From assembly GCA_977020255.1 (NCBI GenBank), contig CDROCS010002089.1:434001-498000 (forward strand): a stretch of 64,000 nucleotides of DNA, given 5' to 3'. This document shows, in pieces, positions 1-64,000 of the stretch. Source of the DNA: Obrimoposthia wandeli. Taxonomy: Eukaryota. Numbering within the stretch: position 1 is the first letter of the stretch; every line of letters starts with the position of its first letter. The position numbers and the translations under genes were made by a program. Below the pieces are notes generated by a model. The model was given only the letters and a program-made list of their open reading frames with translations, searched no databases and had not been told where the DNA came from.

Positions 1-117
1 AGGTGAGGATCAACTCAGTGAACTGAATTGAAAAGATCCTCAACCTCTACTTCTAAGGACCTTTTGCCTAATGTTCACCAGAAATTGCCGAAAAACTCTC
101 TCATTGACCAACGATTG

Positions 118-410
118 CTTTCCCAAGGTCTTCTCTAGTCACTCGCCGTGACCCGTAATTTATCCGTTTTAAATAAATCCTGAACTACCACCTCGGCCCC
201 TTGTAAACCTTCAAGGTTTTAAAATCACATTTGAAAATTCAATGTAACTCGTTTTCACATATCAAAAGTTGAAGAACTTTCTAGAGATAATCGTATCAGA
301 GGGCCGGCCACATTTTGATTAAATACGTCTGATGGATTGTATTCGGGTTCATCCTCAATTTATTCTCAATGGTGTGGCACTATCGAACCTGAGTACTCGT
401 CCAGCGCAAT
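118..410. repeat. 293-bp direct duplication, copy 1
   Basis: Matches 1653-1945 with about 7 substitutions by manual alignment. Confidence 0.9.
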
Positions 411-628
411 ACCAACTGATCCAAAGTCCGGATGAAGCGAGTATCGGAATCGGCCCAGGAAATGACACCAATACTCGTCGGTCCCCGCAAATCCAGCCAC
501 AATTCGTGCTCTGTCTCGGCCAATTAACTGGGGGTCGTCGCTAAAGACGATGCTGCCGTCCGTGAAGATCTCCACTCTGGGCTGGAGCGGCTGTCGCACC
601 AGCTGCAGCATCTGGGTCACAGTTTGGT
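366..628 (-). CDS. Protocadherin-like gene, exon 6 (last visible; ends at TGA 366-368, or splices out at a phase-1 donor after 413)
   Basis: Acceptor ttttgcag|AC at 629/628 is phase 1, matching the exon 5 donor. Translation (D)QTVTQMLQLVRQPLQPRVEIF...FRYSLHPDFGSVGIALDEYSGSI resembles the cadherin YSL...ID..SG.I motif. GC-rich. Confidence 0.6.
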
Positions 629-1652
629 CTGCAAAATGTGACTTGTTACAGTTTACTCTTGTAGTTACACAGATAATTTAAACATTCTTCTTCTAACAAA
701 ACCAAAATTAGTCATATTTTTTAAAATCTTTGAAACACTTTATCTGTGTGCTTCATTCAAACTTTAACAATTTCTCCTTAGCCTCACAAATAAAAACATG
801 GGAAAATTTGTTAAATTGTTTACCTTTATTGCGTTGACACATTTAAAATTTATTGAAATATATAATATATAATTAACAGATTTTAAACTTGACGCAATAT
901 CTTTTGCATCTGGCTTTTCTGATAATTAAAATAAGAAAATATTTTGTATTTACACATAGGCATTAATCTCTTCCTGAATTAGTGTACTAAATATTTATTA
1001 TCTAAATAATTACTCTGCTGATACCTAAGTATGAAACGGATGAAGATAAAGATGGATCAGATGACGACCGGTAATTTAAACTGGGAAGAACGGAGTTTGA
1101 TGACAGACAATGAGACAGTACATAATCAATTAAATTGTTCCTAATGTTGCCTAAAGGTATTAAAAATTAAAAAAAAACTTTGTCACATTATTTTTTAGAT
1201 ACTTAAAATTTGCAAATTTTTCGATTATTTAAAAATCCAAGATTATTTCTCCTTAATGAATTCACTGGATCAAATCTGAAGATATCATTTAACTTACTCT
1301 TGGCTATAGCATGTTTTGTTAAATAATATCGCTTGGTATTATTATTATTCGTACACAGAAATAGTTTGTTGATATTTAAGAAACGGTTTTCGCAGTATGT
1401 TCTGTTACAAAGTCTCTTTAAAGCCATCGTTATTATAGCAAGATATTCAACCGTGATAATAGCTCAATTTTAATCAAATTTAATAAATGAAAATATAGGC
1501 TACACTACTTGATTACAGTAACATCAAGGTAATAAATTGAATGTCGGCTTCAGTGATAATATATATAAGAATATATTTACATTAATAAGGCTTATATTGC
1601 ATTATATTTATAGTTTTCCGAATTTTTAGAGTGGTTTAATTTATATAGGGGT

Positions 1653-1945
1653 CTTTCCCAAGGTCTTCTCTAGTCACTCGCCGTGACCCGTAATTTATCC
1701 GTTTTAAATAAATCCTGAACTACCACCTCGGCCCCTTGTAAACCTTCAACGTTTTAAAATCACATTTGAAAATTCAATGTGACTCATTTTCACATATCAA
1801 AAGTTGAAGTACTTTCTAGAGATAATCGTATCAGAGGGCCGGCCACATTTTGATTAAATACGTCTGATGGATTGTATTCGGGTTCATCCTCAATTTATTC
1901 TCAATGATGTGGCACTATCGGACCTGAGTACTTGTCCAGCGCAAT
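1653..1945. repeat. 293-bp direct duplication, copy 2 (intronic)
   Basis: Same orientation as 118-410, no indels seen. Confidence 0.9.
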
Positions 1946-4904
1946 CCAGTGCAATTTAAAAGACCCTCTTTATAGTGCCATCTGATATAGTGCCATGCTT
2001 TTTTGAGGTTATATTCTGCACAACATAAAAAAATGTACATATTTCTTACTTCAAAATATGTTTTAAAAATAGACATGAGTTACGATTTTGCAATTTTATG
2101 AAAATTTTAATATGTAACAATATTTTTGTCATAATTGTGTTAACTTCAGCAGTTACTTTCGAAAAATGAATAAAAGAACATGCTTAAGTTTAGCAAAGAA
2201 GAGAGAGACATTATTCAGAGAAACATAAGATATATCACCAACGTATTGCGGATTTAATAAAAAGAATATTTATCGAAAAGATAAAAGAAAAAAATACTAT
2301 TCAATCTTTAAAAGCTTATTTAAATAACTGTACAATAGTAGAATTTACGGATGCTTGAGATTGAGTTGCAATTTGTACTATTAAAATTGCTTTAAAGCTA
2401 CTCCGTATGTCGAAGGAAAAAATGTATTGTAACGTTTGAAGATGAACAATCAACAAATGCTCTTATAAATGAAGCTATAGACAACGCTGTTTGTTCAAGA
2501 AATAGAGGAAGAATAACTACAACTTGACCTGTTTGGTAGCTTTTATGATCGAACACTTATAAACAAAATCATCAATACATCAGAAAGATGAAACGTTGGA
2601 AGAAAGCTCTGATGACTACAAATAGATATTAGAAAGTATTCTACCAGAAAGCGACTACTGTTAACAATGTTAATGATTAGAAAAATGCTTTGTTTGTTCG
2701 TTCAGCGTTTCATAACGTTATGAACAGAGATGAAGACTTTGATAAAAATTTATAAGTTGAGAATTTATAAGTTGAGAAAATATGCAGTGAAAAGAACAGT
2801 AATAAGACCCTTAGAAGAGATTTATAATAAATTAAAAGCAACAGCAAAAAGGTTGAAAACCACTGCGTTACTGTAACATAAAATGTTGATAAAAGTTAAA
2901 TATAAATGAAACTTTAACGGAGTTGGATTGACCCAGTAATTATACAAGAGCACATGAGAGGGATAGAAATGTAAACACAAGCTCTTGTGGTGCAGAAAAC
3001 TGTCATTTTACTATCATGTTTGTTCTGATAATCAATGCATAAATATATTTTTCCTTTATTTGTCCAATTACATAGTTTAAATAAAGTTAGTGTATGTTTT
3101 AAAACTTAAATAGTGCCAAAATTATACAAAATTATCTAAAAATTCTATGAACATAAAAAAATAAAGATATTAAAGATGCAATATAAATCATCTTGTGACA
3201 TTAATGGTTTAGCGTAAGTTTGAAATCCACACAAATCAGCCTGTAGAGATTGTGTTACTCTTTGCGAAATTTGAGTCAATAATTTTAGTGCAACAGAAGT
3301 TGCAAATAAGACTCCTTAGGAGAGATCTATAATAAATTAAAAGCAACTATAGCCAAATAAGAGGGACATTCAATTAACTTAAGAAAAAAGATTGAAATTG
3401 AAGCTAATTTTGAAGAAAAATCTAAATCTTCAATCAGACAGGCTGTTAACATAATAAATACATACAAATATCATGTAATCACAAATGTAAAACACAAATA
3501 AAAAATTAGAATTTACAATATATTTCGCTATAAATGTTATAAAATTCACCAGTTATTGTGATAAGTGGATTAAATATGAAATAATTGTATGATATTTTTA
3601 AAACGTGTTTTCATTAAAGAAAACGATAAATATAAAATATTTACAATCTCATTAATTTTAAATGGTTAGATATTGTCAATAAATGCAGAAAACTTTTGTT
3701 TAGATAAAAAATTCTTTATTGGTATTTGAAACTGTTTCACAAATATATTGCTTGATAAATTGTAAGTAGAATTACCAGAGAAGGCTTCAACTTGGACTCG
3801 GAATTGAATGAAATTTTGTATATGTACAGATAATGGTAAAATATTATACTATGGAAGGCTTTTCTGTGATCTCAAAATAAGTATTAGTTTACATAAAAAG
3901 AAGCTAAAAATGTTAAATTTATTTATTGAAATATTAAAAATTTAAATCATTTTAAGTAAAATAATTTAAAAATATATATAATATATAATATAATTTGTAT
4001 ATTATGAAAAATATAATATTTAGAAAGAATAAAATTATAATAAAATATATATAAAATAATGTGATTTGAATTTGCTGTAGGTTTCATAATTTTTAAAAAA
4101 AATGAGTTAAAGTTATTTTTTTATTTTCAGAATTTACAATTATCAAATATATTCAAAATAAATAAGATTTTCAAAATAATATGGAAAATTTTACATGATA
4201 TTAATAAACACATGAAAAAAATAACAAAAAAAATTAAGAAATGTAATTTGAAATTATTATAAAATTAAGCACTAAATTTATTTATCTATGCAGCTCGGGA
4301 GAATTTTAACAATATTTTTATTAACATAACATCTTTGAAAACCAATATTTTTTTATAAATTGTAGAAGTTAATTTTATTTTAAATATTTCTATGACTAAC
4401 TTAACCGTCCAATAACAGTGTTCAAAGGAAACTTTGTAAGAACATAATTGTTTAATTAAACTGTATATTTAAATCAATAATCTTAAGAATTTTTTAATAC
4501 AGTATTTGACATAAATATGGAATATTATTTTTATAAAAATTATTATTACTTTTTAATTTATGGAATATATGTACAAAGTTTAATTTTGCATTCATTAAAA
4601 ATTAAGTCTGATTGACAATATTAATTGTTGATCAAGAAATTTTACCTTTAATATGTATACAGAATATTTAGAAATTTATCCTGTTCATAAAATTTACATA
4701 GACAAAACTAAACAATATATTTTGTTTATATTAATAGGGTTCATAATTAATAGCGTATTTTGAAACCCAATTTCCACAAAAAATTAAACGACAGTAAACA
4801 TCAATTCCAATAGCGTTTTTTGTATTAACCATATAAGTTCAAATATTTACAAATGTGTTATGCCTATGTTGGGAATTAAAATATTAGAATTTAAATTTAA
4901 ATCA

Positions 4905-5110
4905 ATTTATCGAAGTGCCCACAGTCGAACAGCAATTTTTATCAGTGATGTTCAGGTTTTATCTTGTGCTTCGCGGTAGGAAAATCGCCCGCAAAGTAGG
5001 AGATAACACAGAAGAAATGACTGCATCCTCTATCGATATTTTCTGCCTATCCAATTTTAAGTGCACTACATACACACATGTTATTTTACTGCTTCTATCT
5101 GTGTAGTGGT
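4905..5110 (-). mobile_element. Degenerate copy of the hairpin-hammerhead element family, inside the mariner element
   Basis: ggttttatcttgtgcttcgcggtaggaaaatcgcccgcaaagtaggagataa aligns to ggtttatctctgacttcgcggtgggaaagtgcccgcgaagtcagagataa at 62581-62630; weaker homology continues for about 100 bp. Confidence 0.6.
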
Positions 5111-5229
5111 GCCGATTTACGTGTGTGTCTACAAATTTATGTAATGTCACTTATGATAGAAAAATTAATATAAAATTGTTTGTCATAAAAAGATTTGATA
5201 TAATTTCTAAAACTACTTTTTTAAATTGC

Positions 5230-5470
5230 TACAGAAAGAAGAATTATTGCTGATCATATTTATTACTGTTATTACAGAATACAGAAATTATTGCTGTTTA
5301 TAATTATTACTGTTATTACAAAATACAGAAATTATTGCTGACCATTGTTATTGCATTTACTGATTAAAACAGAATTTTATCTGATCATTATTTTATTGTT
5401 ATTGCTAAAAATATAATTTTGCTGATCATTATTTGTTGCTGTTATTACAGAAAACAGAAATTATTGCTAA
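5230..5470. repeat. Degenerate minisatellite of about 43 bp
   Basis: Recurrent acagaaattattgctga...ttattactgttattac units. Confidence 0.7.
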
Positions 5471-5518
5471 TGAATTAGTTGGAAATAATTATCAAATATA
5501 ACTCCTATATAAAAACAT

Positions 5519-6532
5519 TTATTTAACATAATAACTATATTGATCGACCACTGCCTTGAGATGGTTATGAAATGCTTGTCCATAATTTCCTTGATGAACG
5601 TAGGAAGTTGATTTACCAAGAATTCTTCTGGTTTTCTTAGTCATTAAAATCAGAATTATTTCCTCGAAATGATTCCAGTCGTGGAAAAATAAATCGATCA
5701 CACATAATTGTGTCTAGTGAGTAGTAAATAAATATTATTTTCACCAATAAAGTCTATGGTTGATCTGGCGACATGAGGTCTAGCATTATCTTGGACAAGA
5801 GCCAAGTTTTCAAATTGAATTTATACATTCCTTCCAAAATATTCTCCCATATCTTTTAGATATTGGATGTGCTGCTCAGCATTGATATTTACCTCACATA
5901 TTTGGGAATAATGAACGCCTGTCAATGTCACAGCTACACAAACCAATAATTTGTTTTCCACTTGATGCCTCACATGCGTTTGACAACGTTCGCAATCTTC
6001 ACCTGCGTCAATCCACGAACTATTATCATTTCCAGGCCAAAGATAACAACAGTAAAACGATTTTTCGTCTACAACAACGAGGTTTAACTTTACTATTCTT
6101 GATTGGTACGCTTGTAACTGGTTTTCACTACATCCACTAATCATCTGATAATGCCTTTGATCGATTTTATGTGGAATCCATTCAGATAAGCAGTAAATCC
6201 TCATTGAGGTTGCGATGAACCATGGCATTGGACATATTTAGCATCTGAGCTAGATGTCTTTCAGATAATCGATTATCAAAAGCAATTTCTTCTTGAACTA
6301 ACTGTATATTATCCTTCCTATTTTATAAAACTGGGTGTCCTTGACCTGCCTGTCTTTCAAAACTGTCGCGCCTGTCATCATTAAACTCTTGGACAATCTG
6401 CTGTACCTGCCATACACTGCATTCTTCATCTGACCATGAGGTAGTGGTAACATCATGAATGTATGTAGCAGACTTCCCAAATCTTCGCAATGATTCAATT
6501 AAAAAAAGCTTCTTATCGTATAAAAATTTCAT
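5519..6532 (-). pseudogene. mariner-type DD..D transposase, frameshifted
   Basis: N-terminal HTH-like segment ending ERQAGQGHP, then VVDEKSF, LVQDNARPHVA and YSLDTIMCDRFIFPRLE (equivalent to mariner YSPDLAPxDxxLF). Confidence 0.8.
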
Positions 6533-7468
6533 AGCGCTAAATAAGAATATTTATTCTATTATACATTCAAACATTCAAATATTTGTTGGAAATTCAAAAA
6601 TGTATCATTCAATAGAAATAAGCTACAGATTTTATGTTAAATAAATGTTTGTATATAGGCATAACACTTTTGTATATATTTGAACTACTATTGATAATAC
6701 AAAAACACTATTGGAATTTATGTATACTGTCGTTTTATTTTTTGTGGAAATTGGGTTTCAAAATACATTATTAATTACGAATCATCCTATAATTCAATAA
6801 TATTAATGAATTATTTTTGTAATTTTTAAATTATAAACAAGAAAAGCATTATTTTATCGATTTAATTAAAGAAAATATCAGAAGAAAAACATGTTTAATT
6901 AAAATAGGATATACTCAAAACATGAATTTTGGATATGCTATAAGGTTCCCACTCTGGAATATCCAATTTAAGAAAACGATATTTGGATACAGTAGATACA
7001 GTAGAAAGTGAAGGTCATCAAAATTAAGTATCGGATAACTGTGTTTGATAGTCCGTGGGTCTTAGATATCCTTTCCTCGAATCAAACAATATTTTCGAAT
7101 CAGATAATTTTGCAACAAAAACAATTCATCGCGAACAATTTGACGAGTATTTAAATCGAATCATATATATATTCATCCAATAGGAAGAGCGTTAAAATTT
7201 TCAAACGGGATAGTTGCACATTTATGAAACAGGTTTTCTCATATTCTCATATTTGTAAGAATAATTATTTCTAATTGTGTAAAATATAAATCACATTTAA
7301 ATCTGTATATCATTTGTTAGTTTACTTTACAATTATAATTTCGTTCTTGATGTCTTCAATCCAGATCTTCTTTCCGATTAGACCGGTCAGTTTGTGCGAG
7401 CAAGTGAGTGGCATACGTAATCTTACACTACATCAGCACTTTCATTTGTCAACAGACAAAGTAGGGGA

Positions 7469-7496
7469 TGCGTCTTATATCCGGGTAAATACGGTA
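7469..7496. mobile_element. Solo pogo/Tc2-type terminal inverted repeat
   Basis: Reverse complement TA-CCGTATTTACCCGGATATAAGACGCA resembles pogo/Tigger-group TIRs. No partner found. Confidence 0.5.
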
Positions 7497-8269
7497 ATAA
7501 AAACATTTTGTATTAAAACAAGGTTCATTTTATTTAATTAAAAATGTAATGAGCCACTTAGAATTGATTTTGAAATAATGATCTAATCCAAATACTACAG
7601 ACGTGGTGCGATCAATAACCACCCGGACTAACTATGAAAAAAGTAACACAAATTCATTAAACAAACATATTTAGAAACATCAACATATATAGGTTATTTC
7701 TCTATATAAGAGCCATTGTTATCTACACATTTGTTTCCGCTGGAGACTAGTTCTGTAAAAGCAGCAACAAAAAATTCTGGTTAACAAGAATCAAGGTATT
7801 CCAGTACAGAAACCTTCAATTGTTCCTTGGTGTTAAATTTTTTCCCGCTCAGTATTTTATTAATTTATACATTGGAATTTTTCATTGAAATAATTTTAAT
7901 TAAGTATTATTATCAACAGTAGCCCAGGGATTTTAGAAAAATGGACGTAAGTTAATTTTGAAGTCTAACATTATAAAAAAACTGAATTAGATTATTTTCT
8001 ATTTGAAGTGGATTTTCCGTCTAATAAAATAAGTTTTGTATCCTAATTATTACAACTACAAAAATAATAAATTATAAGTTTATGTCTAACTAATGTATTT
8101 TTAATATTTTCATCTTTATTTAATCAAATTATCACTGTAATTTTGTAAAATTTATATTTCGAAGTAGATACTGAAAAGATTATTACTCGAAATGTTATTA
8201 CCGATACAGATTTAGAAATACCGATGTCTAAAGAATCTTTATTAGAAATGCAGGATCAGTTCTAATCTC

Positions 8270-9130
8270 TCTCTCAACAGCCAGCTAAAATACTTAGTTC
8301 AATTTTGCAACAATGGAATCTTTTAGAAATAAATACAAGCATTTCATGTTTTCGAAACAGTTGGTACCCGATAATTAATTGTCATTACTAGATTCTCAGA
8401 TACATGCAAGTTAGTTAAATCTAAGATACTTTAGTACCCAGTAATTATTATTTTTGACTCATTTTCGACATGTAAAGTTTATTTATGAAACATCAAGAAA
8501 AAATCTAACATTAAAATTTATCAATTTATCAATTTAACACATTAAAAAAGTCAATGAATGTTTTCAAAATATTCAGCATCAAACTTCTGGCTTAAATTTA
8601 AATATTTATTTAAGGACTTTAACAACAAAACAAACCAAACACTTAAATAAAATAGCTAATTGAAAAGTTTTTGTTTCTTTCAGAAATCAGAAAAGCCACA
8701 TTTTCCAGTGGCAAAATTCTGTAGAAATGTTACAATTGGCTATGCCAGTAATATCATTAGGAAAAAACAATTTAATTTTGCATTTAGGAAGACGCTTCAG
8801 TGCATGACGATATAAATATTGGATTAACTACCAACTTGCAGAAAGTATGTGTAAATTGTTGGTAATTTAAACTTTTAATAAAGTTTCTTTGTTTGTTGTA
8901 AGACTGTGTAACATTTGATTGTAGATGTGACCAGGGAATTTATTGAACAAGATTTATCAAATGGTGATTTCGATTAGACCCTTCAATTATTAAATAAATT
9001 TGATTCTGTGAGTGTAGACGATACGAAGTGGAAGAAAAAAAAAGTATTGGAACTATTTTCTTCATAAAATTATTAATCAGAAATGCAAAATAATTATTAA
9101 GATGATTATTGATATGAAATTAAAAAACAG
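8270..9130 (+). mobile_element. Highly decayed Chapaev-like (CMC) transposase remnant
   Basis: LSQQPAKILSSILQQWNLLEINTSISCFRN matches the LSK..AELLASRLQQWNLL motif; the rest is fragmentary. Confidence 0.45.
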
Positions 9131-10061
9131 TCAATATTGTATTTTGTTGGGATATATATTTTAAACATGCTAATTCTTCTATTATTTTTGTGGTTATATT
9201 TTAGACAAATATGGTTAGACAGGAAAAAATCACTTTTCGTATTAAAGTTTTCTTTTCATGACAAGCGTGTGTGGTGAGTTATTTTTTAAAAAGCTGAGTT
9301 ATGAAAGGATTTATCCGGCTTACAGAACGTAGTTTTTCTGTAACCGTACAGACTGACCAGCCTGCTTTCCATATAGAACCATGCAAGATGATTACGAAAT
9401 AGTAAGTTTCTGATATGATAATACTATAGTAAAAACACAGAAGCATTACGACAACTATGAAGCGGAGTCCCGAGGAAATGACATGAAGATAAAATAGAAA
9501 AATCCAACCCCGTAAGACTAAAGTAAAAAGTTATAGAAAATCACGCAAAATAAATATTTTAAATCTGAGATAACCACATGATGAGGTCTGCTCAAATGCA
9601 TATACCAACCGAGTTTCAGCTGAATAAAACTGAAGGGATGGTTTTCTTATAAAATCAATAAAAATATTTTACTTATCTATACATGAATATTTTTTCCTAA
9701 TTTTTATCCAATTATCGTTTATCATATCACATTTTTACATCTATACAGCAGAAGTAAAATATCGGTCATATGGATGTCATATTTGAAATTCACCCTGCAA
9801 CATAACATAGCAAACAAAAGCTATTACATTTATAACTGAAAATAACAGGTTATGTATACAATTGCACACATTGTCATGAAAGTTTTTTCCTGAACATTTA
9901 AAGTGGCTCTTGACATTAAAAGTAAAATTTACATTATTACCAGTTAAATAGTATATCACGTTTACACGGTTCAGGTTGCAAAAACGATTACTTGATTATT
10001 TGGTGTGTGTGAGTTAATAACTAAACTACAGCATAATCCATAATCTGTAACGTGACTTCAC

Positions 10062-10248
10062 CTGACTGGATCGCAGAAACGAGAAACGTGAATCGGAATC
10101 CGGTTGTTGATCTCGGGTAGGGATTGGTCCAGCACATGAGGCCGATATGACGACTAGATAGACTGGCGACTGTGCTGAGGTCAGGGGTCAACGGTCTCAG
10201 ATGGTAGAGAGTCTTGGTCATGCCACATTTGTTGTTGGGGCTCACCAA
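10062..10248 (-). CDS. Protocadherin-like gene, exon 5
   Basis: Acceptor tttctttctcag|TTG, donor G|gtgaag, 187 bp, phase 0 to 1. LVSPNNKCG...GFRFTFLVSAIQS. GC-rich. Confidence 0.7.
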
Positions 10249-10901
10249 CTGAGAAAGAAACCAGGTCAAATATTTACAACTTTCTTCTTTTCTAAATAAA
10301 ATAAGCTTAAGATAGAAAATGGAGTAATTATTCTTTTGTATATATCATATACATCAACTTAATTTTTTAGGGAAAATAAATTTCAACTGATTTCTACATA
10401 TAATACAACAAAGATATCATACAACCCATTTTAAATTAATCCATTGCTATAAACAATATATATTTCACATTAACATATTTTGTGATAATATGTATAAATG
10501 ACAATAATTAAAGCCTGTGTATATAGTGTAAAAGAATGAATATAAGTTAAAACTGTTATGTGCACTTTTTTCTAATCTTTTATAAGATGCATCCAGGAAT
10601 GTTCTCCCATCCTATAATTTTACATTAACCAATTCAAAATTATACTTTAGTAACTTGAAATTTCAATATATTATATCCACTATATGTTGAAAAAAAATTG
10701 ATGAAGTTTTGTTTTAACCTATAAATAATAAGAATTTATATATTTGAGAGTCTAAATCCCTAATAATTTTATTAATAAATTTATATATATAATTTTTAAA
10801 TTTATTTTTTGATATAGAACATATTATAATATGTAATTAGATTTATAATCTTTCTTTAATATATAACGTTTATATGAAGTAGATTGTTTATCAATAAATC
10901 T

Positions 10902-11120
10902 CTATAGCAAAAAGAAATGTAGGAAATTATAAAAGTCCATGGAGACGGAAAATTCCCGAAACCTGACTGTAGTGTAGGCATATATTTTATTGCATATATC
11001 ATGTCTTCCACAGTTTGAGTTTTGTGCTTCGTTTTCATTTGAGACTTCAGTTTCATCTGGTTTTTCTTCAGTCACTTCTACATCAGTTTCTGGGACTTCT
11101 GCTTCTTTAGGATCAGCCAT
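10902..11120 (-). CDS. Candidate small nested gene (72 aa, acidic N-terminus, hydrophobic C-terminus)
   Basis: ATG in acaATGG context; MADPKEAEVPETDVEVTEEKPDETEV... is non-random and set in AT-rich intron. No family recognised. Confidence 0.35.
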   Translation of the reverse strand: MADPKEAEVPETDVEVTEEKPDETEVSNENEAQNSNCGRHDICNKIYAYTTVRFREFSVSMDFYNFLHFFLL

Positions 11121-12543
11121 TGTCTTAAAAAATTACAAAAACAAAAATTATACAAATTAAAACAAACCCTTTTACTCCATTTTGTTTTCAAAATTAATTA
11201 AAAACGAAATAAAATAAAACGGTTTGTTTGTTGCGTAATTATACAATTTTATTGAATAATTACGCAACCAATTACTTGGGGTATTTAAGTAACTACAAAA
11301 CATGAATTCACTACATAGCCCCCACCTAAGTAGCGGAGCGAAAAGGAATATTTAAAAAGAAGAATATTTAAAAGAATTCACTACACTGACATTAAAATTT
11401 TAAAAAATATGTAGAATTTGAGAACCTCAAACACCAAATTATTAAAAGATGAAAAAGCTATCCGAAAATGACATAAAATGATATAAAACGTTTTCCAGAA
11501 AGATTATTGAAGTTAGTTGAAAAGTGAGAATCATTTTCCATCATATAAATGTTTTTTTTAATTTTTAGTCTTGTTTTTGTTTATTTTGTGTTAAAGAGGT
11601 AATGTCATAGAAGTATCGTTTTGGGACAATTAAATTTAATTCATTAAATAGTTATTTTTTATTGAAATAGTTTAACAAAATCTTATAAACTGTCTTCCAA
11701 TAAACATTAACACTTATGTTATCTCTAGCATAGTCGAATTTCAAGTCCCTACAGTAAAACTTGTAAAGGCCCATACAAAGACTTAGATAGTGAAAACTTG
11801 AAAACTTTACTGCAAATTGAAAGGACCTCCCCAGAGAACAGTGTATGCATATCAAAAGCAGCTGTGATTCTACTAAAACTGATCTCTATGTTATAATCAG
11901 TGTCACTCGTACTACAACAAATACCATTGTTGTGTATGAAAGTCTTTACGGAGTGTTTAATGATGTTGTGACAGGCTTTTCAGCAGAAATGAGCCACTAT
12001 TCATTATGTTGTCACACCAGAGAGTCGTGTTGTGATAGCTGTTGTTGTTTCTGATGTTGTCAAAAGCCACTACACCCTCTCAAACAAGCGATGAATCCAT
12101 ACAAAGGAGGATGGCTGCATAAATTTGCAAAGAGAGAGTGTGGAGTATACGTTCATAGTTTGCATACAAAACGCAATGAATCGTGAAAGTAAGAGTGCCA
12201 ATTGTGCGTGCACCTCAGAGCCAATATGCACTGTGCTGTTCCACTTCAGATGGGTCTCAGCGCTGTGTAGCACTTTATATGCCGGGCTGCAACATAATTG
12301 AGGGGTTGTTAGAACGGTTATTAGTTCACATACTACTGCCGTGTTCACTCAACCAAATAGAGTGTGATCACCTTTCTCTTGCTGCAATACACTTCACCAC
12401 TAGCAGATTCTGTGTTCAAATATGACATGTGTTGTCTACACTACATGATTTTACCGAGGAATCATCATCATCATCATCATCCTCATCTTCACCCTCATCT
12501 TCACCCTCATCCTCATTTTCGTCCTCATCAATCATCCTCTCAC

Positions 12544-12650
12544 CTGATAGAAACAGTGCTCTCCATCCTCCAAAAGAGCTCCGTCATCCTCTCCAATATT
12601 CACCTTGTTCAGTTCACTCCAAAATCGAGCTGATCTTGGTGCAGCATTTT
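12544..12650 (-). CDS. Protocadherin-like gene, exon 4
   Basis: Acceptor tttttgcatttttcag|AA, donor CAG|gtgaga, 107 bp, phase 1 to 0, which bridges exons 3 and 5. (E)NAAPRSARFWSELNKVNIGEDDG is cadherin linker-like. Confidence 0.65.
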
Positions 12651-15142
12651 CTGAAAAATGCAAAAATCTCTCTCAATCACTCAATCACAGAAATTGCAAA
12701 ATCGATGACAGATGAACAGTGTAATCAAGCATTGTCAGCATTGTTTCCACTAGGTAAAAGAGAGGCAGGGCTGTGTAGCTATTGTAATTAATCAGTGTGG
12801 ACAAACAAGCCGCTGGAGGAGATCTACTAAGCACTCTCACTGTCAATTGATCGATTAACGGAGCACTCTAATTCAGCGAGGCTACAATCTCCGTGACGGA
12901 CTGACTCTACACTACGCTGAGTAGAATGCAGATTTTGTTAAAAGACAACTTTAAAATAGCTGAAAATTCATTCGGAATTACTTGTTCAAAAAGTTTACGT
13001 TATGGCAGTCACGTTATGGATTTGTTACTTATGCAACCTTAAAAATTAAAACATTGAATTAAATGCTGCAGGGTTTTTAAAGCATTTGTAAGAGTTTATT
13101 AAATTGTATTAACTAATTAAATCAAGGTATTTTTTCTTATTCTTTTTTTTGTAATTTTTATGTTTAATTTGAAACTTATTAGCCAATTCAACTATAATAC
13201 ACCTAATTCTATTTTTACACGGTAGATACGTTCTACAGAAAACCGTGTAAAAATACATAGATTCCATAGTAAAAGAGAGATACGCTCCATAACTTCCAAA
13301 AAAAGTGCAAAACAAAAGAAATATCTATAAACCGTGCAAAAAAAGTTTTTAATTCTAAATAAAATATAAAATTAAAATAAAATAAAGTTATAGTAGAAAC
13401 CATAATTTTTCTAATGCAAATAAAATTAATATAAAATTCCAATATTACTTTTAAACGAATAAAATATAGGAACACATTTTTAAAGAAATAAACTAATATA
13501 AAATGCAAAGGTTTATAATAATTCGTCGCTACTTGATAATAAGCGCATCTGTTTGCGAAGAGCTAGTGTATTTTGGCCCCTAGTTTCCATTTAACTAGAA
13601 CAATTTACGCATGCATTTGTAGATGAACTTGGATAAAATGACTGAACGCAAGTATAAAAAGTGCAAAAAACATGTAAAAAGAAAAAGCTGTTCAATAAAA
13701 CCATTATTTATACTTAAATAACAAATACAGTTAAACCTGTATAATGTAAAGATAATGTGAATATTTCAAAATTTGAGTTATATTTTTTCTTTTTAAACAA
13801 ATCTTATAAATGTAAATGTAAACACTAAAACTTTTTAAATTTTCCCGAGAACTCAACAGGTGAATTATCAGAATAAATATACCGAATTTTGAGTAATTTA
13901 TTTATAAAAAGATTGCTTTCAAAAATAGGTTCAGACAGCCTTACTCACCAATAGATATATGAATTTGAAATTATATTCAAAATTATGCTCGAAAAACAAA
14001 ATAAATCCTAAATTTTCCAAGATCACGTATGTATTCTAAACAACTTTAACTATTTATAGTAAAATATGTCAATAATAATATGAACGTATTTTTAAATATC
14101 TTTGTCTTTGATTTTTAGAATGATATTATCAAATATTTTCCATGCTTATAAATCATTATTATTATTAAGTTTTTTTAAATATTTTATTGTTTAGTGAATA
14201 TATACAGAATTTTTAAAATTTAATATTCCATTAAAAATATTTAATATTTATGAATTTATGAAGTAAGCTTATTTTTACCTGTATAAGATTTTTTTTTGAT
14301 TTTGAATAGTTTTTAAAATTTTGAAGTTTTTGAGTTATTATATTTTTATTTACTTTTTAGACTTTTTATGTAATTTGTTTAAATATCTGTTTTTGTTAAC
14401 ATTCATATTTATACACGCAAAATTATTTTTTTTTGTATTTCTAAAAGAATGTGTAACAATTTAATTATGTTGCATTTGTCAAGTAAACATTTTAAACCCT
14501 ATTTAAAAAAAGAAATAATAAAAGGGTTTTTTACAGATTATACCGTAAACATTTCTGAAAATTTTAGTTGATATTCACGTTATTCAAATTTTATAATGCT
14601 AAAAGTATTTGAAATTTAAATGTAAAGTAAAAATGTGTAACTAATTTTTTTATGAGTACGGCAATAAATAATTATTTTTTTACTATTTTTTGGACTTTCA
14701 TTTATTATCAGAGAAATGTAATTTTTTTCTCAGAGTTGTGAAAAGGGAAATCAAAAAGCTTTCTGTGTTAATAATGTATTGTAATCTTATTTCGTCTTTG
14801 AATGACCCACAAAATTTTAACGCTTTTGTGGACTTGTTGGACTTCTCAATTTAGAATTTTCCCAAAAAATTCTTTCTTACATTTACCAGAATTAATACAT
14901 AGTTAGAATAGTTTAGCTTATTATTTAACAGTCAATATTAAAAATTACATGAAAAGACATTTTCCGAACAAAGGGATACATTTTATTATTTATTTGAATT
15001 TTAAAATGAATGTTTTTGTGTATTTGTACAATCTTTGTAAAAGTCCATCTGCAAACTATAATTTTGATAATTCAGTAGAATTGAATTAACAAAAATCAAT
15101 TAAATTTATGGCCATACAGCTGGAGGAGTCATGTTAACTTAC

Positions 15143-15877
15143 CCTTTATGGTTATTGTGAGGACAATGAGGAGAGTGGAACTGAGGCCAGTGAGAGTGAG
15201 ATTGTGGATGCCGCAGTCAAGGACGACACGAGCACGCAGGGTGTGGTTGAGAATGGTGAAGAGGGGATTGATTGGCAGGGCAGAGACGTTGTGCAGGATG
15301 AATGTGAGTGGAGTGAGGGGAGGCGGGAACTGCAGGGATATGTGACGGTGCGTCTGGGAGGGTCTGGAGGTATGACGAGGGGGGTCGGAATGATCAGTAA
15401 CTGTGATCGTGAGACTGTTGGATGAAGAGGTTCCGGGCGGAGCAGAGTCGTGGGCCACAAGAACGAGGGGGTAGGAGCCGGGTGGAATGCGGTGGGGGTG
15501 AAGGGGTTGGATGGTGTAGTTGGTGGGGGTCAACGACAACAGGCAGTATTGAGCGGGTTGGGGCTGTGTGAGGTGCAGATGGAACCGGGTGGGCACGGAA
15601 TCGCGATCTGTGATAGAGATTGTGGGTAACAGAGCTCCAGAAGATGAGGTCACCCATTGCACAGAAATAAGGGGAGCCTCGTCGTTGACATCGAGGAGGT
15701 AGATTGTCACAGAGGTTGAGCTTGTGTGCTGGAGTGCTACGTCATTGTCGTACGCGACTACTGTGAACTGATGCTGTGTGGCAGTCTCGTAGTCGAGCTG
15801 GCTGCGGACTGAGATATCCCCGGTACTCTTATCGACCTCAAATAGGGAATTACCCCTTAGTGAGTAGCTAACCTGAC
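15143..15877 (-). CDS. Protocadherin-like gene, exon 3
   Basis: 735 bp open, phase 1 to 1, acceptor tatacag|GT, donor G|gtaagt. QVSYSLRGNSLFEVDKSTGDISVRSQLDYETATQHQFTVVAYD...VTIYLLDVNDEAP is a canonical cadherin repeat. Confidence 0.92.
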
Positions 15878-16399
15878 CTGTATATGAGAGACGTATTATT
15901 TATATTTAAATATTTACATCTGACCACCAATGAAACTTCAAAGCGATAAACACATTTATTTAACTGTTATTTATGCAATTTAAAGGATTTTCTTCAAATT
16001 TGAAATTATTTATTTGATTTACATCATTATAATATTTATTTATAATGTTAAATCTCTTTAGAATTTATTCAAATAAATTTACAACTGCGAATACCTTCAT
16101 GTAAATATGTATATACTTTATTATACTTCATTTGACATTTTTTATTTTTCATTGATCAAAATTCCCATCGAAGTCACTGCCAAAAACTTACGATGAAATA
16201 TATTAATATATATATAAACGTTACCTTAAAACATTTGACAATTATAGAGACAAAAGATTTAGTTTAAATATGATAAACATTTTTAAAAAGACTTATAAAT
16301 TGTCTATGATCAAATATTTTTAAAACCGTGACTTCTTCGACGGAATTTGTGGAAAATAAACATTATTAGATGTTTATTTTGACATAAGATTATAATGAT

Positions 16400-16990
16400 T
16401 ACAATTATTAATGATAATTAATGATCAACATAATTGGTTTATCTGAAGTGATCTCAAGGTTGTGGCTCTTCTTTTTGGTATGCAAATGAAGTACACCAAT
16501 ACATGTTTTTGAGACAACAGAGACGAGCAATCATTTTACTGATAAAATATTACCAATGCAACAATAGTTTACTGATGGTGTAAAAGAAACATTCTTCTTA
16601 TACCCTTAGCGAATGGGTATAACGAATTTTTTTTGAAAGCTATGTAAAGTGCCAGGTTGGTACAACAAAGGTTCTTAAATATGAGTATGAATTGACAATT
16701 GGTGTATTCAATGTCATTCATAAAATAATCGGAGATGACTGCATGACGATTATTTAAATTGGTGGGACAAATATTTTATGAAATTGTATATCAGCTGACT
16801 TCATTGAGCTCGTAAATGATTTTCTGAAATTACCATGAGATGCATAATGTCGTTTAAAATGCATTTTTCTATTATAATCTGGACTCCTTTCTGGCTACTT
16901 GAGAGATATGTCTGATGAACACAGAGAAATATTCCATCGGGACATCTTGACTATGAAGCAACGATACCAAATAACGGTGACGACACACCA
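16400..16990 (+). mobile_element. Chapaev3-like (CMC) transposase remnant
   Basis: HNWFI*SDLKVVALLFGMQ and DMSDEHREIFHRDILTMKQRYQ match GDLKV..LLLG.Q and SDEHGERFHQDI..ME.RYQG. Many stops and frameshifts. Confidence 0.7.
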
Positions 16991-17645
16991 AATTAAAACA
17001 TTATTTTGCCAATCAATAGATAATGAATTGTTTGACTGATTTGTGTATTAATTATCTAGAATCAATAAAATTCACTTAACCATGAACAGTTTATGATATG
17101 TGAATAAAATAATTTCATTTTAAAACCATTTTTAGCATTTAAAATTTAACTACATGATTGTTTTTATTGCATACAATCAATAGACAATAGACGTATTATA
17201 AACTCTGACTGTCGATTTAGATTCAAGATATTCAAATGACCTAATGTAGCCTTAAATATTAGTAGTACATAATTTTTTCATATTTTTTATATATTACCCT
17301 TTTAAATTGGATAATTCAAATCCAGTTATTGTTGCACCTCTTGTAACAAACTAGTACATGCCAAATGGTGTTGGAAAAAGAAATCCAGAAGACATTGGTT
17401 AGTTGTGAATAGCTTTCCTTCAGTATGTAACTGTTTTGAAATTGACTTCATAATTTAGATAATTTGTCTTTAGTTTACACAGACTATTGTTCGACCAAAT
17501 AAATAATGTTACCTTCATTTATAGAAACTCGATATATTATCTACTAAGGTAGAAAAATTATTGATCAACAGAATTAGTGTGAAGGGAATCGAAAATGTAA
17601 TCACGGGAATGTTTGCTGTAAATGTGTAAGATGGAGAGCACGCAC

Positions 17646-17964
17646 CAGCAGAGCCGGAGTCACGGTCAAGTGCTGAGACACGGCCCACAATACAGCCGAT
17701 CGGGACTGCCTCAGAGAGGTGCCACACGAAGCGGGCCTGGGAGAATATCGGTGCAGCCCGATTGGCACTGTGCAGTGTCAGCAGAATCGTCACAACTCGT
17801 GACCATCGACCGCCACCGTCTATCACACGCACTTGCATCCCCATTCTCGTTCCCACGGTGTGGCGGCTGAGAGGAGCCTTAACCACGAGACGCAGATCCC
17901 ACCATCCGCTGCCTAGGACTGGGCTGGGTTGCACCTCTGCCCTGAATCGCTCTGTGGGATCACC
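17646..17964 (-). CDS. Protocadherin-like gene, exon 2
   Basis: Acceptor gtgttcag|GGT, donor G|gtgcgt, 319 bp, phase 0 to 1. ...LRLVVKAPLSR...VRVIDGGG...HLSEAVPIGCIVGRVSALDRDSG. Confidence 0.88.
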
Positions 17965-19959
17965 CTGAACACAAGTGGCAAAGGTATATCAATGTTTCAC
18001 ATACAGAAACTGTCAGAAAGTGCCATCCAACCAATGCAAATTCAGTTAAAATAACTTAAAGATATACTTGTTTACCCGAAAAACGTTGATATAGCCTTCA
18101 AAACTCGGTAATTAATCATTAAATAGTCGCGAGACAACCCAAACGTTTGGCAACTAATTCATCAGATGATGTTTACAATATGGACGAGCCTGAAATAGTA
18201 TTTCGAGGGCTTCCAAACAATACACCTTGCTTTTCCTATGAAAGGTGCAAGATTCGCAATTCTTCTATGTTTCAATTTCGTTAGAAAATCAGCTAACCCA
18301 CACTGTCTCCGTAGACTGAATGTAAAAAATCGAATTAAGAGGCTTGCATGGTTTTAGAAATTTTTATTAGTTGGCTTCGTGAGCTAGATCGCTGATTTAT
18401 TTGTGAAACTGTTACATGTTTATGTTAGTCAATAATTTCTCTTCACACCCCCTATTACTATTAGTATTTTCTTTCACCCAAATTTACCATCAGTTATTCA
18501 CCCTTTAAATCTAGAAATTAGTCAAATGTTCAAATTGAACTATTGTAAACGTCGATCGTGAATACTACGAGTGATTCACATTCTCTCGTTAAACCAAAAT
18601 CTCCTGATTTTGATTTCGATGATAGGAACCTTTTTAACAGTGATGCATCATAATTTTCTCGCATCGCATGACATTGATACAGAGGTGGATAAGAAGTGCA
18701 TAAGAAGTACATAAAATTATATATTGTAAAGCTATCTTAAAGCCTTTTACAACATTTTTATTTGGGACGCAAATTAACACAATAAATCTATCTGTATTCC
18801 TATAATCACGTTTATTTCCATTTAGTACTCGGAAGTTCCTTAACATTGAAACTGCTACATATAGATCATTTAGATAATTTTAAAGTTTTAATTAGCAATC
18901 TGTCTAATTGAGGTTGATTCATTTTATTTTCAATCATCATCAGATTTTCTTGGTTGAACTCAAAACACCTTGAACTATCCGGGCTAGACATGTCTAAAGG
19001 TATAGGAAAAACAACCAAACGTGAGGTTGTAGCCTGATTGTTTACATCAAATTGGGATGCAGAGTGTGTGTAATTCTTCTTGTTAAACAAAATCAGATAT
19101 TTGTGTAAGGTGTACGCTTTCATGTAACCCACGATGACAGATTAAATAAACATTTACTACTCTTAAAATCAAGCCTTGATAATATAGAGGTTTGGATTTA
19201 TGCTGTCTTTAAATATAAATAATGCGCATATGTAACAGAAATAGGGAAGATCTTTTTTACACTTTCCGTTGGGTGTTATAACTAAAAAGAGAGAAAATTA
19301 CAAATATTAATTTTCGATTAAACAATTCATGCTTTGGAAACGTTTGAGAACATTATGGAATATAGACAACTTTAAATTAAACATTTCTGAGAATTTTAAT
19401 TTTTGTAATTTAAAAACACGCAATATAAAAACTAAAAGAATTAATGAAGGAATTTATGAATTAATGTGTACATTATTAAATGAATAAATTCTAAAGATTA
19501 CATATCTAGTTTAATTTCTGTGATAGATCTCCAGGGCTTCTGTTCTGAAGTTTAAAAGGAGAAATTCTGAGATCATTTTGATTTTTATATTCATTGAAAA
19601 ATATAGAATACATCTTTCATTTTTTCGTCGCTTTATTTTCGGACATTAATTATTTTAACATTAAGCATTAACAAAAGGTCCGGATTATTGGGACTATTAA
19701 ATAGGGTTGACAGCATTATAGGATCAAATTATGAACCTTATTATATACCTTATATATTATCAGTGAAACCGGAAATCTCTAACCATAATGTTCTAGTAAT
19801 TGTTCTCTAGTTTTCATGTCGATTTTTATTCGTTGCTATCTCTTAACCTTATCAAAGAAAATCATTTATCCATTACTTTTCTCCAGATTCAGTATTTATA
19901 CACTCACGTTTCCTCCACACAAAACCAAAATATTCATCAATAAACATGCAAAATCTCAC

Positions 19960-20427
19960 CCGAAACATATGCGCTGCCTTTACGCTGTTTTTCATCTCAT
20001 CAGGATCCCACACACCGCCAATATTGATACGAGTACCCAGCGGCACATTCTCCGTCACTGCATGCCTCACCAAACTTACATTAATCCACGGCTGATGGTC
20101 GTTCTCGTCCTGTACCACCACTTCCACCACACGACTGATTCCCTCCACAGAGATAGTCACGAATGAGAGTAATTGCACTTTCTCTCTATCGATTTCTGTT
20201 GCTACTAGCACTTTACCAGTTTCTCGCTCTATCACTATCTGATTTTCGTCACTGTCACCATACTTGTACATCTCAAATGGGGCACTGAATCCCGGTGACT
20301 GTACTCTACCGATTTCCGTACCGATTTCACTGTTTTCCAGCACACTGAATTGCAGAACTGAGCTCTTGGGAGCCGCCACATTGTTAACCAGAACATAAAC
20401 TATGAATAAATAACCTATCGGGAACAT
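19960..20427 (-). CDS. Protocadherin-like gene, exon 1 (signal peptide, EC1, start of EC2)
   Basis: ATG plus hydrophobic leader MFPIGYLFIVYVLVNNVAA; FSVLENSEIG, EIDRE, VQDENDHQP, VTENVPLG, DPDE. Donor CGG|gtgaga, phase 0. Confidence 0.9.
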
Positions 20428-20879
20428 TTACATCCGTTAAGCGTCTCTTGAAACATTTATTTCTGGTTTGCAGAGAAATAAAATATTAACGAGATATAAT
20501 GTGCTCGTCAAATAATTGCTTGATTAGAGGTCAGTTATTAGTATATTAAAACATATTTAACTTTTTTTATCTTGAAGTTTATTGTAAATATTGTAATAGT
20601 TTTTATAAAACCGATATAACTGTTAAATATATTCAAATTTTAATATTAATTTTTGACTTATTGTAGTTGAATTATAAATTGAACGTTATTTTACTAATAT
20701 TCATATGTAGTTTTTTCTTTTAATAACAGTATGTTTAAATTTAATTTCAATTGAAATACAAAAAATATTTGGTTAAAAACCCTTACTAAACCACAGAATT
20801 ATTTAAAACTATAAATGTGCAACCAAGTATATCTATATATACGATTTAAAATGTTTAAAAGACTCCATTAATATTCAAA

Positions 20880-21106
20880 AAGTGCACTTATCGACTGCAA
20901 TATGTTCATTTGTTACTTCGACATAAAAACCAGAAGCTATAAACATATGCTCAGTATATAAATTTCAAATTAATATTTGAAAAGCAACAAAAGGAAATCA
21001 TCTAGTTTATTCTTTTAAATCGCATCCGTCCAGTTCATTCCAGTATTTTGATGCATGATAATATAAATAAAATTACATGTGTCTCTTACATTCCATCTTA
21101 CAATCA
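20880..21106 (+). mobile_element. piggyBac-like transposase remnant, 5' part (interrupted by Gypsy)
   Basis: KITCVSYIPS at the junction continues after 30015 into KPTMIIDYNCRKGGVHQID. Confidence 0.55.
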
Positions 21107-24100
21107 AGTTATGTAATCAGAAACGTCAAATATCCTACCGGCAATATTTGTTTATAACATATCCTGCATGCATGTATAAAGATATACTGTGTTTGTAGAA
21201 TCTAACTTTTTGGAATTATGTCTACAATAGAAAACATAACTGGTGATCACACCGAAATAACGGTTTTGACTAAAAATCAAGGAAAGAAAAATATTTTCAA
21301 GTATCTTCCAAAAAAGACTAGAATGATGTTGCAGTACAACATAAGAAGACATGATAGAACGACTTCAAAAGAAGATGAAAAGTGGTTAAAATATATAAAA
21401 GAGTGAGTCGAAGCAAATTATCTTTATATCGGACATGCATTTGATTTGCTGTTATCTGATAACACTGCATTATTATGGAAGGATGCCAGTGAAGCGGTAA
21501 TTTCAGCAATCGAAGTCAAAAAATGGTTTGAAGAAAATTTCTAAGAAAATAAATATATAGTAAATAAAGTATGCAAACTTGCAAACGTGAAGCAATTAGA
21601 AGAAGAACGTTTCTCAACTTTCAGCATTATAGTTAAATTTGTTGAAGCTATGATGCAAAACCACGTTAGCAAATATGAGCTTACTGACACTTTTATTAAA
21701 GATAGGGTACGGAGCGAAAAACAGAAGGAATAATTGATATTAAAATTGCAGATGGTACGAGAAGAAGTAGAGGCATTAGCAAACGTTTATAGTGAAATTG
21801 AGAAAAAAAACACAGATTGCGCAACTCCAGAATATACATTAAAAAGAGGATACTACTGTTTTCGTGTCTCAAACAAGACGAACAAACACTCAGTACTAGT
21901 ACCAGAATATCACGAAGGAAGAAGATACATTATTGAAGATAAAAATACATGATTAGGGATTCACAAAACCAAAATAATAGAAGACAAATGCCGAAGTTTT
22001 CCTTAAAGTTAATAGATAAAAGGAAATATAATTTAGCTAAGGGATTACATATCACAAAAAGTGAAGAATTTCAGTAGCATGTTTTCGCGGTTTTGATATG
22101 TGGTAAAAGGTGTCAGAATTTCAACAGCTGCCATCATTTGAAGGACGTAAATAAAACTTCAAAAGTACTTTATATAGCAGAAGAAGTGGGAGAAAATAAT
22201 GAAGATTTATAAGATTGTAATAGTGACGACATGGTAATACATGATGAAAACGTTTTCCTCAAAAGAAAGAACAGATAAAATATGTAATTCTTTGAAATGC
22301 GATAGAGACTCAATTGTCCGACATGATATTAAAGAGTTTGGAAATATATTTATGTGTTCTAAATTTGATTTAGGATATACCAAAATTGTCTCCCATAAAA
22401 ATGAGACTATCGTCGATCCAATTTGTCAAAATTCTAGACAACAACCAATACATTTATAAAACCAAGTTGATGAAATGATTGAAAATTTACTCAAAGTAAA
22501 CATAATTAGAAGTTGTGAAAGTCCTTGAAACTTATCATTGGTTATAGTGAAGAAACCAGACAATAAAATTCAAATGTGTGTTGACTGCAGACAATTGAAT
22601 GAGAAATTTTAACCAAGAAATTTAAAATTCCAATAACTGATTTTTTGTTGTGGTTATTGTGTTAGAAGAAAAATTGAAACAAGTAGAACAAAATAAATAT
22701 ATATTCCTATAGTCAAATAATTATTTTAATATCAAATAGTTGGCTACATTAAGGAAAAAAAAATCTAAAATAAATATGTTGATAGTAATCGATCGATTTA
22801 GTAAACTATCAGCAACTACAAAATAAAAAGAAATAAGAATTACTAAAGCACTCGAGACAAATTGGATATATAAATTTGGGAAACCTACAAGCATTTTAAC
22901 AGATATAGGACGAATATTTATAGGAAATTAATTTCAGAATTTTCCATGAAACTTTGGTATTGAAATTGTGCTTACAGCACCTTATCAAAATCAAGCTTAC
23001 GGTCTAGAAGAAAGAGTGCGTATAGCAAGGTAAGATATATGATTGTTACGACAATAGCGTTTACTAAAACAAAAAAACGTTGGCACGATTTATTGTCACA
23101 AATTGAATTTTCTATAAATGCAATAATAAATAGTTTTTCAAAACATTCACAGTTTGAGGTCATTTATGGAATAAGAATACAAATTCAAGTATCAAGTGCA
23201 ACAACAAACAATAAAGGAGATATCATTCAAGAGGTAAGGAAGAACCAACAAATCGTAGCTGAAAAGTTAGAGAAGCTAGATGATTAAAAAATAGTGGAAA
23301 GTATATTTGAAGTTAATGAAAAGATGATTGTTAAAAACTAAATCCAATTAAAAGTAGCAAGTGACCAGTATGAAGGCCGTATAGAATAATATAATTTTTG
23401 AGTCAATTCGGTTTTCAAGAAGAATCATTTCCAGGAGATTCAAATAGCTGAAAGGCAAGTTTGAATAGTGAAGGGGAGAGTTATGTAATCAGCAACTGGA
23501 ATTACCCTACCGGCAGTATTTATTCAAATTAACCCCTGTATAAATAAATATATATATATATGACGTAGTAAAAATAATTTTGTAAATTTGTTGTAAATTT
23601 GTAGTTGTAATAAAATAATTTAAATAATTAAGTTAGATAATCTGTTGTCAACATAGTTTATGCGTTTTGTAAATTGACAAAGTAAACAAATTGTATTTGT
23701 TTGAATATTGCCACGTAGGCAGTGGTGATTTTGAAGATAGGAAAGTTTGAATGTTTTTGAATAAAGGCAGTATCGATCCTAAAGAGCTGGATGACTTTAA
23801 GATTGCGAATGGGACCATCAATGGATACCCAAAAGCGGAGAAGAGTTATTCAGAACTGTTCTACAAGGAATTTTGATCCCGGCAGCCACGGAGTTAAATC
23901 TGGGGTTGTCCTCACCCACATTATATTTTAAAGATTTTAAAGTCAATCCTGTCGGTGATCACGAGCGCTAAAAGATCCCTCTATGTTGGTGAGTTTGTAG
24001 ATTGCATGAATTGTGTTGGCAACGGATTGACTTTAAAATCTTTAAAATATAATGTAGGTGAGGACAACCCCAGATTTAACCCCAACATTTTTAAACCTTA

Positions 24101-24182
24101 AAGAGATAATGTGGGTGGGGACAACCCCAGATATAAACCCAACATTTTAAAAAATTATGAATTTAACAATTTCGACTATAGA

Positions 24183-24410
24183 TTTCAAATTTTTGCAAAA
24201 ACTATTGTTGGAAAGACAATAACTTTAGAAGTAGGATCAGGTGAAACTATTGAAGATGTAAAGGTAAAGATTCAAGACAAGGAAGGCATTCCACCAGACC
24301 AACAACGGTTAATATTTGCAGGTAAGCAGCTTGAAGGTGAGAGCAATCTAGCAGATTATGAGATACAGAGAGAAAATACCCTTCAGTTAGTACTTAGACT
24401 CAGAGGTGAG
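24183..24410 (+). CDS. Ubiquitin domain fused in frame to the N-terminus of BEL Gag
   Basis: [76 protein letters not shown]: 56/76 identical to canonical ubiquitin by manual count. Continues directly into [25 protein letters not shown]. Confidence 0.93.
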
Positions 24411-25600
24411 ACGATGGAAGAAGAGATGAGGGAATGGATGCGGATAAAGAAAACAATGAAGTGGAATTTAACCAGATCAAGGAACACGATTATAGAAGGA
24501 ATATCGATTGGAAATATAGCGAGTCAGCGGTCGAGCTATGAAGAAGAATACAAAAAACGGTAAGAAAGATGATGGACATGGTAGAGTGGTGTTGTAATAA
24601 CAGGAAGAAGGAGAAAGCACCGAAACCCGAGAAGGAGAGACGAGCTAGAAGAAAATTATGAAGAAATCAGTCAACTACTCATCAAAAAAGTATCAGAGAT
24701 GAACTCAGAGGTTGGTTGGGCTGTGGATAGAAGGATGGTATCAAAAGAGAATATCAGACTTAAAAGATTAAAGAAGTTAACAGTCCCAATATTCAGCGGG
24801 AATGTAAGAGAATATGCAGCGTGGAAAGCAGTTTTGGAAGTATACGTACACAACGCCAGTGGAGAAGCAAGCAAGAAACTCCTATATCTCCAGGATTGTT
24901 TGAGAGGTGAATCGTTAAAATTAGTGGAGGGTCTGAGATTTTGTTTAAGCAAGGCCTATGAAGTGGCAATTGAAAAATTGGAAAGAAGATATGGGGGACA
25001 AAAGAAAAGTTATAATTTAATTTTAGCTCTTAAGTTATTGCCAGAGACAGCAATTATTAGCTGGGGAAGATATGTACACGCAACGAGATTGCAAGAAAAT
25101 ATGTACATCTTGGAGAACTGGGCTAGGGAAGAGTCACTGTATTTATGAAAAGCTACCGACATATCACGAGGAGTAAACAGAAGCGGAATGGAGCGAAAGA
25201 GAGCTACTTTCCACACACAGAAAGAAGAGAGGACCAATTTCAGATATCACGAGATAACGGAGTCAATAAGGCGGAACTTCCAATTGATGGGCGAGAACCG
25301 AGAAACGAGGAAAGAAGAGCCCAAAATCAGCGAGCAACGTGGAAGAAGAGTTGCCGCACATGTGGAGAAAATCATTATTTAAGCCAATGTGAGAAGTTCA
25401 AGAGCTTGCATTTGGACGAGAGGTGGGAGTTCGTAAGAAAGAATGCGCTCTGTTTTAATTGTCTTAATGAAGGCCATCGGGTGAATGAATGCAAGTTAAG
25501 GAAGTTTTGTAATGTGGCTGGATGTCCAACAAAGCACCACTTCTTGGTGCATCGGGAATGGAAGGAGAACACAATGTCACCGGTAAAATTCACAAATCAC
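24411..25600 (+). pseudogene. BEL/Pao gag, frameshifted
   Basis: DUF1759-like LKKLTVPIFSGNVREY...KLLYLQDCLRGE; zinc knuckles CRTCGENH, CFNCLNEGH and CNVAGCPTKHHFLVH. Confidence 0.88.
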
Positions 25601-25679
25601 ATTAAGATAGGTGGTAAGAACAAAGTAATTACATTGTGGACCGTGCAAAACGTTCTCAAAATGGGAAAAAAACTGTGCA

Positions 25680-28600
25680 GGTAAATGCGTTATTAGATGA
25701 TGGTAGCACCACCAGCTACGTCACAGTTGGGTGACGAAGGCATTGAAAGCAGAAGGTACAAGGCAGACAGTACCAGTCAGTGTTATCGGAGGTAGAGTAC
25801 ACGAAATACCCACCACCTCGGGACATTAACAGTGAAAGGGGTAGATAGTTGGGAAAAAATGCAACTAGATGTACTCACAGTAAATAACGTGACCGGTGAC
25901 TTGAACGTTTATGAGTGGGGAGATGTGGTACAAACGTGGAAACATCTCAGGAAGATAAAATTTTATCAGGGAGATAGAAGAATGCGGAAGGTGGATGTAC
26001 TTATAGGAGCCGATTGTATGCGGAAAATCGAGTATTGAAAGAGATTGCTGGGCGAGAGGGAGAGCCAGTGACACGATTGACTCCGCTCGGGGGACATGTG
26101 TAGGGTATGTCAATGTAGACCAGCGGCAACAAGTTAATTTCATAAAGACGTATTTTACAGGTAATGAGCAACTAGATCAGACACTTCAACGTTTTTGGAA
26201 GGTATAGGAAAAACTGGAGAAAACTAAGATATCGACTGAAGACAATAAATTATTGCAGATGACAAAAGAAAATTTGAAGTACGATGGCAAGAGGTATCAG
26301 GTAAAATTACCTTGGAAAATAGAAAAATAAAAATTACAGAAGAGTCAGGAAATGGCGAAAAAAATATTGGATAATTTGACACAACGTTTTAAACGGGATA
26401 ATCAGCTAGAAGAAGCATATGCCCGAGCAACAAAGGACCACTTACAGAAGGGGTATATTAGAGTAGTTGAAGAAAAAATTGAAGTGGAAACGAAGTGGTT
26501 GTTACCGCACTTCCCAGTAGTACGTAATGATAAAATTACCTCAAAAGTGAGAATTGTATTTGACGCAGCAGCAAACGTGTACGGAATGAGTTTGATTGAT
26601 GCTTTAGAATGTAGTCCAAAACTCCAGTGTGACTTATTAACAATACTAAAAAGATTCCGACGGCACCCAGTAGCATTGATATGCGACATTCAGGAAATGT
26701 ACCTACATATACAGGTTGCAAAAGAAGATCAACTGTATCTTAGATTTTTATGGTGGATAGATGGTAAGGTGCGGCAACTAGAGTTCAACCGATTGGTATT
26801 TGGTTTAAATACATATCCGTTTCCGGCACAGTTGATCACACAGGAGAATTCTAGAAGCGACCAAGAGAAGTACCCGAGAGCTGTTGAAACAATATTATAG
26901 TTTACCTATATGGATGATAGTATTGATTCAGTCACCACACTCGAACAAGGTTTAAAATTGAAATATGAGTTAAAAGAAGTGCGGGCTGCAGCAGGGATGA
27001 AAGCACGAAAGTGGTTAAGCAACAGCGAAGAATTGATGCAGACTGTACCTGAAGATGAGCGAGTTACCGAATGGAAGATAGAAGAAGAATATGAAGTAAC
27101 AAAGAAGACATTAGGAGTGAAATGGGATGCACGAGAGGATGTGTTTAAATTTAATGTCACCGAGATAAATTTATAGCGAATAACGAAAAGAACAATTCTC
27201 AGTCTCATAGCACGAATATATGACCCGTTAGGAATGGTAAGTGCATTTACTATAAAGGGAAAGATGATTATACAAAATATATGGTTAAGTGCTGCAGATT
27301 GGGACGATGAATTGAATGAAAAATTAACTACTACCATAAGGAAATGGAGCGACGATTGTTTATACTTAGACAGAATACGAATGAATCCATGTTTAAAAAT
27401 ATTCGAGAAATCAGTGATAGATTACCACATTTTTGTAGATGCGTCAATGAAAGCTTATGGAGCAGGGATGTATGCTTGTGAACGGGAAGAGGAAGTGCGC
27501 AGTACATTAGTAATAGCGAAAGCAAAGGTAGTCCCAATATCTACAATATGTATACCAAGGTTAGAGTTAATGGGAGCTTGTGTGAGATTAAACATAGAAA
27601 GAAAAGTGGCAGAAGCGTTAGAAATCGAAATGAAACAAATAACATTCTTGAGTGATAGCATGACCATGTTGAGCTGGATAGAACAGCACAATCGCTTGTT
27701 CAAAACATTTGTAGCAAGTATAGTATCAAATATTCAGAGACAAACAACACCTAATCAATGGCGGTATCTTCCTACCAAAGAAAATCCAGCAGATTTACTA
27801 TCCCGAGGTATAAATGTAGAAGATTTGGTAAAGTCAAGAATGTGGTGGAAAGGTCCAGAAATTTTAAAGCAGGAGCAAAAAGATTGGCCAAATAAGAAAA
27901 TAAATGCGCAAGAATCAAAAACTGGACGAAAGAAGGAGCCTTGTTTTTGTAACAAAAGTCAGAACATATGTGGGACAAACAGACGTATTTAGGACAGAGA
28001 CTTTTTCAGATTTGAGAAGACTGATTAAAGTACGAACTTGGATAAATAGATTCGTATAAAACTGTCGAGTTCCAAAATTAGAACGACAGATGGAAAAATG
28101 ATCGATAGAGGAATTAGAAGATGCAAGATGTGCTTTAATAAGAGAAGATCAGAAATTAAATTATCCAGATGAATTAAAAGCATTGAATGAAGGAAAATCG
28201 ATTCCACGGAAGAGTATAATTGCCAGCCTAAATCCAATATTAGATGAAGAAGGAGTGATAAGAAGTAATAGCCGAATTATAAATGCCGAGTCATTACCAT
28301 CAAGCACAAGATTTCCTATCCTTTTAGCACAACATAGTTGGGTCACATGGCTGATAATAAGAGATTATCATAAGAAACGAAAACATATAGATAGTGTAAA
28401 TCATTTATTTAGTGATCTAAGCAGACAATTTTGGTTAGAAAAAGCAAGAGTGGTCATACAAGAGTATCAAAGAAAATGTTTAGTGTAAATGTCGTGCGGG
28501 AAAAGGACTTATAGTGAAAATGGCTCCCTTACCATGAATGAAATTTCTAAGTCCAATACGAGCTTTTGATAAAGTGGGGGTTGACTTCGCAGGGCCGTAT

Positions 28601-29450
28601 CTAACAATGCAAGGCCGTGGCAAAATCCGACAGAAACGGTACCTTTGTTTGTTCACGTGCCTACAAACTCGAGCAGGGCATCTTGAATTAGTATTGGGTT
28701 TGGATACAGATGCGTTTCTACGAGCATTCAAAAGATTTATGGGAAGGTGGGGAAAACCACAACACGTGTTGTCAGATAATGGGACAAATTTTCAAGGAGC
28801 AGTCGGGATGGTGAATGAGATAAAATCGGATAATTATTTGCTGTGAAAAATAGCATATTCATTGGATATTTAATCGACCAGCGGCACCTCGTTTTGGAGG
28901 AGTATTCGAGAGTTTAATCAAGAGCGCTAAGAAAGCGATAGGTATTATACTGTTTAATGCAGATTTGAGTGATGAAGAATTTATGACAGTATTCGTAGAA
29001 GTAGAACATCTGCTAAATTCACAACCAATAACATTCCAATCAGTAGACAGTAAAGAAGAATTACCGTTAAGGCCAAAAGATTTTATGATGAGTGGACGAG
29101 AAGAACAGTTGGGAAATGAAACTATGTTGATAGTAGGAAGGCTTCGACATCGATGGTGTAGGATTAAGGAAATTGTAAGACATATGTGGAAGAGATGGAT
29201 GATCGAGATGGTACCTACTTGGATTAGAAGATCTAAATGGAGGAGTACGGAAAAACACTATACAGAAAGAACAGTTGGTGTGGGTATTAGATGGAAAGAA
29301 CGAGCAAGGAGTATGGCCGCTTGGACGAATAAAGAGTTTAAGACGAAACAAAGCAGGAGAGACACGAAGCTGTATAGGAGTGTTAGGTGGAAAGGAATTT
29401 GTACGACCGGTAGCGAGGTTGTGTCTGCTAGAGGTAGAAGGTAGAGAAGA
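25680..29450 (+). pseudogene. BEL/Pao pol (aspartic protease, RT, RNase H, integrase), multiple stops and frameshifts
   Basis: VNALLDDGSTTSYV; LPHFPVVRNDKITSKVRIVFDAAA; YMDDS at 26907; FVDASMKAYGA; IPRLELMGA; GVDFAGP; SDNGTNFQGA; EVEHLLNSQP. Confidence 0.92.
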
Positions 29451-29789
29451 ATGAAGATGCAGGAAACAAAGGGTTTAAAATGGCAGTTGTTAGGTCATCC
29501 TTTGTAGGGTTGACAAACCAGGAGATCGGGTTTGGTCAAGGAGAGGGGTGTGTTCTGACGTAGTAAAAATAATTTTGTAAATTTGTAGTTAAAATAAAAT
29601 AATTAAAATAATGAAGTTAGATAATCTGTTGTCAACATAGTTCATGCGTTTTGCAAATTGACAAAGTAAAAAAGTTGTGATTGTTTGAATATTGTCACGT
29701 AGGCAGCGGTGATTTTGAAGATAGGAAAGTTTGAATGTATTTGAATAAAATAGTTGGATTATGTTGAATATGACTTTTGAATTGCGAAA

Positions 29790-29980
29790 NNNNNNNNNNN
29801 NNNNNNNNNNNNNNNNNNNNNNNNNNNNNNNNNNNNNNNNNNNNNNNNNNNNNNNNNNNNNNNNNNNNNNNNNNNNNNNNNNNNNNNNNNNNNNNNNNNN
29901 NNNNNNNNNNNNNNNNNNNNNNNNNNNNNNNNNNNNNNNNNNNNNNNNNNNNNNNNNNNNNNNNNNNNNNNNNNNNNNNN
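29790..29980. other. Assembly gap (N run)
   Basis: 191 N bases. Confidence 1.
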
Positions 29981-30015
29981 ACTCTTGATTTATGTCTGCA
30001 ATAGAACACATAACT

Positions 30016-30400
30016 ACTCATTTCATTTATTCGGCTATTCTCATGGCAAGATGGACATTGATTCTAACAGCAACTGAGACAAACCAACAATGATTATAGA
30101 TTACAACTGTAGAAAAGGTGGTGTCCATCAAATAGACTAAAATGACGCAAAATTTTGACAATATAAAATATTGTTCATTGACCATTTCTCCCTTTTGGTA
30201 ACATTACTGACATCTGTATAAATAATTAATTTGTACACATAAAGTTCAACGGAAATATGAGCTCTGTACATGTTTTATCATATAGAATCAAGAAGGTAAA
30301 TATCAGAAAATATCACACCAACATCATGAGAACAATCCCCGTTTCTGCAAATCAATCAAGCTTGTGGAAAAAATAATGAGCAGCTACAATAATACCTCTA
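30016..30400 (+). mobile_element. piggyBac-like transposase remnant, 3' part
   Basis: DKPTMIIDYNCRKGGVHQID resembles piggyBac KP.II.DYN..KGGVD..DQ. Confidence 0.65.
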
Positions 30401-30693
30401 GGCATTGTTGAAAATTAATATAAAGAAGTTTAATCGTATTTAATGAAAATTTTAAATTATTGCTTAAAATGTTAAACCCTAAAAACAATTTAAAATAGTA
30501 ATGTCTTAAAAGACACATTAAAATGGTATTTAAAGTAAAAGTCAGTTACATATCTATATTTTAATCTAAGTGTGAAATAACTCATTTACACTTTAATAGT
30601 TTAAAAACTGAGTGTAAATAACACTGATTTATTTCGCTAAAAGAGATTTCTTCATATAGAAAATGGGAAATTGTATGTAGTCCAGTGCTTCCA

Positions 30694-30754
30694 TCAGAAT
30701 AAACTCGATATCCGAATAAACAGGTGCACTAAATCCATTAATATCCGGGATGAA
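30694..30754 (-). CDS. GHITM: GHITM/TMBIM5 terminal exon
   Basis: Acceptor tttcccattaag|T is phase 2; (S)SSGILMDLVHLFIRISSLF* matches GHITM DPINSMLSIYMDTLNIFMRV. AATAAA follows at 30628-30633 on the minus strand. Confidence 0.8.
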
Positions 30755-32910
30755 CTTAATGGGAAATAATAGAGCTTAAGACTTTGTAAGAAAATAAAAA
30801 TCATATTACTTGAATAAATACTTGAAATTTTCCATACAGACATTACTATATATACTCAGTTAAGACAATACTGTAATGCATTTTTTCAAGTTAAAAGTAG
30901 GACAGACGTCTTATCTATAGTTTTGTTTTTATACCTCAGTAAATCCATATTATAATACTAGTTTTTTAGAATAATAATTAAACTATTTAACTAGTAAAAA
31001 TCCATAATGGCATTGTTTAATCAATGTGTTCATACAGTATGTACACCTACCAATTACATGTATCGACCAGACCGTTTGCCCAAGGTGTACAATGGACTGG
31101 ATTGAGTTTTTGAATATTATTCACAAAAATCAAAAGGACAAATTTACTCCATAAGGATCTATTTCCTGAGTTATTTTACAAATATGTTTTATCACACATA
31201 TGTATCAATTGTCAATCATATATTAATATTTATATGATTTCTTAACATAAATAAAATTCACTTTAAAAATAGTTCATTTGACCAAATATAGACTTTAATG
31301 TGCACCAAATAAATGCGTGCAACCATTATTATAATCTAATTACTATACAATGATATTTACTGAACTGTATCTATGGGTTGGATGATTTATATACAGTATA
31401 CTGTTTTAGCTATTTCTCTACATGAATGTTTTTTTTTATTGTATTGCATTTAGTTACATTTAGTTTTTTCACCTTTGAGAGATATTTTTATAATGTAAAG
31501 AATCTAAATTTTGCATCTAAATTTACCTCTGATCGCCCCCGAACCATTAGTAAAGGCTTTATGCAAATCGTTATTTTCTCTTATTTTTACAAATATTCTG
31601 ATGGTATTTTATTTACTAAAGGTTAATCTAATGTAATTGCGCACAAATCCTTTAACGAAATGGAAGGTGCACAAACTGGGTATAACATATATATTTACAT
31701 AAAAATATACTTATCAAATATATCAAGCTAACCGAGTCTAACAAAGATAGTTAAAATGGTATATTTTTAAATTATGTAGAAAGACAAAAACGTTTCTGAA
31801 CCCGTTTTAAAATACTTGAATAAGTTTGAATATTTAGCTTGTTATTTGTAGAGTAAATTCAAGGGCAGTATTTACTTGAAGAAAAATTCAGAAAAACTGT
31901 TTGGAAACTATAATCAAACACTGTGTATGATTATTTTCGAATCAAAAACAAAGAGAATTGACGAACAAAATCAGGGCAGTAATTGTGAAATTGAATTAAG
32001 ATTGATGAAGAATTATTTTTTACGCTTGATCTTGAAACTATAAAATTAAAGTATAAAGTTATCTAAATGTACTTGTTAAGAGAAAGAACAGATTATAAAA
32101 TAATGACAATTGTAAAGAAGCTATTTTTAAAGAAACAGTAAGAAACGTGCTTATAACATAATTTAATATTAAGATTGCAAGAAATCTCAAAATGACCTAA
32201 TAAATTGTAAATTGAAAAAAAAGAAGATTTTAACATTTTCTCGAAAGTTGTAAAACGTTGAAAATAAGAAATTTGGAAAAATATTTTATATTCAAATTCT
32301 AGAGATACGTTAAATCATACTTATTGAACATGAAAAACTAGCGATTGGAGAATAAAAGATACAAAAATAAAGAATTAGGGTATCGAGATAGCGTGTTTGA
32401 ATAACAATTGTACGCAGCTGTTATACTTATGCACTTAAAATAAATGTTTAATTATCTATCTATATATTTATCTACACAATTACAAGTCTCATTAATAAAT
32501 TATTTCTTAGTATATACAGTAGTGTTCGGATTTAGTAAACCATGATAGCTATTTTCAAATTCACTAAATATGACCATAATTTAAAAAAATACTTTAAAAA
32601 ACTCAATAAATTCACTAACCGTTAGAGAAAGTAATAAAACCTAAAAAATGTAAATTTTGAGGAAAAGTAAAGATTTTGAAAGAAAATTATAGAAAACCTT
32701 AAACATTATGAAGTTCATTTACTATACACTAGGAATAAAAAGATTTGTATGCTAAATTTTGAGATTAAGTAAACTTTTACTCAATTTTGAGTTACAGAAT
32801 ATGTTCCTTTTATTCGAATGTTTACTAAAATCGAACGCGGTACACGGTTTTTGTCACATAGGAATGCCACGACATGACAGCCAAAAGTCGACCACAGCTC
32901 TAGTGCGTAC

Positions 32911-33082
32911 CTGTTGATGGGGTCAAAGCAGTCGTGGTCCTCAAAATTGCACATAGCCGCTCGAGAAACAGCTAGCTGGACGTCGAATAGAAAACTGACA
33001 CTGAAGCATATGATACCGCCGTAAGAGCTGATGATCCATAGATTGCGACCGAGGATCGAACCGTCATAAATGAACTTTCCCA
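32911..33082 (-). CDS. GHITM: GHITM/TMBIM5 internal exon
   Basis: Acceptor gcatgcag|TG, donor AG|gtacgc, phase 1 to 2. SSYGGIICFSVSFLFDVQ...FDPIN matches GHITM YGGLVLFSMFLLYDTQ...YDPIN. Confidence 0.88.
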
Positions 33083-33129
33083 CTGCATGCATCAAGCGAG
33101 AATGTGAGATTTCTTCGTCGTAAATTAAG

Positions 33130-34510
33130 AGTGAAATAGTGATAAATGAAAATTTTAAGGATCAACGTTGTCAAAATGGTTACATTGTTTTGGATCCTTA
33201 TAAAACCTACACAGATGATCCTGAAATGTATAATCTATTTAAAGAAGGTATCAGAGAAGGTATGAATTTTGTAAATAGACATTATTGTAATTCCGATGAT
33301 AGTACATCACTTCTCTATATAGATGTGAATAACTTATACGGATAGGATTTAAGTCAACATTTACCACATATGGAATTTAAATGGGTGCATGATAATTTTG
33401 ATTATATTTTGAATTTAGTTGGAAGTGAAAAGGATTTAAGTAAAACCGTATGGGGTTTTCTTGTTGAAGTAGATTTACATATTCCGGGTCGTATACATGA
33501 TAAAGTTTATGACTTACCTATTGGACCACATAAGATGTGTCCATCAAACTCAAAAACTCCTAAATTACTTTTAACACATAATGATAAAGAACATTATGTA
33601 ATACATTTCCGTTTAATACAATTATATGTTATTCTTGGTGCGGAAATATTAAAAATTCATAGGGCTATTCAGTTTAGACAAGTACCCGTTTTAAAATAAT
33701 TTATAGATTTTAATTCAAACAAGCGGGTAACTAGTATCAATAAGTTTGAATATGAATTTTATAATTTGAAAAATAATTCCGTTTACGGTAAAACGGTTGA
33801 GAATCTTAAGAGGCAGCTTAATATTAGATTATGTAATAACGATAAACGGTTTGAAAAATTAGTTTCGAGTCCTTGGTATAGACGTTATACTCAAATAAAT
33901 GATGATTTTAATTTAATTTTTATGCAGAAACAGGAAATATGTTTAGATCAGCCTTCTTATATCGGTAAAGCTGTATTTGATATATCTAAATTACATGTGT
34001 ATCAATTACAATACATTGAGCTTGAACGGTATAGGCAAACTTTTAATTGTAGTATTTGAATTGTAGCCATTGACACAGATTCTTTTTTCCTTGAGTGTGT
34101 GAATATTATAAAGGATAAAATACTCAAAGAAATAATTAAGGGTGGGTATTTTGATACGAATAATTATCCTAAAATACATAAGTTGTATTCAGAAAACTTT
34201 AAAGCCGTAATTGGAAAATTTAAAGATAAAAATTAGGGTACTGATTATAATGAGTGGGTTTTTTTAAAACCAAAATGTTATTCACTTCAAAATGAATTAA
34301 AGGCTAACAAACTAATTTAAAACATCAAGACTACCTCAATTGTTATGAAAATGAAGAAATTATTTGTGTTAACCAGGCACATATAGCATCGGTTAACCAT
34401 CAGCTTCATATAACATTTACCTCTAAAGTTACTTTAAAATGTTTTAATGATAAAAGGAGATGAGTTGGTTAGAATAAAAGCCTAGCTTATGGTCATTTCA
34501 GTTTAACTTA
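33130..34510 (+). pseudogene. Polinton/adintovirus-type family B DNA polymerase remnant
   Basis: YIDVNNLYG, KNNSVYGKTVENLK, YIGKAVFDISK, AIDTDSFF, EWVFLKPKCYS. Stops and frameshifts. Confidence 0.85.
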
Positions 34511-35035
34511 GCAATTTGTAAATAAGATATATATATTTTGTTATTGTCTGATTTATATTTATTGTTGTTGTATATTATTATTATCATTTGTGTACATACA
34601 CACACCTTCATTTATATATATATTACAATTTCTTTCTTATATCGACTTATTTATTATATAGGATTAATTTCATTTGAAGTGAGGTTTTTATATAATCTAA
34701 ACAATTTAGTTTTAAATCATTTTCATCATCATGATTTCTCATTTAAGCACTTTGAATATGTTATGTGCTCTTCGAATTAACATCAAAGAAGATTTCTTCA
34801 AGTTATATACTAATAAATATTTTTCAATATATTGTGCTCCGAAACTTTTTGAAGCTAGGATTTGGGAACTATTTCACTACCATCACATTAAGGTTTTATT
34901 TTTTAAATAGTTTTAGAACATTTTATAGTTATGATAGATTTTCAATATTATTATCACCCTGAAACACCATACTGTAATCATGTGAATACATACTTTTTAT
35001 TGGTTATTTATTTATTCTATTACATTTTCAAATGA

Positions 35036-35160
35036 TAAAGGTGCTGCCAAGTCTTGCAGGGCTCCCCCTTAGAAGGCACTGTAAGGGAGACTTTGGTAAT
35101 TTAAAATCATCTGCGAATTTGATTACACCACGGAAATGACGCAATATTTGAAAATGTCTC
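35036..35160 (+). repeat. Conserved Polinton subterminal motif, copy 1
   Basis: aaaggtgctgccaagtcttgcagggctcccccttagaaggcactgtaagggagactttggt is homologous to 59012-59140. Confidence 0.7.
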
Positions 35161-35169
35161 TTTAAAAAA

Positions 35170-35600
35170 AATTGTTAAATGATTTTACTTCATCACAATA
35201 GCGCCACCATGAATGTAGACATTGTCATGTATCAGATATCGCTTCTACTCGGAGTCCAGTTTAGCTCCTAACTCAGAGACAAATTCCTAGTATGTTTCTT
35301 TTTTAAAAACCTTTTATCATTTTGAAGTTAATTAGTCCGGATTGACGAATAGCAGGCACGAAGCTGATATTAGGGCCTCTAAAATTCGGCCAGATATTGT
35401 AGAGCCGTTCTCCTAATGCGACCAATCTCTTCTGCTCTACATTCAAATATTGAATGCACACTCATCAATGTACACACATTCCTTCATCCTCCAGTCATCC
35501 TTCATGAATTGCTTCTCGTAAACTACTTGTTTTCCTTTGATGACATGAGTCTTTTTCTGTACAACGGTTGTTCGGTATATTTAAAATTGATAAATTTCTA
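35170..35600 (-). mobile_element. IS630/Tc1-like transposase fragment
   Basis: ECVYIDECAFNI, RGPNISFVPAIRQSGLI and LIHDNVYIH (first two catalytic Asp motifs). Confidence 0.65.
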
Positions 35601-35789
35601 ATTCAGGAAATTGGAAACTGTCATTGGCGTGCAAATAGCATTGTCAAAGCTCGTATATGGATTATAGTATATGTAGTACTTGCCTGCCTATCGAATATTT
35701 ATGTTTTTACATAGCTGTTTAATGTGAATTATTTTGTCAATACTTATAAACACTGTATTTATTGAATCATATTAATTTATTTTTCAGGC

Positions 35790-37150
35790 CTAATAAGGAA
35801 TCTGGCAATGAAGCTAATGGTTTATTGCAGAATGAAGATAGAGAAAACGACGAACAGATTGATAGCGTTTATTAGCCAGAATCGAAAACAGAACAAAGTA
35901 TGAGATAAGAGTATAATTCAAGTGAAGATTTGCGAAGAACTGCTTTAACAAAGGAATGTTTACAGATAAATGCTGATGATGATATTAGAGTTACTGATAG
36001 ACCAAACTGGGGCGGTAAAAAGAAAGAAGGGGATGATAGCGCCTGAAAACAAAAAAAAGTTCAACACCGATAAAGCTTATCGATCACATCGAAGACATTT
36101 TCTAATGAATCCATGTAGTGTAAAGAAAGAGGAGCGTAACTGCAAAAGACTTAAATATGGTGACAATGTATGGAAGAATAAAGAAAACCAATTTTTTAGG
36201 CATTCTGGAAATTAGAAAATATTATTAAAGTAAGAAAATGTATTGTCAATTCAGAAATATTTATCACCAAACAATGTTCCCAAACAGACAATAATAATTC
36301 TAGGCAAAATAAACCGTTTAGAATATTATTTACAAAGTGCTGCAGAAGAATTCAACAAATTTGAAGTTGGCAAATTATTTTACCTCAACACTCTTGGGAT
36401 TTCCGAAAGAATGGTATCAACACCATTTTTAAAATAGATAACTGGGTTTGTATGGAAGACAAAAAAGGTAAATAAAATGATATAAAAAAGATCATATAAC
36501 TGAGAATAACAAAACACATTTGTTGTCATTTCCCAGAAGACCAAGCCATTATTACAGTGCGGAAACCAATATTTTATATTTAGCTGGTGATTTAAATATC
36601 AATATATCATTAAATTTGTTTAAAGAAGATTGTCATGTAAACAAGGTATTCGAAGTGTTATGATGTATTTCGTTTTTAAATGTGTCTTTCCTTATTCTGA
36701 AAAAAGACAACTATAAATTTCGTGAAAGATATAGAAACTTACAAATGGAAGAAACAAATTAATGAAACTGACAGTAGAAAGGCTTATAGAGTTAAAAAAA
36801 TGCTTAAAATGAGAAAAAAAGTAAGATCCATCGTAGCTCTTTTGATCTCCAGAAAATCTTATTAACACTCAAGTCAGAAGTTTGAATTTTTTTATTATTT
36901 CCCAAATCTTACAACCCATAATTTTACTGTCAAAATGTCACGAACGATGAAGTATATTGCTTTATGTGGAGCAAAGATATTGCAAGTGGGGGCACAGCAG
37001 AATTTGGAAGCTGTTTGTTGACTATTTTAAAAATGTGAGATTTGGAAGGGTTTCTGGTTAAATATATTTTTAACGATGCAAGTGGTGGTCCAAATCGTAA
37101 AACATCAATGATATAAAAATGTAATTGTTTTCTTATGAAAAGGAAAACCC
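35790..37150 (+). mobile_element. Sola-like DDE transposase remnant
   Basis: FYLNTLGISERMV, SHYYSAETNILYLAGDLNI and DASGGPNRK (like DNCGGQNRN). Heavily decayed. Confidence 0.5.
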
Positions 37151-38259
37151 TTTTGTTCGTCAGAATATATTAAGTCTGAAATGAAAGAATGCACCTTCAA
37201 AAGGAATAGAAACATACAATCAATTTAAAAGGCAAAAACGTCATCCACTAAAGCTATGCTCCAAATTAGCCACCCCTCAAATATATAATCAATTTTATCA
37301 TGCTTTATTTGTTGGTGATGTAATGGACTTTGTAGATTAATTTGCTATTTTAATTTATGTATAAAAATGTTCTAAATAAACTTATATTTGTTAAAATCAA
37401 GTGTTTGTACTATTGTAATTATTTTGAATAAAGCGTCGTAAGTAACAGAAAATAAAATAAAAATCGTAAACAGTTGTAAATAAATGTTTATTCATATTTG
37501 ATAAATAAATTACAGAATTTGTATATGCATATGGTTGAAAAACGTTCAAAAATATTTGATAATATATTTTAGATTTAAATTAGACATTTTAAAACATTTT
37601 GTAATAGCAACAACCAGATGAATGAAAATAAAGGTATGTACATTCATATAATTCCCTCTACTGTAAAATATCAGTTTTAGACATATCAACTTTTTGAAAT
37701 TAGCGTCGATATGTAACAACTATAAATAAAAGAAGCCAAAAAGGGGTTTCTCGTCATTTATGTCCGATTCAATTTCGTTTTGTTTTATTTGATGATTTAT
37801 ATATTTTTGCTATTAATAAGCACGTCGTTTCTTATACATTGATTAGAGCTGATAGATGAAAAAACATTGTGTCAAAGAAATGTTTTATAAAAAATTGGCC
37901 ATTTTCAGATTTGAAATCTATCTATTTTCATAAATTTCTGTACTAATTTTTGTTGTTGTATTGACAATGAAAATGTTATTAACGACTTCAGATTTTAAGA
38001 AACTTATAATTACAAACAAAATATAGATACTTTTTGAATTTTTGAATTTTTTAAAAAAACTAGTCATATTCTGGAATTTGTGAAGGGTCCATGAGGTCTA
38101 ATAAAAATTTCATCGAAATTGGCTATGCGCTTCAGATTAAATTGGACATTTTATGAATTAGATTGGCATCAATTTGAAATATATATTTGATAATTTCATA
38201 TTAAAATATTTAGCAGTGAATTCAAATATCTGGGGTTGGAATGTCATAATAGAACGTAC

Positions 38260-38524
38260 CGAGCGAAGAGGTGACAATGACGGAAAGCGCTCCGATGGTG
38301 AGACAGCCAACTTGTCGGTAGCGGTCATTTGGGATGGTAATGGAAAGCAACGATACGAACGCGAGCAGCACCGATTGACTGACTAGAATCAAAGGCAGAT
38401 CGCTGGGACTCTGTATGTAGTGCTGCAGCAGACTTGGAGCCACCAGCAGTCCCATACAACTGCTGTGTAGCAACCACACCGCGTGTTTTACTCCCACACT
38501 CCGCGTTCTCGGGTACGGAATCAC
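38260..38524 (-). CDS. GHITM: GHITM/TMBIM5 internal exon
   Basis: Acceptor ttcattag|GTG, donor G|gtacgt. IPYPRTRSVGVKHAVWLLHSSCMGLLVAP matches GHITM IPYDQSPGPKHLAWLLHSGVMGAVVAP. Confidence 0.92.
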
Positions 38525-38608
38525 CTAATGAACCCGAGATTTTGGGATTTTTAAAATGCTACTGTAAACTGATTTGTGCGGTTAATTGAGTGTTAGACAT
38601 AATCCCAC

Positions 38609-38904
38609 CTCTGACATAATGCCTGTGGCCATGACAATAACGAGGGGCAGGAGAGAAGAGTTGAGCTGCTTCCAGTCAAGGGAGTCACGGAATAAAACTG
38701 TGACAGCGCCGGTAGTAGCAGCAGATGATACACAGATGATCTGGTAGAGTAATATGCGCCTCAGGCGCTTCTGTATACCGCTGGGGAGGTCAGGTATTAC
38801 CTCAATAAGATTTGGTGAGTCATTGGGATTTTGTACGAGCTTGAGACCGAGATATACTGCTCCAGCCGAGACTAGACCATAAGCGATATGGGGTGCTATG
38901 AGAT
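38609..38904 (-). CDS. GHITM: GHITM/TMBIM5 exon (first clearly supported)
   Basis: Acceptor cttcacacag|AT is phase 1, donor GAG|gtggga, followed by an 84-bp intron. GAVYLGL...LPSGIQKRLRRILLY matches GHITM GALCYYGL...WPQYVKDRIHSTYMY. Confidence 0.85.
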
Positions 38905-39399
38905 CTGTGTGAAGTTGCGGGAATGGTTACCATGCATAGAAAAGTAAGAAAATTAATATATAAATATTCCAATGAAAATTAAATATTACTAATAAAAAGA
39001 AATCGATTGGAAATTGAATTTTAAAAAATCAGTGGAAGTCAAAATTAGAAATTGATGTTCCCAGTCAGAATTTAATTTGAATTTACAAATTCATAAAAAA
39101 TATTATAAGTATTTTCGCGACCAGACAAACGTCAGAAACAATCACGGTATTTCTAGACAATACTTATAATCCTGCAAATATCTAGAAAACTATCTAACCA
39201 CGCAATTTTGCTGTGACTACACTATCCCTCTAAACGATCGTTTATATTATTATTCTGATTACAGTGTTTGCATACAATAAAGATGTTAAACATTTTTTTT
39301 TACTATATATAATTCCCAACAAAAGTATACACACAATATAGCCAATATGGACTAAATTGGTGTCAGGGAATAAACAAGGGCCAATACCAGCAAACAATT

Positions 39400-42300
39400 T
39401 TTCATTCCTTTTCGAAACTCCATCGACTACGTGTAACTATTTTAATTTTTAAATTACTTTTCTTGTATAAATGTACATTATCATATAGCAAGCATATTTT
39501 GAAAACACAGCGTTGATTACGACAAAACACAAACCCTAATTCGAACCTCCAGAACATAGCTACATAATCACACGAACACAATAACAAATCAACAATCTGC
39601 AATACCACAATTGTTCTTATAAAACACAACACTCCAATAAACGGATCACTGAAATAGAGATTAATTTCAATTTATATGGTATTTACAATGCCAAATACAT
39701 AAATCACAAAATCATCTGTACATTACCAGCAAACAAAACTCTTAGCAACATCGCAGATGACATAACGGACATAAACAAAAACACCGCACCTCAAGAACAC
39801 ATCAAATACTTTTAAAATAAACCCTACACAATCAACAAAATAGATATCATGCAAGATTTATTCCACCCACCCATCGACCCCACACAAAAAAAAGTATACA
39901 TTTGCACTTATTAAAAAAATAGAACTTATTCAACCTAGCATCACACACGAAACACACAACCCAATTCTTCGGAAAGCGTTGTACGAGCAACTACCTTCAG
40001 ATACAATAAAAATACTAACAACACTACAAGATCACACACTAGAAGAATTAGCCACAGCAGCTGATAAATTACACTTCTACAATCAACCCAACACACAACA
40101 AACGTTAAACATTTGAAGCAACTAACCAAACAAAAGGGACTTCAATATAATCGATTTGAATTGGAACATATTACAGCAAATGAAAATAAACACATAGAAG
40201 AAAATGTTGATAAATTTACAACAACAAAAACATTACACAAACCAAAACTCAACGATACACCTATTTTACATTAATAAGTTAGAATGATATATTTACTAAA
40301 TTAATACCTGTAGTTGATGTTAAATTCCAATTACAGATCCTATCGCTGATAGGATATCATCTCATTTCTGGCCCATATAGTATGTTAGAATTAAATTTAC
40401 TAAGTTAAATTATATGAAAGAATACAATTACACAAACCCTACACGGATGAGCACAAAAACGATCCAATTAAAATCCATTGAAAAGCACAATTTTTGATGA
40501 ACTTATTAAGTTAAAAGAAACTTAGTAAGTTAATTATTTATAACAAGAAAATAAAATCTTGTGCATAGGAATTTTAACTGGATTTCCCGAATGATAATTA
40601 GTAAGTTTTTGATTCAACTTCTTTGAAATTTATAATTTTTTCGTAATTTTAATTAATATAAAAACTAAGTAATAAAGATGAAATTTAAAAATTGCTTTTA
40701 TTTGAACTTAATTTTTAAGGAAATACAATAAAATTGATCACAAAGTCATATTGACAGCTATATATTAACTCTAATATTTATTAAATTTCAGAATCTAACT
40801 TACTAAGTTACAATAGGTGTACACTAACCATAGATATAGATCACCCTGACCACACAGTGCAACACAGAACACGATACAATTACTTAGTGACACACAACTC
40901 CATCAACAAACGAGAGTATTGCTATTACCAAATTCATAAAATTCATTATCCTCTATAATTACCAAAAAAGATTTGACTCTAAATGGACCGATTATAATTG
41001 ATTGTAAATACAGCCACGATGCATTCACAGTGGTATCCCCGGGGTGATTAGATCTGACACATCAACCTACTATAAACTTCTTAAATTTTCTCATAGACAC
41101 AAGATATACAGTATCCATAATCCCTCGAAACAACACACCTTCATTCAGACACAACTACCTTTATATCACACTCATTACCATAAACGCAACCTCCATTAAA
41201 AACATATAGCTCAACCAACATAACCATCAATTTAGATAACTACATTTCCAAATGATAATTTAGTAGAGCAGACATACCACAACATATTCTCAGAGTCGAT
41301 TTTTAGCACATTTCAATGTTTGTCGACTACAAAAACAAAACTTGACATAAACCAAGACAACAAACCACAATAAAAAATTACATAAGACAAGATAAACACA
41401 ATCAACCAAACGAAGTCACACATAAAATTATCATAAACAGTAGACCCACACATTCCAAGGTCGGACCATTACCAACATATAAATATAAAACACCCTAAGA
41501 AATATTTAACGCACTAATCACAGACAACAAAATACCGCCCATTTGATATACAATGATCATTAGCACTCGTGATGAAAAAAAAACGGCGAATGGCGTTGTT
41601 GCGGTGACTACAGGGAATTGAATAACACGACAAGCCAGACACACACCCACTATCAATCATACGCAACATCAAATCAAGCTTTAACAACAGCGTAATATTT
41701 TCATTTTAAAAAATGATCTAAAATCTGATTATCATCACATACCAGTAGAACCACAAGACATGCCCAAAACCACCTTAACCATTCTATTCGGGATGTTCAA
41801 ATAAATAAAAAATGGAATTAGGCTTAAAAAATCCAACAGCAACATCTCAACGATTATTGGACAAAATATTTTGCAAAGCACCAGACAACCACTTACATAG
41901 ACGACATACTAATCGACAGTCCAACAACAGACCGACACACAAAAGACTTACAAATCGTACAATAAATAAAGAAGATAATAACCTAATAATAAATAAAGAA
42001 AAATTTCAATACTACAAACACGAAATCACTAGCCTTAAACACACACGAAATTAACAGATTTAAACCGAAAATGAAAAATTTCAATCAAAACGTTCCAATA
42101 CTAACAACAGTAAGAGAAATGAGACAATTTTAGGCGTAATCAATTTCTACCACAAACACATTCACAACTGCGCCACCATACTATCACCACTACACGAATA
42201 CAATAAATACAAAAACAAACAGCAAAGATAAAAATATCCAACCAAGACATCAAACACTTCGAAGGAGCAAAAGAAGCCTTAATAAAAACCTAAACGCTAA

Positions 42301-42470
42301 CATACCCAAACTCTTCCGAACACATTGAACTCACAATTACAATTTACGCATTGAACCATGCCATTAAACCAAGTTAAAAATAATTCACCATACCCACTAC
42401 CATCTTTTTCATACAAAATAAACCAAAAATACACCGAACAAAATATTTCACTTTCAACAGATAACCATAC
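39400..42470 (+). mobile_element. Decayed Ty3/Gypsy retrotransposon (gag, protease, RT), truncated by hAT, with an AT-rich insert at about 40270-40810
   Basis: LYEQLPSDTIKIL...LEELATAADK (gag); FLIDTRYTVSIIP (protease); RCCGDYRELN, DLKSDYHHIPVEPQDMPKT and YIDDILI (RT). Confidence 0.8.
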
Positions 42471-43687
42471 CTGCATGACATACGGCTCGCGGGAGCTTTT
42501 GTTATGACCTACTGTAATATTATTCAACATTACAAATATCATAAATTGAAATAAATAAGAAATTAACTAAAATTTATATTCCAAATTGAATATGATTTCT
42601 TTGTAACAAATGATTTATTTCTTAAAATTAATAATTTGTGTTTAATATTTCATATTTCATATAATTATTCATTTCGATTTAAATAAATTACAAAACTAAA
42701 AGATGTGTTTATTGTTACAATTATTTTTAACATTGAGCAAGATTAGAAAAATTAAAAGCGAATTCAGAGTTTCCAACTCCGGATGGTTAAACAAATATAT
42801 ATTTACTATATTCGAAGACAAAATATTTTTTCTCATATGTCGTGAAACGATAGCAGTTGCGAAGGAATACAACCTTCGTCGCCACTTTGAAACCAAACAT
42901 CCCATTCTCGCCAAATTGGATGAAAATAAAAAGTGAGCTGGTTGAGTCGTGAATGAGTGGTTCAGCGTTTTGTCACATTGAAATAAGAAATATCCAATTT
43001 CCAAAATGAAATTGAATTGAATCTTTTCCGGACTCAGTTGCTGAAATGCAAAACGATCTCATTTTCCCACGTGTGCTCTGCATATTCCCCAGAAAAAGCA
43101 CACCGATTGGGTTAGAAAGCATGCAAAACCACTCGATTTATTGATTGAAGAATTTGGAAAATGATTTAATTTATCTACGAGAAAGACGTGGAAAACTAAA
43201 TAAAGATACTTGTCCTGTTGATCTAGAGCAACTACCACTTGAGTTACAGTTAGAAGTTATTGAACTGCAATGTTTGGTAGTGTAAGAAAATAACCCAGAG
43301 AAAGAAGCTTGAAGGATTTTTACAAAAAATTGGGTGACGAAAATTACAACAAAAAATGTACAAAAAAATGTTCTGCGTGTTTGGCAGTACTTACATAAGC
43401 AGATATTCTCAATTAAGAATTTCAATCAAAACAAGTAAAGTGTTGTTCTTGTCTGACTAACGACCACTAAGAAGAAAATTTGAAAATTTCAACGTCAAAT
43501 ATGACAACCGAATACGAATAGCTTGTTAATGAAAGAAGATGTAATATGTATTATTAAATTTCATTAATAAACAAAGTGAAACTACTTATTTGTTGTTTTC
43601 TTGAAAATTATACATTCTCATTTGGGTTTATATATCAGCGGCCCTCACTTTTTATGACCATCGTCGCTTTTGAGTTGTGCAGCCCTG
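42470..43687 (+). mobile_element. Internally deleted hAT transposon (Charlie/SPIN, GTF2IRD2-like)
   Basis: Right TIR gagttgtgcagccctg followed by atctaagc; left subterminal ctgcatgacatacggctcgcggg; LICRETIAVAKEYNLRRHFETKH, WLSRE and LELQLEVIELQC. Confidence 0.85.
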
Positions 43688-45974
43688 ATCTAAGCCATCG
43701 TTTACATCATAATTCAGATTACAGTACTATCATAAATTAAAGATGTTTACAGTTTAATTTGACTATATATAATTCTCAACAAAAATATACCCCCAATTAT
43801 TGCCAAGTTCAGGAACATGAAAAACATTTATGTCATAAAATACGCCATGCTTTCCAACTGGGATTTAACTCATATTATAATAATTCAATTTTATATAAAT
43901 TGTTTGCTTTGATTTTACAAAAAAAATTGTAAGCCATTTGATATGGATGTCCTCAAAACATATTTCAAATTTCAACTAAATATCTTAAAGATTTGAGAAG
44001 GTATTGCCAAAGTTAACCAGGATTTTGACAATTTCTGCGACAAAATACTGGTTCTCGAACTAAATTTACTCATACAATTAGAAAGTAAAATCAATATCTT
44101 CAGGGACAATCATGATTTGATTTTCATTATGCAGGACAATGTTTTTTTCTGAATTTATCTTGTAAGATTCTGACTAAATGGGTTTCCAAAAATCAGCAAT
44201 GATTTGCTAATTAATAATGCTATATATGTTACAATATATCAAAAACATTGAAATTCTACAAATTTACTCAAAAATAAAGTTGTAATAGCTGAATTTTGAT
44301 CTCATAAATAAAATTATCTTTTAAAATTTCGCATTTAGCTGTAAATAATATTCAAGTTTGTATGACGTATTTGAAACCCTTGTATTGTTAAAAAAAGTTT
44401 AATTAGTAAATTATTTAGATTAAAAACAATTAATTTTTTAACTTACTAATATAATCAGACATTACAATTGAAAATTACATTTTGTAGTAAAATTTCGGAA
44501 ATTTTCAAAATATAAAATAAAACATTTCTTTAATTTCAATCTCGTTAAACAAATGAAATCATGCAATTTACTGGCATTAGTTAATCTTTGATTATCCAAT
44601 TTCATTTTTTTTCTTCTCCATATTAAAGAGATCAATGCAATAAATAATAATTTTAAACTAATTAAATTTTTAATTAGGTATTTTACTGGTCTTAAATATA
44701 GATAAGTCAAAATCTTTGAAAATTTACAATTATAAATTGCGTTTTAAATAAATATACTTAATATTTTGAAATTTTGTATTCTTAAATTTGCGAGTATTTT
44801 AAAATTTATTGACAATATTTGTTTGGGATTTTACACTTTCACAATTTTAAAACTACTTTACAATTTACAACTTAAAAATTGTAAATATTTGATTTAAATA
44901 TACATATATCATAAAAATTATTTCAACTAATTTTTCCATAACATTAATTTGAGCACCGTTATGAACACTAATTAATTTTATATGTAAATTAATTTTAATG
45001 AAAAAATGTTTTTTAGAGAATAATTATTTAACGGGTTAACCGATAAGATAATCCGAATTACACAAATGTGCATAATTTGATATTTGTTAATAGCAAAGTG
45101 TAATTCAATAATTCAATAATAAAAAATCCCTAAAACTTTGATTTTGTTAAATAAAACATGGAGTTAAAGATCATTGCAAGTTTATAACTTATGAATGAAA
45201 CATCAGATCTTTATAATTTATGTATCATTTTAAAGATAAAAGTTTAACTGATCCTTGAATGTACATTTTGTCAAGCCTACTCTTAGAATCTTTAAGTTAC
45301 TATAATTAGGTACACATAAAGTTGCCATACTACCAAGCACACATAAAGTTGCCATACTACCAAGCACACATGCCTACATTACAAATTTTTGAATGTTTGC
45401 TGCAAGCCCAAACTTGGCCATAATGATCAAATTAATCAGGTACAGAGGGACCGCCATTTTGTTTCAGTTCTAAAGTGGAACTTAAAATATAGAGAGTATG
45501 TGAATATGTTCTGTTTAAATCAAATCTAATGCCTCCCACCTTTTCTGATGGAAAATATGGAAGCTTACGTACTTTAAAATGTGCGTGTGTGTCTAACATG
45601 AAAATTGTGTTTGTGTGTATGATCTTAGAATACATGTTTGTCTATTTTTCTTGGTCGTATGTAAAATAATTTAGTGTCTAACTTCTGTATTTCATTCAAT
45701 ATTTTATGATAAAAATATGTAGGTCAAACTTATATATTTTTAGGGAAAATTACAAAACATGACAAATATTAATTTCAATACATATATCAGAAACACAAAT
45801 ATTAAATAAAAAAAACTTAAAAGCTTCATCCAAAGTACAAACAGTTTGCATTTTTTTCATAGTTTGTATTTTTGACAAAATAAATAAAGTATGATATAAC
45901 TTTGTTAGAATCAAAAATTAAATTCATTAAAAAATTTAGAATTAACATTGTGAAATGCTGACAGTCAGGAAGGT

Positions 45975-46800
45975 TTTTTTTAATCAACCTCCGACGGTAT
46001 AAACCCGTTTCGGCCTACCTTGGCCTCGTCAAGGAGATGGCTAAAATGTCAGAGATAAGTCTGATAAAAAAAGTAAAGCGGTTTTGACCGCCAAAGATTT
46101 ACCGCCCAGTAGCAGCAGCCTCTCTCATCCACCTTTCTCCATCATCTTCGACATCATCATCTATCTACAGCAGCCTTCAGCAACAGAGGACAACACCATC
46201 ATCTCGTTTTTTGACCACGGCAAAAATCGAATTTTGGTACCAACGCTACCCCTCTGGTACCTGGCTGAAATTTTGTTTCCCAAATGCGGTTCTCGAGAGG
46301 CCAGCACCGATGTAGCCCTGAGCTGCTGCCATCGGGATGTGGCAGCAACATTTTCCCACTGCTATGCGGAACCAAACTGTATTCTCTCTCCCTCGCAATT
46401 ACCGATTACCAGACAAACCACTGGCGATTCACCATCTTCTGCAGCAGTAACAGCTGGATTTCCTTTCTCCCGTACCACTATCGATTTCTCTTATAAATGA
46501 CTGGCAGCAGTCTTTTTGGATGTCTGCGATTCACTCAACAGGTGGACAGCAAGAACAACTCCCATGCCTGTCACAACAATATTCAATGGTCACTACACTG
46601 CCACAGCCTTCTTTCCCCAGTTCAGTCCATCACCTGTACAATCATTTTGCTGACTGTGTGTGTGCAAGTGATGCCAAGACACTCTTCTAATGCACATCAA
46701 TTCCTGTCTTCTCTCACAAAATCTATATTGATTTTTTCCAATTTCCCTCATGTGGGCATGTGTGTGTCCTACCGGTGACACTATCAAATTTCTTTGAGTT
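45975..46800 (-). mobile_element. Non-coding hammerhead-bearing element (Penelope-pLTR/retrozyme-like)
   Basis: Purine-rich body on the minus strand ending in the hammerhead and ATTAAAAAAAA. Shares ggagatgg...gtcagagataag with 62575-62631. Confidence 0.55.
45987..46038 (-). ncRNA. Type I hammerhead ribozyme, minimal, apparently intact
   Basis: Minus strand ATCTCC-TTGACGA-GGCC aaggta GGCC-GAA-ACGG gtttata CCGT-C-GGAGGT: all three stems pair, core YUGANGA...GAAA, GUC cleavage triplet at 45995-45993. Confidence 0.85.
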
Positions 46801-47635
46801 AGCATGTATTTCTTTTTTTAGTGCACATCTACTAATGTGCCTATCTTTTTGACCATAAAAGCACAAACAATTAATACAGAAACAAATGTTGGATTTTGAT
46901 CTTAATACAATTTGATTTCCAAGAATTACAATCTTTATTTTCTTATATTTGAAAAATATTTTGCTGTTATCAAACCAATTTTAATTCCAAGAAATTAACA
47001 ATTTGAAAAATATTTTGCTATTATCAAACGAATTTTTATGCCATCATATTTATAAGAACTTTGTGATCGAGTTTAATAGTAAACAGAAATTATATTACAA
47101 ATATTAAAATAAAAATGTTAAAATGGTATTTAAAATAATAAAATAGTATTAAAAAATATATATGAATTTATGTAAATGACATTTGAATCTGAAGAAGAAG
47201 CTGTACATTTCGGTTTCATTGGTAAATATACAGTTGCTAATAAAAAACGAGATATTATTTAATATAAGTTGATACCTGGTGGATATGCAAGATGTCTGTT
47301 TGTTGAAACTAAAATTAAAGATGTACTGGAATTAAAAATGTTTTCATAGGATTATAAAATAAATAACGAATATGATTTAGGTAAATTCCAGGATTGAAGG
47401 ATTCTAAGAATATTGAAATAAATGTATTACAATAGATAATGGAAAGCGGACGTTTACGACAAATAAAAATATAAAACGAATTTATTTTAATAATACGGTC
47501 GCTACAAATATCGGTTTAACAAGTCGTGTTTTTTAAAACCCATACAGTAAAGACCCTATAAAATCAAAATCTGGCGAAATATATAAATTATGTTAATCAG
47601 TTATATATTTATACTAGCTTAATATATCTGACACT

Positions 47636-50600
47636 TGTAGGAAGAGTGCGAATGCCACTTTTGTAATCAATTAGGATATCTGAAAGTCAAACCTAAAATG
47701 GTGATGTAAGTGGTATTCGTATTTATCGGTCAATGTATCTTCCAGTTGCTCTCTCATCTATAAACCATATTGAGGAATATATTACAGATTATTCCGAATT
47801 ATTAATTGATTTCACATACAAAGCCAAGGCAAGTTTAACATTACATTTAAGAAAAAGAAATAACAAACCCGGCAATAATTAGAGCTTATAGAAAAAGTTA
47901 GCAATGTGGCAAAATACCACATTTTGCCGATAAACAATATGGGTTCAGTTGACTTACAACATTAGGTAGATTCACACAATAAATCTCAAGGTTAGGGAAG
48001 ATCTATCTGTCATACAAATATAATATTTTAATATCAACTTTTAAGAACCATAAACTTCATAATTTTGAGAATATTCTTCCAGGTATTTCTACTTTAATAT
48101 GAAAAGGTAACTCAAACAAGAGTTAAGAAGGTAGCCTAATTAAACATAATTGTTAGAAGACCGAAGTTCAGGTATAATTCTATTAATAAATAAACAGCAT
48201 TCATTGTTGTGCTGAGGATATATATAGGTCATTATTGAGCAATACAAACATACCACACAAACACACATTCACCAGCATACATATTACCTAAAGACCCGTA
48301 GGTCCGTAAACCACGGTTTCCACAATCTATTAGATCTACCTCGGTTTTTTAAATTGTTTTATTCTTTTTATATTTGTTACTTTACATCTTTCGTAGAAAA
48401 TTTTATTTTGAAAGCTCTATCATGTATTTTTTCTACTATGACTCTAAAACCCTCATAGCGATTATCATCCTTATTTCGAACATCTATTTTACCAATACTT
48501 CATCGCCGATATTAAAATGTCGATAACTATTTTCCTTGAAGTTATTTTCCTTTTTTTGATTAATTCGGTTTTTGTAGGTTTAAAATGTGTCTTCGTATCT
48601 TTCTTTTTCTTCAAACCATTCAAGAGCCATTTTTTTCTAAATATTATTTCAGCTGGAATCATTTTTGTTGTTGCTTGTACAGTAGTATTCATAGAGAACT
48701 CTACTTCTGGAAGAACGTCAGCCCAATTTTTAGAGCATTTATCTTTCATTGTTAAATTTAATGAATCTCTGATTGTCCAAAATTTTCTTTCAACTTGTCC
48801 GTTACTTTAATGATGATATGGACTTGAAAATAATAATATAATTTTAAATTTATTTGCTAGTTCTTTCATTAAATTTGATTCAAATGATTTCCCACGATCA
48901 CGTGTATTTATCTTGGAGCTCCAAATTTTAGAATTCAATTATTCATAATTTGTGTTGCTGTTGTTTTTTCGCTTTGATCAGCTACAGCGTTCAGAACTAT
49001 GTACTTACTAATTGATCAATTATAGTAATTAAGTATATTTTTCCATTATATGTTGTTTTCAATGGCCCACAAAAATCTATAAATACGCTACTAAAAAGAC
49101 TGTAATCCGAATTTTCTTTATTTGATTATTTTGTTCTTGTCACTACTTTTAGTTTCTGATAATTTTCACAACTTTGAACTATATTTTTGATAAATTTAAT
49201 CTTTCGACGAAGTCAAATCTATGATAAATGTAATCATTTACTTTTATCCAACCTGCATGATATAGAGTTTTGTGAACATGCATTATTACTCTTTTATATT
49301 TTCTTTTGGTATCCATACTTTACCATTGTTAGTCATTAGTATATTATTGGTAATTTTATAATTACTTCTAATTTTCTTATCTCTTTGGAATTACTTTGCC
49401 ATTCTATGTCAATATCTTTTGTTTTCAGATTCCCTGTTTTTGGATTTTCATGATTAGTTTATTTACTTCTAATTTTCTTATCTCTTTGGAATTACTTTGC
49501 CATTCTATGCCAATATCTTTTGTTTTCAGATTCCCTGTTTTTGGATTTTCATGATTAGTTTTGCATTGAACACAAGTTCCACATTTACTTCTGGAAAGTG
49601 CATCAGCATTTGAATGGTTTTTACCTTTTCTGTACTCTAAAATCATATCAAGGCTACTCAGATGATTGCACCACGTTTGAAATTGAGGTGTTATTGGTTT
49701 TTTAGTTTTAAGCATGAAAGTTATAGCTTTGTGATCAGTTCGAAGACGAAATTTTTTGCCATATAGATAGTGTTTAAAATAATATGTCAAAAGCACAATG
49801 GTTAGCATTTCTTTTTTTCTAATACAGTAAACTATTTCATGAGGATTCATAGCTTTTGACTCATATTATATTACTCTTTCATGATCCAAATCATCTACTT
49901 GAGATATAACTGCACCAATTCTATCAAAACTGGCATCGGTGTCTACTAAAAATGCTTTCTTAAAATCTGGATAAATCAAAATTGGTGCTTCTATTAATTT
50001 CCTTTTTAAAGTTTGAAATAAGTTCTCACATGTTTCATTCCAAAAAGGTTTTTTCTCATTGCTACCTGATATTTTCTCTAATGGTCTCGCATATTCAGTA
50101 TAGTTATTAATAAATCTTCTATGGTAATTGGTAAGACCCAGGAAACTCCGTAGCTTTTTTACACACTTAGGTCGTTCAAAATTTTTAATATCTTCAATTT
50201 TAGTCGGATCTGTTTGTATACCTTTTCCTGAAATTATATGGCCTAAAAATTTTAGCTCTGTCTTCATAAATTGGCACTTTTGTAATTTCAATTTTAATCC
50301 AGTATTATTTATTTATTTTAAAACTTTTTATATCCTTTTATACATCTTTTTTTTGTCTCCGAAAATGTTAATATGTCATCTAAATATACAGCGGCTTCTT
50401 TCCAGTTTAATTCTTCTAAAACTTTATTTATTAACTTTTGAAAAGTAGCAGGAGCAGCTGCAATGCCAAAGGGCATTCTAGTGAAACAGTACTGTGTAGT
50501 TTTAGTAGAAAATGCAGTTTTTAGTTTATATTTTCGGATAATTTGACCTGATAATATGCACTACCTAAGTCTAGCGATGTAAAATATTTTAAAATATTTC

Positions 50601-52300
50601 GCACCTCCGAGCATATCCATCATTTCTTCAGTATTTGGTATTGGAAAAATCAGTCTTTCAGCAACTGCATTTATTGCTCTGTAATCCAAACAAATTCATA
50701 TATCATAAGTATTATTTTTCCTAACGCATAGAAGAGGTGAATTCCACGGAGATTCACATATTTCAATTATACTCTTTGTTTCCATTTCTTTTATATTATC
50801 GTTTATTTTATCTATTAAATGATGTGGTTGACTTCTTGGATTAATTACAATCGGAGATCCTTTCGTCCCTATATTATGTTTTATTATATCTGTTTGACCT
50901 ATATCCCATTCGTTTTGCATAAAACATTCTTATTTTCCTGTATAATTTTATTAATGGTTGAATCTATAATTTTAGTTTTGTCAAAAAATATTTTATTTAC
51001 AAATTCTTCTTTAGTCTTAAGGTTCAAATTTAAAAATATATTAAATTCTGTTAGGAAATTAATACCACAAATAACAGAAGGTGAAATATTTTCTGCAACG
51101 TAAAATTTAATACATTTACAATTTGAATTAAAATAAATCTCTAAAAAGCAAAATCGTAGAATTTTAATATCACTTTCATTTGCGCATTTAACTATTTCGT
51201 CACTTTTTATTAAATTAATTTTCTCTAACCTATGGAAAATACTACGTTTAATTACACTAATTATAGCACCTGTGTGTAATAGATAGGGATATTCCAAATT
51301 TTGAATAATTATATTTATAGAAGGTCGATCATTCATAACATCATAACTAATATTGTTTAAAGAATTTACAAATAAATTTATATTACTAAAAACATCAACA
51401 TATTTTTTAAATTCACAAATATCTAAGGTATCACTAAAAAAGTCACTCACTCACACTTTTACAATCAGTCAAACATTCTTTGCTCAATATGACACTAACA
51501 TTGTTGTTATCGTTCTGACTACCTCCTAGTGCAGTGGAGCGTTGAAGTTTGGGTCGCTTCTTTTAGCATCTTCTTCTCTGTCATCTCCAGAGTCATAGAA
51601 TTCAACTGCAGCAACTGGAATCCGGCTTCTGTGATCTCCTCGAACTTCGTAGCATTGGTGCTTGAAATGGCCTTTCTTCTTACAATGGGAACAACTTACA
51701 TTATGACATTCTGCTCTCGTATTTCCCAGTTCTTTACAAGCCCAGCATCATTTTGTAATTTGCGAATTGTAATCGGAATTTCTTAGGTACTTTCTCCTAT
51801 TTTTATATTCTATTTTCTCAAACCGATATTGACCGTATTCTCTTTTCATTGCATTATTCTGGTGTCGGTAATCATGTTGTTGATTCACACGACGCTGTTG
51901 ATGAGGTGCTCTGGCAAACCATTGTTGATGTGGTCTTCTTTCTGCTGCGTTTTCATAACTCCTTATTTCATAGCAGCTAGTTCTTCAGTTGACGTCAAAT
52001 TCTTTCTAATCATGTCCATCCGAGAAATAGTTTCTTTTATTTCTTTCAAATCCTGAACATTGCGTAGCTTCAATTATTTCAATGCATCTGAATTAATCGA
52101 GTTATCCAAAATGCTCCATAATCTTCTTTGTCAAATTCTCTATTTTTTTTAAAATATGCATCAACATTTTCTGTAGTTCTTTTGTAACTCATAGCTTCGA
52201 TAAACATTGGAACAATGTTTTCTTCTGTAGAAAAGCTTTTCTACATTGTTCTTCAAAACTGTCATCTTTTTCACTCGTCTTCTCGTTGTTGGCTTCATTT
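47636..52300 (-). mobile_element. Ty3/Gypsy retrotransposon, decayed; 3' LTR 47636-48324, 5' end truncated at the Polinton
   Basis: TGTGG...CTACA LTR after a purine-rich PPT; protease LLHTGAIISVI; RT SPWNSPLLCVRK and CLDYRAIN; RNase H VDTDASFDRIGAVISQ and LRTDHKA; integrase DFCGP and DRGKSF. Confidence 0.88.
49362..49561. repeat. 101-bp tandem duplication inside Gypsy pol
   Basis: ttacttctaattttc...gattagttt repeated at 49362 and 49463, one mismatch seen. Confidence 0.9.
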
Positions 52301-52867
52301 GACTGGGACCTTAACTGATTTAAAATTTAATATATGTAGTTCTAATAATAATAATCTACATTTAAATGATACTTTGCTTTATGTTCAGCTAAAAGTAACA
52401 AAGATATATTACTAATTTAGCAGATAATGCAGAAGTAACACATGATAATTAATTAGTAGTTATTTACTTAATGATGCTGTTGATACTCTAAATAATGTTA
52501 AAATTTATTTAGAATTTATTTAGAATTATTCTTGTGTTCATAAAGCGTTGATTGAAAGTATATTTAATTATAGTATTGATACTCAAAATACTAATTTGTC
52601 TTCTATTAGTTTTGATAAAAGTGACGCAACTCGCAAAGTATGAATTGCAGGTTTCAAAACTTATGAAATGTGTATTACACTGAAGCTAATATCTCTATAC
52701 AACTTAAATAATTAATTTTAGATGTCAATGTATATCTTCGTTTTAAACGTAATAAATAGCTTTCTTTCTTTAATACCCCTGGAAGCTCTAAAACCTAAAA
52801 TTGATATATTGGATGATAAAATGTATGTTCAAAGAGTTAAAACCGAGCAATATGTAATAATGTCACA
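52300..52867 (+). pseudogene. Polinton major capsid protein, N-terminal/middle part
   Basis: LHLNDTLLYVQLKVTK, KALIESIFNYSIDTQNTNL and KIDILDDKMYVQRVK resemble Polinton MCP motifs. Confidence 0.55.
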
Positions 52868-53559
52868 TGTTTCGTAATCATTAACCCATTTTGGGGAGTT
52901 GACAATAGAAAACATATAATAGGCTAAAACTTTATTTTTACACCTAACATTGATACACATAATTCGATAACATTTTGAATTTTCCCTCTCAACTTTTTAA
53001 ACTTTTAAAAATCCTTCTTCATAACAACAATCCATAACTTTCAAACTTTTAATTTTCATAAACTTTGTCATAACAACTTTTTGAATCACCAAGGTTATCT
53101 TTTCCTTTTAACAAATTACTCCTCTCACCTTCACCACTATTTACATTGCACTACCCATCATCATCATCGTAAATTATTACTATATTCGTTAAGTCGATTT
53201 CTCATAAATCCGTCTCTGTTCTTAGCAACAAGCGACGTCTGATATATTTATCCAAATATCTTCCAAATCAGGTTTCCTCCAAAATGTTATGTTGAGTAAT
53301 CAAAAATTTGTTTCTGTTTTCAAAATATCCAAATCAAATTGGAAAATTATCTTCTAAAAATTTTATAAGTAGAATAAGAATTGTAGCAGTAAAATTTGCC
53401 GTAGATTTCAGAAATCACTGCAATTGTTAAATGGGAAAAGTTTTCTCACCCGGTATTTTATCCATAGAAAACACTCCTTTGAATTTAAGTTCCAATAATT
53501 CAATTCCCACAGTATTAACCTGTTTAGAACTACATTTATTATGATCAATAAATACTAAA

Positions 53560-53940
53560 CACTTACTTCATCCTACAATTGCACGTTTTCCTTTAGTTAC
53601 TTGAATTTCAATATCGAAAACACCCTCAATTATAATTTTTGATGGATGTTCTAATCCCTTGTCTCGGTAATTGATGTTGATTTAGATCAAAGTCAAAGGC
53701 CACAAATATAAAAAATGGATAACGTTCCTTAAAATCTTCATATGTTATACCTATGTTTATATTCTTATCCAATAATCCAATGTTTCTAACCAGTGATTGA
53801 ATATACGCAAACATGTATTCATCTTGTTCAAAATTTGTAGTATAGGTTTCAACAAAATCAGTGTTTCTACTAAGAGAAATTGAACCGACATTACAATGAT
53901 CAAATTCTGAAGTGTTTGTTTGTTAGCAATGCGTTTTGAT
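53560..53940 (-). pseudogene. Polinton major capsid protein, C-terminal part (opposite strand), followed by a protease N-terminal remnant at about 53400-53540
   Basis: FDHCNVGSISLS, YMFAYIQSL...ITYEDFKERYPFFIFVAFD; downstream FKGVFSMDKIP (adenain-like). Confidence 0.55.
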
Positions 53941-53949
53941 GATTTTAAT

Positions 53950-54265
53950 TCTATATTTTAAAATTTCTTTACAATAAATTTAACAGGGTTCTGCTTATCA
54001 TTATGAATTTCCTCATCTTTAAATTCAACATTTAATGAGACAGTATCGGTTTTCTTAGCACTATCCGTTTCCTTATAATTCATTTTATCATCCTTGTGTA
54101 AAACAACGGATGTATTACTATAAGTAAATTCTGTCAATGCACTTCCCATTCACCTTGAAGTTCTATTGGATTTTCCCAATCAACAATAAATTTCGATGCT
54201 GTATTATTAGATTGAGTGTTTGGACAACTACTAGATGGTAATACAATATATAAAATTTTTACTCT
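53950..54265 (-). pseudogene. Polinton minor capsid (penton) N-terminal remnant
   Basis: FYIVLPSSSCPNTQSNNTASKFIVDWENPIELQGEWEV/ALTEFTY. Confidence 0.75.
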
Positions 54266-54429
54266 ATCTGGTTCGCTTTTATCCATGTTGGTGTTTTATA
54301 TCCATGCAACTTTACATAATATTGTTTATTCTTACCTCAATCTTTAGATTTAATGATTTCTTGTATCCTATATAATTTTGGTTTATCAATAACTTGTAAT
54401 TCTTGTTCATAAAACTCTTCTTTTATTGG

Positions 54430-55268
54430 ACTTTTATCATCATCTATGATCTTATACATTACGGGTTTAAACGTAAGTTGATTTTTGATATTTCAAATAC
54501 TTCATCACTCCAATTATTTTTGAAATTTTTAATGAAAGGTGTTGTACTTAAACGTGATATGCAAACAAAATCTCCAACTTTGTATTTGGATTTCTTTATT
54601 AATGATTTTTTATTATGAGAAAACCAACCATCAAATGAAATATCAATAGGTTTCTTACCACTTAAACCGCGATATGGGGAGTGATTATATGAAATTAACA
54701 GTTTAGGTAGTACCTTTACCCATTTCTTTGATCCAATTACAACAAAATGTTTCTTTAATTTATCTCTTAATGTTCTATTAAATCGGTCAACCAAGGCCGC
54801 TTTAAAGTGTGAAAATACAGAGTAATGATTTACTCCTTATTTATCAAAAGTTGCTTTAACATGTTGGTTATAAAACTCTTTTCCAGCATCTGTTTGTACA
54901 TTATCGGGAACAACATCAATAATATTTTTTATAGCAGCTTTTATATCTTTACTGGATTTTGATTTTACTGGTTCAGCACGCCCAAATCTGGAAAATACAT
55001 CAATATATGTTAATATATATTTGTAACCGCTATTTATACGCTCATAAGATATTATTTCCATTAAATCCATTTTCCATAAATTATTAGGGTCACTAGTCTT
55101 GTAGAATCGTATCGGGAATCTTTTTCGCATCCGTTTGTTGAGGCTGTACGCCAGTTGATTGGTCAGCCATGCTTGAGTTTTCTTTTGGCTCGACTGGGTG
55201 TTTGATGATAGAGTTCCAACGCCGCTGTATTGAACTGGGTCTTCGGGATCGTACCATATCGTTTCCAT
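54430..55268 (-). pseudogene. Polinton RVE integrase
   Basis: WKMDLM, YKYILTYIDVFSRF, VQTDAGKEFYN, VDRFNRTL, YKVGDFVCIS. One frameshift near 54800-54837. Confidence 0.9.
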
Positions 55269-55320
55269 TACAACAATTTATTTTTACATCAAAACTAGGT
55301 AAGTAGTTTCCCATATACAT

Positions 55321-55641
55321 TAGGCAATAGCTCTAGCAAGTAGGGGACCCAATAAAGTTGCAACTATCGGTAAAAGTGCACCAATAAATCCTTCTTTTTG
55401 ACGTAATACTATTTTCCTTCGACTAGAACCACCTTTTTTATTAACAATATCGAGTAATACTTTCTTGTGTTTTGTAACTTTCTACTTATGTTTACCGAGA
55501 TTGACTTTTCCCTTAACTATATTAAACAGAATTTCAACCAATTTATCGATAACAAAAGGTGGAAATAAATTGAGAATTCGAGCTATATGTGAACAATGTG
55601 TCTTTAAAAGTGTTTGAATGTAAGGTAACACGTGTTTCATT
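55321..55641 (-). pseudogene. Small Polinton ORF ending in an amphipathic helix (QKEGFIGALLPIVATLLGPLL)
   Basis: QxGGF-like motif typical of adintovirus-like small ORFs; one internal stop. Confidence 0.5.
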
Positions 55642-55989
55642 ATTATTTTAACTGAAAGTACATATATTGTTTATAGTTTTATTGAGAAAATGGATTAAAA
55701 CCTTCTTTTTGTTTTCCCTTTTTATCAATTACAAACCAATTCTTTGTCTTTTTAACTACCTTCTTAGTAAGTTTTTTCTTTTTAACACGTTTCTTTTTAG
55801 TAGTCGGGTTTGTCTACTTTTAAAAAATGCGATCAGCATTTTACCTTCCTTTCAAAACTATTTTTATCAATTTCTTTACTCGATTAGCTTTGATATCATC
55901 ACCAGGTTTCCAATTTGTATCAACATAATTAGGTATTTATCTATTTTTACGAAATTCATCTTTAAAGAAATATTATCTTTGTTTTTGTT

Positions 55990-56590
55990 TATACACCATA
56001 CATTTGTTGAAAATATCTGTTCTTATTCTCAATTCATCAGGACATGATTGAGTAAAATCAAGAAACAAGTAACCATGAGGATTTTTAGTTGCATTTTGAA
56101 ATGAATTTAGCAAATATTGCCTGTTATTAGGAAATACTTGACGTGAAATATAGTCAATAACGAGGATTCTTAAACAAAACCAAGTAATGTACGTTTAAAT
56201 TACGTGTTCTATGTTTACCGCCTTGATGAAATAGTTTTTAGTAATGAAAATTACGGTAACACAGTTGTGTTTTGATATTTTAGTGAATAAATTATTAAAG
56301 TTTGACTCTTTATTTGCTTCATCATAGAAGTCATCAATTACTATAACATATTCACGTTTTAACCGTTTTAACCAGTTTTGATCGAAACCATTGATAAATT
56401 TTATGTTTTTAAGTTTACACAATTCACGTTTAGTTAACCCGGATTCGCAAACATCACCATAATGCCAATAAATCTTATTAAATCGATTATTAAACATTTT
56501 ATTGTTTTGTAATAATTTAGTTACAAAATGTGTTTTTCCACTACCACTGGGTACCGATGTCTGATATACCGCATCATTTTTAAATTTTAT
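55990..56590 (-). pseudogene. Polinton A32-like packaging ATPase
   Basis: Walker A PSGSGKTHFV, Walker B VIVIDD, VTVIFIT, HYLVLFKNPR, GYLFLDF...LRIRTDIF. Confidence 0.88.
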
Positions 56591-57000
56591 AATAATAATA
56601 AGAAGAAGAATAAAAATATTGTTTATAAGCATTTTATTAATATATACACAAAAAATGAATTAAAAATTGATACAGAAAACGTTATTTACATCATGTTTAA
56701 ACGATTAATCTGAATGAAATTTTCAAAATCTTTTTTCCATTTGATATCTCAATAGACTGGGGTGCGAACAATTTCCTTTATATTATCATGAGAAAGTCCA
56801 TTAAAATTATAAAAGTACTGAACTCTATTTATTGTTCCGTTTTAAATTTCATCAACAACATCAACAACTAATTTATCGTGTTTAATCATTTTTAATCATT
56901 TTTGTATAAATCATCAAATTTCAATTGTTTATACTATGAAATTATATATTTCTTACTCTCCTTTCAATTATATATTTCTTACTCTCCTTTCAATTATATA

Positions 57001-57846
57001 TCAACATACTGAACATAAATGTAACCTTTTGGAACATGAAATACATGTATTTACATGTCCGCATGGTAGAAATACTACTTCAATATAATTATTTAAACAT
57101 ACTACACATTCAGGTTCTTTTAACATGTAGGAAAGTATATTTATATATTGTTTTTTAAAGTTTTATTTCTAAATAAGATAAATCACAAATCATTTCAAAT
57201 AGTGATTCCCCAAATTTTATTTTATCTTTTGGAATTTTTTTTTCAAGTATCTGATTTGGTTTGTATCCATCAACATATCAATTATTTCTGTAGTTATAGG
57301 ATATTCAATTATACAATCAATTTCAATTTTCTTAATAACATTAGCATCATTTTAGGGTCTTAAACCTTTTGAATAACATATATCAGGTAATTTTACAACA
57401 ATATCTGATACATTTACTTTTCCAATCAATGTTGATGTATCAAAATCAATTTTGTTATTACTAGTTTCAATTATTGATACATTTGAAGCATTTAACTTTA
57501 AAAGAACTGGACATGTAGGGAAAAATTTCATATGTTGCTTCTTTGGTTTAAGATACCATTCCCATTCGGATATTGCACCTTGACAGTATATACATTTTAC
57601 TTAATCGGTTGAATCATCATCATGTTTATAAAATCCGGCTTTAGCTAAATCATATGCAGATTGTTTCCCTTTAAAATTTATAAATAACGATTTCAATCTT
57701 TCACTTTAACGTCTATATTTCATATGTAAAACTTTCATTTTAGAATAATCTAGCTTTCGTCTAACTAAAACATCATTAACAGTTTTATAATGAAGTATAT
57801 AATCAACAATAACTTTTTTTAAATCAAAAAACATGTATTTGTTCAT
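57001..57846 (-). pseudogene. IAP-like cargo gene (one BIR plus C-terminal RING), several in-frame stops
   Basis: BIR: ERLKSL...LAKAGFY...D*VKCIYCQGAISEW...QHMKFFPTCP. RING: CVVCLNNYIEVVFLPCGHVNTCISCSKRLHLCSVC. Confidence 0.88.
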
Positions 57847-57879
57847 AAGAATCTTTCCAGAAAAATACAATAGACTCGA

Positions 57880-58300
57880 CTTAACAATGATAATCAAAAT
57901 CTTTAATACCATGAATAATCACTTTTCCACTAGCAAACACATTAACACATAGAGGATAAAACTTTACAATTCTGAGTGCTGGAAACAACTCTGGTTCAAA
58001 CATATAATTTTTTTACCATTTTCATAGATATCTTATAAAATTAACCTTCTTGTTGATATTCATTAGGATACTTAGAGATTGAATACGTTCAATTTCTATT
58101 TTTTGAGCATGTTTGATTGGTTTGTTTGCAACCCATAATTCTGCATGAGCCTAAATAGTAGTAGTAAAAATAATAATAACTAATGGAAATATAACTATAG
58201 TATAATCCTTTAACTTTTCAACATATTGTATAGGTTTCTTTGATTAAAAAGGTAACACTTCCTTAAATTTATCTTTATAATTTATATTGATTATTTTCAT
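57880..58300 (-). pseudogene. TATA-binding-protein-like cargo gene
   Basis: YMFEPELFPALRIVKFYPLCVNVFASGKVIIHG resembles TBP YEPELFPGL.YR...LIF.SGKVV.TG; first-repeat remnant CRIMGCK upstream. Confidence 0.75.
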
Positions 58301-58349
58301 TGTATGATAATAATTGATGATGTCACAAACATATATAGTTTCATATTAT

Positions 58350-58377
58350 CCAATCAGATTCAACCAATCAGATTCAA
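58350..58377. promoter_or_regulatory. Tandem CCAAT boxes between divergent Polinton genes
   Basis: ccaatcagattcaa repeated twice exactly, between the TBP-like start (about 58300, minus) and a plus-strand ORF remnant (about 58428). Confidence 0.45.
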
Positions 58378-59011
58378 GTAGTCAACTATAACTACCAAAA
58401 AATTTCAGTTTACTCTCATTCATCATGCTCAATTTACAAAAAACGATTTTGAAGAGCAAGAAGAAAACGAAGAATGAAATTTTAAAAACAACCAAAGTTA
58501 ACCCAATTCCGATAGATTCTGATGATACAGAATTAGAAGATATTTTCAAAGGAGAAAAAGAAGACATATTAAAGAATCTGTACCTTATTTCAGCTATACA
58601 ATGAATTTCTTCAAGATGCCTGTTACCTTGGGATTTAAATACCCTGTTATGCTAACAAAGTCCAAGTTTGATTATGTCATCTCGAGGATCCATCAAACGG
58701 ACATTAATAATATCAATGCTATTTTCAAAAGAATGAAATCGGATATCAAAATTGAAAACTTTAGTGCTTTTATTAAAGCTGATTAACATATATTCAAAAA
58801 AATATATAATTACTCTGAAGAAGAATTTCCTAAAAGCAAATATTGGATTTTATTTGTTCAAATTCAAGGATTCGAAGTCGATAGACTCGGGAGACAAAAG
58901 CCTATTTGGAGAATTACTGAAAGACATAAGAAAGTTTAATATATATATTGATTTTAGTGTGTTTTTGTCTTTTTACTATAAACAAACGTAATCTAAATAT
59001 ATATTCTTTGT

Positions 59012-59140
59012 CAAAGGTGCTGTCCAGTCTTCGGATGAAGGGCTCCCTTCTTAGGAGGCTCCACAAGGGAGACTTTGGTCACTTAAAATAATTTATTAAA
59101 ATAATTGTGTTTTAAACGGTAAGAAATAGCACGATATTTG
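59012..59140 (+). repeat. Conserved Polinton subterminal motif, copy 2
   Basis: Homologous to 35036-35160. Confidence 0.7.
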
Positions 59141-59144
59141 AAAT

Positions 59145-59358
59145 TGTCTTGAAATCATGCATACTACGTCAAAAATGGTTTTGCAGTAAAGGTTAACCCC
59201 CAGGGAGGACCTATTGCCTTGAGTTTGTATGCGTGATTTTGAGACTAAATTTTGGTCGTCTGGAAATCACGCATAATACCTCAAATAGATTTTGCAGTAA
59301 AGGGTATTGCCCCAAGGGTGACCTATTGCCTTGAGTTAGTATGCGCGATTTCGAGACT
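59145..59358. repeat. Two tandem units of about 112 bp, each closed by an inverted repeat
   Basis: gaaatcatgcatac...gtatgcgtgatttt at 59151 and gaaatcacgcata...tatgcgcgatttc at 59263. Confidence 0.8.
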
Positions 59359-59432
59359 TGATGAGTAATTTTAAGCTACTTTAACGTCATTTTGACTAAA
59401 AAATGACTATATATAGACATTTAGGCACTAAA

Positions 59433-59514
59433 GTGTTGGTACTAACTCTTCAACTCACTCCAACAGCCCCCGGGAGTGAGCTGTTGGAGTGAGTTGATGA
59501 GTTAGTACCGACAC
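59433..59514. repeat. 35-bp-stem subterminal hairpin
   Basis: 59433-59467 is the reverse complement of 59480-59514 with 2 mismatches; 12-nt loop. Confidence 0.92.
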
Positions 59515-60199
59515 TATATACTACTAACAATCAACTGGGAATAATACCAGCTGCGTCAAAAAATAAATATCGAGGATTGTATTGAGGTAAGTACCACTTG
59601 AATGTTTCCTTTTAAAGAATCAATTGTTGCTGGTTGTAGAATCGTCAAGCGTGAGAAGAATTCCAGCCGACGCCGTAAATCCAAAATTATATCGAGGTAA
59701 TAACCACTTAGTTAAGTGGAGTCTATTTAGTGTCTACTTTCTAGGAGATTTACATAAGAAGTAAAAGTGATGAATTATCTATTGTCGAGAAAATAGCATA
59801 AAAGGAAAATTATACAAGAAGAAATTGCCTGACTCCTTCTAGGAAATTTATAGAAGAAGAAAAAGCGGTGAATTATCTAGTGTCGAGAAAATAGTATAAA
59901 AGGAAAATTAAAGAAGAAAATTTGCCTGATTTTGAACTCCGAAATATCTGGACAAGTAAACATCCAGCTAATAAGATAAGCGAAGGGCGCAAACCAGAAC
60001 TACCAAATAATCCAAAAACTTTCGCAGAATACTCATCGCAACAGAAGGCAATCGGATCGGCCAAAATTGAGGAGGAGTCGTGACAAGGAGATCTAGACGC
60101 AGGAATCTCGACGTAAGATAAATCAGGACTATGTGGACCTACCGGAAGGTTGATCGTTCTGTTAGAGAGAGGTGAGAGGTTGTGATAAGAAGAAGGGAT

Positions 60200-60465
60200 A
60201 TTTGAATTTGTGGTTCACACAAGTGAATTATAGTTTTGATCCTTTTAAAGAGATTGTTGAGTTGTTATTCGCACAAGTGAATTGTAATTTGAATTGTAGT
60301 TTTGATCGTTTTTTGGAAGTCATTGAATTGTTATTCACACAAGTGAATTGTAGTTTTGAACGTTTTTAAGGGATCGTTGAATTTGTTCTTCACACAAGTG
60401 AATTGTAATTTTGAATTGTACCTTTGATCGTTTTAAGGGATAGCTGAGTTTGTTATTCACACCAG
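60200..60465. repeat. Minisatellite with alternating 54/66/55/67-bp units, possibly inside an LTR
   Basis: Core ttcacacaagtgaatt at 60214, 60268, 60334, 60389 and (partial) 60456; the intervening sequence is homologous between units. Confidence 0.85.
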
Positions 60466-61429
60466 AAAAACTACATTGGAAAAGTAAGGTTGTTTTGATA
60501 AACAAACGTAGCTTGATAACTCAATTTAAGTAAAAAGATAGACTAAAGTCAATTCGAAAACTAGAACCTAAGATACGTAGAAAGGTGAACCTCTAAATTA
60601 CTCAGCCGAATTAAAATCAATACGTTAGCATAAGGTCATCGTTGTTTAAGAGTGTTGAATCGAATATTAGAAGACGACCTACTTGTCTGCCTGATAGCAA
60701 CCTTTTTATCTAGTGTGAAATAATATAGTGTTTCCTTCAAACCGAGTGGAATTATTCAGTTAACCCGTATAGAATAGGAAAACACGAAATCCTTTTCACA
60801 CCACACTTCATTAGCGAGAACTCTTCTAGTTATCGTTGCATACATAACTGTGTATACTTCTTGCAATACAATAGCACAAACCTTCAGACTTAAACTAAGT
60901 TAAGCAAAACAAAACCTAAATAGGCCACCTCCATATGTGAGCCCTATTGCTACAGAACTCACGTTGGGGCCGTGATGGACAACCATAGTTGACCTTAATT
61001 ATACCTTCAAATCTTCAAATCAAAACTGAGTCTGACCCTTTGATTTATGGACGACCATACTTTTATGGATGAATTTGCCTTCTAAAGATGATTCAAACCA
61101 TGTACTAAAACCTTGATATTTGAAACTTGATTTTGTCTTTAGCCTGAACCTTTGATTTATGGACGACCATGGTCCTTTAGATGTGAAAATCGCAAATAGA
61201 GTTTGTTTATGATTAGTAATAATTTTATAATATTGTTATGTTTGTGATTTATAAATTTATTTCAATATAAAATTTCGTTCAAAATAAAAATGACAATTTC
61301 CTTTGTAGGGAGATGCAATAAAACCAAAATTATCTTTTCAATCGTACTTTAAAATTGTACAATTTGGATTAAACATAATTTAATGGCTAACCAACAGTAG
61401 GACTGCTGTTTTCATAAGAAGAAACACAG

Positions 61430-62150
61430 TGTAGGGGTAGACTGGATAAAAGTGTTGCGAAAAGGGTATCAACCAAAACTGTACAGATCACAGACACACA
61501 CAAAAACAGGGATATTTATTTGTTCCTAGGTGCTGAAACATCAGTGTAATGGAGAGGGGCCAAATGTGCGATTGGATAAGGATATATTGGCAAAGTGAAA
61601 GCATAACAACCAGATAGAGCGAGTGATCGACGAGAAGAGAGGCATAACTGGAGTCACTGGATGAAGTCACTAGGGAAAAACATACAGAAAGAAGAATACT
61701 GGATCGACCGTGATAAGGAACGGTTGGGAATCCGTGGGAGAAGGGGAGAACACAACTTCTGACCAGTATCTATAATGGCTGCTATCAGGACATAGGCGCC
61801 GTTTAAAGAGGACGATTGAAAATACCTGGTACATTACGTTCTAGGTCGTCCTGGGCCATCCTCAATCGGGGTAACTCATTCCACCAACACTTGTGTAGAT
61901 TGCAGATTGAACTGACCGACAGTGTGCCATTTGATCTTTGATACACTATCGAATCTTCTTTTTCTTTTATTTTGTTTACAGCTTTATCTCTGACTTCGCG
62001 GACATTCACACATTGCAAAGTCAGAAATAGAAACATACGCCGACCACCTGGAGAGCCCGGCTGGGCAAAATTGTCAACAAGGTTGATAGTAATGGTCTGA
62101 TTTAACCGCAAACGTTGTGATTACTTCAATATCTTAAATAAATGTTTATT
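61430..62150 (+). mobile_element. Hairpin-hammerhead element, plus-strand copy
   Basis: Purine-rich body, imperfect hairpin 61984-62031, hammerhead fold 62042-62097, AATAAA at about 62138. Confidence 0.55.
62042..62097 (+). ncRNA. Degenerate hammerhead ribozyme
   Basis: GACCAC-CTGGAGA-GCCC ggct GGGC-AAA-ATTGTCAAC aag GTTGATAGT-A-ATGGTC: stems pair, but the core has A6G and G12A changes. Confidence 0.6.
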
Positions 62151-62519
62151 ATTACTTGTTAAACCCAACAATATTTAGACACAATAATCTAATAAATAAA
62201 TTGAAAAATAATTATAAGAGAATATCATTGGAAACTGTCAGACATTTATTTTCTAGTTGAAGGTTCCTAATCTGATGGACTCCGCCGAACATGTTTTCTT
62301 TCAGTTCACCGTCTGTTATGGATCTCTACTTTGGAGTTACACTCCTTCGCCACAGTAGAATATAATTGGCGACTAAGGATGTAAATCGCCTCATTTATGG
62401 CTCTTCTTCACATTCTGCTTGATCTTCGTCATTAAATCTTTCATTGTGTTGAAAATCAATTTTCAGTGATATATCCCAAATTAATATTTAATTAACCGGA
62501 AATATTTACAATCTAAAAA

Positions 62520-63420
62520 TTAAATTCAACTTCCGACAGTGAAAACTCATTTTGCCCTGATATGGGCTCTTCGGGGAGATGGTTTATCTCTGACTTCGCG
62601 GTGGGAAAGTGCCCGCGAAGTCAGAGATAAGAAATTATGCAAGATAGGAAGTAATCAAATGTCTCGTCCTCTATTATGTTGGCAGCTTTTCACACTGCTC
62701 CTATCTGCAATGTCATGGTGCTCTCTGCCAATCGCCACGACCGCAGGTTTTCATTGTTTCAAGAACATCAGCCTTTGTCGGTCTGCTTTTGCGCTGCAAC
62801 AACTACAGTCAGTCTTATCCATATTCCCTCTCTAATCTATCCAACATAGTTTCAGCGCTGCTCCCTCTGTCTACCTATCTCCACAGCACAGTTATCTACA
62901 GTTGTGTATTCTACTCTCCCTTGCGCATTAACCACATTGCTGCCTAGATGGAGCGACGACCAAATCTTCCTCTCGATATCTGGCCTTTTTCTCTCTCTCC
63001 TGTCGACACAGATTGTAGTCGTCAGCAGCAACAGCGTAGGCCGACAACCTCTGAGGCTACCATTGCTCTCCCTGACGTCTACATCGCATACTCTTCATAT
63101 TCTTTTTCTCTTTCTCAGCAGCAACGACGGCTCAGCAGGTTTCTATCTGCAGCTACAAACATGTGCCCTTTCGGTTGATGCATTTCTCTTCCTGCTGCTG
63201 CTTATCTCCTTATCTGTCTCAGTCCCACCTTTATGGAGCCAGTCAAGACGCTGCCCAATGCCAATTACATCACCTGTACTGTCGAAGATAGTCCTCTTCA
63301 TATAGTACAGTAGATATGCTACCGCCACCCACCAGATTGTTGTCTCATTATCTCCTGATTTAGTTTCCCTAATGTGTTCCATCTTAGTTTGCTCTCACTT
63401 TGTCTCACAAACATGCATTA
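62520..63420 (-). mobile_element. Hairpin-hammerhead element, minus-strand copy
   Basis: Perfect 18-bp hairpin 62584-62630 immediately upstream of the hammerhead-like fold at 62529-62580. Confidence 0.55.
62529..62580 (-). ncRNA. Degenerate hammerhead ribozyme
   Basis: ATCTCC-CCGAAGA-GCCC atatca GGGC-AAA-ATGAGTTTTCACTGT-C-GGAAGT; core U4C and G12A, stem III partly broken. Confidence 0.5.
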
Positions 63421-64000
63421 TGCTGGCTACATCCATATAAAAATATTGGCATGGAAAATTAAACACAGAAAAAATACTTATGATTAAAAATTGTACTGAC
63501 TTCAAATTTGAAAACGCAAATTGTTTGAAAAAATTATATATATTGTTTTCTCACAACACAATCAGGTAACACATGAACAGAACTACCATTTGTCACCAAT
63601 TTTGTGAAACAGATTTGATTAATTTCGTCAATATATTTTTTTAATTTATCGTCTCTTTGCCATCATTCAAAACAATTAAAGAATTGATTATTTCTATTCA
63701 TATTATTTGAGTATATATATTTGTTTTGAGTTTATTATTATTTGAAAATAAATAAAGCTGGTAAAACCAACAATAATTCAGTTATGCGTTTTAAATTCAT
63801 TTCATGAAGTTTCAGTAAAACTGCTGTGTAGTCTCTTTCATCCATTGTCAAATATTTCCTTGTGGAAATCATTATTATTATATTTGGGAATATATGTATC
63901 TAAACCAAAATAACGCCCAAAGAATTAATCTCATAGTGTTCAATGAATAATGAACACTGTTCATCTTACAGAGCTTAATTCTGAAGTTATAGAAATATAA

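Follow-up and report, generated by a model that had tools for sequence, protein, structure and literature searches.

An antisense type I hammerhead motif in the U3 of an env-bearing Ty3/gypsy LTR family of Obrimoposthia wandeli, and its possible role

The window analyzed here is a 64,000-nucleotide stretch of one Obrimoposthia wandeli contig, taken from a 1.35-Gb, AT-rich assembly that includes bacterial contigs (the G000 contigs of loci L051-L080 and L111-L130). Bax-inhibitor-like and cadherin coding pieces lie on the minus strand at 38222-38926 and 15129-20427, and a BEL/Pao element, with a ubiquitin domain (E 1e-23) preceding gag in its first frame, occupies 24102-29444 on the plus strand. 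A weak match to RNA_helicase (PF00910, E 6e-4, under the cut-off) was found at 56195-56659 on the minus strand. The principal feature is a solo LTR that carries a hammerhead motif on the strand opposite to its own sense; its parts, and two older relics of the same kind, are listed in Table 1. To the right of this LTR, positions 47061-47972 match a repeat that occurs in L136 and L146 near DNA polymerase B-like frames, which we take to be Polinton-like; two frames of this type of repeat had no Pfam match.

Table 1. Features of the hammerhead-bearing LTR and of related relics (positions in the window)
Feature	Position	Strand	Basis or remark
Target-site duplication ACTT, left	45899..45902	+	
Solo LTR, 1,155 bp, gag-env-pol Ty3/gypsy family	45903..47057	+ (element sense strand)	termini common to relatives; orientation from relatives' primer site and ORFs
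Target-site duplication ACTT, right	47058..47061	+	
U3 body (purine-rich body of the initial annotation)	46042..46853	+	mosaic, with segments common to different relatives
TATA-like box CATAAAA (TATAAAA in L037-L039)	46854..46860	+	relatives compared
Type I hammerhead	45984..46041	-	antisense to element, near U3 start; stem I is flanked by a conserved GCC (5') and UGA (3'), both included
Stem I	46038-46033 paired with 45992-45987	-	sequence
Core, first half	46032-46026	-	
Stem II	46025-46012	-	
GAAA	46011-46008	-	
GUC	last base 45993	-	
Predicted cleavage site, 3' of GUC	45992..45993	-	sequence and hammerhead numbering; 90 nt from LTR edge
Downstream arm, can pair with 3' strand of stem I (competing hairpin)	45968..45974	-	kept in subfamilies A-C, not in D
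Second solo LTR, older, same kind, ATAT duplication, low complexity	61234..62170	-	decayed hammerhead 62028-62111 on +
Third hammerhead remnant, decayed, another old subfamily	62515..62594	-	LTR ends undefined

The minus strand from 46038 to 45987 reads as the three-stem junction that the initial annotation had described, and the minimum free energy fold of this 52-mer is the same three-way junction. The stability of the fold is ordinary (z -1.09; 27 of 200 shuffles were as good), and an Rfam search of the window copy at gathering and E-value thresholds returned no hammerhead match. A full type I descriptor matched once in the window and in none of 150 simulated 64-kb windows, and the motif belongs to a family of many copies; on these two grounds the sequence analysis confirms it as a real hammerhead, beyond chance. 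The window copy scores 96.8 bits with a model whose training set includes it. By the established numbering of hammerheads the cut would fall 3' of the GUC, exactly where it had been predicted. The same annotation had read the U at core position 3 (46032), which stands opposite G8, as a C3U variant. The natural variant in print is U3-A8, positions 3 and 8 forming a pair (PMC3088659, PMC4209133, available text). Since the U of the window faces G8 and is private to this copy, position 3 being C in 29 of the 29 nearest copies fetched, it is a private lesion and not the U3-A8 covariant; it reflects the decay of one copy. The 4-bp stem III also described holds for the window copy, with its mismatch at 45998, but not for the family, in most copies of which stem III has 5 bp and is 96% paired. 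In ViennaRNA ensembles of the window copy all three stems are populated at 0.18 or less, and the window ribozyme is probably weakened.

The sequence around the motif proved to be an LTR. Because the hammerhead is antisense, what had been taken for a purine-rich element body is U3 read backwards; as stated earlier, this body of 800 bp holds no RT or GIY-YIG gene. A frame of 151 aa within it (46045-46500) had no Pfam match and was treated as a chance frame of U3. Nor does the element end at the A-rich tail that follows the ribozyme: its fixed terminus, at 45903, lies some 80 nt further on. Copies throughout end at such a CCCAACA-type terminus, 80-110 nt past the cut, with TGTT starts on the other side. 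LTRs as a rule begin with TG and end with CA; the window LTR starts with TGTT, and its far end is TAAGA where relatives have TAACA. Among 69 distinct solo-like ends (those followed by interior sequence, or with less than 1,300 nt upstream, were omitted), 25 were matched by a TGTT at a distance of 450-1300 nt that is preceded by the same 4-mer, versus 4.0 in a shifted control. The fixed ends and 4-bp target duplications identify the host as an LTR, and direct terminal repeats and ends of the TG..CA type were likewise found. We infer that recombination between the two LTRs of an element produced the solo LTR of the window; when this copy was compared with other loci for an empty site, the right flank alone matched and no empty site was found. 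The TATA-like box at 46854 on the plus strand fits an element sense that is also plus, and would be the sense promoter ahead of R/U5.

Full-length relatives were found elsewhere in the assembly. On contig C873, two LTRs that are 98.1% alike over 1,287 bp, with AATG outside both, enclose about 12.6 kb in which Pfam matches occur, in several frames, in the order Retrotrans_gag (E 3e-4, under the cut-off), Monjiviricetes_fusion (E 1e-75), aspartic protease, RVT_1, RT_RNaseH and integrase, the integrase matches being weak. In a sister copy the last ORF matches an RNase_T exonuclease. On the gene strand, TAACA is followed by the primer site, which agrees with tRNA-Trp(CCA) genes found in this assembly. 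A search with the RT core found at least 150 copies, the 150 scored all being at least 98% identical, and the nearest database polyproteins are 52-58% identical, several of them with PF24664. In L237-L242 the primer-site matches extend over about 25-30 nt, versus the usual 18, and at L240:1497-1540 an LTR end and a following LTR start are separated by 38 nt whose complementarity to tRNA-Trp reaches the anticodon loop, an arrangement that looks like an integrated two-LTR junction with the primer copy kept. Other LTRs are shared or crowded: in L038 one LTR is common to two elements, and in L038, L165, L089, L090 and L096 the LTRs are in tandem or close together with hammerheads 0.3-1.2 kb apart, possibly representing short non-autonomous derivatives.

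In all of these elements for which orientation could be read, the hammerhead lies antisense to the genes. In C873 the genes and primer site are on one strand and the hammerhead is on the other, and the motif has one and the same orientation in its two LTRs; in L143, which represents the window's own subfamily, RT is on the plus strand and the motif on the minus strand. To avoid selecting on the ribozyme, every seventh of 150 RT matches was taken, giving 20 loci; homology extends to the 3' LTR in 13 of them and ends before it in 7. The motif was antisense, about 110 nt inside the LTR, in 13 of the 13 LTRs reached (12 by the strict descriptor) and sense in none of the 13. It was also opposite to the primer site in all six loci picked by a primer-site pattern; this pattern matched 48 times, 36 of the matches forming a tRNA array, and the first 6 were taken.

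The 13 RT-anchored elements (the L152-L167 set) have RTs that are 98-99% identical and U3 sequences that are nearly unrelated: the median identity is 0.60 for U3 beyond the ribozyme and 0.70 for the last 300 nt of the interior, suggesting that U3 is heavily shuffled among elements with near-identical RT. At the position of the polypurine tract, all 13 3' LTR junctions have a C-rich sequence and then AGGAT, reading ..CCCCATAGGAT or near, and no purine run; a copy of subfamily D (L234) has a short purine run there. Just before the C-rich/AGGAT sequence the L152-L167 junctions have a conserved GTCAGA/TCTGAC hairpin.

The initial reading was right in placing a hammerhead of type I in a mobile element that is repeated, and the ribozyme is abundant. 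Querying the genome with the 151 bp that surround the motif yielded 662 candidates; 40 of these were scored and, the window itself aside, were 90-94% identical. Related copies that retain the core do exist: 19 of the 29 nearest pass a core-and-GUC test and 10 fail it. Exact canonical-core patterns had 85 genome matches for the window's subfamily and 5,071 for two sister subfamilies, the reversed control giving 0 in each case; family counts here are exact-pattern counts. About five subfamilies retain the core and the stems, with compensatory pairs, while the LTR sequence adjoining them diverges, and the complete core, CUGANGA / GAAA / UH, was present in all 13 RT-anchored LTRs. In the 18 copies anchored on RT or the primer site, ungapped identity rises at the 5' edge of the ribozyme from 0.25-0.39 to 0.78-1.0, and the free base at core position 7 is C in nine, U in seven and A in two.

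Pairing was examined in 64 copies (64 of 65 rows), picked by a core-spanning pattern so that core invariance among them is partly built in. In these copies 96.9% of stem cells are paired, versus 31-54% in slid controls, and at three pairs both bases change from one subfamily to another (A-U/G-C in 17 copies, G-C/C-G in 18 and C-G/U-A in 12). In this alignment (A1) the number of doubly changed pairs was not above that of shuffles (113 of 500), so the covariation rests on few inherited events. The two decayed relics in the window led to older subfamilies, which differ in pairs of both stem I and stem III and in the distance between ribozyme and LTR end. When these subfamilies are aligned by fitting to the model, with four phage rows included, 11 pairs are doubly changed, a count matched in 1 of 500 shuffles. 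G.U cells number 80 versus 13 C.A cells, 56 of the 80 coming from two inherited positions. The GCC before stem I and a GGC in loop II are more than 90% conserved in alignment A1, without covariation, and L242 has no GCC; we infer a possible tertiary contact of the GCC/UGA flanks with loop II. Judged from such alignments, there are signs of selection on the ribozyme stems and core in this LTR family, which is known here from one genome and in which cleavage is predicted. Elsewhere, 26 metagenome loci with RT 34-55% identical had no model match in contigs of 1-10 kb, which may not reach the LTR, and a search of other species with queries P0047 and P0040 gave no loci. The four phage contigs (L227-L230) resemble the family in GCCGC, in the first half of the core and in stem II, which is identical; after these come an apparent ribosome-binding site and a short ORF. 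These contigs were not counted as hammerheads because the closing stems are missing.

We on balance incline to the reading that the antisense U3 hammerhead cuts antisense RNA in cis, during transcription and before the element interior is reached, and thereby blunts host silencing. Antisense RNA is the presumed target since the motif is present only in antisense RNA. Such RNA would run through the LTR from host read-through or from a two-way LTR promoter. In the 3' LTR, the predicted cut would fall about 90 nt before the antisense RNA enters the interior, and RNA that covers the genes would be left uncapped with a 5'-OH end. RNA of this kind is predicted to be unstable, or to be poorly routed into small-RNA pathways, and the weaker silencing would benefit the element. 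Folding of 13 usable canonical copies with ViennaRNA gives partial support for a co-transcriptional window, in that stem I is populated before the downstream arm is made in six of them (L023, L047, L152, L155, L158 and L163), being formed with a short 3' flank and dropping in probability with 40 nt past the cut. Stem I is at or below 0.14 at all lengths in five others (L005, L086, L167, L224 and L235) and persists in two. It should be noted that a hammerhead 5'-OH end may escape Xrn2 (PMC2702688, available text), so that the polymerase may keep making antisense RNA across the genes and the cut may define that RNA and not remove it. A role in translation initiation, as described for RNA-virus ribozymes in the available text of PMC13725137, was rejected, there being no ORF past the cut: none of more than 81 aa from an ATG occurs within 3 kb past it in any of the 13 loci.

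The presence of the motif in both LTRs, in the same direction, also allows a reading in which the ribozyme makes antisense RNA. Cuts in the two LTRs would release a unit-length copy of about 14 kb with 5'-OH and cyclic-phosphate ends, which might be circularized, as are retrozyme RNAs lying between two hammerheads (PMC4918200, PMC7229834, in the parts available), and which would regulate element copy number. The downstream arm could shield the new 5' end, as the drop of stem I in six copies would allow, but this protecting arm is not in subfamily D. Antisense transcription through 14 kb of element would moreover be required, and the primer site of such an RNA has the orientation opposite to that needed for reverse transcription. 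We consider this reading unlikely. Somewhat less likely again is that U3 received, in reverse orientation, a hammerhead fragment from a retrozyme or Penelope-like element, which has been retained because it forms a hairpin on the sense strand or lies near the integration end, and not for catalysis. The complement does make the same Watson-Crick hairpins, the adjoining LTR edge is conserved anyway, and modules move between classes, exonuclease ORFs being common to bdelloid LTR elements and the Penelope-like Athena (PMC5408684, available text). Yet conservation extends to the unpaired core, whereas position 7 is variable and so are the sequence and length of loop III; subfamilies also have different spacers between the ribozyme and the LTR edge, and the fixed differences are G.U on the hammerhead strand, where they would be C.A on the sense strand.

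A service to reverse transcription, in which the cut products mark or supply a primer in a family with no ordinary polypurine tract, appears to us decidedly improbable. The junctions described above, which have no purine run at a position 90-110 nt from the cut, and the 3'-5' exonuclease ORF of the element are in its favor. Hammerhead cleavage leaves a cyclic phosphate on the 5' product, however, only sense RNA can prime the plus strand, the family has a tRNA-Trp primer site of the ordinary kind, and subfamily D has its short purine run. We give very little credence to the host proposed at the outset, a Penelope-like pseudo-LTR or non-autonomous retrozyme that cleaves as a dimer, even though animal type I hammerheads have mostly been reported from such elements (PMC4209133, PMC7229834, available parts). 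Here the full-length relatives are gag-env-pol Ty3/gypsy elements with their genes on the other strand, and the LTR termini, 4-bp duplication and primer site are theirs. No telomerase-like RT or GIY-YIG ORF of Penelope type lies beside any copy examined, the adjoining genes being Ty3/gypsy, and no tandem array occurs in the window. The 5-bp stem III of the family rules out a minimal hammerhead with weak helix III and makes a dimer unnecessary, and the LTR and primer site, with no short tandem repeats, rule out a metazoan non-LTR retrozyme. A Penelope partner was also sought by way of PF01541, which had 69 matches; the 20 long-frame and 30 top loci look bacterial (gene-dense), and there was no credible model match among the loci fetched, to which this check applies; the genome may still hold Penelope elements. 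The bacterial-looking loci are presumably UvrC-like.

The preferred reading, control of antisense RNA by cutting, would set this family apart. In the available text of the literature, retroelement hammerheads (those of Penelope-like elements, tandem animal retrozymes and plant LTR retrozymes) act on the element's own sense RNA. A selected antisense hammerhead in a coding, env-bearing Ty3/gypsy element, in thousands of copies, would point to a different job, and it opens two questions to testing, the function of genomic hammerheads and the way in which LTR retrozymes acquired their own. More broadly, we put forward tentatively, as an idea somewhat short of probable, that an env-bearing autonomous animal LTR lineage has domesticated a U3 antisense hammerhead as a protein-free counter-silencing switch or as a maker of genome-length antisense circles. 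If true, this would be the first case of an autonomous, reverse-transcribing, virus-like element with a ribozyme in its LTR, and it would offer a living model of the origin of LTR retrozymes. Thousands of strand-specific RNA cutters would affect host transcripts and could shift the orientation bias of intronic LTRs. Our literature search found no hammerhead described in an autonomous or an animal LTR element, although a mention may have escaped it; retrozymes are cited only as non-autonomous in the available text of PMC10886601.

Among known systems, as far as the available portions of the cited papers describe them, the closest in gene layout are the GAG-ENV-POL errantiviruses with an HSV/gB-type envelope reported from Nematoda, Bryozoa and Platyhelminthes (PMC13524379), flatworm and bryozoan elements being among the rows of the supplementary table. 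The likeness extends to LTRs, a tRNA primer site, a length of about 14-15 kb, many near-identical copies, the Ty3/gypsy pol order and a gB-like fusion protein between gag and pol; the protease-RT-RNase H-integrase order and the placement of env were found here in a copy in several frames. The words 'ribozyme' and 'exonuclease' do not occur in the available main text of that paper. Plant LTR retrozymes (PMC4918200, PMC7761336) likewise have a hammerhead in the LTR, 4-bp duplications, Ty3/gypsy-type ends and many solo LTRs. They are, however, non-coding and non-autonomous, sharing only short boxes with autonomous elements, and have a type III hammerhead on the primer-site strand and a tRNA-Met primer, in contrast to the coding, env-bearing animal element described here, with its type I motif on the opposite strand and tRNA-Trp. 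The hammerheads of metazoan Penelope pseudo-LTRs resemble ours in being of type I and near the end of an autonomous animal retroelement, but that is a different retroelement class; they are mostly minimal, without a stable helix III, and in an anole Penelope-like element the hammerhead is on the ORF strand (PMC4209133, PMC11167929, PMC8557442). Metazoan non-LTR retrozymes share the canonical type I hammerhead in thousands of copies of an animal genome; they are tandem repeats of 150-450 bp reported to be without LTR, PBS or PPT (PMC7229834; bioRxiv 10.64898/2026.07.22.740005), unlike the elements described here, which have LTRs and a primer site. In the bdelloid Vesta/Juno LTR retrotransposons, which are Ty3/gypsy-like, an extra ORF after pol (ORF3) encodes a DEDDy exonuclease, and the word 'hammerhead' is absent from the available text of that paper (PMC5408684). 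The elements described here also have a DnaQ-like exonuclease ORF after pol, but in Vesta/Juno the exonuclease replaces env, whereas here both are present.
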